From: Macrostomum lignano
Taxonomy: Eukaryota
Direction of reading: 5' to 3'
Length of the DNA stretch: 64,000 nt
Assembly (NCBI GenBank): GCA_002269645.1
Contig: NIVC01001166.1
Coordinates: 62,001-126,000 of the forward strand
The position numbers were made by a program, and so were the translations under genes. The notes under the pieces were generated by a model that had not been told where the DNA came from, ran no database searches, and saw only the letters and a list, made by a program, of their open reading frames with translations. Shown here piece after piece: positions 1 to 64,000 of the stretch; the first letter of the stretch is position 1, and the number at the start of each line of letters is the position of its first letter.

Positions 1-437
1 AAACGCCCAGGTGCAACAGACGCGTAAATAATGTCACACCGACTAAAGAGTAAATATTGTCTAACCCGCAGGTGCATAAAAATTTTAAACAAAAGCGGTT
101 CGGGGAAATCCCAAAAGGGAGGTTTTAGCCGCCCGTTTTCGCCACCGCCGCCGCCGCCCTAACCCTCTTATAGGTACAATTGCGTTGAAAGTATTTCGAG
201 TCATTAGGTTGTAATGACCCTCCATATTTTAGGTGGGTGGACTCGAGCCCGGGGCCAGCCCATTTCAGTTTTTTGGGCCGGCCCCTCTGCCAATTTCCTC
301 CCTAGGAGCGAGCTATCAGAATTGGTCTTTTAACCCCCGTGTATACACACATAGAGGCCCCCAGCTAGCGCCCATTCTAACCTACCCAGTGTACAGTGTT
401 GGGTTCCCCAAACCGCGTACAAAGAGAAATACCCTTA

Positions 438-849
438 TCAGTCAATCTCCATACGCTCCCTCAGGGCTGTCTCGTACGCGGCCTCTTCCTCCACGCTCTC
501 GAAGCAGTAGTCGGATGACTGGCAATGTGGAAATTATAACAGTCAATGTAGATAGAATATATGCAAGGTATATGATTAGATGAGTTGTGTATATAATGTA
601 ATATCTTACCAAATCTAAATCGTCCTCCAGCCGCCACAGACGTAGAGACGCTGTATAGCGCACCAACGAAAGGTGCTCCTCCCAGTTGGAGGGCCATGCG
701 GCGGGCTCATCCCACGCAGTTGGCCGTGCTCCCGGACCGGCCAGGTACGCCTCCGAGTCGGGGGCATACGAATTGCGCCCCATCAACCAGTCCTGGTGCA
801 GAGTCTCAGCCTCCAGCACCTCCCGTAGGCCGGCACCCCTCGCAACCAA
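438..849 (-). CDS. Small acidic/Trp-rich orphan protein, spliced (exons ~849 or ATG 783..610 and 518..438)
   Basis: The ORF reaches TTG|GTAAGA (donor 609). An AT-rich intron ends gccag| at 519. The in-frame second exon reads SSDYCFESVEEEAAYETALRERMEID* (TGA 440-438). Start codon uncertain. Confidence 0.55.
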
Positions 850-888
850 AGTATCAAGAACCCGATTAAAGGCTCTGACAAAGGTGGC

Positions 889-1455
889 TTAGGAAGGCAG
901 CCCGCCTGGGTGGCGAGACCTCAACCAGTCAATGTCCCCGCGGAAAAATGAGGCCACAATGCGGGGAAAGCGCTCACGAACCACGGCGATCTCCTCAGAC
1001 ATATCCTCGTCCTCGTCGTCGTCGAAGAGAAGGAGCGTAGTGGCTGATGATATTGAGGCCCGGTGGGAGGTAGTTGAAGCAGCAGCAGAGACGGGCGTAG
1101 TAGAGGCGGCAGCAGCAGAGACGGGCGCAGCAGAGGCAGGGCCGGTTGTGGTCAGCTCCTCAACAGAGACGTCAAAGAGGGCGGCTGAGGCGGTAGTCAA
1201 ATCGGAGGCAGTAGCAGCAGGGGCACCGTTCACAACCCCGCCGATAGCCAGCAGCGGGAGGTCAAAAACTTCAGACTCGGTGTCGCTATCATAGGACATA
1301 GCCCAAGCTAGATATTGATCAGCCTCCCAATTATCACTTCCGTTGTTTTCAGTGCCTAGGGGAACTATGTGTTCTGGGATATCCCCGTCGAGGCTGGTTA
1401 ACTCTTCAGTCGGGCGATTATTATCCCAGAGGTTGGATAGAGCTCGGCGGGACAT
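889..1455 (-). CDS. Acidic, Ala/Thr-rich low-complexity orphan protein (188 aa) of the element
   Basis: ATG-initiated 188-aa ORF with its own upstream TATATAA (1533-1527). No recognisable family motif. Confidence 0.6.
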   Translation of the reverse strand: MSRRALSNLWDNNRPTEELTSLDGDIPEHIVPLGTENNGSDNWEADQYLAWAMSYDSDTESEVFDLPLLAIGGVVNGAPAATASDLTTASAALFDVSVEELTTTGPASAAPVSAAAASTTPVSAAASTTSHRASISSATTLLLFDDDEDEDMSEEIAVVRERFPRIVASFFRGDIDWLRSRHPGGLPS

Positions 1456-1526
1456 GCTAGAATCAACAGAGAGTAAAGTATTAGAGCTGAGATAGGGTTT
1501 GACTCTCTGGAGAGGGGAAACACTAA

Positions 1527-1563
1527 TTATATAGACGGATCGAGTGAGGCGGTGTGAGCCAAT
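1527..1563 (-). promoter_or_regulatory. TATA box plus CCAAT element upstream of ORF 889-1455
   Basis: TATATAA on the minus strand at 1533-1527, ~70 nt before the ATG; CCAAT at 1559-1563. Confidence 0.45.
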
Positions 1564-1569
1564 AGGAAA

Positions 1570-2103
1570 CTAGCAGTCCCAACCCTCGTTAAACAGATTT
1601 TCCCAGGGTGGAGATTGGTAGGGTTTGAGACCCACGAGCTGAAGAACATCCACCTCAGTCCCTGCTACCGGAGGCGTGTCTGTCTTGACTCGCTTGGCTG
1701 GAGGGGGTGCCTCAGGTGCCGGCTTGAAGAGCTTGTCCAAACGGGAGGCAAACATCCTGCGCCACAGTTCAGGCGTGAATTCGATCGTGTAGCGCCAATT
1801 AAACTTTGGGTCCTGATTGAGCCAATTGCGCAGCAAACGGATCCTCCCTCGCGAAGCTTCAACTGCCTTGAAATTGCCCAACAGGACCCGCTTGTTCACG
1901 TGAAGGCGGGCAGCAGCCTCCAGGTCAGGGCGCGCAGCTTCGAGCTTCTTCCACTCTGGCTCGCTCAAGTAGATTGCAGGGAAGCCGTCCTTCCACACTC
2001 CGGCCTCGTTGGTGTAGAGACGCCGAATTTCAATCAAGTTGTGTTCAGTTTCAAATGTGGGCTTCCGCGCCACAAAGTTTTCGTATAGAGAGATAGAAGA
2101 CAT
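1570..2103 (-). CDS. Tandem PC4-like ssDNA-binding protein (177 aa) with NLS-like PPAKRVK
   Basis: IEIRRLYTNEAGVWKDGFPAIYLSEPEWKKL follows the PC4 pattern (IDIRxY..G...PGKKGISL...W..L). A second diverged copy reads IRLLRNWLNQDPKFNWRYTIEFTPELWRRM. Confidence 0.7.
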   Translation of the reverse strand: MSSISLYENFVARKPTFETEHNLIEIRRLYTNEAGVWKDGFPAIYLSEPEWKKLEAARPDLEAAARLHVNKRVLLGNFKAVEASRGRIRLLRNWLNQDPKFNWRYTIEFTPELWRRMFASRLDKLFKPAPEAPPPAKRVKTDTPPVAGTEVDVLQLVGLKPYQSPPWENLFNEGWDC

Positions 2104-2349
2104 GATTTAGCAGCAGCAGCAGCAGAGAGCTCTCTAACAGCCGTGCAGCGCCTTATATACCCCCGGATGGAGGGTGGGGTGGGTGGTGATTTTGGGGGTG
2201 ATTTTTGATGATTTTGGTTGGTTTTTGGCGATTTATCCAATAACAGGCGAGCTGAGCAGATTTTTTAGTATATATACAGACCCCCAGAGCCAGGGTAGAT
2301 AGATAATCCTTCTCTCTCCGCTCGCTCTCTCACGCTCTCTGTTTGCAAA
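2104..2349. promoter_or_regulatory. Bidirectional promoter between PC4-like gene and pPolB
   Basis: Minus-strand TATATAA at 2159-2153, plus-strand TATATATA at 2269-2276 and CCAAT at 2237-2241, all between divergent ATGs at 2103 and 2350. Confidence 0.55.
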
Positions 2350-5300
2350 ATGGCTAAACGCAGCGCCACCGCAACTGCTTTTCTGGCTGACAAGAGGCAA
2401 CGTCTTTATGGTAAGTTTTAATTAATTTCTGTCTAGACTGTAGTTGCTAGGGTGGGGGTAGGGGCTGAGCAGCAGCAGCAGCTGCAGGGTCTGTGGGACC
2501 GCAGAGTAAACAACAAAGACTGCTGCGACAGCTGCAGGGGTCTAGACTGGAGTTGCTAGGGTGGGGTGCTGCGGCAGGGTCTGAACAGAGAGTTGCAGGG
2601 GAGGGCTAGACAAGTTTCAGCCGGGTGTGTGCTGATAAGAAATTGCTGCTAGGGGGGTGTTGTCCAGACAGGCTGCAGCTGGGGTGCAAATTGCTGCGAC
2701 AGAGAGTTGCAGGGGTGAGTAAACAAAGACTGGGGTGGGGTGTTGTCTAGACAGGGAGGGGTGTGCTGATAAGAAATTGCTGCAAAAACAGACAGTTGCT
2801 AGGGTGCTGCGGCAGATAAGAAATTGCTGCAGAATCGTTGGGGCAGGCTAGACAAGTTACAGCCAGGTGGGGGCAGAGAGTTGCTGGGACAGACTGGGGC
2901 TGCAGATAGGGCGCTACCCAGACAGGCTGCAGCTGGGGTGCAAATTGCTGCGACAGAGAGTTGCAGGGGTGAGTAAACAAAGACTGCTGCGACAGGCTGC
3001 AGCGGGGGTGCAGATAAGAAATTGCAGAGAGTTGCTGCGGGGACAGCAGAGTAAACTCTGTTAAGAAATTGCTGGGGCTAGGGCGGGGAAACACGCTGGG
3101 GCAGGAAAATGACAGATTCTTCTGGTTTTTTATCTCCTTGTGTTTTTTCAGACGCGTTTGTCCCGCCAACACAGCCGGAATCTGTTACCGGACCGGGTGA
3201 GTTATCCCGCCCCCCATTTCCCACACAGACCCGGGCTGACTCACACTCCCCCATTCCCCCATGCAGGTTTTACGGCCCGGCTGGATAATCAGCGTGACCT
3301 GCCCAAGTTTAGGGCAAAGGGTGTCGAGTATGTGGTGCGTATTACCAACACCGAAGATTTGCGGGAGGTGTTTGCCGACATGCTCGAAGTTTTCAAGCAA
3401 GATTTGGCCGGCGAGGATTTCATGGCTGCGAAATTCGAGAGCGACAATATGCTCAAAGCAGCCCATACTCCCCCGGTGCGTGCAGCCCGCATGACGGCTG
3501 AATTGTTGTTTAAGCACATTGACAAGATTGTGCAGTCGGATGCCACTGTATTGTCAGGCAACTTTTCTGTCCGTCTGCTAAAGGCCTGGGTGCCTCGAGG
3601 TGGATGTGCTCTCGAGAACAAGCATCTAGAAGAGCGGCATGCCTTCTCCAGGCACTATGTCCGCATCACCAACTCGGACAAGAGATGCCTGCTGCGCGCT
3701 CTGGTCGTGGCCTGCGCCTACCTGCAATTCGTGGCCAAGTCCATCACCAAGCAGGTGTGGCACACAATCAAGGCCAATTCGCCCACGCAGACTAAGCTGG
3801 TGGCTGAGCTACAAATCGAAGCGGGTCTCTACTCGGTAAGTTTCTAGTATTTTTCCGATAAGAATTTTTACACAGTATCATGGAATACTAAAATTTTCTG
3901 ATAAGAATTTTTACGATAAGGAATACTAAAAGAATTTTTACACAGTATCATGGAGTACTAAAAGATATATTTTCTGATAAGATTTTTACACAGTATCATG
4001 GAATACTAAAATTTTCTGATAAGAAATTTTACGATAAGGAATACTAAAAGAAATATTTTACCCTCCACACAGACTCTTCAAACCGTCTCGCAGGCTGGTC
4101 CTTTCGGCGTGGATGCACTGCCCGAAGCGATCCGTGCCCTGAACCGGCTGCATCCGGGGCGCGATTTTGGTGTACGCGTGTACCGCGCAGAGGAGGCCAA
4201 CAGGTGCATCTTCAACCTGCCTGGCACCGAGATTCTGCACCTACACCTGGTCGAGCAGCACTTTAATGTGGTTACCAAGCTGCCTGCGTTTTTCGGCAGC
4301 CACCACTACTGCCCCAAGTGCGAGATGGCCTATGATAGCGAACCCGCCAAGCACAAGTGCGCTGATGCCTGCAGTACATGCAAGACTCCGGGCTCCAACT
4401 GTAAGGCAAACCGCGCATATGTAAGATGCCATGATTGCGGGCTAAATTGCTATAATGCTCAGTGCCTAGAAAATCACAAGCGCAAGAATAAGGCCGGCAG
4501 ATCGCGCTGTGATTCGGTCCACGTTTGCGGCACGTGTGGCTATCTAGAAGAACTAAAAGTAGGCCAGCCCCCTGAGCATCAGTGTGGTTATGCCAAGTGC
4601 CCAGTCTGCAAGCAGTACGACGAAACTGCCACCCACGAGTGCTTTGTCACCCCGCCAAAAGCCAAAGAGTCTAGCGCCCCGTATGTTTACAGTACTATGA
4701 TTTCGAGACGTACTTGGACTCTGGCAAGCAGCACCGGGTACACTTGGTTACGGCTGCCACCTCCTGCGAGGCGTGTCCCAAACTCTTCCCCAGGCCCCGC
4801 TGCAGCGCGTGCGGGGGACTACACAGCTCAGCCAATTGCATTGCGGGACGCAATCTGGCGCTGGATTTCACGAGCTGTGTCTCGCACAATGACTGTGCCT
4901 GTGGGATGCGAGAGTTTGTATCTGTCGGGCCGCACTCTATCGATGCATTTTACTGCTGGCTGACTAGTGTGTTCAAGCAGGGGGCAATTGCTATTGCGCA
5001 CAATGGCTCTGCGTATGACGCATTCCTCCTGCTCGGCGCCCTACTCAACGGACTGGCCAAGAAGAAGCCGCAAGTGATCTTCCAGAACAGCCGCCTAATG
5101 TATATGAAGTGCGACAAGATCACCTTCAAGGACAGCCTCAATTTCATCCCTATTGGTCTGGCGCAATTCCCAAAGGCGCTTGGTTTGGGCACCCAACTGA
5201 CCAAAGGAGATTTCCCGCACGTGTTTAACCAGCCTCAAAATTGGGGGTACGTCGGTCCCTACTGCTCAATTGATATGTACGGCGGGAAGAAGAATAAGCA

Positions 5301-7461
5301 GCATGACTCCATCGCCGACTGGCTGGCCAAGCAGGAGGGACAGGTGTTTAATTTCAATAAGGAGTACCTGGACTATTGCCTGCAGGACACGTTAATTTTG
5401 CGGGAAGGCTGCCTGAAATATGCCCGCCTGATTAAGGACATTTGCGGACTGGACGCATTTGTCCAATCCAACACCATTGCGGGCTTGGCCATGTCGGTAT
5501 TCACCACCAAGTTTATGGAGCCCAACACTCTTGGGGTGATTTCCCGCCGATCGGATGTACAGTCGCACAAGGCGCGGTGCTGGCTGGCACATTTAAATGC
5601 AACCGAGTTTGGCGGCCGGTTGAGGACAGCCGATTCTGGCGGCGAGGCTTTCGCCATGGGCCGTAAGGTCGACGGCTTCGACCCAGAGACCAGGACAGTG
5701 CTGCAGTTTCATGGCTGTTTCTTCCATGGCTGTCCCAAGTGCTTCCCCAACGGCGACGTGCTGCACCCGCTCAAGAACCAGCCAATGCGGGCAATTTATG
5801 AAGAGACCGAGCGCTTCACCCGGCTGCTCTCCACTGCATACAATGTGCGTGTTCTGTGGGAGCACGACTATCAGGACGAGGGAGCGCCAGTCCAGCAGCC
5901 TATTCGCCTGGAGGAAGCCCTGTTTGGCGGCCGTACCGAGGCTTTTGTCCCGCACGCCGAGGCCACCGAGACTGTAGAGCTGCGCTATCGGGATGTGGTA
6001 AGTTTGTACACTTGTACACACAGTTGACATGCGTTTGAGTTTATCTTATCCTCTAATTCTCTATTATCCTTATACTTATCCCCTAGGTGTCGCTCTACCC
6101 GACTGTCAACAAGTTTGACAAGTACCCTGTCGGGCACCCTGTACACCACCCCGAGCCTCATCTACTGGATGAGCTGCAGCTGGCCCGGTATTTTGGCATC
6201 GCCGAGGTGTCAATTCTGCCGCCAACCAATCTCCACATCCCGCTACTGCCCGCCAAGATTAACAAGAAGTTGGTTTTCGGCCTCTGCCGCGTCTGCATGG
6301 AGACCCAGTGCAGCAGCGAGTGTACACACACTGACGCTGAGAGAATGCTCCGCGGCACGTGGTCGACCCCAGAGCTCCACAAAGCCCTGCAGTTGGGTTA
6401 CAAGCTGCAGTCAGTTCATGCCCTGGCCTATTGGACCGAGACTCGCACGGGTCTGTTTGCAGATTATGTAAACACTTTTTTGAAGCTCAAAGCCGAGTCT
6501 AGCGGTTCGCCGGGGATGGCTGAGGACGCCAAGGCTGCCTACATGGCCAGCTTTTTCGAGCGCGAAGGCGTCCGGCTGGAAAAGGTGGAGGAGAATCCTG
6601 GCTTGCGCTTTGTGGCCAAGATTTTTCTAAACTCGTAAGTTTTTTCTACTTGCAGTGGGGGCCGTGTTTTTCTACTTACAAAAAAAAATTTATTTTTCCC
6701 TGCAGGCTCTGGGGCAAATTCTGCCAGCGCGACGACCTGACCTCCACAGAGATTGTGGACAGCTACGAGGCGTGGCTGCAGCGCCTGACCGACCCCTCGA
6801 TCAAGGTCAAGTCGTGCGAGCCAATTGGGGAGAGCTTCATGATGCTCGAGTACAAGCCCCGATTTGGCGGTGCTGGCGAGCGGGCGTTCAAGTACGCTAA
6901 TGTACCTATTGGCGTTTTCACCACCTCCCACGCCCGGCTGCGACTCTACGAGGCTCTGGAGGGCCTAGGAACCCGAGTCATTTACGCCGATACCGATTCG
7001 TAAGTAATTTTTTCACTGTCTCTGTCTCTCTTTCTCCCCTTAACACTTTATTCTCCTCCTTCTCCCAGGGTTGTATACCGCTGCTCCCCGGGCGAGTACG
7101 AGCCTCCGGGCGGTTCGAGTTTGGGGCAGTGGACTGACGAGGTACCTGCTGGCTGCCGCATGGTACAGTTCACCACGGGAGGCCCCAAGCTCTACCGGTA
7201 CTTAGTGGAGAAGCCCGACGGGTCGCTGTACTCGGTGCTCAAGTGCAAGGGCATCAGAGTCACCCCGAGATTTCCGAGCGCGAGGACGAGCTGCAGGAAA
7301 TTCTGCGTCACGGCGGGACTGTACGCCTGCCCCAGGCCCAGTTCAGGCGCGATAAGGCTAGCTGTACAATCCGGACCCTCGAGATGGACAAGACTTTCCA
7401 GCGCGTAATGACTAAGAGGGTGTATGGGGCTGCTAGCCGCCCGTATGGCTTTCGGGAGTGA
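2350..7461 (+). CDS. polB: Protein-primed family B DNA polymerase (pPolB), 7 exons: 2350-2410, 3152-3196, 3267-3835, 4073-5997, 6087-6634, 6706-6999, 7069-7461; two +1 frame corrections needed at CCCC runs 4677-4680 and 7263-7266; ~1278 aa
   Basis: Motifs: ExoI YYDFET, ExoII IAHNGSAYD, FKDSLNFIP, KGDFPH, ExoIII YCLQD, FGGRTE, motif A DV|VSLYP, motif B KIFLNS|LWGKF, motif C YADTDS|V, GGPKLY, KCKGI and C-terminal KR...PYGF. All six introns are GT(A/G)AGT...YAG with matching phases. Exons 1-2 are less certain than the rest. Confidence 0.93.
2411..3151 (+). repeat. pPolB intron 1 filled with degenerate gctgc/ctagacag repeats, including a 69-bp duplication (2664-2732 = 2918-2986)
   Basis: Direct reading of the sequence. 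Confidence 0.75.
3850..4052 (+). repeat. AT-rich ~80-bp duplication inside pPolB intron 3
   Basis: gataagaatttttacacagtatcatggaatactaaaattttctgataagaa...gaatactaaaagaa occurs at ~3852-3933 and ~3971-4052. Confidence 0.8.
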
Positions 7462-7929
7462 GTGAAAGATAAGGATCTGTCTTTTTACGCCTCCCTGCCT
7501 GGGATTCCCCTATGTGCCCACTTGGGATCCCTTGACTCGTGGGGATGAAAATGGTTTTACACCCGCATTGTACTTGGGCCTCGCAACACACGGGGGGATC
7601 CCTCAACTTGGAGAGCTACCCTCTGGGGATCCACTAAAGCCCCGTGGGAGGTGCTGTAAAGTTTGACTGGAATTCTCTTTGTATGCGGTCTGTTACTCTA
7701 CCTCCACTGTACATTGGGGCATCATTTGACACCCCGGAGCGCACTGTGCATTGGGGGGCGGGATTCCTTCATCATTTGACACCCGGGAGCGCACTGTACT
7801 TGGGATCCCCTTGAAAAAACCTTATTTGGGGCTTGGGGAGGAATGGAATTTCTCTCTGCCCGCACTGTACTGAGGATCCCCCGGCCCTGGCTCTGGGGGC
7901 GTGTCTCGAATATCCTGGGCTAGATATTT

Positions 7930-8350
7930 TACTTTGCACCTACATTATATGCTTAATTTTGCATACATATGTTGTATTATACTTAACTTCCAGTGTGTGT
8001 ATTTTATCCTATGCACTGAAATTTGTACCTGCGGGTTATTATGCAAAAATGTATCGTTTAAAATGCGCCTACATTATATGCTATGTAATTTTCTTGTATT
8101 ATACTCAATTTGCACCTACATTGTGTGTATGTATGCACCTACATAATTGGAATCTAGAGTGTGTGCAATATACTGTGTGTATTTCCACCTATGTAGCGCC
8201 TACAGTACCTGCTTTGTCTATTTCTGCCCATGCACCTACATTGTGTGTTTTTGCTGCTCATATGCTCCAATATGTATTATGCGTCATTATTCACACCTAC
8301 CAATATGTTTTATCTACTTTTTATGTAAATATACGCAATTTCATCTACTA
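7930..8350 (+). repeat. AT-rich subterminal tract with iterated TGCACCTAC motifs
   Basis: Multiple tgcacctaca/ccacctat/acacctac copies. Confidence 0.6.
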
Positions 8351-8384
8351 TAAGTAGTTTTCACTAGCCTAATATCGCTGACTA

Positions 8385-8730
8385 GATATCTTACATATCG
8401 GGAGAGTGGTAGAGTGTACATATCGCGAGAGTGTACACTCGGGGTGCCTGCGGCTCGGTAGAGTGTACACTCGGGGTGCCTGCGGCTCGGTAGAGTGTAC
8501 ACTCGGGGTGCCTGCGGCATGGGCGCCTGCAGCATGGGCGCCTGCTGCTCTGGAGGGCATACATATCGGGAGGGTGGGCATACATATCGGGGTACATATC
8601 GGGAGGGTGGGCATACATATCGGGAGGGAGGGCATACATATCGGGGTACATATCGGGAGGGTGCGCCTGCGGCATGGGCGCCTAATTGGCGCCTGGATAG
8701 CGCCACGCGCCTGCGGCGCGCGCGCCAGCC
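8385..8730 (+). repeat. GC-rich terminal repeats with palindromes
   Basis: gtagagtgtacactcggggtgcctgcggc occurs about 3 times and contains the perfect 12-bp palindrome GAGTGTACACTC. tacatatcgggaggg occurs about 5 times; there are also GGCGCC and GCGCGCGC clusters. Confidence 0.75.
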
Positions 8731-8799
8731 AATGAGAGGCGAGGAGGGTTGACACCCACCCCACCTCCAAAAAGGGCGGATCTACCAGTCCTTAGTAGT

Positions 8800-9670
8800 C
8801 ATGGCAGATATCAGTCAGTAGACAGGGCAGATATCAGTCAGCAGACATGGCAGATATCAGCCAGTAGACAGGGCAGATATCAGCCAGTAGACAGGGCAGA
8901 TATCAGTCAGTAGACAGGGCAGATATCAGCCAGTAGACAGGGCAGATATCAGCCAGTAGACATGGCAGATATCAGCCAGTAGACAGGGCAGATATCAGCC
9001 AGTAGACATGGCAGATATCAGCCAGTAGACATGGCAGATGTCAGTCAGTAGACAGGGCAGATATCAGTCAGCAGACAGGGCAGATATCAGCCAGTAGACA
9101 TGGCAGATATCAGCCAGTAGACAGGGCAGATATCAGCCAGTAGACAGGGCAGATATCAGCCAGTAGACATGGCAGATATCAGCCAGTAGACAGGGCAGAT
9201 GTCAGTCAGTAGACAGGGCAGATATCAGTCAGCAGACAGGGCAGATATCAGCCAGTAGACATGGCAGATATCAGTCAGTAGACAGGGCAGATATCAGTCA
9301 GTAGACAGGGCAGATATCAGCCAGTAGACAGGGCAGATATCAGTCAGCAGACAGGGCAGATATCAGCCAGTAGACATGGCAGATATCAGCCAGTAGACAG
9401 GGCAGATATCAGCCAGTAGACAGGGCAGATATCAGCCAGTAGACATGGCAGATATCAGCCAGTAGACAGGGCAGATATCAGCCAGTAGACAGGGCAGATA
9501 TCAGCCAGTAGACATGGCAGATATCAGCCAGTAGACAGGGCAGATGTCAGTCAGTAGACAGGGCAGATATCAGCCAGTAGACAGGGCAGATATCAGCCAG
9601 CAGACAGGGCAGATATCAGCCAGCAGACAGGGCAGATATCAGTCAGCAGACAGGGCAGATATCAGTCAGC
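8800..9670 (+). repeat. 23-bp tandem repeat (acagggcagatatcagccagtag) in TCHP intron
   Basis: About 37 near-identical units. Confidence 0.95.
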
Positions 9671-9710
9671 CAGCAGACTCGCAGCGCCGCTCACCGCCTC
9701 CCCCATTCAG

Positions 9711-12341
9711 CATGAACGCATTCCGGGCCGACAAGGACAAAGAGGCCAGGCAGCGCAAGCTGGAGCAGCGGCGCCTGCGGCTGGCTCGCCTGCTGGAGGC
9801 TGAACGGAAATACTTCCAGGTGAGATGGCGCTTCTTACTGGGCCTACTTCCAGTTGCACCTAACAGGTTTCAATCTAGATTCTGTATGTATAGACGCTCT
9901 TGAATAGCATACATCTTTTATAGGTCATTCTCTAATTGAATATTCTTTGTGACCTTTCTTGACATCCGACCGATCCTGTAATGCATTCTCTTTGATTCTC
10001 TTCTTTCTCTTGGGGGCTTGCGCTTGCTTGAATTTGGCGAAAGCATTTTACTATCATGTTCCTCTGTTCAAATACTGGTTCTGGTTCTGGTTCTGGAATG
10101 AGTGTGTCAATATCTGAGGGTGTCAGTATCTGAGGGTGTCAGTATCTGGGAGTGCCAGTATCTGAGGGTGTCAGTATCTGAGGGTGTCAGTATCTGAGGG
10201 TGTCAGTATCTGAGGGTGCCAGTATCTGAGGGTGTCAGTATCTGAGGGTGTCAGTATCTGAGGGTGTCAGTATCTGGGAGTGCCAGTATCTGAGGGTGTC
10301 AGTATCTGGGAGTGCCAGTATCTGAGGGTGTCAGTATCTGAGGGTGTCAGTATCTGAGGATGTCAGTATCCGAGGGTGTCAGTATCTGGGAGTGCCAGTA
10401 TCTGAGGGTGTCAGTATCTGAGGGTGTCAGTATCTGAGGGTGTCAGTATCTGAGGGTGTCAGTATCTGAGGGTGTCAGTATCTGAGGGTGTCAGTATCTG
10501 AGGGTGTCAGTATCTGAGGGTGTCAGTATCTGAGGGTGTCAGTATCTGAGGGTGTCAGTATCTGGGAGTGCCAGTATCTGAGGATGTCAGTATCTGAGGG
10601 TGTCAGTATCTGGGAGTGCCAGTATCTGAGGGTGTCAGTATCTGAGGGTGTCAGTATCTGAGGGTGTCAGTATCTGGGAGTGCCAGTATCTGAGGGTGTC
10701 AGTATCTGAGGGTGTCAGTATCTGAGGGTGTCAGTATCTGGGAGTGCCAGTATCTGAGGGTGTCAGTATCTGGGAGTGCCAGTATCTGAGGGTGTCAGTA
10801 TCTGAGAGTGTCAGTATCTGAAGGTGTCGGTATCTGAAGGTTTCAGTATCTGAGGATGTCAGTATCTGAGGATGTCAGTATCTGAGGATGTCAGTATCTG
10901 AGGATGTCAGTATCTGAGGATGTCAGTATCTGAGGATGTCAGTATCTGAGGATGTCATTATCTGAAGGTGTCAGTATCTGAGGGTGTCAGTATCTGGGAG
11001 TGCCAGTATCTCAGAGTTTCAGTATCTGAGGATGTCAGTATCTGAGGACGTCAGTATCTGAGACTGTCAGCATCTAATGTTGTCGAACCCGCGGCCCCGC
11101 AGGCGGAGGTGGAGACGCTGAGCCTGGAGAACTCTGGGCGGCTGGACACCATGCGAGATCGAATCGACTCGCTGCGCAGCGCCCGAGAGCAGGTCCGCTC
11201 GGAGGAAGCCGAGCGGCTGCAGTACGAGCACTTCAGGCAGAACAATCCCCGGCTGAGGGAGGTGGCCGCCGAGCTCGCCCGCGAGGAGGCGGTGGAAGGC
11301 TGGTCCGACCAGGTGGCGGAGCGCCAAGAGGTCGCCGCCGCCGAGCGTCGCGAGTCGGACGCGTGGGCGGAGGCGGGCCGCCGGCAGGCTCTGGAAGCGG
11401 AGCTGCGCGCCCGAACCGAGGAGGCGGACCGACTCGAGGCCGAGCTGAAGCGCCGGCGCGAGCTCGAGGCCCAGATGGCGGCAATCCGTCGCCGGGCGGC
11501 CGAACAGGAACGGCTGGCGGCCGAGGAGCGGCGGCTGGCGGAGGAGCTGGACCGCGTGGCCGCGCTGGACAGCCGGCGCCGGGCGGCCGAGGAGCAGCGG
11601 CGGAAATCCGAGCACGGCCGGGCGCTGCTCCGGCAGCACAAGTCCGCCCTGGCCAGGAAGTCGCAGCAGGTGCAGGCCGACCTGCGCGAAGATTTGAAGC
11701 TGCTGGCCGCGCTTGAGGAGCGCGAGGCCGACGAGCGGCAGGCGGCCACGGAGCGGCGCGACCGGCAGCGCCAGGAGGCGGTCGGGGCGCGCCAGCTGGT
11801 GGAGGAGCAGCTGCGCCGGGAGCGCGCCAGGGAGGCCGAGCTCGATGCGCTGTTCGCCGACGAGGCCGCGCGAGAATGGGACCGGCGCCAGGCCGAGTGG
11901 CAGCGCGAGGCGGAGGCGCGGGCGCGCCTGCTATCGGAGGTGCTGGCCGAGCGGGAGAGCCAAGTGGAGCGGCAGCTGCAGGCGGCCAGGCAGGCCCAGG
12001 CGGAGAATCTCCGCGAGCGCGAGGAGCTGCTCCGCGACGTCGAGGAGGCGGCTGCGGCCACGGCGCGGGCGGAGGCGGATGAGGCGGAGGCGGCAGCGGC
12101 CAGGCGGGCGGAGCTGGACGAGCAGCGGCGGGAGCGCGCGGCAGTGGAGGCGGCGGAGCGGCTGCGCCGGCAGGCCGAGCTGAGCGAGGAGCGGCAAGCC
12201 AAGGAGGCCTACGAGCGCCTGCTGGCTGATGAGGCCGAGAGGCTGCGCGGCGAACGGGCAACGGCGCGGCAGCAGGCGGCGTTGAGCGCCAGGCAGCCGC
12301 CGACTGCGCGCCAGATTGTGCGCGGAGAGCGGCGCTTCTGA
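9711..12341 (+). CDS. TCHP: Trichoplein keratin filament-binding / ciliary coiled-coil protein, 3' exons 9711-9819 and 11103-12341; 5' exon(s) not in window
   Basis: SMNAFRADKDKEARQRKLEQRRLRLARLL, LQYEHFRQNNPRLREV and ERAREAELDALFADEAAREWDRRQAEWQREAEARARLLSEVL match recalled trichoplein segments. Splice sites attcag|, cag|GTGAGA and ccgcag| are in phase. Confidence 0.85.
10110..11065 (+). repeat. 16-bp tandem repeat (gtcagtatctgagggt) in TCHP intron
   Basis: Direct reading of the sequence. Confidence 0.95.
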
Positions 12342-12559
12342 GAATTAGGCGCGTTTGCCTTAGCGATGGCCTGTTTGTTGTGCTTGATTTTCGAGTCGGA
12401 GGAGCTGAACTGTATTTTGTGTGAATAGTGCAAGTTCTGTGAATCTGGCCTTTGTTTCTCCTGCTGAAAACATTTATCGTATTAATCAATTAATACAGAT
12501 TAATCAATCGATAATTGTGATTAACATTAATAAATCGATAATTTTAATTAAGACTACGA

Positions 12560-12940
12560 AAGCGATTAATGTGATTAATATTAAGAAATCGATAATTGTG
12601 ATTAATGTTAGGAAATCGATAATTGTGATTAATATTAGGAAATCGATAATTGTGATTAATGTTAGGAAATCGATAATTGTGATTAATACTAGGAAATCGA
12701 TAATTGTGATTAATATTAGGAAATCGATAATTGTGATTAATATTAAGAAATCGATAATTATGATTAATGTTAAGAAATCGATAATTGTGATTAATGTTAA
12801 GAAATCGATAATTATGATTAATGTTAAGAAATCGATAATTGTGATTAATGTTAAGAAATCGATAATTGTGATTAATGTTAAGAAATCGATAATTATGATT
12901 AATGTTAAGAAATCGATCATTATGAATGTTAAGAAATCGA
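12560..12940 (+). repeat. 27-bp AT-rich tandem repeat (aagaaatcgataattgtgattaatgtt)
   Basis: Direct reading; lies 3' of TCHP. Confidence 0.9.
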
Positions 12941-13969
12941 GAATTGTGATTAGGATTAATAAATTAATCATTTCTATTACGATTAATATATCTATAACTG
13001 TACGTTAAGATTAGCAATCGATAATTTTATTTAATTTTAATCAATTAATAATTTTATATATAATTAAATAATCTATCAATAATTGTAAATTCGATTAGTA
13101 AATCGCCAGTTTTATTTAAAATCAATCAATCGATAATTGCTATTAATATTGATCAAATCATAATTGTAATGCTCGTAAAAATATTAAGCAATTGGTTATT
13201 GTCGCTGAAACTTCACCGATCGGTGATAATTTTGCAGCTATAGTATATTTGGATATGGCAGTAATATTGTGTCAGTTTTTTATAAAATCGAGCACTCGAG
13301 ATTCTTTGGTTTTGAATTGAATTTTGTCACTAATTCTATTTGTGCTTTTTGTTATTATAACGTTTGACACGTTTCGACATTCCTATTTGTGCGGCATGTG
13401 CGCGACGTGCAACCAACCGGCCCGTCCAGTTGTTTTCCTCTTGTTTCTGCCTGAACTGTGTTACTCTCAGTAGCGAGTAAGCAAAATTAACGTAATTTTG
13501 TAGGGAAACTTATAATTTAATAGCCGTCCAGATAAAAAACAATTGTCCCTACTCGAACTTTTTGCACGCCTAATTCTTTTCTGTTTTTTAAGTGATTATT
13601 ATTTTTACAAACTCGCCGTATACAAGCTGTGTGTCCTTTATTACTGCCTTTAAATACATTGGCTAAATTATTATTATGATTTATACAATTTCATTCACAG
13701 CTCATACTCCCACATGCATAAGATTGTATGCTTGTTACAATTGTTCTTATTTATGCTACTGATTAAGCAGTAGTATGTGTACTACGGCCCTCGAGAATTG
13801 AAGTAAATAAGTCGAATAATAAGTTTAAAATCTGTTCATTAAACTTTTTGTTTTTTGTTAACAGCGGTTAAAGTACGTGCGGTGGGGCTATAATATGTAA
13901 TAGTACAGAATGTACTTTTAATTTAAACACACATTAGACTGAATGATGAGCTTTCAGAGTTTGGTATTG

Positions 13970-16900
13970 TTAAATCAGTTAAACAAGTTTTTGACAGCTG
14001 GTAACTGGAGAGTCGCAGCTTCCTTGAGCGAATTCCACCAACTCCTTCAGCTCCGGTTGAGGCTGTTGATGCAGAACGCTGGCGTCTGGGGTGGCAGCGG
14101 CACTGTGGGGGGGGGGGTTGGTTGGAGTTTCTTAGCTGCTTTTTGTTGGCTTATCTACTTCTCAGGCCTGAATCTCTCGCTTATCTACTTCTCAGGCCTG
14201 AATCTTTGGATTGTCTACTTCTCAGGTGTGAATCCCTCGCTTATCTACTTCTCAGGTCTGAATCTTTGGATTGTCTACTTCTCAGGTGTGAATCCCTCGC
14301 TTATCTACTTCTCAGTCCTGAAGTCTGGCTTATTTACCTCTCAGGCCTCAATCTCTAGCTTATCTACTTCTCAGATCTGAATCTTTGGATTGTCTACTTC
14401 TCAGGTCTGAATCCCTCGCTTATCTACTTCTCAAGTCTGTGCATCTTTGGCTTATCTACTTATCTACTTCTCAGGTCTGAATCTTTGGATTGTCTACTTC
14501 TCAGGTCTGAATCCCTCGCTTATCTACTTCTCAAGTCTGTGCATCTTTGGCTTATCTACTTATCTACTTCTCAGGTCTGAATCTCTGGCTTATCTACTTA
14601 CAGTATCTACTTCTCAGGTCCGTGCATCTTTGGCTTATCTACTTATCTACTTCTCAGGTCTGAATCTCTGGCTTACCAGTATCTACTTCTCAGGCCTGAA
14701 TCTCTGACGCATTTACTTCTCAGGTCTGTGCATCTTTGGCTTATTTACCTCTCAGGTCTGGATCTCTGGCTTATCTACTTATCTACTTCTCAGGTCTAAA
14801 GTTCGGTCCATCTTAAGCATCTATCTCAGTCTACTCAAGCATCCATCTCAGTCTACTTCTCAAGCATCCATCATATCTCAATCTACCTCTCAAGCATCCA
14901 TCTCAGTCTACTTCTCAAGAATCCATCTGAGTCTACTTAATCACCCAATCTCAATCTACTTCTTAAGCATCCATCCTATCTCAATCTACTTCTCAAGTAC
15001 AATTCGTCCTCCCAGCCCAGCGTACTCACAGTCCAGTACTCCCGGATGCTGAGCAGAGTAGTGCTGGTGAGTCAGCCAGGCCGCTTCCAGCTGCTGTTGT
15101 TGGCTGCTGGACTCGTAAAAAGCGACTCCAAACTGCTCCGGGTGGAATTGCTGCTGCTCCTGCTGCGGATGCGGCAGGGGATGCTGGGCTGCATAGCAAC
15201 TGTGGAATCTCTCGAGCGGCCGAACTGAGACCGGAACTCTGCTGCCGTCGGAAATTCCGCCCTGTTGCTTCTTGCCGCTGCGGCCTGGAAATGCGGCAGC
15301 AGGACAGAGTTTTATTTTTTTCGATACATATCGGCTTTAAATTATTTTTATTTTCATTCGTAGTTTTTTATAGAAAATGTTTCAGTGGGCTTCTGCCACC
15401 CTCCAGTCCTTCAGTGGACCGCTGCTACTACTGAGTCTGACTCTCGCTCAAACCGTGACTAACCTTCACAGTACTTCGGATACAGAACCCCCAGCACTCA
15501 CCGTTGCAGGTGACGTCTTTCGGCTGCTGAACCGTCGGCGGCATTTCGATTGAGTGCTGCTGCTGCTGCTGCTGCCTTCCAGACCGCTTGGACATCTCCA
15601 GCCACTGCGAGTTCGGGAAGCAGGTGAAAGAATTAAATTCGCTTCCACGCTACTTACAGTAGCCGAAACAACCGAAAATTTTTCATTCTCACCTGAAAAT
15701 AGTCGCCCACATCGCTGCAAGCGTCGGACCTCTGCCCGCCAGTGGCGACCTTGTCGGAGCCTGCGATTTTGAATTGGGGAATCCAAACTAACTAATGTAC
15801 GAGTGTATGAGCACTCAGGGTGTACAGCAGACCTTGACTCTCTCAGGGTCTTTGGGCTGGAATCTCTCGTTAGTCATTATCAAGAGCTCTCAGGCCCTCC
15901 CCCAAGGTGAGGTCAGACGACGTGCTTCTAGCTTAGAGGAAGCCCTCCGCCTGCTCAGAGTTCGGACGGACTCACCCCTAACTGCGGCGGGCTCATCCTC
16001 AGCGACGACAATGTCCACCGAAGACTCTTCGCCGCCGGACGCCCGACTGCGCACGATGCGGTTGATGGACGACACGGAGGGGGCCGAGCCGCGGTCGCAG
16101 ACGCCCTCGGCCAGCAGGAGGTCACGGATTTCCCAGGCGAACATGGTCGGATTGTCCGCCTTGTAGCGGCAGATGGCCGCCACCACGGCCGGGGTGGCCA
16201 CCTTCGGCTTGGAGCCGCCGATCACCCCTGGGCGAACGCTGCCGGTTTCGTAGAATCTGCGAGTGGTTTCATAGAAATTGGTTCGGTGAACCTGCTGATC
16301 TATCTAGTCACCTATCTACTCATCTATCTACTCATCTATCTACTCATCTATCTACTCATCTATCTACTCATCTATCTACTCATCTATCTACTCATCTATC
16401 TACTCATCTATCTACTCATCTATCTACTCATCTATCTACTCATCTATCTTCTCATCTATCTACTCATCTATCTACTCATCTATCTACTCATCTATCTACT
16501 CATCTATCTACTCATCTATCTACTCATCTATCTACCCATCTATCTACTCATCTATCTACTCATCTATCTACTCATCTATCTACCCATCTATCTACTCATC
16601 TATCTACTCATCTATCTACTCATCTATCTACTCATCTATCTACTCATCTATCTACTCATCTATCTACTCATCTATCTACTCATCTATCTACCCATCTATC
16701 TACTCATCTATCTACTCATCTATCTACTCATCTATCTACCCATCTATCTACTTATCTATCTACTCATCTATCTACTCATCTATCTACTCATCTATCTACT
16801 CATCTATCTACTCATCTATCTACTCATCTATCTACTCATCTATCTACTCATCTATCTACTCATCTATCTACTCATCTATCTATTGATCTATCTACTCATC

Positions 16901-19280
16901 TATCTACTCATCTATCTACTCATATCTATCTACTCATCTATTTACCGATCTATTATTGAGATATCTACTGGTCTATCTATTGATCTATCTACCGATTTAT
17001 CTACCGATCTACCGACTTTTAACAACCGCTTTTCCTGCTGCTTTTTGTACAATTTTCCCTGTAATTATCTCAAAAACAATCAAGCCGACGCATTTCCCCT
17101 ACTACAAGTAGCCACAGCGTGCATTATCGCGCCAATTTTCGCGCAGCCAATAAAGCCTCTCACCGGCCGAGAATTTTCGACACGCATCCGTGGCTGACCC
17201 GCAGGCGCCGGCTGATGTCGCAGGGCCGGACCCCCCGCTGCGCCAGCTGCACAATCTGGCTGCGGACGCCGTCGGGCAGAGGGCGGCCGTTCACGAAGGC
17301 ACCGCCGAGCTGGTTGATGCCACCGTGGCCTGCAGGAGTGAAGGGAGCATGGGATAATCTTCCCTGAATTGCCCGAATCAGATAGATAGGCAGTTAGAGT
17401 CGGAAATAGTCTGTAGAGATCGAGTGTGAATCCCTAGATACTGAGCGTGAATCTCTAGATTACTGAGTGTTGGATCTCTAGATTACTGAGTGCGAATCTC
17501 TAGATTACTGAGTGCGAATCTCTGAACTCTGGAAATTTAGAGATCTGAATCCCTAGATACATTCAGTTTAATCTAAAGCTCTAGAAACAGGATCTATTCC
17601 TATAGGTATTGGATCTTAACCCATAGACAGAATCTAGACCCCTAGATATTGGATCTAAGCCCATAGAGACAGGATCTAGACCCCTAGATATTGGATCTAA
17701 GCCCATAGAGACAGGATCTAGACCCCTAGATATTGGATCTAAGCCCATAGAGACAGGATCTAGACCCCTAGATATTGGATCTAAGCCCATAGAGACAGGA
17801 TCTAGACCCCTAGATATTGGATCTAAGCCCATAGAGACAGGATCTAGATCCCTAGATATTGGATCTAAGCCCATAGAGACAGGATCTAGACCCCTAGATA
17901 TTGGATCTAAGCCCATAGAGACAGGATCTAGACCACTAGATATTGGATCTAAGCCCATAGAGACAGGATCTAGACCTCTAGATATTGGATCTAAGCCCAT
18001 AGAGACAGGATCTAGACCCCTAGATATTGGATCTAAGTCCATAGAGACAGGATCTAGACCCCTAGATATTGGATCTAAGCCCATAGAGACAGGATCTAGA
18101 CATCTAGATATTGGATCTAAGCCCATAGAGACAGGATCTAGATCCTTAAATAGCCATGGTCGTATAAGTGATCCACTTCACTGAATAACAAAAAGTACCT
18201 ATGATGTAATGCTTTATGTTTAACTAAACTGTACATGCAGATTTCAAGGCAGCGATATTATATATACACTTTTCAATAGGCACCTGTGTTCCTCAGATAC
18301 AGGCCTAGCAGATGAAGGCGCAACAGAGAAGCCTGTTGCTGTTGTTGCTGCTGCTCAGATGTGGCCATGTTTGAAAATGCTCAAGACTCCCTTTTGAATA
18401 TTTTTTCAGTTCTGCACGGCTCCCGGACTCTCTCACACGGAGGACTCTCTCAGACTGTTCGAATCTCCCTTTTATGCCAAAACCGAAATCCCCAATTGAG
18501 TGCCACAGCTGGCGCCTCGCAGCGTGGGATCCTCGGGACTCCAGAATCCCCCCTTCATCATCATCATTACGCTCAGCGGACTCAGAAGTGGCCCCTATAC
18601 CGCCACTGCAGACTCTGCAACTCTCTCCATTCGCGCAGAATAATGCAATTGTTGCAAAAGAAGAATTAAAAGCAATCTGAATTAAGGCTTCGAGAGAGAA
18701 TCAGGGAAACTTTCTCTTTTTCCCGTTTCCTCGAATTGGGCTGCTGGAATTAGATTTCTATAACAATGTCTCTCGCGGTTTGCTTGCTAATGACGAGATG
18801 ACCAGATAGATTGCACAGATGATGATATATTGGAGTTTTTGTTGAGGGCTCTTGCGGACTCGCTGGGCGAGTGTTCTTGGAAATGACTTGGCTTCAATCC
18901 TGTACTCATGTGCATTATCTGTGCTCACCCGATCCCGCTCTGTCCGACTCAATTTTGCTGCTGCAGGAAATGTCACTGAGCTCGTCATCTGCTTGGTGCA
19001 GCAATTGCAACTGATGCTGATGTAGCTGCAGCTGATGCTGAGCTGTCAGCGCCTCATCAGATCCGGGCGTGTTGCAGCAGCTCAAGCAGGCCAGCTCACT
19101 GGAGCCCGCCCACTGGCCGTAGGGACTCCAGCCGCCGCCGTTCCAGCCGCAGGCTGATTTGTCTGGCGTGGAGGCTGCGACCGGCTGCTGCAGCTCATGC
19201 CAGGTGCTCGCCTGGTGATGGTGATGATGGTGCTGATAGTGATGAGGCTGGTGATACTGGAACTGCTCCAGCAAAGCCAT
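13970..19280 (-). CDS. Pax2/5/8: Pax2/5/8-class paired-box transcription factor; exons 19280-18929, 17329-17164, 16256-15976; probable further exons 15604-15502, ~15285-15030, ~14140-13970
   Basis: Paired domain [19 protein letters not shown]...[11 protein letters not shown]|[22 protein letters not shown]...[11 protein letters not shown]...[23 protein letters not shown] and NPTMFAW are Pax2/5/8-type. Splice phases match. Exons after 15976 are low confidence. Confidence 0.9.
14150..14990 (+). repeat. Complex tatctacttctcagg-based repeats in Pax intron
   Basis: Direct reading of the sequence. Confidence 0.85.
16290..16990 (+). repeat. 12-bp tandem repeat (ctcatctatcta) in Pax intron
   Basis: Direct reading of the sequence. 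Confidence 0.95.
17620..18145 (+). repeat. 42-bp tandem repeat in Pax intron 1
   Basis: cccctagatattggatctaagcccatagagacaggatctaga, about 12 copies. Confidence 0.95.
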
Positions 19281-19709
19281 CGCGATTCTGTATTTTAGGC
19301 TCAGTTTGGGTTTTCAAAATCAAGAAATACTGTTTGTTGAAGGAGGAACTGCCAATCCAACAATTATTATAGGAGGCTGATGCCCCCCCCGCATCCTCAG
19401 CCTCCCTGCTGATTGTTCCAATTGGACCCCGGCAGATTCCCAACTCAAATGATGGGCCGCCTGAATTTTTGGCGCAATTGTTTCGGCTTAGGACATGGGG
19501 GACCGGCGGGAGCAACCGGCGGGGAGAAGCGGGTAGTGAGGTAGGCGGCCTCTCTGGGGCGATTCTTATTGGCTGGAAAATTTGCCATGGACACCTGAGG
19601 CTAGAAATCTGGACAGGAAAACTTGAACATCTGGATTGGAGGTATAGTTCTTTCACAACCATTTTTAATATCAAAAACTCGTTTGAAAATGAAATTTTTG
19701 AACTGATCA

Positions 19710-20630
19710 GGCTCATGTGGGGAATTGCTGAGCTGCCAATGCTCATGTGGGGAATTGCTGAGCTGCCAATGCTCATGTGGGGAATTGCTGAGCTGCCAAT
19801 GCTCATGTGGGGAATTGCTGAGCTGCCAATGCTCATGTGGGGAATTGCTGAGCTGCCAATGCTCATGTGGGGAATTGCTGAGCTGCCAATGCTCATGTGG
19901 GGAATTGCTGAGCTGCCAATGCTCATGTGGGGAATTGCTGAGCTGCCAATGCTCATGTGGGGAATTGCTGAGCTGCCAATGCTCATGTGGGGAATTGCTG
20001 AGCTGCCAATGCTCATGTGGGGAATTGCTGAGCTGCCAATGCTCATGTGGGGAATTGCTGAGCTGCCAATGCTCATGTGGGGAATTGCTGAGCTACCAAT
20101 GCTCATGTGGGGAATTGCTGAGCTACCAATGCTCATGTGGGGAATTGCTGAGCTGCCAATGCTCATGTGGGGAATTGCTGAGCTGCCAATGCTCATGTGG
20201 GGAATTGCTGAGCTGCCAATGCTCATGTGGGGAATTGCTGAGCTGCCAATGCTCATGTGGGGAATTGCTGAGCTGCCAATGCTCATGTGGGGAATTGCTG
20301 AGCTGCCAATGCTCATGTGGGGAATTGCTGAGCTACCAATGCTCATGTGGGGAATTGCTGAGCTGCCAATGCTCATGTGGGGAATTGCTGAGCTGCCAAT
20401 GCTCATGTGGGGAATTGCTGAGCTGCCAAAGCTCATGTGGGGAATTGCTGAGCTACCAATGCTCATGTGGGGAATTGCTGAGCTGCCAAAGCTCATGTGG
20501 GGAATTGCTGAGCTACCAATGCTCATGTGGGGAATTGCTGAGCTGCCAAAGCTCATGTGGGGAATTGCTGAGCTACCAATGCTCATGTGGGGAATTGCTG
20601 AGCTGCCAATGCTCATGTGGGGAATTGCCG
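19710..20630 (+). repeat. 30-bp tandem repeat (gctcatgtggggaattgctgagctgccaat), ~30 copies
   Basis: Direct reading of the sequence. Confidence 0.95.
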
Positions 20631-21269
20631 GGATGCTGCAGGCACCTAGGTAAGACATTGTTAATTTTTTAGTTCTAAAAATTTTCATAACTTGAAAAAC
20701 TTCCTGTCTCGCCTCAATCTAAATTTGCAGTTTCATAATTCCTTTATTTCTCTTGATGTTTGAAGAATCTGTCTGATTGCGACCTTCTTTATTCATCTTT
20801 TGTCTTCCCAGCGGTTTGGCTTTGTCCAACAGTCAGGGACAACCGCTCGACTTGACCTTCTTTACTCAATTGACTGCTTCGCATGTCTCTTCTTAAGGTT
20901 TTTTGAAAATAAAAATCTGAAGTTTAAAGTCCACGCATGCTTCTCAAGGGAGTCCAGTGCACTCTGAGCTCTGTGCTCTGCGCGCCTTCAAGGGCAAAAA
21001 AAGACTCGAGTGCTTTTGCTTCTTTCTCACCTCAAAGACAATTGTCAGAATTCCTTCTGAGATGAGCTCTGTGAAAAATTAAGTGACAAGAAAAGCAATC
21101 AAAAATAATTTCAAGTGTCTTGTAAAAAGTTGCACGCAGTCGTGACTGCCGATATTTTGTGTAGTTTGACTTCTTTAGGGTGAAAATGTTATTTATTCCA
21201 TCACAATGGGAGGTTAGCGACTTAGCGAATTCTGTGCTTGAGAATATAATTGAGAGTATGCTTGAGAGC

Positions 21270-21715
21270 ATACAGAATACAGAATGCAGAATACAGAATA
21301 CAGAATACAGAATACAGAATACAGAATGCAGAATACAGAATACAGAATATAGAATACAGAATACAGAATATAGAATACAGACACACACATTATTTGATTG
21401 AATATGACACGGAGATGAGAGAGGGTGGCCGAGAGGGTGGCCAAAAGGGTGGCCGAGAGGGTGGCCGAGAGGGTGGCCGAGAGGGTGGCCGAGAGGGTGG
21501 CCGAGAGGGTGGCCGAGAGGGTGGCCAAAAGGGTGGCCGAGAGGGTGGCCGAGAGGGTGGCCGAGAGGGTGGCCGAGAGGGTGGCCGAGAGGGTGGCCGA
21601 GAGGGTGGCCGAGAGGGTGGCCGAGAGGGTGGCCGAGAGGGTGGCCGAGAGGGTGGCCGAGAGGGTGGCCGAGAGGGTGGCCGAGAGGGTGGCCGAGAGG
21701 GTGGCCGAGAGGGTG
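21270..21715 (+). repeat. (cagaata)n followed by 12-bp (gagagggtggcc)n
   Basis: Direct reading of the sequence. Confidence 0.95.
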
Positions 21716-22359
21716 GAAGATATTTATCACCCAGGTATAGGAGAACAAAAATTGATTTCCCGAGGCAGAGAAACGCTAGAACAAAATAATTGTTGCAGAG
21801 GCCGGTACCAGCGCGCACAGCCATTGTCCCCCTCTGTCAGTCTCAGGGGATATCAGATGTCGTAAAGTGGAGTCCCATCAAAACAAGATCGGTGACTCGA
21901 ATTCATGACTCCGATCCCGGCTTGCGTAGGGATGCCGCCACCGCCCATAGAGGGAGAAAGACGCCAAAAATTGGGAAGAAAAAACACAGTTAAACCGACA
22001 GGGAAAGTTAATTGAAAAACCAGCGGCCTTCGAGCTGGGGGCTCGTGCCGCCTCCCTCGAACTGTTTGAGTTGTCGGAATAAAAAACGAGAAGCTATTAT
22101 AACTGCAGAGTCTCTGCTCCGTAGGGGGCCGTGTGAAGGGAGGGCCGCGATCAATCATTGCCTCTGATCGCTGGGATCGAATCGATGGGTCTCTAAAAAT
22201 CTGAAGGGAAAAACTAAGCGACAGATTTGAAATCTCCCAGAGACCCCGGCTACTGTAGCTCGTATTCCCGAATATGGGAAATTGATTCTTGCTGCTCTGA
22301 GTTTTGGAGAACTGACTGACTTTGCTGCTTGCGATCTGGTGCTGTTGGAGGTTAAATCC

Positions 22360-22785
<426 letters not shown>

Positions 22786-23486
22786 AAGAAGATGCGGCAC
22801 CCCGCCATCATTGTTATTCTTGTCGGAGATCTCAAAGAGCTGATTGTCCCTAATTTCAGACTTGGCTCCCATTCAGTGGCCGAAAATAATTTAATAAATT
22901 TCACTCCCCATCGTTTCGTGCTTTCTGACTCACCTTTACAGATAAAAAACGAGCCGGCCTCAAGCTACAACCCAATGAGTTCCGAGGGAAGCAGTCAGGT
23001 GTTAACTAGGGAATTCGATATAAAATCGGTTGCAAACAAGCTGAAGGACAAGCAAGTGCTGACTTTCCTAAATAAAAAAGTCACCAGGGAGACCGCAAAT
23101 CTCGAGTGCTCAATAAAAAACTCAGGGCGTCTCAGTGCCCCGCTGGACCCCATTGAGAGCAGTTGAGAGAGGCGCTTGAGAGATGAGGGAACAGGGGGAT
23201 CCGAGCCACTTAACCTTACATCGCTTACCTTTCACAGATTTACTTGCAGCTGAAATCTGGGGCTCTGCTTGCGGATTACATGATGCAGCGCTGTTGATGA
23301 AGATCCTGACTGCGCGGTGAGCTGTGAGTGCAAAGTATCGCAATTTATGTATATATGAACAGACTCAGTTCAGTGCAGCAATCCGAGCACTGAACCCTGA
23401 CTTGCTTTCACCATTTTTTTCTACTCTTAGCCAGCTGTGACGATTGGCAGTTTGTGTCTGCTGAAGAGGATTACCTGGCTTTCTCG

Positions 23487-23905
23487 TTTTCATTTTCATT
23501 TCATTTTCATTTTCATTTTCATTTTCATTTTCATTTTCATTTTCATTTTCATTTTCATTTTCATTTTCATTTTCATTTTCATTTCCATTTTCATTTTCAT
23601 TTTCATTTTCATTTTCATTTTCATTTTCATTTTCATTTCATTTTCATTTTCATTTTTATTTTTATTTTCATTTTCATTTTCATTTTCATTTTCATTTTCA
23701 TTTTCATTTTCATTTTCTTTTTCTTTTTCATTTCATTTTCATTTTCATTTTCATTTTCATTTTCATTTTCATTTCATTTTCATTTCATTTTCATTTTCAT
23801 TTCATTTTCATTTCATTTTCATTTCATTTTCATTTTCATTTTCATTTTCATTTTCATTTTCATTTTCATTTCATTTTCATTTTGATTTTCATTTTCATTT
23901 TCATT
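23487..23905 (+). repeat. (TTTTCA)n microsatellite
   Basis: Direct reading of the sequence. Confidence 0.97.
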
Positions 23906-24547
23906 TATCAGCTTGGTTGCAAGTTCAGGCGATGAGGACTAAAATCCCAAATGAAGGGAGATTAAGAGTCACAAACTGTCTGACCAACCACTCAGGTGAC
24001 GCTTTTCCCAAGGACTCACGTGAGAGAGAGGGAGAGACGGCAGGATGACTGACTGGATTAATGGGGAGACATAGATGAAGCTGCTGCAGACTCTGGCGGT
24101 GGTTAAAGAGATTACAATGAAGCGCGAGCGACACTTGCAGATGAGCGAGTGGCGGCAGAGAGACCTGCAGGACCGGCGACTCCAACTCACCCCCGCCTGC
24201 TCACTGTTGAATAAATGATGAGGACAAAACAGCACTGGATTCTGGCGCGGCTTTTGAAATCCGGGATGCGGCAAGAGCGAGCGAGAGCGAAGCGTCAGGG
24301 ACCTCCTGCTGAGAGGCAATTGAAACAATGAACAAAAGACACAACCTGTGCGTCCCCGACTGAGGCCTCCTGCTGCTTCTCAGCTGCTTGAGTAAGCACA
24401 CCCCTCCTACTCATCCTGGCTCTTCTCCGCCTGTCTCTCCTGCTCACTGCATGCTCACCCTTGGCCTGCCCGTCACGGAAGCAGCTCTCGATCGATGAGG
24501 CTGAGACGATGGAGAGAATTTTCTTGCTTGACCAAAATAGATTTGGC

Positions 24548-25020
<473 letters not shown>

Positions 25021-25519
25021 CACGCTGGCACGCTGCACCGCCAGATCAAAGTTTACGCTTACTGGCCACAAATCTTGTACCAATTGAAATGCGATTCGGT
25101 TTAGTTAACAACATCCGTTCGCTTCAGTTTCATTCGAATTATTTCGGTCTACCAAATTCTAAGAAAACAAGTTCGATTTAGCAGCAAATCGCGGATTTCT
25201 GAAGCAGGGAGGGGACGGGGCGCGCAAAACATCCGACTGCATACCAATTTGTGCGCTAATTCTTGACTGGAAAGCTATTCCTGCAGACGCCTTGGTGCCA
25301 AGCCACCCCCCCCCGTCCGCAACTCCTGTTTGGACACTCGCACCTGTGTTTATCCAGCTTATCAAGATCTGCCCGGAACAGAGGGACGGCAGCTGGCAGA
25401 CAAAATTTGGCACAGTGAGGCAGTTTAATACTGCAACTTTTGCGTTTTCAGTCATTCAATTTGCTTTGAATTTTTGCACTAATTGAGAGCCAAAGCAATC
25501 AAGAAATCCGAGTACCTGC

Positions 25520-26808
25520 ATGGCGCTGAGACCATCTCGCCGGCTGATCAGTCTGGCGCTCATCTTCATGGTTGTAGCAGTGCCGGCGACCATCTCTCAA
25601 AGCACCGGGAGTCCAGCTGCGGCGAGTAAGTGGGAGGCAGTGGCTCTCTTTGGATCATTAACCTCTGTGTGCAACACCCTGCCCATGCCCTGCCTTTCCC
25701 AATCCTCTCTTCTCCTCTCCCACCTCCCTCTCCCACCTCCTGCTCCCATCTCCCTCTCCCACCTCCCTCTCTCATCTCTCTCTCCTATCACCCTCTCCCG
25801 TCTCCCTCTCCCATCTCCTGCTCCCATCTCTCTCTCCCATCTCCCTCTCTCATCTCCCTCTCCCATCTCCTGCTCCCATCTCCCTCTCCCATCTCCCTCT
25901 CCCATCTCCCTCACCCATCTCCCTCTCCCATCTCCCTCTCCCATCTCCTGCTCCATCTCCCTCTCCCATCTCCCTCTCCCATCTCCCTCTCCCATCTCCC
26001 TCTCCCATCTCCCTCTCCCATCACCCTCTCCCACCTCCCTCTCCCATCTCCCATCTCCCATCTCCCATCTCCTATCTCCCCCAATCTCCTGCTCCCATCT
26101 CCCTCTCCCTTCTCCCTCTCTCTCCCCTTTGTGACTGAATTCAGCTTTATAATCAGTGCAACTTAAAACAACCAGAACAATATCAATAACAACAGCAGAA
26201 ACAACAGAACCACCATCAAGATCAGAACAAATATCGAAAAAAGAATCATCAACAATAATAATCGCAACAGCAGCAACAACAACAACACCAACAACATCAG
26301 CAACAACACCACCACTAACAACAACAACAGCAACAAAAACAACAACAACAATAACAACGCCAACGACGCCAACAACAACAACAGCGTCATCAACAATAAA
26401 AACAACAACAACAACGTCATCAACAACAAAAACAACAACGCCAACAACAACAACAACACCACCACCAACAACAACAAAAACAAAAACAATATCAACAACA
26501 GCACCAGCAACAACAACAATAACAACGCCAACAACGCCAACAACAACAACAGCGTCATCAACAATAAAAACAACAACGCCAACAACAACAACAACGTCAT
26601 CAACAACAAAAACAACAACGCCAACAACAACAACAACAACACCACCACCACCAACAACAACAACGCCAACAACAACGCCAACGCCAACAAAAACAGCAAC
26701 AACACCACCAGCAACAACAACAACAACGCCAACAACGCCAACAACAACGCCAACAACAGCACCAACAACAACAACAACAACAACACCAACAACAAAAACA
26801 ACAACAGC

Positions 26809-26840
<32 letters not shown>

Positions 26841-28291
26841 CACCAACAGAAACAATAAAATCAGCTGCATCATCTTCCGGTACGAAACCGTCAAATTTCT
26901 CGCACGGCTCAACTGTCGCCGAATCGACCGCCACAGCGGCGCCAATTATTTCAGCGTCGGCAACAACCTCGTCGATGAGAACCTCAACAGCACCAAAATC
27001 AACCACGACAGCCCCAGTGACGGCAGCTTCGGCGACGAGTCCTACGACGAAAACCCTAACAGCCAAAACCTCAACGATGATGACAACCTCGACAGCGGCG
27101 AGTACTGCTACGCCAACAACAACAACATCAACAACGAAGCCCCCACCGCAGCCAAAGGCAGAAAGCAACACTGTCGTCTACAAGGTGGTGATCTGCTTCC
27201 TCCTGCTGCTCCTCTGCGTCTTTGCCGGCTTCATGCTCTGCCAGCAGCTGAAGGGCAACAACGAATTGGGCGGCAGCTGCGATGAGCAAGACGTTGAAGC
27301 TGGCGAGTGCAGCGGCGGCGAGGGCGATGCGGAGGAGGGCCATGGCGAGGGCGATGGCGAGGCAGACCGACAAGACGGAGAAAGCAACGCTAAAGGCGAG
27401 GTGGCTAGCGGTGAGGTGAGAGCGGCACCAACGGAGTCAGAGGGTCAAAGCGCCGCTGAAAAGCCGCTGGTGATCGACGGCCGGTCCGCCGGGTCCTTAG
27501 AGGTCATCCACGAGGATCAGGAGGAGCCGGACGCTGAAGAAGAAGCTTTCGAGCTGATGGCGGTCAATCAGAGGCAGCAGCTGACACCGGAAGAGGAGCG
27601 GAAGAGAGCCAAGGAGGTCAAGAAGCAGGCGGAGAGGACGCGAAAGGCGGCAGCCAAGGCGAGAAAGCTGGCCGAGAAGGCGGCCAAGAAGGCGGAGAAG
27701 GAGGCCAAGAAGGCGGAGACGAAAGTCAAGTCTTCAGCAGCTCAGGCGGACCCTGGAACTGATGAAGCAGCGAACGCAGATTTGAATGAAAACAAGGAAG
27801 CAGGGAGCTCAGAAGAAGCTGGAGCTGATGATGCGGCGAAAACTATCGGGGCTGATAATTCAGAGCAAGATAAGGCCAAGACTGACGATTCAAAGAAACC
27901 GGAAGTGGCCAAAACTGACGATTCTAAGAAACCGGAAGCAGCCAAGACTGACGATTCTAAGAAACCGGAAGTGGCCAAAACTGACGATTCTAAGAAACCG
28001 GAAGCAGCCAAGACTGACGATTCTAAGAAACCGGAAGCAGCCAAGACTGACGATACAAAGAAACCGGAAGTGGCCAAAACTGACGATTCTAAGAAACCGG
28101 AAGCAGCCAAAACTGACGAAGCCAAGAAACCGGAAGCAGCCAAGACTGACGAAGCCAAGAAACTCGAAGCAGCCAAAACTGACGAAGCCAAGAAACCGGA
28201 AGCAGCCAAGACTGACAAAGCCAAGAAACTAGATGTCAAAGGAAGTTCGAGTGAAACCATAGAAGCTGAAACAGAAAAGACTGCTCTATGA
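25520..28291 (+). CDS. Type I transmembrane mucin-like protein (~746 aa); exons 25520-25625 and 26157-28291
   Basis: Signal peptide MALRPSRRLISLALIFMVVAVPA. Phase-1 intron GTAAGT...aatcag filled with (ccctctcccatct)n. Thr/Pro-rich ectodomain, TM VVYKVVICFLLLLLCVFAGFMLC, acidic and Lys-rich tail with ~11 KTDDSKKPEAA repeats. Confidence 0.8.
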
Positions 28292-28499
28292 TTTAGGCAA
28301 TTCATAAACTTGGTGATCATTTTTTCGAAACTCACCGTAGTTATAATTTCACTACTATTAGTACAGTAATCGATCTGTGTACATCTTAATTACAGTAATA
28401 GCTTGTGCTAGATTGCTCTTTATTATTAAAATTAAGAAATTATGATGCTGATGTTAGATTAGCGAAAATTTAAATCAGAACTTGTAGGGGAGCGATCAC

Positions 28500-28672
28500 A
28501 GTTCGAGTGGGTGGGATTAAAACTCGAGTGGGTGATATTAGAGTTTTAGTGGGTGAGATTAGAGTTCGAGTGGGTGAGATTAGAGTTTGTGAGTGAGATT
28601 AGAGTTCTAGTGGGTGAGATTAGAGTTCGAGTGGGTGAGATTAGAGTTCATGTGGGTGAGATCTGAGTTCCA
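28500..28672 (+). repeat. 21-bp tandem repeat (gagttcgagtgggtgagatta)
   Basis: Direct reading of the sequence. Confidence 0.85.
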
Positions 28673-28849
28673 GTATGTCTGGGTGGGTTGGGGCTTATAA
28701 GATGCGCATATGTTAAAAGTGCACTAAGTTTCTATGCATCTTAAATGACTATTTAATTAGTTAATTAACTCAAATTTTAAAGCGCAATTTTCTATTCCTT
28801 ATAGTCAAACATTTTATTTTCAAGAAAAGCAGTTAATATTGAGCTAACC

Positions 28850-29244
28850 AATTATTTATGCAGAAATCTTATATTGAATTCATCAGATTATCGATAGTCG
28901 CAAGTTTTTCCTGATCCTGTTTCTTCTCTAATGTGTTCTGGAATACTTTTCTAGCGATGCTACTCATTAGTAGCATTCGCAGTTGCATGCCCTTCATTTC
29001 ATAACTGTAATCCATAAAATTTGTTTCCTAGTAAGCAATTGTATTTTAAATGCTGTGTTGAAATTCAAATTTGCTTTATTTATTTGACTTCTTTAAACGA
29101 CATTGCTTTCCAGAACTGAGCATAAAATTAATGTTATAACACTCGTAAACAAGAATTCATATTCAAAGACATCAGCTACTCTTAGTAGTTTTGGAAAATC
29201 CTAGAAATTTGAATTATGCTTTTTTATTAATGCAAGGTTTTTTC
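28850..29244 (+). repeat. ~395-bp AT-rich dispersed repeat, copy 1
   Basis: Near-identical to 32413-32808, same orientation. Confidence 0.9.
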
Positions 29245-29344
29245 TTATTTACTCAACATCTCGGTAGTCAAATATGGTTAACTAAAGTGAACTCAAGCTA
29301 CAGAGATTTCACCAGAGAACTCTGCGATCGACGAGCATGTTTTG

Positions 29345-30746
29345 ACCATGGATCATAGATCATATAGATCATAGACCATAGATCATAGATCATAGACCAT
29401 AGACCATAGATCATAGATCATAGACCAAAGACCATAGACCATAGATCATAGACCAAAGACCATAGACCATAGATCATAGACCATAGATCATTGACCATAG
29501 ATCACAAATCATAGACCATAGACCATAGACCATAGACCAAAGACCATAGACCATAGACCATAGACCATAGACCATAGACCATAGATCATAGACCATAGAT
29601 CATAGATCATAGACCATAGACCATAGACCATAGATCATAGACCATAGACCATAGACCATAGACCATAGATCATAGACCATAGATCATAGATCATAGATCA
29701 TAGACCATAATCCATAGATCATAGACCATAGACCATAGATCATAGACCATAGACCATAGATCATAGATCATAAACCATAGACCATAGACCATAGACTATT
29801 AATCATGGACCATAGACCATAGACCATAGACCATAGACCATAGACCATAGACCATAGACCATAGACCATAGATCATAGATCATAAACCATAGACCATAGA
29901 CCATAGACTATTAATCATGGACCATAGACCATAGACCATAGACCATAGATCATAGACCATAGACCATAGATCATAGATCATAAACCATAGACCATAGACC
30001 ATAGACTATTAATCATGGACCATAGACCATAGACCATAGACCATAGACCATAGACCATAGACCATAGACCATAGATCATAGATCATAAACCATAGACCAT
30101 AGACCATAGACTATTAATCATGGACCATAGACCATAGACCATAGACCATAGACCATAGACCATAAACCATAGACTATTGATCATGGACCATAGACCATAG
30201 ACCATAGACCATAGATCATAGAGCATAGACCATAGACCATAGACTATTTATCATGGACCATAGACCATAGACCATAGACCATAGACCATAGACCATAGAC
30301 CATAGACCATAGACCATAGATCATAGACCGTAGACCATAGACCATAGACCATAGACCATAGATCATAGACCGTAGACCACAAACCATAGACCATAGACCA
30401 TAGACCATAGACCATAGACCATAGACCATAGACCATAGACCATCGACCATAGACCATAGACCATAGACCATAGACTATTGATCATGGACCATAGACCATA
30501 GACCATAGACCATAGACCATAGACCATAGACCATAGACCATAGACCATCGACCATAGACCATAGACCATAGACCATAGACCATAGACCATAGACCATAGA
30601 CCATAGACTATTGATCATGGACCATAGACCATAGACCATAGACCATAGACTATTGATCATGGACCATAGACCATAGACCATAGACCATAGACCATAGACC
30701 ATAGACCATAGACCATAGACTATTGATCATGGACCATAGACCATAG
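29345..30746 (+). repeat. (GACCATA)n 7-mer array with higher-order variants
   Basis: Direct reading of the sequence. Confidence 0.97.
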
Positions 30747-31099
30747 TTTCAAGTTCTATTCGCAATTCGGAAGTCTAGAGGATGAACTTGCGAGCTTGAG
30801 AGCTTGAAACTATCTTTAAAAATGTCAAACCAATCTTCAAATGTACTATTATTGTCAGACTTTAATAGCAAGACCCCTCGCAGAGAAAGATGCAGATCTA
30901 ACTGGGCCTTAACAACGCTAATTGTATTAACCCGCCGCTCTTTCTGCTTGGAATTTTGATTCCTGTGTTTGTCTTTCTAACTGTGTACCAAGTCTGAGTA
31001 CCCATTTCTTAATTGCAGTTGAACTTGTCAATACTCAAAGTAAAGAGAGTACTCATGCCTTCAGCAACCAATGCGACCTATTTTAGCTGATGTGCTGTG

Positions 31100-31797
31100 C
31101 TGTCTTCTGTAGTGTCTGTCTTCTGTAGTGTCTGTCTTCTGTAGTGTCTGTCTTCTGTAGTGTCTGTCTTCCGCAGTGTCTGTCTTCTGTAGTGTCTGTC
31201 TTCTGTAGTGTCTGTCTTCTGTAGTGTCTGTCTTCTGTAGTGTCTGTCTTCTGTAGTGTCTGTCTTCTGTAGTGTCTGTCTTCTGTAGTGTCTGTCTTCT
31301 GTAGTGTCTGTCTTCTGTAGTGTCTGTCTTCTGTAGTGTCTGTCTTCTGTAGTGTCTGTCTTCTGTAGTGTCTGTCTTCTGTAGTGTCTGTCTTCTGTAG
31401 TGTCTGTCTACTGTAGTGTCTGTCTTCTGTAGTGTCTGTCTTCTGTAGTGTATGTCTACTGTAGTGTCTGTCTTCTGTAGTTTCTGTCTTCTGTAGTGTC
31501 TGTCTTCTGTAGTGTCTGTCTTCTGTAGTGTCTGTCTTCTGTAGTGTCTGTCTTCTGTAGTGTCTGTCTTCTGTAGTGTCTGTCTTCTGTAGTGTCTGTC
31601 TTCTGTAGTGTCTGTCTTCTGTAGTGTCTGTCTTCTGTAGTGTCTGTCTTCTGTAGTGTCTGTCTTCTGTAGTGTCTGTCTTCTGTAGTGTCTGTCTTCT
31701 GTAGTGTCTGTCTTCTGTAGTGTCTGTCTTCTGTAGTGTCTGTCTTCTGTAGTGTCTGTCTTCTGTAGTGTCTGTCTTCTGTAGTGTCTGTCTTCTT
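31100..31797 (+). repeat. 16-bp tandem repeat (ctgtagtgtctgtctt)
   Basis: Direct reading of the sequence. Confidence 0.97.
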
Positions 31798-32412
31798 AGC
31801 ACTGCACTGGCACTGTTTTCTGTGTCTTCTGCAAAATATGGTCTCTGAGAATTGTATGACTCCCAGCAACACAGAGATTCCCTGATGCTAGCAAACAGAC
31901 ATCGTAGATGCAACTGCAGAATTGTTGACAAAGCTGGCAAGACAGACAGGGTTCCAAGTCTCATCCTTTGCTCTGGTTCAAAACAGCAATCGAGAGCGCA
32001 AACACTCGCCAAGCCTCGCCAAACATAGCCGAATAATGAGCTCCGCTTTTGTGTGTGTGCGGAGAAACTCATTGGTGCAGAGTTGCATTAGAGGTGGCCC
32101 CGCCAACAACCTTGTGCCCGCAGCACCCACCCTTTCCCTGTATTTCTACTGCCAAAGACGCTCTGACAGCTCAACTCTGCACGGCACAAAACTCGGTAGC
32201 CTCTAAAAGTCTACTTTAAAAGCTGTTGTTGTAAACAAAAAAATAATTGTATTAGTCACAGTTTGGTAAAGCTCTAAGCAGCTCATTAACGTCTGTAGTA
32301 GTTCTGGTAAGTACCTACTATCAGTTAAATTTACTAAATCTCAAGTCAATGGGACAATACTCCACTAGTGAAGCTGAATTGGGGGGGGGGGACAGCCCCA
32401 TTTAAAGATACT

Positions 32413-32808
32413 AATTATTTATGCAGAAATCTTATATTGAATTCATCAGATTATCGATAGTCGCAAGTTTTTCCTGAACCTGTTTCTTCTCTAATGTGTT
32501 CTGGAATACTTCTCTAGCGATGCTACTCATTAGTAGCATTCGCAGTTGCATGCCCTTCATTTCATAACTGTAATCCATAAAATTTGTTTCCTAGTAAGCA
32601 ATTGTATTTTTAAATGCTGTGTTGAAATTCAAATTTGCTTTATTTATTTGACTTCTTTAAACGACATTGCTTTCCAGAACTGAGCATAAAATTAATGTTA
32701 TAATACTCGTAAACAAGAATTCGTATTCAAAGACATCAGCTACTCTTAGTAGTTTTGGAAAATCCTAGAAATTTGAATTATGCATTTTTATTAATGCAAG
32801 GTTTTTTC
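32413..32808 (+). repeat. ~395-bp AT-rich dispersed repeat, copy 2
   Basis: Near-identical to 28850-29244. Confidence 0.9.
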
Positions 32809-32859
32809 CACAGAATACACCAGAATAAATAATAAATAATAATTGGGCTCAAACCCTAT

Positions 32860-33017
32860 AGCCTAATCCTAACTCTACCCCTAACTCTAACCCCTCCCCT
32901 AACTCCACCCTAACCCTAACCCTACCCTAACCCCAACCCTAACCCTAATCTAACAATACCTTAACCCTACCCTAACCCTACCCTAAACCTGCCTAACCCT
33001 AACCTTAATCCTAATCC
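32860..33017 (+). repeat. Degenerate interstitial (CCCTAA)n telomere-like tract
   Basis: ccctaaccctaaccctaccctaacc... Confidence 0.75.
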
Positions 33018-33089
33018 AGCAGGTTTTCAAATAATAATATGAGTACGAGCGTATATTTGAGAAGCCCTCATTAGACCCAAAACGAATAA

Positions 33090-36000
33090 ATGCTCAGATC
33101 AAGGATGCCATCCTCCAACGGATCTCTTCGAGACGGCAAGTCGCGCGGCTGCTCCCGCCCGGAGCCCTGCTCGGCCGACTGCTGCCGCACCTTCCTCCGG
33201 CGCAACGTCTTCGTGCTCTGCCTCATCCTCGGCGTGGCGGCCGGCATCGGCCTGGGCGTCGGCCTTCGCTACGCCAAGCCGGTCTGGACGGCCAGAGAGC
33301 TGGCCTACTACAAATTCCCCGGCGAACTCCTGCTCAGGATGCTGCAGATGGTGATCCTGCCGCTGGTCATCACCTCCATGATTTCCGGGATGTCCTCATT
33401 GGGCCGGAATGCGTCTTCTTGGATCGGCCTGAGGGCAGTTGTGTACTACATGTGCACCACCCTGTTTGCCGTCATCATCGGCATCGTGCTGGTGGTCAGC
33501 ATCCACCCGGGCCGCTCAGAGAGCTCGGAGACAATGCGGCGACAGGGCTCCTCCAAGACCGTGAATGCGGTCGACTCGCTGCTGGATCTCATCCGGTGAG
33601 CATTACTCACTCACTCACTCACTCACTCACTCACTCACTCACTCACTCACTCACTCACTCACTCACTCACTCACTCACTCACTCACTCACTCACTCATGA
33701 ACTCACTCACTCACTCACTCACTCACTCATGAACTCACTCACTCACTCATGAACTCACTCACTCACTCACTCACTCACTCACTCACTCACTCACTCACTC
33801 ATGAACTCACTCACTCACTCACTCACTCACTCACTCACTCACTCACTCACTCACTCACTCACTCACTCACTCACTCACTCACTCACTCACTCACTCACTC
33901 ACTCACTCATGAACTCATGAACTCACTCACTCACTCACTCACTCATGAACTCACTCACTCACTCACTTACTCACTCACTCACCCACTCACTCACTCATGA
34001 ACTCATGAACTCACTCACTCATGAACTCACTCATGAACTCACTCACTCACTCACTTACTCACTCATGAACTCATGAACTCATGAACTCATGAACTCATGA
34101 ACTCATGAACTCATGAACTCATGAACTCATGAACTCATGAACTCATGAACTCATGAACTCATGAACTCATGAACTCATGAACTCATGAACTCATGAACTC
34201 ATGAACTCACTCACTCACTCACTCACTCACTCACTCACTCATGAACTCACTCACTCACTCACTCACTCATGAACTCACTCACTCACTCACTTACTCACTC
34301 ACTCACCCACTCACTCACTCATGAACTCATGAACTCACTCACTCATGAACTCACTCATGAACTCACTCACTCACTCACTTACTCACTCATGAACTCATGA
34401 ACTCATGAACTCATGAACTCATGAACTCATGAACTCATGAACTCATGAATTCATGAACTCATGAACTCACCCTCCTCCCCATTCAGCAACGCATTCCCAG
34501 ACAACGTGATGGACGCCTGCATCCGCAAGGTGCAGACCAGCATGAAGTTCATCATCCCGGACGCGACCACAACCGCTCCGCCGACGGTTGACCCGAATGC
34601 CACGGCCAGCAACTCGACCGCTTTCACCCTGACGACGACGAACATCGCGACCACTGTGGCCGATTCGCTGAATGCCAGCTCCGGACCGACGCCAAAGCCG
34701 ACCGCTGCCCCGGTGTACGACTACGTGCCCAAGGTGGAGCGGGTGGAGGGCAGCAACCTGCTGGGCATCATTGTGTTCTCCCTGGCTTTCGGCGTCGCCC
34801 TCAGCCGCATCGGCGAGCGGGGCCACGTGGCCCGCCAGTTCTTCGACGGGTGCAGCGAAGCAGTGCTGGTGGTGGTCAAAGTTGTGATCTGGTGAGTCCG
34901 GCTGTCCCTGATAATCCTGTCCCTGATAATCCTGTCCCCGATAATCCTGTCCCTTATAATCCTGTCCCCGATAATCCTGTCCCTGATAATCCTGTCCCTG
35001 ATAATCCTGTCCCTGATAATCCTGTCCCTGATAATCCTGTCCCTGATAATCCTGTCCCTGATAATCCTGTCCCTGATAATCCTGTCCCTGACAATCCTGT
35101 CCCTGATAATCCTGTCCCTGATAATCCTGTCCCTGATAATCCTGTCCCTGATAATCCTGTCCCTGATAATCCTGTCCCTGATAATCCTGTCCCTGATAAT
35201 CCTGTCCCTGATAATCCTGTCCCTGATAATCCTGTCCCTGATAATCCTGTCCCTGATAATCCTGTCCCTGATAATCCTGTCCCTGATAATCCTGTCCCTG
35301 ATAATCCTGTCCCTGATAATCCTGTCCCTGATAATCCTGTCCCTGATAATCCTGTCCCTGATAATCCTGTCCCTGATAATCCTGTCCCTGATAATCCTGT
35401 CCCTGATAATCCCGTCCCTGATCCCGCAGGTTCACCCCGATCGGCATCATCTTCCTGATCTCCGGCAAGATCATCGAGATGGAGAACGTGGTGGAGACGC
35501 TGTCCCAGCTCGGTCTGTACTCCATCACGGTGATCAGCGGCCTGGTGATCCACGGCTTCATCGTGCTGCCGCTCATCTACCTGATCGTGGTGAGGCGGAA
35601 CCCCTTCCGCTACATGTTCGGCTGCATGCGGGCCATCCTGACTGCCGTCAGCACCGCCTCCAGCTCCGCCACGCTGCCGGTCAGCCTGTACTGCATCGAG
35701 GAAGTCAACGGGGTCAGCAAGATGGTGAGTAGTCTGTGTTGGCTCACTCAGGTGTCACTTATGTGTCACTTGGGTGTTACTCAGGTGTCACTCAGGTGTC
35801 ACTCAGGTGTCACTCATCAGAAACTAATTTGCCACTTATGTGTCACTCTCCAGTCACTCCGCAGCCAGAATTCCCCTCCTTTCCCTACATTCCACTCCCA
35901 ATCCCCACCTCAGGTGTCCCGGTTCGTGCTCCCGGTGGGTGCCACCATCAACATGGACGGCACCGCCCTGTACGAGGCCGTGGCCTCCGTGTTCATCGCC

Positions 36001-36684
36001 CAGGTGAACGGCATCACCCTGGACTTCGCCAAGCTCGTCACCATTAGCCTGACAGCCACCGCAGCTGCTGTGGGCGCCGCCGGTGTGCCAGAGGCAGGCC
36101 TGGTTACCATGGTGATCGTCCTGACCGCCGTCGGGTTGCCCACGGATGACGTCACCCTCATCCTGGCCATCGATTGGTTCCTGTGAGTAAACTGCTTCGG
36201 CTCAAAGTCGTCAACTGTCACTCCATAGAGTCACACCAAAATGTCACTCCATAGAGTCACACCAAAGTGTCACTCCATAGAGTCACACCAAAGTGTCACT
36301 CCATAGAGTCACACCAAAATGTCACTCCATAGAGTCACACCAAAATGTCGCTCCATAGAGTCACACCAAAATGTCACTCCATAGAGTCACACCAAAATGT
36401 CACTCCATAGAGTCACACCAAAATGTCACTCCATAGAGTCACACCAAAATGTCACTCCATACAGTCACACCACAACATTATTAAACGCATTTCTCTGCCA
36501 ATGACTCCGCAGCGACCGTCTCCGAACTTCCATCAACGTCTGGGGCGACTGCGTCGGCGCCGGCGTGGTGGAGGCGCTGTCCCGCAAGGACCTCGAGGAG
36601 GTCGCCGAGGAGGACAACAACGGCTTCTGCATGGAGCAGGCGGCCGAGGAGGGCAAGCCGGGCAGGTACATCACGGAGTTCTGA
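33090..36684 (+). CDS. SLC1A: SLC1 family excitatory amino acid (glutamate/aspartate) transporter; exons 33090-33595, 34487-34891, 35430-35724, 35914-36182, 36513-36684
   Basis: [23 protein letters not shown]|[45 protein letters not shown]|[12 protein letters not shown]. All introns are GTGAG...CAG and in phase. Confidence 0.96.
33600..34470 (+). repeat. (ACTC)n/(CATGAACT)n in SLC1 intron 1
   Basis: Direct reading of the sequence. Confidence 0.95.
34903..35420 (+). repeat. 15-bp repeat (cctgtccctgataat) in SLC1 intron 2
   Basis: Direct reading of the sequence. Confidence 0.95.
36217..36470 (+). repeat. 26-bp repeat (gtcactccatagagtcacaccaaaat) in SLC1 intron 4
   Basis: Direct reading of the sequence. 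Confidence 0.9.
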
Positions 36685-37307
36685 GGAGCCGGGCGGATGT
36701 CTGCCAGACTGGACTCATGGGGGTGGGATAGGATGGCGGATCTGGGAGTAGAATTACGGGATCTTCTGGGTAGAGAGTGGCAGATCTAAGAGGTAAAATG
36801 GCGGATTTTGATGGTAGAATGGTGGATTTAGGGGGTAAAATGGCGGATCTAGAAGAATAATGGCACCAAGAAGTGATTATCACACTATTTATGCGAATTA
36901 AAACAATATTTAAAATCATTACACACGAAACTGTGTACAACCCGTGTGCTTATGTGCATGCTGTTAAGGGTTTGTGATATATCTGTTTAAACCATAAATT
37001 CCTCAACAGCCATTGCTCACCGGATTTGTAAGAATATTATTTTCCGATATTATAATCCTTGGAATTCGACCCTAATCCTGCACACTTGCATCCCAAATAC
37101 AAATAGAAATTCGAGTAGTTATCGTTCAATATTTTTCTGTATCAGAAATAACACCATCTTCAAGCTCCATATATTCTAATTGTTCTCGAATGTCAAAATA
37201 TTGGATATGAAAACTCTTGGACAAAAATATTTGTGTTTTCTAATAAATCACCTACTCACGGTTCGAAATATTTCGGAAATGACAGACCAGCCTTTGTTAT
37301 TTTCATG

Positions 37308-38148
37308 TACTCTGCCACTCTGCCACTCTGCCACTCTGCCACTCTGCCACTCTGCCACTCTGCCACTCTGCCACTCTGCCACTCTGCCACTCTGCCACTC
37401 TGCCACTCTGCCACTCTGCCACTCTGCCACTCACTGCCACTCTGCCACTCTGCCACTCACTGCCACTCTGCCACTCTGCCACTCTGCCACTCTGCCACTC
37501 TGCCACTCTGCCACTCTGCCACTCTGCCACTCTGCCACTCTGCCACTCTGCCACTCTGCCACTCTGCCACTCTGCCACTCTGCCACTCACTGCCACTCTG
37601 CCACTCTGCCACTCACTGCCACTCTGCCACTCTGCCACTCTGCCACTCACTGCCACTCTGCCACTCTGCCACTCACTGCCACTCTGCCACTCACTGCCAC
37701 TCTGCCACTCTGCCACTCTGCCACTCACTGCCACTCTGCCACTCTGCCACTCTGCCACTCACTGCCACTCTGCCACTCACTGCCACTCTGCCACTCTGCC
37801 ACTCTGCCACTCTGCCACTCACTGCCACTCTGCCACTCTGCCACTCACTGCCACTCTGCCACTCACTGCCACTCTGCCACTCTGCCACTCACTGCCATTC
37901 TGCCACTCTGCCACTCTGCCACTCTGCCACTCTGCCACTCTGCCACTCTGCCACTCTGCCACTCTGCCACTCTGCCTCTCTGCCACTCTGCCACTCTGCC
38001 ACTCTGCCACTCTGCCACTCTGCCACTCTGCAATTCCATCAATCTACCAATCTACCAGTCTACCAATCTACCAATCTACCAATCTACCAATCTATCAATC
38101 TACCAATCTACCAATCTACCAATCTACCAATCTACCAATCTACCAATA
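37308..38148 (+). repeat. (TGCCACTC)n followed by (AATCTACC)n
   Basis: Direct reading of the sequence. Confidence 0.95.
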
Positions 38149-38784
38149 TGTTACTGTACTAATCTACGAATCTGCCGCTCTGCATTTCCTTGCACTCATT
38201 ACAGTCTAATTGCACACCCGTAGCCTAGCCAGACAGCTAATTTCGCATGCTAATTGCGCATTATTTTCAATTCGCACTCTCAGTGCATTTCAAGCCTGTC
38301 CGTTTCAACAGTGCCACAGGCGGCAGCTGTAAAATTAACATGCCCGCATAAACATGCTGGTTCGGGTGCGAAATCCTTAATTTGAGCATGCGCTCATTAA
38401 TTCAAAACGAAAAACACAAAAATTTCATGCGAACGTCACGTAAATGGCAAATGTGAATATGTGAATTTATTTGCACTAAGTGCTCTACTAGCAGTAAGGA
38501 AGTGACAATTTTAGAGACTTACAATAATATCATTGCAATGTAAGCATAATTCATTACAAAAAACACATTAGCGAAATAGAGACTTCTCACTTCAAAGCAA
38601 AGTCTTTTGCTTTTATTAAGCCTTTTAGAAATCAGCGAAGCCATACAGCAGGCGGCCAAGTCAGGTAAGCCTTTGAATGCTCACCTGACACCGGGACCAG
38701 TTTGATGATTTGCAAAGTCGGAGGTTGTACGTGTAACACCCTAACACCCTCCATGAGTATGACCCAGTACACAACACCCATAAA

Positions 38785-39372
38785 AACCCTGCAAGCGTAA
38801 CACCCTCCATGCATAACACCCTCCATGCATAACACCCTCCATGCATAACACCCTCTATGCATAACACCCTCCATGCATAACACCCTCCATGCATAACACC
38901 CTCTATGCATAACACCCTCCATGCATAACACCCTCCATGAATAATACCCTCCATGCATAACACCCTCCATGAATAATACCCTCCATGCATAACACCCTCT
39001 ATGCATAACACCTTCCATGCATACTGTAATACCCTCCATGCATAACACTCTCCATGCATAACACCCTCCATGCATAACACCCTCCATGCATAACACCCTC
39101 CATGCATAACACCCTCCATGCATAACACCCTCTATGCATAACACCCTCCATGAATAATACCCTCCATGCATAACACCCTCTATGCATAACACCTTCCATG
39201 CATAACACCCTTCATGCATAACACCCTCCATGCATAACACCCTCCATGCATAACACCCTCCATGCATAACACCCTCCATGAATAACACCCTCCATGCATA
39301 ACACTCTCCATGTAAAACAACCTCCATGAATAACACCCTCCATAAATAACACCCTCTATGCATAACAGCCTC
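38785..39372 (+). repeat. 16-bp array (ataacaccctccatgc)
   Basis: Direct reading; reverse complement of the array at 40050-40320. Confidence 0.95.
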
Positions 39373-40049
39373 TAAAAACGTGCAGATTCACAAAGCCCCT
39401 GCTCAGAAAGAGGGATAGTGCAATTACTGAAATTGAAAACAAGATTATTAAACGGGGGACAACGCTTTACAAAGGCATCATCAGGTTTTCAACATCCCTT
39501 CCACCCCAACTCCTCCTCAAGATGAGCGTTCAGCCGATTAAACAAAATTCGAATTGAGATGGAAATTAAAATGCAAAGCAGTGACGCTCGGGATCGGTGA
39601 CTGCAGATGCAGGTTGCCGTACCCTAATGACAAGCCCCAGTCTCCCTGAGGGCGTTCTATTGATGAATGAAGTGCATCAACACCTGACGGACGAACAGCT
39701 ATTACACAAAAAGAAAAGAAAGAACCTTTCTTCTGTCTGTCCACACCTGCGACTTTCAAATCTGCGTGATAAATATGGGCCTATTTTTGAGCAGGCCTTT
39801 CTTTCAGATTTGTTTCGCCACGATTTCCTGATGTTTTTCTGTTATCGCCTTGGCAATTTCCGTGGGCGATAATAGACTGGGGAAGAAGCTTGGGACATTT
39901 CCAGGAAAGAGGGACATACACAAATTCTGGAAATTGAAAGCTGCAAAACATTTTTCCTTGAAATGTCACCGAAGACTAAAAAGGAGACACTCGGTTTCTT
40001 GGCAAATTGAAAGGAGAGGCACTTTCACTAGGGTCTCACCATTGTTCAG

Positions 40050-40325
40050 AGGGTGTTTTGCATGGAGGGTGTTATGCATGGAAGGTGTTATGCATGGAGG
40101 GTGTTATGCATGGAGGGTGTTATGCATGGAGGGTGTTATGCATGGAGGGTGTTATGCATGGAGGGTGTTATGCATGGAGGGTGTTATGCATGGAGGGTGT
40201 TATGCATGGAAGGTGTTATGCATGGAGGGCGTTATGCATGGAGGGTGTTATGCATGGAGGGTGTTATGCATGGAGGGTGTTATGCATGGAGGGTGTTATG
40301 CATGGAGGGTGTTATGCATGTAGGC
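40050..40325 (+). repeat. 16-bp array (gcatggagggtgttat), inverted relative to 38785-39372
   Basis: Direct reading of the sequence. Confidence 0.95.
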
Positions 40326-41372
40326 TGTTATGCACTGACAGTAGCTGGTATGCACTGACAGTAGCTGGTCTGCACTGACAGTAGCTGGTATCCACTGACA
40401 GTAGCTGGTATCCACTGACAGTAGCTGGTATCCACTGACAGTAGCTGGTATGCACTGACAGTAGCTGGTCTGCACTGACAGTAGCTGGTCTGCACTGACA
40501 GTAGCTGGTATGCACTGACAGTAGCTGGTATGCACTGACAGTAGCTGGTCTGCACTGACAGTAGCTGTTATCCACTGACAGTAGCTGGTATGAACTGACA
40601 GTAGCTGTTATGAACTGACAGTAGCTGGTATGCACTGACAGTAGCTGGTCTGCACTGACAGTAGCTGGTATCCACTGACAGTAGCTGGTATGCACTGACA
40701 GTAGCTGGTATCCACTGACAGTAGCTGGTATGCACTGACAGTAGCTGGTATGCACTGACAGTAGCTGGTCTGCACTGACAGTAGCTGTTATCCACTGACA
40801 GTAGCTGGTATGAACTGACAGTAGCTGTTATGAACTGACAGTAGCTGGTATGCACTGACAGTAGCTGGTCTGCACTGACAGTAGCTGGTATCCACTGACA
40901 GTAGCTGGTATGCACTGACAGTAGCTGGTCTGCACTGACAGTAGCTGGTATGCACTGACAGTAGCTGGTATGCACTGACAGTAGCTGGTATGCACTGACA
41001 GTAGCTGGTCTGCACTGACAGTAGCTGTTATGCACTGACAGTAGCTGGTATGCACTGACAGTAGCTGGTATGCACTGACAGTAGCTGGTATGCACTGACA
41101 GTAGCTGGTATGCACTGACAGTAGCTGGTATGCACTGACAGTAGCTGGTATGCACTGACAGTAGCTGGTCTGCACTGACAGTAGCTGGTATGCACTGACA
41201 GTAGCTGGTCTGCACTGACAGTAGCTGGTATGCACTGACAGTAGCTGGTATGCACTGACAGTAGCTGGTATGCACTGACGGTAGCTGGTATGCACTGACA
41301 GTAGCTGGTCTGCACTGACAGTAGCTGGTATGCACTGACAGTAGCTGGTATGCACTGACAGTAGCTGGTATG
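40326..41372 (+). repeat. 20-bp tandem repeat (tatgcactgacagtagctgg), ~52 copies
   Basis: Direct reading of the sequence. Confidence 0.97.
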
Positions 41373-41593
41373 CTGCTCTCATGCAGAGACCCAGATTTGC
41401 ACACGATGCATCAGAAGCTTTAACTTTCAGACAGTGTATTTGCACAGTTAGCGAATATTGCTCGAGGGCTGGACAAGTCAGCCTCACAGCGTCACTCAGA
41501 GGTGTTTCACGCATGCATTCAAATGTACTTTTAATTATTTTTGTCATCAATCTCCGAACTCTGTCATGAGCGTCTCGCCGGGCAGCTCAATGC

Positions 41594-42868
41594 TCAGTTG
41601 GCCGTCTCAGACTCGACTGGAGCTCCGCCTTCGGCGCCTTCAGAGAACTGCGAAGTCACCCCGGCGGTGACCTGGTTGGCGCTGGTCAGCTGGAACATCG
41701 CCAGGGACTCCGGCTGGTCCTGACCGGCCCGGAGCTGCAGGTGCTGCCTGCGCCGACTCTGGCGTTGCTGGTGTCGGCTGAGACGGCGCTGCCGCTGCTG
41801 GATTTCGCGGTCAGCAACGGCGGCGTCCAGGGCGAGGTGCTCGCCGTCGGCAGACTCAACCCACTGGCAGCAGCGGCAGCAACGGCGGCCCAACAGGAGG
41901 GCCCGGAAGTGCCGGCTGTAGCGGGCCAGCACCAGGAAGGTCAGGCAGGAGTCGGCCGGCACCAGCACGAGGCTCCAGTGGCTGACGGATTCCAGCAGGA
42001 CGACCACCGACAGCGCGCGATCTGCCGAGGCGTCGGCGAGGCTCAGCAGGTAGGCGGCGGTGGCAGCGTAGACGGCAGCCAGCGGGAACTGGCAGGCCAC
42101 GAAGGCGGCGCACAGCAGCGCCACGGCCTTGGTGATGCGCCGGGTGGCCGGGTGCAGCAGCCGGCCGGCACGCAGGATGCAGACGGTCTTGACGGTGATG
42201 CCGGTGACGGCCAGGCCAGGCAGAAGGACGCCGACAGCGGAGAACACCGAGTACTTCAGCAGCAGGCTGCGGGCGCCGCGCTGGAACTCCGTCCAGTTGA
42301 AGGCCCGCTCGGACATGAACATTCCCATCGCCGACGAGTTCCAGACGGTCCCGGCGCCGTCTGGCGCCGAATCGGCGCCGTCCATCTCGTCGCCAGAGTC
42401 GGTCTTCTCGAAGCCGACGGCGACGGCAAACAGCGTGACGACTGAGACGGTGACCAGGCTGGCCAGCAACGCCAGCTGGCGCGCCCGGCCGAACCGGCCC
42501 CGGCCGGAAGCTGCCGCGGTGGCAGCGGCCGCCGCGTTGCCTCGCGGACGGACCAGCGCCGCCAGGCGGATGGCGCCGAGCGCCACCAGCCAGTGATTAC
42601 GCGCCATCTGCAGCGCATGAGCCGAGTTCAGCAGCAGCATCGAGGCGGCAGCCCCGACGCCCCGGAGTTCCCAGGCGTGGCTCAGCATGGCGCCAGCCAG
42701 CATCAGGCTGAGCGCCACCTCCAGGCAGCTCAGGCTCAGCATGCCGGAGGTTCGCTGGCGGGGCCGCAACCTGAACAGGGCGCGCAGCAGAATCGAATTG
42801 AGCAGCGCCGACAGTAGCGCCAGACCAGCTGTCAGGCACAGCGTCACTGAAATTTTGGACTGGGCCAT
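41594..42868 (-). CDS. Intronless divergent class A (rhodopsin-like) GPCR, peptide-receptor-like, 424 aa
   Basis: Seven hydrophobic segments: TM1 LLNSILL, TM3 end [12 protein letters not shown] (DRY variant), TM5 [10 protein letters not shown]6 FVACQFP, TM7 DSCLTFLVL followed by RYSRHFR. Confidence 0.8.
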
Positions 42869-42882
42869 TGCGGATACCCGTG

Positions 42883-43329
<447 letters not shown>

Positions 43330-43761
43330 GTCTGAGTGTCTAGAATCTGATCACCTGTCTGAGTGTCCGTCTCAGTTTCTAGCTGAACAGACAGTAGTCT
43401 TATATATCAAACTCAGACAGAAATCAAGTTCCGCCTTTTGCCTGGGCCAATGGCGCTAGCAGCTGAGGGCTGAGTTCGCGCGCCATCCCTGCCATCTCTT
43501 CTAGCCGAAGTTAGCTGCTTGCTCACGAATTCGGCCTAATTCCAACTCATATCATGCTCACGGCATTCCCAGCGGCCTTCCCTTTAGCAAAAAATATTTT
43601 GCTTCGTCATGAAATTTTCTGTCCTTACATAGTGAGTGTCAGTCCGTTTTTACGAGTATATGCCACTTTTTTTAGCATTCTCATCCTATTTCTGACTTTT
43701 ACACCCGGATAACCTCTTCCGTTTTTACCAGATCGATTCCATCCCGGAGTATACTAGCTCG

Positions 43762-44612
43762 CAGATCCCATCTCTAAATAATCTCAAATCCCATCTCTAA
43801 ATAATCTCAGGTCCCATCTCTAAATAATCTCGGATCCCATCTCTAAATAATCTCAGATCCCATCTCTAAATAATCTCAGATCCCATCTCTCGATAATCTC
43901 AGATCCCATCTCTCAATAATCGCAGATCCCATCTCTCAATAATCTCAGATCCCATCTCTAAATAATCTCAGATCCCATCTCTCAATAAGCTCAGATCTCA
44001 TCTCTAAATAATTTCGGATCCCATCTCTCAATAAGCTCAGATCTCATCTCTAAATAATCTCAGATCCCATCTCTCAATAATCTCAGATCCCATCTCTCAA
44101 TAATCTCAGATCCCATCTCTAAATAATCTCGGATCCCATCTCTAAATAATCTCGGATCCCATCTCTAAATAATCTCAGATCCCATCTCTAAATAATCTCA
44201 GATCCCATCTCTCGATAATCTCAGATCCCATCTCTCAATAATCGCAGATCCCATCTCTCAATAATCTCAGATCCCATCTCTAAATAATCTCAGATCCCAT
44301 CTCTCAATAAGCTCAGATCTCATCTCTAAATAATTTCGGATCCCATCTCTCAATAAGCTCAGATCTCATCTCTAAATAATCTCAGATCCCATCTCTCAAT
44401 AATCTCAGATCCCATCTCTCAATAATCTCAGATCCCATCTCTAAATAATCTCGGATCCCATCTCTAAATAATCTCAGATCCCATCTCTCGATAATCTCAG
44501 ATCCCATCTCTAAATAATCTCAGATCCCATCTCTCAATAAGCTCAGATCTCATCTCTAAATAATTTCGGATCCCATCTCTCAATAAGCTCAGATCTCATC
44601 TCTAAATAATCC
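43762..44612 (+). repeat. 23-bp tandem repeat (gatcccatctctaaataatctca)
   Basis: Direct reading of the sequence. Confidence 0.95.
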
Positions 44613-45795
44613 TATCTCCCATAGATCCCATGTATAGCCAATCCCAGGTCCCTGTCCTAAAGAACTCAGATCCCACTTCCCAACTAGCCATCAGAATGCT
44701 TCATCTGGTTCACCTGGTTCATCAATTTACTAATTAACGAGTGGATTGAGATTCTGTGTTCTGTGATTGCGTTCTGTGTTAAGTATTCTGAGATTTAATC
44801 CTCATCTCAGGTAAGCCTCCAACTTCACCTACTAATAATCCCATGCTCAATTCTGCAAAAGAGCGGATCACATCGGCAGATGATTTTAGATATTTTTTAT
44901 CTGCTTAGATCAAGGCAGGAGCAAAGGCTGAATCTTGATTATGCAGTTTTTGCATTCAAATTCCTTATTTTGCTCCGAGTTAGCTCGTACAGATTGCAGT
45001 GCAAATCGTCAGCAAATCATTATCAGAGCTGAGAACTGCTGATTAAAACCCTGATTAACTGATTGCAGCAGATGCGCTTGCTGCAATCTGACTACCTCGC
45101 GTGCCGCGTGACTGCTTTGCTTCCCGGCGCATCACGACGCAGTCGCTCGGCTCTCGTAGATCAAAGTGGCGGGGACAACTGAAGACTTTCCTTGTCACGA
45201 TTAATTTTCCTCCTACACCGGAAAAATAGCAAGTTCTCAGCAGACAAACAAACGATAGCAGCTCAACTGACAAATCTCAGGCCAGAGAGAAGACAGACAG
45301 GCTTCTGTTGTAGTTTCGAATTTCGCCCGAGTCGCCAATAATATTTATTCAAACTTTGGCTGTTTATTTGGCAACTGTTGAGCTGTAAAATCACGGCGAC
45401 AATAAAAAAATGATGCCAGAATCGGCGAGTCTGCTCGAGCGGTTTTTTGAGCGCAATTGCTAGCTCAGTAAAACAGTAGAGAGGATTGCTAAAACACTGC
45501 AAGACAGAATCGAAGATGAAGAAGATACTTCTATTTAAAATAACATAAGAAAATGTCTGAGAGCAAACTGTGCCAATTTCACCGAGTACACTACTTGGCA
45601 GTAGCCATGATAGTCGAATGCAGAATCAGAATGATTTTGGTCAGCAATAAAAAGCATAAAAATAATTATAAATAATCTGTGTTACAACATCCGCGAACAA
45701 GCATTAGTAACTTGCCGATAAAATGCGATAAAGTTTTCAATAAAAAATTGATTCACAGCAGCAACTACTACACCTCAATGATACATGAATGTTTA

Positions 45796-46674
45796 TCATT
45801 GCTGGAATGCATAGCCAATAAATGAGGTCGGGGTTGATGGCTGCTGCTGCTGCTGTTGGTAGGCAATTGCTGGCAAGAAGACTGACGAATGATGGTGCAT
45901 TGGGTAGCAGGAGGGCGAGCAAGGACTCAATGGGAGCATGCTGAACATGGCTTGCGGATGTGGCGGAGGCGGCGGCAGGAACTGATGGTGCTGGGGCAGC
46001 TGGGAGGGCACGGGCGACTCGTGTGTGGTCCGCATGTGCAGCTGCTTGACCAGGGGTAGGTCTGGCAGCACAGCGCCGCATTGACAGGCAAACACTGGCG
46101 GCTGGGAGGCGGCAGCTTCGGCCGCGGCTGCGGCGGCGGCGGCTGCGGCTGCTGCGGCCGCGGTGTCTGGCGAGTCCAGAGTCGTGCGTCGTCGTTGCGT
46201 CTTCTGCTTTTGCTGTTGCGGCTGCGGCTGCGGCTGCAGTTGCTGCTGCTGCTGCAGTTGATGCACACGGCTCTGACGCCGCTTTGATCGCTGCCCAACT
46301 GACAATAGTTTAAGTTGGTCGAGCAGCTCTTCAGTCTCTTGAAGATCTGGCACTGGCGCGGGCGGCGGTTGCCTGTGACGCTGTGACTGCTGCTGCAGGG
46401 AATCTGCCGGAGACTCGCTGGTCGGTATGATGGCGGTGGTGCTACCAGACTCTCTGTCCTTGACAATCTTCAGTCCCATTCTACGCACAGCCTCCGCCAC
46501 AGGGTGCTCGGCAGTTTTATGCTCCATCAGCTGCTGGGCACAGCCAAACCAATGATCGCAGTTATAGCAGCGAACGAACGAGCTCCGTCGACGAGGTCGC
46601 GACACTTGCTGTTGCTGAGCCTGCTGAGCCTGCACGGGCGTTGAGGCGTACGGCGAGTTAGGAGTGGAGTCCAT
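45796..46674 (-). CDS. Single-exon Gln/Ala/Pro-rich protein with two zinc-finger-like motifs (292 aa)
   Basis: CYNCDHWFGCAQQLMEHKTAEH fits C2H2. FACQCGAVLPDLPLVKQLHMRTTH is an atypical CxC...H..H motif. CCAAT-like elements lie upstream (~46828, ~46911). Confidence 0.6.
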   Translation of the reverse strand: MDSTPNSPYASTPVQAQQAQQQQVSRPRRRSSFVRCYNCDHWFGCAQQLMEHKTAEHPVAEAVRRMGLKIVKDRESGSTTAIIPTSESPADSLQQQSQRHRQPPPAPVPDLQETEELLDQLKLLSVGQRSKRRQSRVHQLQQQQQLQPQPQPQQQKQKTQRRRTTLDSPDTAAAAAAAAAAAAAAEAAASQPPVFACQCGAVLPDLPLVKQLHMRTTHESPVPSQLPQHHQFLPPPPPHPQAMFSMLPLSPCSPSCYPMHHHSSVFLPAIAYQQQQQQPSTPTSFIGYAFQQ

Positions 46675-47574
46675 CGTGAATCAAGTTTGCTATTGACTTG
46701 ACGGTCGTCAAACACTATCCACTTTGATATCCATTGCAAAGCCTGCCTTATCTGCAGTCAGAGACCGGCACGCCGCGGAGTGGGGTGGGGGTTGAGGGTC
46801 GGGGGAGGGAGGGTCATCTGATTCCCATTGGCTGGCAGACAGTCCAGCGGTAGGGGTTGGTTTGCTCAGTGAAGGCGAGGGCGAGGAGGAATGGCGGGGT
46901 GGGTTTATCGATTGGATTTTCTAACCAGTTTATGTGCAATACCCACAACAACTTTATTGCCTCTCTATTCAGTAGCCAGTAGAGAAAGCGATTTTGAAGT
47001 GTCTGAATAGCTAGCCAACATAACTTTTCTTATCAGAACTAATGTACATTTCAAATAGTAAGGCCCTTAATGTACACTATACAGTTTCAAGGATAGGCTT
47101 GAATGCAGATAAACTAACCAATAGAAAATTGACGCTTATTTCATATAGAACTGAGAATGATACTACTGTCCTGAAGTAGAAAGTAAGAGTGCGTCTAGTG
47201 ACGCGTCCAGATCATTATACTTAACAAATCTAGGATCTACAAACAAAAATTTCTTTTGATAACTAATGTGCAGAATAATCTGTATGCCGTTAATGTTGTA
47301 TTTTCTTGTGACTGAAAAATGACGCATATCCGAAAAATATAGAACAGAATGTTGCAAACTAAAGCTTGAAGCCTTTGAGAACGAAAAAACAAGAAATGTC
47401 CATAATGGTACAGAAAGCTTCAAATGGCGACTTCTTCAGCAGAAAACAACCTAAAATGAGGAGGATGAGGGGTGGGTTACCACAAGTACTAGTCTTGTAA
47501 TGAATTCCAGGTTCAAGAAATTCTGCTATCCACACGTTATGCGACACTTTTACACTTCTACCTACATTTACACC

Positions 47575-48025
47575 GACATTTCTGCTGACATTTCCACCGA
47601 CATTTCTGCCGACATTTCTGCCGACATTTCTGCCGACATTTCTGCCGACATTTCTGCCGACATTTCTGCCGACATTTCTGCCGACATTTCTGCCGACATT
47701 TCTGCCGACATTTCTGCCGACATTTCTGCCGACATTTCTGCCGACATTTCTGCTGACATTTCTGCCGACATTTCTGCCGACATTTCTGCCGACATTTCTG
47801 CCGACATTTCTGCCGACATTTCTGCCGACATTTCTGCCGACATTTCTGCCGACATTTCTGCCGACATTTCTGCCGACATTTCTGCCGACATTTCTGCCGA
47901 CATTTCTGCCGACATTTCTGCCGACATTTCTGCCGACATTTCTGCCGACATTTCTGCCGACATTTCTGCCGACATTTCTGCCGACATTTCTGCCGACATT
48001 TCTGCCGACATTTCTGCCGACATTC
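47575..48025 (+). repeat. 12-bp tandem repeat (gccgacatttct)
   Basis: Direct reading of the sequence. Confidence 0.97.
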
Positions 48026-48074
48026 CTACCAAAACTTCTACTGACACAAAACTACGAATTTCACTGTACCCAAG

Positions 48075-51250
<3,176 letters not shown>

Positions 51251-51494
51251 GATGCTTGGGTTTCAAAACAAATATTCAGTTTAAGCCGTCGGTTCCTTAG
51301 CAGGCATGCATTTGATGCCAGTTCTTTCTCTTGCAGGTATTTCCCTTTCAACTTGTCCCTGGTTGCCATAGATTAGTAATGTTTGAATTTATTTTTAGCC
51401 CTTTAAACTGATTGAAAATCAACGCCCCAGAAGCTGTAATCAACTACTGGAAGGCCATTGAAAACTACTACATCAGCGACACGAAAACCCATGA

Positions 51495-51988
51495 TACTCC
51501 TGACAGTCCTGACACTTCTGACATTCCTGACACTCCTGACACTCCCCATACTCCTGACAGTCCTGACAGTCCTGACACTCCTGACACTCCTGACACTCCT
51601 GACACTCCTGACACTCCCGATACTCCTGACAGTCCTGACACTCCTGACACTCCTGACACTCCTGACACTCCTGACACTCCTGACACTCCTGACACTCCTG
51701 ACACTCCTGACACTCCTGACACTCCTGACACTCCTGACACTCCTGACACTCCTGACACTCCTGACACTCCTGACACTCCTGACACTCCTGACACTCCTGA
51801 CACTCCTGACACTCCTGACACTCCTGACACTCCTGACACTCCTGACACTCCCCATACTCCTGACAGTCCTGACACTCCTGACAGTCCTGACACTCCTGAC
51901 AGTCCTGATACTCCTGACACTCCTGACACTCCTGACACTCCTGACACTCCTGACACTCCTGACACTCCTGACACTCCTGACACTCCTG
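51495..51988 (+). repeat. 9-bp tandem repeat (actcctgac)
   Basis: Direct reading of the sequence. Confidence 0.95.
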
Positions 51989-52170
51989 GCAATCCAAGGT
52001 CACTACTGGCACACTTTTCAACTTTGCATTCAACAGAAAAGTGAAAAAACAAGCTACACATTAGTACAGTAGTAGCCACTACAAAACGCAGCTGAAAGCG
52101 TTGTAATATTTCGTTAATAAGAGCTAGACTATTTAACACACTGGAAGGTAAAAAGTCTCAGGTCACTCGC

Positions 52171-54765
52171 TCATCGCTGCCTAGCCGCGGAGAGCCGCAT
52201 GAGGCGGGCCACGGAGCCAAGCAGAAGGTTGACATCGGCGCTGATTTTTCGGCGCCGCGCCTGCTGCGCTACGGTGAGCGGCTCGACTCCGTTGCGCGGC
52301 AAGTCGTCCAGGCAGTCCTGCACCAGGCCGAGGTGACGCTCGATTCGCTGCAGCAGCGGCATCAGCGTGTCGCCCGGCTGCACCAGCCGGGCCAGCCTCT
52401 CTTGGGGCATCGATTTCAGAAACTTCAGCGTTCGCAAGCCGCCGCTCCGGCCGCCGCCGCCGCCGCTCCGGCCGCCGCCGCCCCTGGATTCCGCTTCGTT
52501 TGTCGACTCGCTAAGACGTCGCTGCTGAACAACGTCACCGTCGCCGTCGCCGCCGCCGCCGCTGCTGCCGCCGTCGCCGTCGCCGTCGCCGTCGCGACGA
52601 TTCCGGTGCCCCGGCCAGCCGCGATGGCGGCCTCCTTCAGCCGCTGACAGCTGCTCCGTGAGGTAGCGGCGCAGCTCCAGAATCGGCGAGTCGCTCTTGG
52701 CGTCCTCGTCTTCAACCTCCTCCGCATCCTCGCCTTCAGCGGCAGCTTCTGCCAGGAGGGCCTGCCGATTTTTGAACGGCATCAGCCGCGGCAGTTTGGC
52801 AGCCAATTCGGCCTCCTGCTGGACCGTCTGGCTGGTCCGCAAATAGTAAGCGTCCGTGTCGAACGAGCGAGCGAACACCTTCAGCAGCCGCTTGTAGCGG
52901 TGCGCCGCGCGTCTCACAACTTCGGCTTCGACTGGCGCGTTGGCGGCGCTGAAAGTCGCAACTTGGGCGTCCATCGACTGCAGGACGAGGGCGAATTTCT
53001 CCCAGGTGACGGCGCCGCTCAGGTAGGCGGCGCGTAGCTGGCCGAAATCGCGTAGAAAAGTGCTGTGCAGGTATCTGGTTTGGGGGCGAAGCATGTAGCA
53101 CTGTTGCAGTGGATTAGGGCAGGTTGTAGTGGATTAGGGCAGGTTGCAGTGGATTAGGGCAGGTTGCAGTCGATTAGGGCAGGTTGCAGTGGATTAGGGT
53201 AGGTTGTAGTGGATTATGGCAAGTTTCAGTGGATTAGGGTAGGTTGCAGTGGATTAGGGTAGGTTGCAGTGGATTAGGGTAGGTTGCAGTGGATTAGGGT
53301 AGGTTGCAGTGGATTAGGGTAGGTTGCAGTGGATTTGGGCAAGTGGAATGGACTTGGGAAAGTGGAGTGGATTAGGGCGGGTCGGAGTGGACTGGAGCAG
53401 GTTGGAGTGGACTGGAGCAGGTTGGAGTGGACTGGAGCAGGTTGGAGAGGACTGGAGCAGGTTGGAGTGGAATGGAGCTGGTTAGAGTTGGTTGGAGCTG
53501 GTTGGAGTGGACTGGAGCAGCAGGGCTGGAAGGCCAAACTGACCTGCCGTGCTGCGTATTGGGGTGCAGCAGAAACATGGCGGCGGCAGTGGAGTCGGCG
53601 TAGACGCCAGCCCGCATGATTCGCCAAGCGGCCGCGTAGACGGCGCTGCAGCAGACGCGGGACCAGCTGTCCAGCTGGGCGTAGCGGTCCGCCAGCCGCT
53701 GGGACAGGTCGTGCCAGGGCAGGCCGGGCCTCAGTCTGGTCCGCAGCCAGTCGCGCAGCTGCAGGAGGCTCTCGTGCACCTGGCGTTGATACGGGCAGCC
53801 GCCGCCTCGGTACCACGCGATCTGGGCGTCGATTTGATTGAGCGCGGCGCGCATCTGGTCGCCTGCGCAGTTGTCCGTGGGATCCGGGCCGCAGGCGGGA
53901 CAGCGGTACAGGTACAGGAACCTGCGGGCCGGTAAGCATTAATACTTTAGTTAGAGGCAGGGGCTGTATGCACCCTGGCGCACTTTAAGCGACATTGTCG
54001 CACAACCGGCGTGAGACATCGCTGCCCACTCCGTCGACTCCCCTGAGCAGGCACACAGGAGTGCACGGCGGCCCTAACTTTATTTATCGTTAGGCATGTA
54101 CACTTCACTGCGCCTTGGGGGTTGGCCCTCAATGGTGTAAATTGCACGAGCAGAGAGTCAAGATTCCAATTTAGCTCCAAATTAATTTGGCTGCACTTGG
54201 AATCGAGCCTGGGCCGCTGGCACATCAGAGCGCCGCGCTGGACCACTTCCAACACTAAAACACATTGAGCACACTGCAGGCATCACGGAAGTGAAAGTGA
54301 CACCCCAAAAAGCGGGACTGACACAGGTATATTCATTTAAAAAAGCACGGGAAACTCTACATGATGGGAAATTTCGAGTTTGTGAAAGCACCGCACGAAG
54401 CGAACTGCAGTGAACTGCCCAACCCACCTGTCAATGGGGCTGAGTATGGCCGGGTACTTGTCCAGCACGGCCGCCCAGTCGGGCTTCCCGGTCATGACTT
54501 CGCGCGTGGCCAGCACCGATCGGTAGATGTCGCAGTGATGGCCCGGCCGGTTTGCCACCGAGCGCAGCCTGCGCCCGATGGTGCCGGCCAGCAGCAGCGA
54601 GCACTGCTCATCGAACACAGCGGACAGCAGGCCCACGCTGCCCTTCACCCGGTGCCCGATGGCCGGCGCCGTCTCCGACAGGCTGTCCAAGCTGCGGAAA
54701 ACTTCCTCGAATGCCGCGATTCGTGCCGAGAGTACATTGAGCTGGTCCAGCACCGAAGGTGCCAC
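52171..54765 (-). CDS. Hypothetical helical protein, 3 exons (54765-54428, 53921-53544, ~53100-52171)
   Basis: Intron 54427-53922 is in phase (DR|FLYLYRCPACG). The second intron is repeat-filled, but the obvious sites disagree in phase, which implies an indel or another acceptor. Confidence 0.55.
53100..53520 (+). repeat. Two ~20-bp intronic repeats (gcaggttgcagtggattagg; ggagtggactggagcaggtt)
   Basis: Direct reading of the sequence. Confidence 0.9.
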
Positions 54766-55389
54766 ATCGGAGTCCTTGGCGGGGTCCGTGACTTAGGTTC
54801 TGGAGAGCTGGAGTTTGCTCAACTTGCTTTATTGACCGGAATGCGTACGTAGTGCACGCATGAGAATAGCGTAGTTTTCCTGATCGCTCGTCTGTAGCCA
54901 TGCAGTCTGTGGTCAAACCACCTCGGAACTTGGCGACAGACTGATTCGAACTGCTCATCTGAGTCTAAGAATAGCTTAGTTTATCAAAATGGAATCTTGG
55001 GTGAAGCAAAATTGTCAGCTAGTTTTAGACACTTTTTTCTGGACTGGGGTAATGTGATGATGCGATATGTAAAACATTTACCCAAGCTCAGGTGCGGCTG
55101 TCAAACAGTTCAATGGGCCCATCCGCAAGGAAACCAGAGTGAACCTGGGCATGTCCCAAAACAAAGAGTTTGCCCAAGCATTCAACTGTGGCCTATCGAG
55201 CAGCTTAAATCCAAAGGATAAGTGCACCTATTGGAAACACTTCAACTGAGACAGAAATTGTGCCCGCCGTGCTGACAATAAGCAGTTAAAGAAATAAACG
55301 GAGAAAATTCGATAGCAAAACAAATTTATTTATTTTTTGATGTAGCCGCTGGAAAAAGCTAAGGCGCCACCTTGCCAGCTGATTAGACT

Positions 55390-55635
55390 CCTCAGACGGC
55401 GCCCTCCGATGGCGCCCCGATGGTACCCCCCCCGATGGCGCTTTCCGATGGCGACCTCCGATGGCACCCCCTCTCGATGGCGCCCTCCGATGGCACCCCC
55501 TCCCGATGGCGCCCCCGATGGCGCCCTCCGATGGCACCCCCTCCCGATGGCGCCCTTCGATGGCACCCCCTCCCGATGGCGCCCTTCGATGGTACCCTCC
55601 CGATGGTGCCCCCGATGGCGCCCAACGATCGCCCC
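55390..55635 (+). repeat. GC-rich gatggc(a/g)ccc(c)tccc repeats
   Basis: Direct reading of the sequence. Confidence 0.85.
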
Positions 55636-55979
55636 CTCCCGATTTTCTGTACGTGGCTTTTCGATTCGACAAGGGAAGGCTCCTATGCTTTACGCGTATT
55701 ACATCAGTTTGCGGTGAGGATTGCTCCTGAAAAACTTTGGCTGGTGTTTCACATAGCATTATATTTTTTCATTAATTGTATATTTCTATTGCATATTTGA
55801 TCCTGACTACTTGCATGAGTAGGCATTTTATGTTTCTATTGTTAGTCGGCCGGCGTCCCGTATTGCGATTAGCCGCATAGAGAATCGATTGGACAACAAT
55901 GGAAGTGCGATGGAGCCAATGCATTTTATCATAGAATTGAATAGCTGCGAACTGCTTAGCAAAATTAAAGAGGGCAAAA

Positions 55980-57856
55980 TTAATCCCCATTGTCCGAGAC
56001 CGAACATTTGGCAAAAGTTTGCAGCTCGCTGCCAAATCGATCGGCCAAGCCAACCACCCGCTCTTCCCTGAGCAGCAGCCGCAGGCGCTGTTCGAGCGCT
56101 TGGTGCAGCAGGGCGTCAACCCGGTCAGTCTGCCGGCGCCACAGGTCCAGAAGCTGCTCGGTGGTGAGCTCAGCGTCCAGCTCCGGGACATCGTCTGCTA
56201 TCATCTGAGCGTCCGCATTTGACGCGGATGCCATCATGCGCCTCTGGCGCCGACTGTACTTTGGCTGTTCAGCTTGGAGACTGTTCGATCTTGATGTTGT
56301 CTGAAATTCAAACAGCTGCTGAACTCACTTTTTCAATTTAGCTTAGTGAAATTGTTCGAGAAGAACACTTTTTTATACAGCTGTAAATCATAAAAACCGG
56401 TCATCGACCAGAGCTTAAAGAGGTTCAAAGTGTACTAATCCACCCAATTTTCCTGTAGTTGAAAGTCAAATCCTGAGTATAGCTTGAACTCAAATCCGAG
56501 TAGCTTGAACTCAAATCCTCAGTAGCTTGAACTCAATCCCGAGTAGCTTGAACTCAAATCCTTAGTAGCTTGAACTCAAATCCTGAGTAGCTTGAACTCA
56601 AATCCTGAGTAGCTTGAACTCAAATCCTGAGTAGCTTGAACTCAAATCCTGAGTAGCTTGAACTCAAATCCTGAGTAGCTTGAACTCAAATCCTGAGTAG
56701 CTTGAACTCAATCCCGAGTAGCTTGAACTCAAATCCTTAGTAGCTTGAACTCAAATCCTGAGTAGCTTGAACTCAAATCCTGAGTAGCTTGAACTCAAAT
56801 CCTGAGTAGCTTGAACTCAAATCCTGAGTAGCTTGAACTCAAATCCTGAGTAGCTTGAACTCAAATCCTGAGTAGCTTGAACTCAAATCCTGAGTAGCTT
56901 GAACTCAAATCCTGAGTAGCTTGAACTCAAATCCTGAGTAGCTTGAACTCAAATCCTGAGTAGCTTGAACTCAAATCCTGAGTAGCTTGAACTCAAATCC
57001 TGAGTAGCTTGAACTCAAATACGAGTAGCTTGAACTCAAATCCGATTAGCTTGAACTTAAATCCGATTAGCTTGAACTCAAATCCTCAGTAGCTTGAACT
57101 CAATCCCGAGTAGCTTGAACTCAAATCCGATTAGCTTGAACTCAAATCCTGAGTAGCTTGAACTCAAATCCTCAGTAGCTTGAACTCAATCCCGAGTAGC
57201 TTGAACTCAAATCCGATTAGCTTGAACTCAAATCCGATTAGCTTGAACTCAAATCCTGAGTAGCTTGAACTCAATCCCGAGTAGCTTGAACTCAAATCCC
57301 GAGTAGCTTGAACTCAAATACGAGTAGCTTGAACTCAAATCCTGAGTAGCTTGAACTCAAATCCGAGTAGCTTGAACTCAAATACGAGTAGCTTTAGCTC
57401 AATTCTCAAGTAGCTTGAACTCAAATCCGAGTAGCTTGAACTCAAATACGAGTAGCTTTAGCTCAATTCTCAAGTAGCTTGAACTCAAATCTGTACAGCT
57501 CAAACACAAATCCGTACAGCTCAAACACAAATCCGTACAGCTTAAACTCAAATCCGTACAGCTCAAACGCAAATCCAACCATTAAAGCAACCATTGGCAT
57601 TTGATGGGTAAACTGTTGGCTTCAAACTCAGGCCCGAAGTGCTTCAAACCTCAGAAGAAGAGCTTACCGAGCTCAGTCCTATTGTCAGCTGACAGTCCAG
57701 CGATGGATCCGACAGCAGAGCAGAGCTTTCACTTGGCGTTATTGTTGAAGACGAGCTCCTGTCACTGTCAGAGAGCTGTGAGCAAGTCGCCGACAAATCA
57801 ATAACCGGTTGACTGAGTATTCCTAGTGGCGTCCTTGCTGGCTGCTCTGTTGGCAT
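55980..57856 (-). CDS. Hypothetical 169-aa protein, Ser-rich N-terminus plus helical C-terminal motif; exons 57856-57668 and 56300-55980
   Basis: Phase-0 intron TCG|GTAAGC ... tttcag|ACA joins the two ORFs in frame. The intron holds a 22-bp repeat. Confidence 0.55.
56468..57490 (+). repeat. 22-bp tandem repeat (gagtagcttgaactcaaatcct)
   Basis: Direct reading of the sequence. Confidence 0.95.
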
Positions 57857-59142
57857 CGTGGTTGCTGGCGCATCTCGCGCCTTCGTCCCTCGGCGACGAC
57901 ATTGAGAGCCTGACAACATCGAACCGGGGACTTTTACGTATGCTCTTCTGTAAAATGCCACCGTGTATGTTAGTAATATGTTGAGCACAAATGGCCACGG
58001 ACCATAGACATGAGCTGACTCTTCCGGGATAAAGACACGAAAACTTGAACTTATGACTTAAAATGCCACGATCATGGAGTTCTAAAAATAGCACGTGGAA
58101 ATGAGCAAAATTTTATCATTAAACACGAAACCTTCTGGAGCACGTATACGACATAAACTACTGTAAACTACTGCACTGCCCCAATTCTGTAGCTCTGCAT
58201 GTGACTGTGTGACTAGAAGGGTCAATTGGGAGTTGTTGGTAGGTCAAGCCAAAGGTAAATAAAAGGGAGAGTTTGGCTAAGAGTCATGGCTAAAAGTGAG
58301 GCTTTGATGCCAGAGCTCACAACTAGCTTTCAGGGCTGATGCTTCTTTGCCTTAAACATAATTTTATTTAAGAAATAAACATTAGTGAATGCACAAGGTC
58401 AAAAGCTGGATGTAGTTTATTAAAAAATTGAATTCCTTTCTTTGTTGCCTCCCCAACAGGGGGGGGGGGCGCAGATTGCTATTGTAATGATCCACTCTAA
58501 ATTTCTAATCTCGTAATCTCAAGCTTTCTTATAATCATCAACTGTTTACTCTTCCCTTGTCGCATGTTGGAATCAAGTAGATTTTACCAGCTCGTCAGTA
58601 CTCGTATTTCCTGTGGTGACGGAACTTCTCAGCAAGTGCTTTTAATATCCAGCCTTTTAAATGTTGAAATTAAAGAATCTAAAAGAATCTAGCTTGTACA
58701 AGAAGCAGTTTGTTAGCTCGCTTTATCGTGGAAATATTTATATTAATCTTGCACTACAATAAATTTTATCTACTTCAGAATTAGTGTTGAAAAAAGAAGA
58801 GCTTATTAAATTAGCTGCCACGTCACTAGGTGAGAAACTTATCTACTAGCGTAAAATAGATAAAACAAAAAGCATCTCACAAGCACATGAAACAAAGCAT
58901 TGTCAGCGTAGTTGGTAGGTCTTAGAAGCAAAAAAGTGCTATCAGCACTTTACACTAAACTAGCATCTCGCATTGGCCTGTCAGGAATGTCCACTATACT
59001 AAAAATGAGTCGTCCTTATACAGTATTCGCTCGTATATCGGTCGTTAGGAATGTTCTACCTAAAATTTCCAATGTTCATATACAAAAGTACTGTAACGTT
59101 CAACCTCTGCACACGCTCGATTCGAGCGCTTCGCGATTAAAG

Positions 59143-62100
59143 CTATTGGTCCAAATTGGCCTTGGAAATGTTCGAGTCACCAAACCGATTCTCAATGACC
59201 TGAAACGATGAGTTAATATTTTGTAGACAGTTCTCATCCGCCGACAGCAAGCGGCTTCTATCAGATAGCACCTGGAAAACTGCTGCGTCCGCACGCCGAA
59301 CTTGAGCAGCCAAGTAATCCAGCATGTCGGCCGCGTCACCAGACTGCAGGTTCCGCATCGACCTAGAATCTAGCTCAACAAACTCCTCCAACGGCGAAAC
59401 CAAAGATGATGGTACACCAATACCAGATGAAGGCATTGAATATCCGTCAAGAGTGGACAATGCCGAAACACCATCATAAAGCTCCGGACTAGGACTTGCA
59501 ATGCCCTGCGAATACCGAGGACTAGACAAAGGGACCGGAAAAAGTGTCGACGCCGATTTCCGCTCCGAATCAATATCCTCCTCTTCTACTAGAGCTGAAG
59601 CAGCGCCTCTCTCATCTACGCGACGTCTGTACTCGCCCAGCTCCGAGTCGAGTCGCTGCAGCACTACTCGCGTCGCATCTGGCTGCAGCGCCGCTCGCGA
59701 CTGCTCGACCGAGGTCACGACCGAGTTGTCGAACGGGCCTCCGATGCTTCTAAGCCGCGACAGTCGATCCGCCATCAGTCTGGCCACTTCCTCGTTCATT
59801 GACCTGTCTGGCTGCGCCTGTTGTTCTACTACTGCTGCGTCGTCCGGTATCACCTGCGTTTCCTCTTTCTCGTCCTCTGCTAAAGCGGCCGCCGTGGCGC
59901 CTCTCTCGTCTACGCGACGTCTGTACTCGCCCAGCTCCGAGTCGAGTCGCTGCAGCGCTACTCGCGTCGCATCTGGCTGCAGCGCCGCTCGCGACTGCTC
60001 GACCGAGGTCACGACCGAGTTGTCGAACGGGCCTCCGATGCTTCTAAGCCGCGACAGTCGATCCGCCATCAGTCTGGCCACTTCCTCGTTCATTGACCTG
60101 TCTGGCTGCGCCTGTTGTTCTACTACTGCTGCGTCGTCCGGTATCACCTGCGTTTCCTCTTTCTCGTCCTCTGCTAAAGCGGCCGCCGTGGCGCCTCTCT
60201 CGTCTACGCGACGTCTGTACTCGCCCAGCTCCGAGTCGAGTCGCTGCAGCGCTACTCGCGTCGCATCTGGCTGCAGCGCCGCTCGCGACTGCTCGACCGA
60301 GGTCACGACCGAGTTGTCGAACGGGCCTCCGATGCTTCTAAGCCGCGACAGTCGATCCGCCATCAGTCTGGCCACTTCCTCGTTCATTGACCTGTCTGGC
60401 TGCGCCTGTTGTTCTACTACTGCTGCGTCGTCCGGTATCACCTGCGTTTCCTCTTTCTCGTCCTCTGCTAAAGCGGCCGCCGTGGCGCCTCTCTCGTCTA
60501 CGCGACGTCTGTACTCGCCCAGCTCGAGTCGAGTCGCTGCAGCACTACTCGCGTCGCATCTGGCTGCAGCGCCGCTCGCGACTGCTCGACCGAGGTCACG
60601 ACCGAGTTGTCGAACGGGCCTCCGATGCTTCTAAGCCGCGACAGTCGATCCGCCATCAGTCTGGCCACTTCCTCGTTCATTGACCTGTCTGGCTGCGCCT
60701 GTTGTTCTACTACTGCTGCGTCGTCCGGTATCACCTGCGTTTCCTCTTTCTCGTCCTCTGCTAAAGCGGCCGCCGTGGCGCCTCTCTCGTCTACGCGACG
60801 TCTGTACTCGCCCAGCTCCGAGTCGAGTCGCTGCAGCGCTACTCGCGTCGCATCTGGCTGCAGCGCCGCTCGCGACTGCTCGACCGAGGTCACGACCGAG
60901 TTGTCGAACGGGCCTCCGATGCTTCTAAGCCGCGACAGTCGATCCGCCATCAGTCTGGCCACTTCCTCGTTCATTGACCTGTCTGGCTGCGCCTGTTGTT
61001 CTACTACTGCTGCGTCGTCCGGTATCACCTGCGTTTCCTCTTTCTCGTCCTCTGCTAAAGCGGCCGCCGTGGCGCCTCTCTCGTCTACGCGACGTCTGTA
61101 CTCGCCCAGCTCCGAGTCGAGTCGCTGCAGCGCTACTCGCTCGCATCTGGCTGCAGCGCCGCTCGCGACTGCTCGACCGAGGTCACGACCGAGTTGTCGA
61201 ACGGGCCTCCGATGCTTCTAAGCCGCGACAGTCGATCCGCCATCAGTCTGGCCACTTCCTCGTTCATTGACCTGTCTGGCTGCGCCTGTTGTTCTACTAC
61301 TGCTGCGTCGTCCGGTATCACCTGCGTTTCCTCTTTCTCGTCCTCTGCTAAAGCGGCCGCCGTGGCGCCTCTCTCGTCTACGCGACGTCTGTACTCGCCC
61401 AGCTCCGAGTCGAGTCGCTGCAGCGCTACTCGCGTCGCATCTGGCTGCAGCGCCGCTCGCGACTGCTCGACCGAGGTCACGACCGAGTTGTCGAACGGGC
61501 CTCCGATGCTTCTAAGCCGCGACAGTCGATCCGCCATCAGTCTGGCCACTTCCTCGTTCATTGACCTGTCTGGCTGCGCCTGTTGTTCTACTACTGCTGC
61601 GTCGTCCGGTATCACCTGCGTTTCCTCTTTCTCGTCCTCTGCTAAAGCGGCCGCCGTGGCGCCTCTCTCGTCTACGCGACGTCTGTACTCGCCCAGCTCC
61701 GAGTCGAGTCGCTGCAGCGCTACTCGCGTCGCATCTGGCTGCAGCGCCGCTCGCGACTGCTCGACCGAGGTCACGACCGAGTTGTCGAACGGGCCTCCGA
61801 TGCTTCTAAGCCGCGACAGTCGATCCGCCATCAGTCTGGCCACTTCCTCGTTCATTGACCTGTCTGGCTGCGCCTGTTGTTCTACTACTGCTGCGTCGTC
61901 CGGTATCACCTGCGTTTCCTCTTTCTCGTCCTCTGCTAAAGCGGCCGCCGTGGCGCCTCTCTCGTCTACGCGACGTCTGTACTCGCCCAGCTCCGAGTCG
62001 AGTCGCTGCAGCGCTACTCGCGTCGCATCTGGCTGCAGCGCCGCTCGCGACTGCTCGACCGAGGTCACGACCGAGTTGTCGAACGGGCCTCCGATGCTTC

Positions 62101-64000
62101 TAAGCCGCGACAGTCGATCCGCCATCAGTCTGGCCACTTCCTCGTTCATTGACCTGTCTGGCTGCGCCTGTTGTTCTACTACTGCTGCGTCGTCCGGTAT
62201 CACCTGCGTTTCCTCTTTCTCGTCCTCTGCTAAAGCGGCCGCCGTGGCGCCTCTCTCGTCTACGCGACGTCTGTACTCGCCCAGCTCCGAGTCGAGTCGC
62301 TGCAGCGCTACTCGCGTCGCATCTGGCTGCAGCGCCGCTCGCGACTGCTCGACCGAGGTCACGACCGAGTTGTCGAACGGGCCTCCGATGCTTCTAAGCC
62401 GCGACAGTCGATCCGCCATCAGTCTGGCCACTTCCTCGTTCATTGACCTGTCTGGCTGCGCCTGTTGTTCTACTACTGCTGCGTCGTCCGGTATCACCTG
62501 CGTTTCCTCTTTCTCGTCCTCTGCTAAAGCGGCCGCCGTGGCGCCTCTCTCGTCTACGCGACGTCTGTACTCGCCCAGCTCCGAGTCGAGTCGCTGCAGC
62601 GCTACTCGCGTCGCATCTGGCTGCAGCGCCGCTCGCGACTGCTCGACCGAGGTCACGACCGAGTTGTCGAACGGGCCTCCGATGCTTCTAAGCCGCGACA
62701 GTCGATCCGCCATCAGTCTGGCCACTTCCTCGTTCATTGACCTGTCTGGCTGCGCCTGTTGTTCTACTACTGCTGCGTCGTCCGGTATCACCTGCGTTTC
62801 CTCTTTCTCGTCCTCTGCTAAAGCGGCCGCCGTGGCGCCTCTCTCGTCTACGCGACGTCTGTACTCGCCCAGCTCCGAGTCGAGTCGCTGCAGCGCTACT
62901 CGCGTCGCATCTGGCTGCAGCGCCGCTCGCGACTGCTCGACCGAGGTCACGACCGAGTTGTCGAACGGGCCTCCGATGCTTCTAAGCCGCGACAGTCGAT
63001 CCGCCATCAGTCTGGCCACTTCCTCGTTCATTGACCTGTCTGGCTGCGCCTGTTGTTCTACTACTGCTGCGTCGTCCGGTATCACCTGCGTTTCCTCTTT
63101 CTCGTCCTCTGCTAAAGCGGCCGCCGTGGCGCCTCTCTCGTCTACGCGACGTCTGTACTCGCCCAGCTCCGAGTCGAGTCGCTGCAGCACTACTCGCGTC
63201 GCATCTGGCTGCAGCGCCGCTCGCGACTGCTCGACCGAGGTCACGACCGAGTTGTCGAACGGGCCTCCGATGCTTCTAAGCCGCGACAGTCGATCCGCCA
63301 TCAGTCTGGCCACTTCCTCGTTCATTGACCTGTCTGGCTGCGCCTGTTGTTCTACTACTGCTGCGTCGTCCGGTATCACCTGCGTTTCCTCTTTCTCGTC
63401 CTCTGCTAAAGCGGCGCCGTGGCGCTCTCTCGTCTACGCGACGTCTGTACTCGCCCAGCTCCGAGTCGAGTCGCTGCAGCGCTACTCGCGTCGCATCTGG
63501 CTGCAGCGCCGCTCGCGACTGCTCGACCGAGGTCACGACCGAGTTGTCGAACGGGCCTCCGATGCTTCTAAGCCGCGACAGTCGATCCGCCATCAGTCTG
63601 GCCACTTCCTCGTTCATTGACCTGTCTGGCTGCGCCTGTTGTTCTACTACTGCTGCGTCGTCCGGTATCACCTGCGTTTCCTCTTTCTCGTCCTCTGCTA
63701 AAGCGGCCGCCGTGGCGCCTCTCTCGTCTACGCGACGTCTGTACTCGCCCAGCTCCGAGTCGAGTCGCTGCAGCGCTACTCGCGTCGCATCTGGCTGCAG
63801 CGCCGCTCGCGACTGCTCGACCGAGGTCACGACCGAGTTGTCGAAACGGGCCTCCGATGCTTCTAAGCCGCGACAGTCGATCCGCCATCAGTCTGGCCAC
63901 TTCCTCGTTCATTGACCTGTCTGGCTGCGCCTGTTGTTCTACTACTGCTGCGTCGTCCGGTATCACCTGCGTTTCCTCTTTCTCGTCCTCTGCTAAAGCG
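59143..64000 (-). CDS. Large protein built of >=15 near-identical 98-aa repeats plus a unique ~150-aa C-terminus; start outside window; interrupted by single-base indels
   Basis: The 294-bp unit is stop-free in one minus frame and reads through into the unique C-terminus (stop at 59145-59143). Breaks occur only at 1-bp indels (~60525, ~61141, ~63415-63425, ~63845). Confidence 0.65.

Follow-up and report, generated by a model that had tools for sequence, protein, structure and literature searches.

It has long been debated whether Polintons should be regarded as transposons or as viruses, and they are usually described as having core genes without introns. Excerpts of PMC8097293 and 10.1101/2022.07.12.499685 report these core genes as intronless, in agreement with the original prediction for this locus, and the former gives the Polinton end motifs as (AGT)2..(ACT)2 or (AG)3..(CT)3 and the target duplications of Maverick integrases as 6 bp. 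Other described systems come close in single traits. Spliceosomal-type introns are present in the Polinton-like eupolintoviral proviruses of dinoflagellates, which in the available parts of PMC12166617 are full-length elements with capsid and integrase genes and young, multi-copy introners. In Caenorhabditis elegans, polymerases lie beside a terminal inverted repeat (TIR) without an integrase, as partial remnants at 10 loci (excerpts of 10.1101/2024.01.15.575659). Eukaryotic linear plasmids and bidnaviruses carry a minimal set of genes around a polymerase with the domain order TP-OTU-Exo-Palm (order from excerpts of PMC11161782) and produce fold-back derivatives.

The window analyzed here is a stretch of 64,000 nucleotides from the flatworm Macrostomum lignano (contig NIVC01001166.1), and its first 8,799 positions hold most of an element assigned to family A. 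The element shares with Polintons and Mavericks (Eupolintoviridae, adintoviruses) a PF03175 protein-primed DNA polymerase (pPolB), TIRs, a 6-bp target duplication (within the range of 5-8 bp) and a PC4-like gene. Unlike them it has six spliced introns in the polymerase gene, ends in ACTACT..AGTAGT and is shorter, with 20 family-A end pairs spanning 8.7-9.8 kb against 13-25 kb. The original prediction missed that this is not a full endogenous virus but a 9.6-kb element with three genes, in which no integrase, capsid or ATPase gene was found. In contrast to the dinoflagellate introners, the flatworm introns are old, mutually unrelated, fixed across the lineage, shown to be spliced and located in an animal host. 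The C. elegans remnants differ from the whole, two-ended and expanding families described here, whose genes are selected and spliced, and linear plasmids and bidnaviruses differ from an element that sits in the host genome with exact ends and target duplications and undergoes nuclear splicing.

Table 1. Features of the family-A element; positions are those of the window, and X1, X2 and X9 are RNA-like sequencing runs
Feature	Position	Strand	Remarks
Family-A element, 9,569 bp	1..8799	.	starts 770 bp before the window, at contig position 61231
ORF3, acidic protein without assigned family	438..1455	-	one spliced intron, 519-609, skipped in contigs of X1, X2
PC4-like single-stranded-DNA-binding protein gene, 177 aa	1570..2103	-	head to head with the polymerase gene
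Putative shared promoter region	2104..2349	.	TATA-like and CCAAT-like words on both strands; function predicted
pPolB gene, seven exons	2350..7461	+	ATG at 2350, TGA ending at 7461
Intron 1, 741 nt	2411..3151	+	skipped in contigs of X1, X2
Intron 2, 70 nt	3197..3266	+	skipped in contigs of X1, X2, X9
Intron 3, 237 nt	3836..4072	+	AT-rich repeats inside; skipped in contigs of X1, X2
Intron 4, 89 nt	5998..6086	+	within polymerase motif A; skipped in X1, X2, X9
Intron 5, 71 nt	6635..6705	+	within polymerase motif B; skipped in X1, X2, X9
Intron 6, 69 nt	7000..7068	+	within polymerase motif C, directly after DTD; skipped in one X9 contig
Right TIR	8174..8799	-	patchy match to left TIR: 93% over 380 nt, 98% over 51 nt
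Target site duplication CATGGC, 6 bp	8800..8805	+	matched at left end

The window copy is bounded by 5'-ACTACTA...TAGTAGT-3', its two ends belong to different terminal subtypes, and its TIR of ~630 bp lies inside the Polinton range of 100-1500 bp. The copy has inserted into a 23-bp tandem repeat that lies within an intron of a TPH-domain gene of the host. The assignment of the PC4-like gene draws on signals that are singly weak but agree with one another (Pfam E 0.04, Atlas 0.87, Foldseek E 0.003), and its homologs in a second family, B, reach E 1e-5. A PC4-like gene is also present in canonical Polintons of the same genome.

All six polymerase introns have the form GT(A/G)AGT...YAG, with 12-19 pyrimidines among the 20 bases upstream of the acceptor. 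The donor hexamer occurs 8 times in 2350-7461, compared with a mean of 2.4 and a maximum of 10 in shuffled sequences (n=500), which is weak evidence taken alone. Joints that skip an intron are found in contigs from three studies, for introns 1-5 in two to three RNA-like runs each and for intron 6 in one, and a single X9 contig spans the joints of introns 4, 5 and 6 together; none of the listed runs is recorded as RNA, the kind of each run is a guess, and their RNA status is based on the joints themselves. Among the joints listed, the DNA-like run X15 has none that skips an intron, its joints being non-GT-AG deletions. Because many sites distinguish the contigs from the window copy, the transcripts are not assignable to that copy. 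The exon ends flanking introns 4, 5 and 6 meet at adjacent columns in a profile of 37 full-length homologs, from exon 3 on all seven exon frames match this profile in order, and a Pfam scan of the window frames places PF03175 on exons 4 and 5. Apparent OTU-like Cys and His motifs lie in exons 3 and 4, both of which match the profile, and intron 3 presumably falls between these putative OTU-protease motifs. The motif reading comes in part from excerpts of PMC11161782. All six introns are kept in sister copies. The polymerase introns are therefore real and are spliced by the host, which also splices the ORF3 transcript, and the original prediction was right about their positions, about the start and stop codons and about an intron-rich, expressed pPolB of the Polinton/adintovirus type.

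The same prediction erred in stating that phases match at every junction and yield a product of ~1278 aa. The seven exons total 3835 nt, which is not a multiple of three, and exons 4 and 7 are frameshifted (near 4670-4700 and 7250-7275, respectively), so a 1278-aa product is not read from the window copy. Of 16 sister copies, none aligns colinearly with the window copy across the exon-4 break and two do so across the exon-7 break, which points to decay of the window copy or to errors in its assembly; its ORF3 is also interrupted, by a stop at 889-891. All exons are open in seven of 17 full copies, and a second family has introns at matching positions. The polymerase is under purifying selection, with a pooled dN/dS of 0.11 (range 0.04-0.14; window copy against 16 sisters) and 8.6 indels per kb in introns versus 0.9 in exons (16 full copies). 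Variable sites by codon position number 10, 3 and 32 in ORF3, mostly third positions, and 9, 9 and 14 in the PC4-like gene, a weak bias. The expectation that ORF-based surveys would miss such genes is half true, as automatic gene models of these polymerases are already in UniRef under Macrostomum lignano.

Family B has a polymerase ~65% identical to that of family A and ends ACTACGTA..TACGTAGT, and most of its copies checked have no PC4-like gene, which is thus not essential to all elements. Family P consists of non-coding head-to-head palindromes with the same ends as family A (ACTACTA..TAGTAGT); no codon periodicity is seen in it, and 64 short frames taken from family P and from the left arm of family B gave no Pfam match. 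Copies have inserted at new sites with 6-bp duplications. These duplications are distinct in 7/7 family-A copies, are present in 5/6 family-B end pairs (the sixth lies in a microsatellite) and accompany 11/11 family-P rows, three of which (L109-L111) represent one site assembled repeatedly. Such repeated assembly, together with expression, splicing and conservation, would also fit a domesticated, immobile host gene whose copies arose through segmental duplications or redundancy in the assembly, but that reading is refuted by the copy-specific duplications and by flanks that differ per copy, and it is scarcely credible given the breaks in 10/17 full copies and a family-P copy inserted within the integrase gene of another Polinton.

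Integrase, capsid and ATPase genes gave no Pfam match in the window frames, the 9.6 kb leave no spare coding room, and ORF3 is the only long ORF of the element without an assignment. The general Pfam scan of the window frames also returned no adenain-like protease. A tblastn search (E 0.01) with local integrase, ATPase and capsid frames had no match in 114 other loci, and it found neither a hexon nor a chromodomain-bearing rve integrase, which are adintovirus features. The idea that an integrase hides in polymerase-less end pairs was rejected for those classified, whose contents are non-coding family P or nested elements. A sample of 14 further family-A ends without polymerase comprised nine of family P, one family-A derivative holding a mariner, one with a retrotransposon-like frame and three unpaired ends whose samples matched neither family, and 14 earlier ends were all family P. 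A 381-aa frame in L127 is a mariner transposase with its own ends. The classification covered part of the 244 family-A and 67 family-B end motifs, the remainder including three 9-kb family-B end pairs.

Complete intronless Polintons with rve integrase, A32 ATPase and double-jelly-roll capsid genes reside in the same genome, which has 151 matches to a local Polinton integrase. Their intronless families have open polymerase frames of 1125-1478 aa. Both local canonical elements with resolved ends carry AGTAGT..ACTACT, the complement of the family-A ends, and share at most ~20 nt with the ends of the spliced elements; the ends of three other local Polinton families were not found. The spliced polymerase barely aligns with three local intronless polymerases (E 0.003-0.3), and does not descend from these three, so the helper would be a stranger. 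Two kinds of element thereby coexist in a single genome: intronless ones that are complete, with capsid and integrase, and a spliced lineage that lacks a capsid and is still spreading.

The spliced element is probably a reduced, replication-only descendant of a Polinton that is now a nuclear transposon integrated in trans. A retroviral-type DDE integrase acting in trans would cut and insert it, with the many Polinton integrases of the same genome as the likeliest source, and integration without an encoded integrase has precedent in the available text of PMC11296320. The freed linear DNA would be copied through strand displacement by the polymerase that the element itself encodes, with the terminal-protein domain priming synthesis at the (ACT)2 ends and the PC4-like protein possibly assisting, and the polymerase gene would stay under selection because its own replication gives the element an advantage. 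Fold-back during strand-displacement synthesis could generate the family-P palindromes that ride on the same ends.

It is possible, though less likely, that the element is instead one part of a system divided over several segments, or derives by deletion from an autonomous master, with a same-ended partner encoding the integrase, perhaps cut by introns, and perhaps the capsid genes. Families A, B and P have odd ends in common that are unlike the local canonical ends, and segmented bidnaviruses with common termini are described in excerpts of PMC8502044. A partner could also have escaped six-frame searches, which match exon by exon: 150 of 2175 integrase candidates were scored, the rve search was swamped by frames of retrotransposon length, and the genome search for the A32 ATPase family gave none though one exists in the same genome. 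The sampled polymerase-less ends, however, are mostly non-coding family P, with no codon periodicity, or nested elements, and inspection of the listed end pairs showed none with a listed integrase match between its ends.

Insertion might also proceed with no DDE integrase at all, as in integrating linear plasmids, if repair or recombination joined protein-capped linear DNA to staggered breaks. The lack of a detected cis integrase and the dissimilarity of the ends to those of local integrase-bearing elements fit this route, but repair-driven insertion usually leaves ragged ends. The ends here are base-precise and the duplications uniformly 6 bp, the length reported for Maverick integrases in the excerpted PMC8097293, which makes the route improbable even with the hairpin-forming deletion derivative of a fungal linear plasmid that is cited in the available part of PMC11161782.

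As a reduced Polinton descendant, the element would illustrate a route from virus to stripped-down transposon in which the capsid and integrase genes are gone and the polymerase is kept. A bolder proposal, which is doubtful, would set these elements apart as a separate class among self-synthesising transposons, an old and virus-free lineage of spliced pPolB with its own ACT..AGT ends, an unrecognised integrase (possibly on a separate intron-rich partner) and palindromic fold-back satellites, whose introns in all three catalytic motifs would allow active polymerase only where and when the host splices. Macrostomum lignano, the host named by the database matches, is a laboratory flatworm with transgenesis (excerpts of PMC5730564), which offers the chance to follow how a Polinton-type element undergoes protein-primed replication and trans-integration in a live animal.

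The nearest outside relatives are Maverick-type polymerases at 24-36% identity, the named ones coming from a spider, a fish and a lizard, and the best matches outside Macrostomum reach at most 38% over long stretches; these outside homologs are presumably intronless, being known as long called proteins. No close relative outside the host was found in metagenomes (10 distant loci among 84 candidates, three of the 10 with open frames of 1284-1536 aa) or viral contigs (0/9). A matching spliced, capsid-less Polinton was not found in the literature searched, which did not include Repbase, where such elements may be listed. In a quick tree of the exon-4 region (64 rows, leaving out the three local intronless polymerases, which did not align), families A and B group together on a single branch of length 1.1 (SH-aLRT 100), for which the tree resolves no sister.

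Introns 3-6 have identical sites and phases in 4/4 family-B copies shown, introns 1-2 being matched in one, and no similarity was found among 13 introns at E 0.01. The introns are old because the two families share positions while the intron sequences are unrelated. They may date from one episode of gain that preceded the separation of families A and B, and would have been tolerated because the element is vertically inherited and no longer passes through a compact virion. Recent introner-type insertion into an ordinary Polinton polymerase, on the model of the dinoflagellate proviruses, where introners are reported in ~25% of viral elements (available parts of PMC12166617), is very improbable and largely refuted by the mutual dissimilarity of the 13 introns and by identical positions in families ~35% apart in protein; an ancient introner origin is possible. 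With one intron each in motifs A, B and C, the polymerase shows a pattern of intron gain that has yet to be explained.

The six introns of the polymerase gene are at precisely the coordinates given in the original prediction; each starts with the donor GT(A/G)AGT and ends in a pyrimidine tract followed by YAG. Donor words are insufficient as proof, since the 8 seen exceed the shuffle mean (2.4) and are themselves exceeded by its maximum (10). Splice joints were checked in four public sequencing runs from four studies, whose kinds are guesses. In the three guessed to be RNA (X1, X2 and X9), the introns are removed at the joints (see table). Among the joints listed for the fourth run, X15, none removes an intron and only non-GT-AG deletions occur, as would be expected from DNA of sister copies. 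All six introns are kept in 16 of the 16 full sister copies compared, though the alignment leaves one acceptor ambiguous. Among these sisters, then, the joined form does not exist as a variant of the DNA. The polymerase introns are spliced by the host.

The unbroken product of 1278 aa also predicted is not borne out for the window copy, whose exons total 3835 nt with frame breaks in exons 4 and 7. These breaks are nearly private (0 of 16 sisters are colinear at exon 4 and 2 of 16 at exon 7), and all seven exons are open in 7 of 17 full copies of family A, the window element and its close sisters. Pfam assigns exons 4 and 5 to PF03175 (E 4e-15 and 1e-12). The separate exon frames from exon 3 on fall in order along a profile built from 37 full-length homologs, in which the exon ends abut at adjacent columns for introns 4–6. 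Exonuclease and polymerase motifs are found in the spliced polymerase. The polymerase is under selection, with a dN/dS of 0.11 between the window copy and 16 sisters; across the 16 full sister copies compared, indel density in introns is nine times that in exons, while substitution densities hardly differ (19 and 21 per kb). UniRef matches at 99% identity are labelled Macrostomum lignano and the best others are 24–36% identical; a further search, aimed at relatives of exon size, turned up no closer match.

Introns 4, 5 and 6 lie inside motifs A, B and C, respectively, in windows whose conservation places them in the top 2.9, 1.5 and 5.4%. The site of intron 3 is not conserved (rank 61%, where the alignment is poor). 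The chance of three of six introns at such conservation is ~0.003, computed after the pattern was seen. Descent from homing elements aiming at conserved sites is a possible cause of this placement, as is selection for a splicing-dependent switch.

A genome search with exon 4 gave at least 97 matches from 95 of 177 candidates scored, at least 69 at 79% or more (family A) and at least 28 at 57–67% (family B, also with an intron-bearing polymerase); these counts are lower bounds, and some rows are one site assembled twice. Introns 3–6 of family B have the same codon positions and phases as in family A in the 4 copies shown, and introns 1–2 match in the one copy read; intron lengths and sequences are unrelated. 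Because placement is common to both families, the introns predate their ~35% protein split, and by this comparison a recent introner burst would not be the source. Introners occur within dinoflagellate proviruses (PMC12166617) and group I introns in protist PLVs (PMC12220804). In a quick tree both families share a single long branch, for which no sister is resolved. Family-B elements end in ACTACGTA..TACGTAGT with 6-bp duplications; one copy has both PC4-like and dUTPase genes, which are absent from most copies checked.

The family-A element, delimited by flank comparison, ends in ACTACTA..TAGTAGT and is inserted precisely, with its own 6-bp target duplication at 7 of 7 copies checked; 20 end pairs enclosing family-A genes span 8.7–9.8 kb. 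Head-to-head with the polymerase is a PC4-like gene, a weak call that is concordant between Pfam, Atlas, clearer family-B homologs and the predicted structure (pLDDT 79; ten best PDB matches all PC4/Sub1). ORF3, the third gene, encodes an acidic protein, has its own spliced intron and matched no known family. Integrase and virion genes are not detectable: integrase, ATPase and capsid frames of local canonical Polintons, used as queries, matched nothing in these elements. The window copy lies in a 23-bp tandem repeat within an intron of a host TPH-domain gene, presumably trichoplein-like. Its left and right ends are of different terminal subtypes, which suggests recombination between subfamilies. 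Elsewhere, a mariner with its own inverted ends is nested in a 3.2-kb family-A derivative.

Canonical Polintons of the same genome have intronless polymerase frames of 1125–1478 aa, distant from the spliced polymerase, and encode rve integrase, A32 ATPase and double-jelly-roll capsid within 16–18 kb; the 2 with resolved ends have AGTAGT..ACTACT. They also include a gene for a TATA-binding protein (PF00352, E 4e-23 and 1e-19) and an endonuclease VII domain within the polymerase (L116, L126). At another locus, the N-terminus of an integrase frame has a weak phospholipase A2-like match. In intact vertebrate Mavericks the ORFs lack introns, the duplications are 6 bp long and the ends are (AG)3 or (AGT)2 (PMC8097293), and nematode Mavericks have intronless core genes with introns possible in cargo genes (10.1101/2022.07.12.499685). 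Polinton size and hallmark genes follow 10.1101/2023.08.22.554363, pPolB domain order PMC11161782, and the adintovirus definition 10.1101/2024.03.25.586562 and PMC8502044, the latter nowhere mentioning Macrostomum or splicing in the sections covered. The family-A element departs from a Polinton in its lack of a detected integrase and virion genes, in its size and ends, and in having introns. Integrase-less cases are on record (PMC11296320, 10.1101/2024.01.15.575659). The covered sections of three reviews (PMC5718144, PMC6431247, 10.64898/2026.10.13.758929) and of the M. lignano genome paper (PMC5730564) hold no comparable case, nor, in the last, the word 'Maverick'; the literature search, with Repbase and supplements outside its scope, found nothing on Macrostomum Polintons or a pPolB lineage with fixed spliceosomal introns. 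A bolder reading, by which the element forms a class apart, served by an as yet unrecognised integrase of its own and governed by a splicing switch, is quite unlikely.

Functionally, the element resembles that half of a Polinton which serves replication. The mechanism considered reasonably probable as a whole combines a DDE integrase acting in trans, which would excise and insert the element, with self-amplification of the linear DNA through protein-primed, strand-displacing synthesis; the PC4-like protein would bind the displaced strand, and fold-back palindromes would be thrown off as by-products. Its weak point is that the element ends are the complement of those on the local elements with an integrase, and that no helper was found. 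The main rival, a so far unseen partner element with the same ends, appears unlikely: no partner turned up at the 28 polymerase-free end positions sampled, though only part of the 244 plus 67 end motifs is classified and divergent genes with introns are poorly detected by the genome searches.

Family P shares its ends with family A and is non-coding; Pfam matched 0 of 64 short frames from family P and the family-B arm, and a search for codon periodicity in family P found none. Its near-perfect palindromes span 5.7–9.3 kb, those of 8.5–9.3 kb having arms about 99% alike, and 6-bp duplications are present in 11 of 11 rows, three being one site. The flanks are not palindromic, which speaks against these palindromes having arisen as a read artefact. 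One family-P element has inserted into a canonical Polinton, within its integrase gene.

Features and supporting joints (X, public sequencing runs; L, loci elsewhere in the genome; G000:C, M. lignano contigs)
Feature	Location	Strand	Remark
Intron 1			skipping joints in X1, X2
Intron 2			skipping joints in X1, X2, X9
Intron 3			skipping joints in X1, X2
Introns 4 and 5			skipping joints in X1, X2, X9
Intron 6			crossed by one X9 contig, together with introns 4, 5
Family-A element, window copy	G000:C1166:61231 to window 8799		9,569 bp
Terminal subtypes, window copy	window 1-8799; L031:8431
Host TPH-domain gene	window 9712-12341; L031:1675-1866	+ (window)	first intron holds element
Nested mariner	L127:940-2225
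dUTPase gene	L122:806-1333 (G000:C1263)	+	adjoins family-B terminal repeat; none in other loci examined
Family-B end pairs	G000:C657:75375-84697; C982:8088-17104; C2205:113830-123255		9.0-9.4 kb, without listed polymerase match
TATA-binding-protein gene	L116:902-1465 (G000:C393)	-
TATA-binding-protein gene	L126:5668-6306
Integrase frame	L123:604-1803 (G000:C2506)	+
Family-P palindromes	L101-L107, L114, L128; e.g. G000:C2288:3661-12793
Family-P half-length form	L109-L111		4.1 kb
Family-P element in integrase gene	L128, G000:C1944:71274-76989
Long short-period tandem and inverted arrays	window 24500-32000, 38780-40340		typical of host DNA

Follow-up and report, generated by a model that had tools for sequence, protein, structure and literature searches.

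A flatworm, Macrostomum lignano, carries a Polinton-like element whose DNA polymerase gene is interrupted by a separate short intron in each of its three catalytic motifs (A, B and C). The introns are real and spliced, and very probably non-randomly placed, and the catalytic motifs are likely to be recurrent hotspots for intron gain in genes of this polymerase type (pPolB2). Such an arrangement is unexpected because elements of this kind are described as intron-free, and because no preference of ordinary introns for conserved positions is known. The literature searched contained no report of motif-sited introns in Polinton polymerases or of this particular element.

Architecture of the polymerase gene

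The gene resides near the start of the stretch of DNA that was analysed (contig NIVC01001166.1, 64,000 nucleotides, hereafter the window) and encodes a DNA polymerase of family B that uses a protein primer (pPolB), of the pPolB2 type. The PF03175 model scores above its cut-off in exons 4 and 5, and all six motifs of the enzyme (Exo I-III and Pol A-C) were located. The gene is organized as follows.

2350..2410, + strand: pPolB exon 1, a mini-exon of 20 codons (start ATG inferred)
2411..3151, + strand: intron 1, 741 nt, phase 1
3152..3196, + strand: pPolB exon 2, a mini-exon of 15 codons
3197..3266, + strand: intron 2, 70 nt, phase 1
3267..3835, + strand: pPolB exon 3
3836..4072, + strand: intron 3, 237 nt, phase 0, containing a 43-bp tandem repeat
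4073..5997, + strand: pPolB exon 4, with a Cys-rich region, Exo I-III, the Vsr-like insert and the start of motif A
5554..5880, + strand: Vsr-like nuclease insert (FHGCFFHGC, WE), within exon 4
5998..6086, + strand: intron A, 89 nt, phase 0, inside DxxSLYP (RDV|VSLYP)
6087..6634, + strand: pPolB exon 5, motif A to motif B
6635..6705, + strand: intron B, 71 nt, phase 2, in the Ser TC|G codon of KxxxNSxWG (KIFLNS|LWGKF)
6706..6999, + strand: pPolB exon 6, motif B to motif C
7000..7068, + strand: intron C, 69 nt, phase 2, in the Ser TC|G codon of YxDTDS (YADTDS|VVY); retention leads to an immediate stop
7069..7461, + strand: pPolB exon 7

The first-pass annotation had described introns A, B and C, and their lengths, positions and phases, the split serine codons and the GTAAGT donors were all confirmed; each of the three introns has the form GTAAGT..YAG. 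However, its count of three was incomplete, as the gene holds six introns and those upstream (2411-3151, 3197-3266 and 3836-4072) had been missed. Introns 1 to 3 lie in the poorly conserved N-terminal part of the polymerase. The leader of two mini-exons (window 2350-3266) heads the polymerase in this element and in the sister family described below. In the present copy the polymerase frame is broken near 4690 (exon 4) and again near 7265 (exon 7).

The insert between the Exo and Pol motifs carries a VSR-type motif, and a profile comparison with Escherichia coli Vsr gives a weak match (E 0.03); a single-sequence search of the PDB returned no match for it. By this weak resemblance to Vsr, the enzyme probably groups with the VSR subgroup of pPolB2. 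Polintons of this subgroup from marine nematodes and molluscs share PF03175, Exo I-III, Pol A-C and, putatively, the Vsr-like insert with the Macrostomum gene (PMC10748475).

A compact element with reversed ends

The polymerase gene belongs to a multicopy element of about 9.5 kb, of which the copy in the window has the following further features.

770 bases before the window to 8799, no strand: Polinton-like element, 9569 bp, with ends 5'-ACTACT..AGTAGT-3'
438..1455, - strand: ORF with no assigned function, with one spliced intron (about 519-610) and, in this copy, a premature stop near 890
1570..2103, - strand: PC4-like ORF, 177 aa, divergently oriented to the polymerase (PF02229 E 0.043, weak)
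7854..8799, no strand: right terminal inverted repeat, about 99% match to both ends of other copies
8800..8805, + strand: 6-bp target-site duplication CATGGC; the same hexamer precedes the left end

The PC4-like ORF matches the sister-family model P0051 with an E value of 2e-4, and an Atlas search with this region gave no usable match. The ORF at 438..1455 is missing from element variants of 8.8 kb, and both ORFs are dispensable in some copies.

At least 40 copies with 90% identity or more reside in the genome. Most element copies measure 8.5-10.5 kb, have long terminal repeats and carry the end motifs ACTACT..AGTAGT or, alternatively, ACTACGT..ACGTAGT. Among copies with matched ends, the terminal inverted repeats mostly span about 0.9-1.35 kb, within the 100-1500 bp range of Polintons (Mavericks), whereas those of the present copy match over 380 bp only (93% identity). 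The two repeats of this copy match different subfamilies, yet its target duplication is perfect, an observation that also involves loci L037, L047 and L048; recombination between copies may explain it. Of the 37 copies having both ends, all 37 are flanked by a perfect 6-bp target duplication, within the 5-8 bp expected of Polintons, where the best end pair was chosen for each copy and two pairs share a hexamer. The insertions bearing these duplications are recent. Polintons of the VSR subgroup likewise have long terminal repeats, a 6-bp target duplication and trinucleotide-repeat ends (PMC10748475).

The element departs from known Polintons in several respects. Its ends are the reverse of the canonical (AGT)2..(ACT)2 arrangement, in which AGTAGT..ACTACT is usual, and ACTACT..AGTAGT is not among the three end motifs given for Polintons in PMC10748475. 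At about 9.5 kb it is also smaller than the 13-25 kb Polintons described there, and no integrase, capsid, ATPase or protease gene was found (PMC10748475). No rve match turned up among the element ORFs scanned, and no integrase is present among the ORFs of two copies from each family; the search for capsid, ATPase and protease genes covered the same ORFs, and could have missed a strongly split or divergent gene lying in the left part of family 2. Because the replicon is Polinton-like but lacks recognizable integrase and capsid genes, we file it as a non-autonomous Polinton-derived variant. Three full-size elements resident in the same genome carry canonical AGTAGT..ACTACT ends, and the full-size resident Polintons have intronless polymerases, with integrase-like ORFs judged by eye only.

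A second, sister family (family 2) shares about 55-75% amino acid identity with family 1, depending on the exon. Synonymous sites are saturated between the two (pS 0.73, pN 0.19). Comparison of the polymerase with 30 family-1 copies gives a pN/pS of 0.05, which shows that the gene is under purifying selection. Exons 4-7 are open in 13 of 39 family-1 copies and in 5 of 8 copies of family 2.

The genome also contains more distant relatives. The sole intronless pPolB2 gene found there is degraded, distant and AT-rich (locus L074, G000:C234:57200-59400), with capsid-like and protease-like remnants nearby as judged by eye. Loci L117, L119 and L075-L099 represent several intronless families of pPolB1 elements and Polinton-like viruses, among which, on inspection by eye, one family appears to carry dUTPase-like and kinase-like ORFs and another a TBP-like ORF. 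The comparison with pPolB1 was made with the intronless families of this genome only. As for its surroundings, the element sits within a tandem array of 23-bp units, a short way upstream of a host gene for a coiled-coil protein (window 8794-9669 and 9712-12340), which has a weak TPH-domain match below the cut-off (E 1.4e-5). The far end of the window (59603-64000) holds another tandem array, made of 15 units of 294 bp that are 99% identical and contain long open frames.

Splicing and persistence of the introns

Evidence for splicing comes from contigs of four sequencing runs, each from a different study, whose RNA status was guessed and is not on record. GT..AG joints were found for introns A and B in all four runs, for introns 2 and 3 likewise in four of four, and for intron 1 in three. 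Removal of intron C is read from length, in two contigs (X11 record 11 and X2 record 15) that join 6086-6634 to 7069 and have between them precisely the 294 letters of exon 6706-6999. These contigs are best read as RNA because no genomic copy without the introns was found: among the 48-54 located copies (55 examined), none lacks intron 3, A, B or C. Similarly, neither these copies nor 12 further loci included a processed or intronless form.

Other copies share these intron positions, both within family 1 and in the sister family. Intron lengths vary among copies, and GT..AG ends are kept in 47-53 of them. Introns A to C measure 65-144 nt across copies, with the exception of a 2.3-kb insertion that lies inside intron C of one family-2 copy (locus L109, about 6730-9000). 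The sequences of introns A, B and C in family 2 are unrelated to those of family 1, although they occupy the same positions. With their GT..AG ends, pyrimidine tracts and removal from RNA-guessed contigs, the introns have the hallmarks of U2 spliceosomal introns. No nuclease ORF of the kind that distinguishes shintrons, homing introns or inteins was found inside introns A to C (65-144 nt).

Two specific origins were considered and rejected. The introns are unrelated to each other (pairwise z -0.7 to 2.3), which speaks against an introner family as their source. Intron A begins with a stretch that reads VSLY, like the exon that follows it, as a duplication might produce. However, older subfamilies and family 2 lack the VSLY start.

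Placement of introns within the gene

If six introns were placed uniformly, the probability that three or more would fall within the six Exo and Pol motifs is 4.6e-4, and the probability of one intron in each of motifs A, B and C is 1.4e-5. A test against smoothed column conservation, using 85 outside relatives, returned a more divided answer to the proposal that the introns track conservation. All six introns taken together show no significant preference (p 0.06-0.16), whereas the last three alone do (p 0.005-0.03) in a comparison chosen post hoc. All of these placement values are post hoc in that the gene was picked from a large scan, and the single-gene statistics alone are suggestive only. 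The motif-window result nevertheless agrees with the first-pass impression of non-random placement, which is also supported by pile-ups of protein ends at motif B in outside relatives.

Protein ends near the motifs of outside relatives

Introns B and C in outside relatives were inferred from the ends of protein predictions, since gene callers that are blind to introns leave tell-tale ends. For example, two unnamed ORFs with 61-66% identity run exactly from xSLYP to KIFLNS. In a sample of 85 long relatives, selected through the upstream exon, truncation affects 23. Eight of these 23 stop at motif B, and 6 of the 8 show donor-like read-through; endings of this type at motif B include LNR*, LN-VS, SFW-V and SLW*. 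Matches to the N|S pattern that lie away from ORF ends are false and were excluded from the counts.

A second sample comprised 150 representatives of clusters formed at 50% identity, of which 97 are complete and 53 are cut short. Of the short representatives, 52 extend as far as motif B, and 12 of these terminate inside its six codons (the null maximum averages 5.4, P 5e-6); no separate six-codon window collects more than 4 ends. About four of these 12 are ambiguous, and one of them, P0122, had also served in the query; the probability of a maximum of 9 or more is 0.003. A similar but weaker pile-up of truncations occurs at motif C, where two representatives end at DT|G[KE], and approximately three others begin with foreign heads at motif A.

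The complementary signature is seen in 120 fragments that span motif B to motif C, which were recovered by a search that favours ORFs bounded near these motifs. About 24 of them start with a Phe-rich foreign head before S/R-[FL]WGK (Phe 28% versus 5% background), in 9 the foreign head precedes GKF, and 6 stop at either DT|V or DT|G[KIR]. Fragments that start further upstream mostly begin in frame. Together, the outside breaks fall at four or more positions in motif B and at two in motif C (three when the Macrostomum element is counted), and both AG|Y and TC|N split serine codons occur among the relatives.

On a tree of 224 rows, the motif-B breaks present in 25 rows require 17 changes, compared with a mean of 23.9 and a minimum of 21 after shuffling. 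Other trees give 10 changes in 197 rows and 12 in 111 rows. The breaks lie scattered over these trees, but all are short and weakly resolved and the change counts cannot tell gain from loss. From these protein ends, many distant relatives appear to carry introns in motifs B and C, with a few near motif A, and numerous separate intron gains in these motifs are likely among them.

Among the outside relatives, one intron is visible on DNA. It has GT-AG ends and splits the top-ranked conserved motif, EFYG|CVYHGC, in the full Polinton L144 (6816-6936), and thus sits at a conserved motif other than A, B or C. The split motif is the Vsr-like EFxG|CxxHGC, and this Polinton carries integrase, capsid-like, ATPase and protease genes together with a CARD-PC4 fusion. 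No motif-B intron was present at the nine distant loci with DNA over motif B. Likewise, distant loci from a metagenome scan (1), two viral scans (0 and 5) and a genome scan (6) have no intron at A, B or C; L147 and L148 duplicate L146 and were not counted. In viral contigs, searches with two junction patterns yielded no match and one unrelated match, respectively. Loci L150-L155 are Polinton polymerase contigs inside bacterial genome bins, where they are probably eukaryotic contamination.

Explanations for introns in catalytic motifs

One possible account, which we favour tentatively and at somewhat less than even confidence, is that motif introns are gained and then protected through the action of a nuclease, by analogy with inteins. 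A Polinton-borne nuclease would cut the conserved DNA of a motif, and repair would close the break with filler sequence or by copying an allele that already has an intron. The enzyme would stay active only if the insert could be spliced out precisely. The insert would also destroy the nuclease target, such that the allele would resist further cutting and spread, and the intron would stay because imprecise deletion within the motif would be lethal. The polymerase would be made from nuclear RNA spliced by the host, and the integrase might be borrowed from resident Polintons or retroelements. Two of the sites used by inteins in family B polymerases are, we assume, motifs A and B. Archaeal PolB inteins occupy three fixed active-site positions, one of which is YGD|TDS (PMC549080). 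Furthermore, pPolB2 carries an HNH or VSR nuclease and has displaced pPolB1 genes (PMC10748475), introns can spread beside free-standing nucleases by collaborative homing (PMC11296320), and break repair in Daphnia yields parallel, unrelated introns at one site (PMC4202315). Several findings stand against this account: introns A to C contain no ORF, none of the nine distant loci with DNA over motif B has an intron in it, and the six introns, taken as a set, do not significantly favour conserved columns.

A fairly unlikely alternative is that introns arise anywhere and are lost mainly by imprecise deletion, which would be tolerated in variable regions and lethal in motifs. This survivor bias needs no special enzyme, it fits the L144 intron, which also lies in an invariant motif, and precise loss was seen in no copy. 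However, ends do not accumulate in the remaining conserved stretches downstream of motif B (12 ends versus at most 4 per six codons), and both families retain three introns in the N-terminal part, which is variable. It is also unlikely that latent splice signals account for the pattern, in which case the motif codons (Asn-Ser(AGY), Trp-Gly-Lys and Thr-Asp, giving AG| or G|GTAA-like sequences) would make insertions or duplications instantly spliceable and lead to parallel gains. Many relatives indeed read LNR* (AG|GT) or DT-G-K (G|GT), intronless relatives often have AAY AGY and TGG GGT AAA, and parallel gains at one site are reported as common in Daphnia (PMC4202315), but in the Macrostomum element introns B and C split TC|G and intron A lies at TG|GT. 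The earlier suggestion that the introns were gained at proto-splice sites fails for this lineage, as MAG|G surrounds none of the six, while 34 sites of this kind in exons 3-7 are unused; for relatives with a serine codon split AG|Y, it may hold.

Descent from one or two introns of an early pPolB2 gene, which most lineages would have lost and others would have moved by a few bases, is distinctly unlikely. The phase-2 position in serine is the commonest and the break state is clumped on the tree relative to shuffles, but the multiplicity of positions in motifs B and C, the two ways of splitting the serine codon and the interleaving of intronless sisters on the tree all argue against it. These three processes could also act together. 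By contrast, we give very little credence to a regulatory gate, through which the host or germline would control replication by retaining the motif introns, as the first-pass annotation had envisaged. The enzyme would be truncated if A, B or C were retained, but any retained intron leads to a frameshift or stop wherever it is placed in the frame, and this does not explain the position. Moreover, spliced forms occur in contigs of all four studies examined, and the splice sites at both ends of the introns are canonical and strong. A chance pattern, picked out afterwards from a large scan, is just as improbable, even though the gene was selected for this very pattern and the conservation test of all six introns is not significant. 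Chance is countered by the motif test and by motif-B pile-ups in two separate protein samples, and it is the outside protein ends, not the single-gene p-values, that make it unlikely.

Precedents and implications

In their placement, these introns resemble the inteins and group I introns of family B polymerases, which likewise insert into active-site motifs (PMC549080, PMC2814812, PMC3024317). Intron C is 8 nt away from the intein site pol-c, at YGD|TDS (PMC549080), and the C introns inferred for outside relatives are 3-4 nt away from it. In contrast to those inserts, the Macrostomum introns are short and spliceosomal and lack a splicing or nuclease domain. For spliceosomal introns, PMC2814812 reports no preference for conserved sites.

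The nearest precedents are shintrons, a chlorovirus polymerase intron and dinoflagellate introners. Mirusvirus shintrons encode a nuclease inside the intron and target morphogenesis genes, whereas the Macrostomum introns are empty and reside in a polymerase (PMC12768974). The polymerase of chlorovirus PBCV-1 also carries a spliceosomal intron in a viral DNA polymerase gene, but a single one and in a giant virus (PMC7019647). Dinoflagellate Polinton-like viruses have spliceosomal introns as well, but these form repeated introner families (PMC12166617). Unlike either of the latter two cases, the Macrostomum introns are mutually unrelated and lie inside the motifs.

Intact vertebrate Mavericks are intronless (PMC8097293), in contrast to the six spliced introns of the Macrostomum element. 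Since Polintons have been described and searched for as intronless, surveys based on ORFs would take active families with introns for broken ones and overlook them. It is also apparent from the element that a unit with a polymerase but no integrase, and with reversed ends, can keep inserting.

A broader proposal, by analogy with inteins, is that animal Polintons wage nuclease conflict over their own polymerase motifs, and that spliceosomal introns are repeatedly born there and protect the same motifs that inteins occupy in archaea. We regard this as doubtful in its full form. If true, spliceosomal introns could be gained by a route directed at conserved sites, and this minimal replicon, with its polymerase alone and its reversed ends, would be an example. 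A gene family whose catalytic codons gain introns repeatedly would make the question of how and where introns are gained testable, through many independent events in one alignable gene and with RNA support in a laboratory flatworm, Macrostomum lignano.
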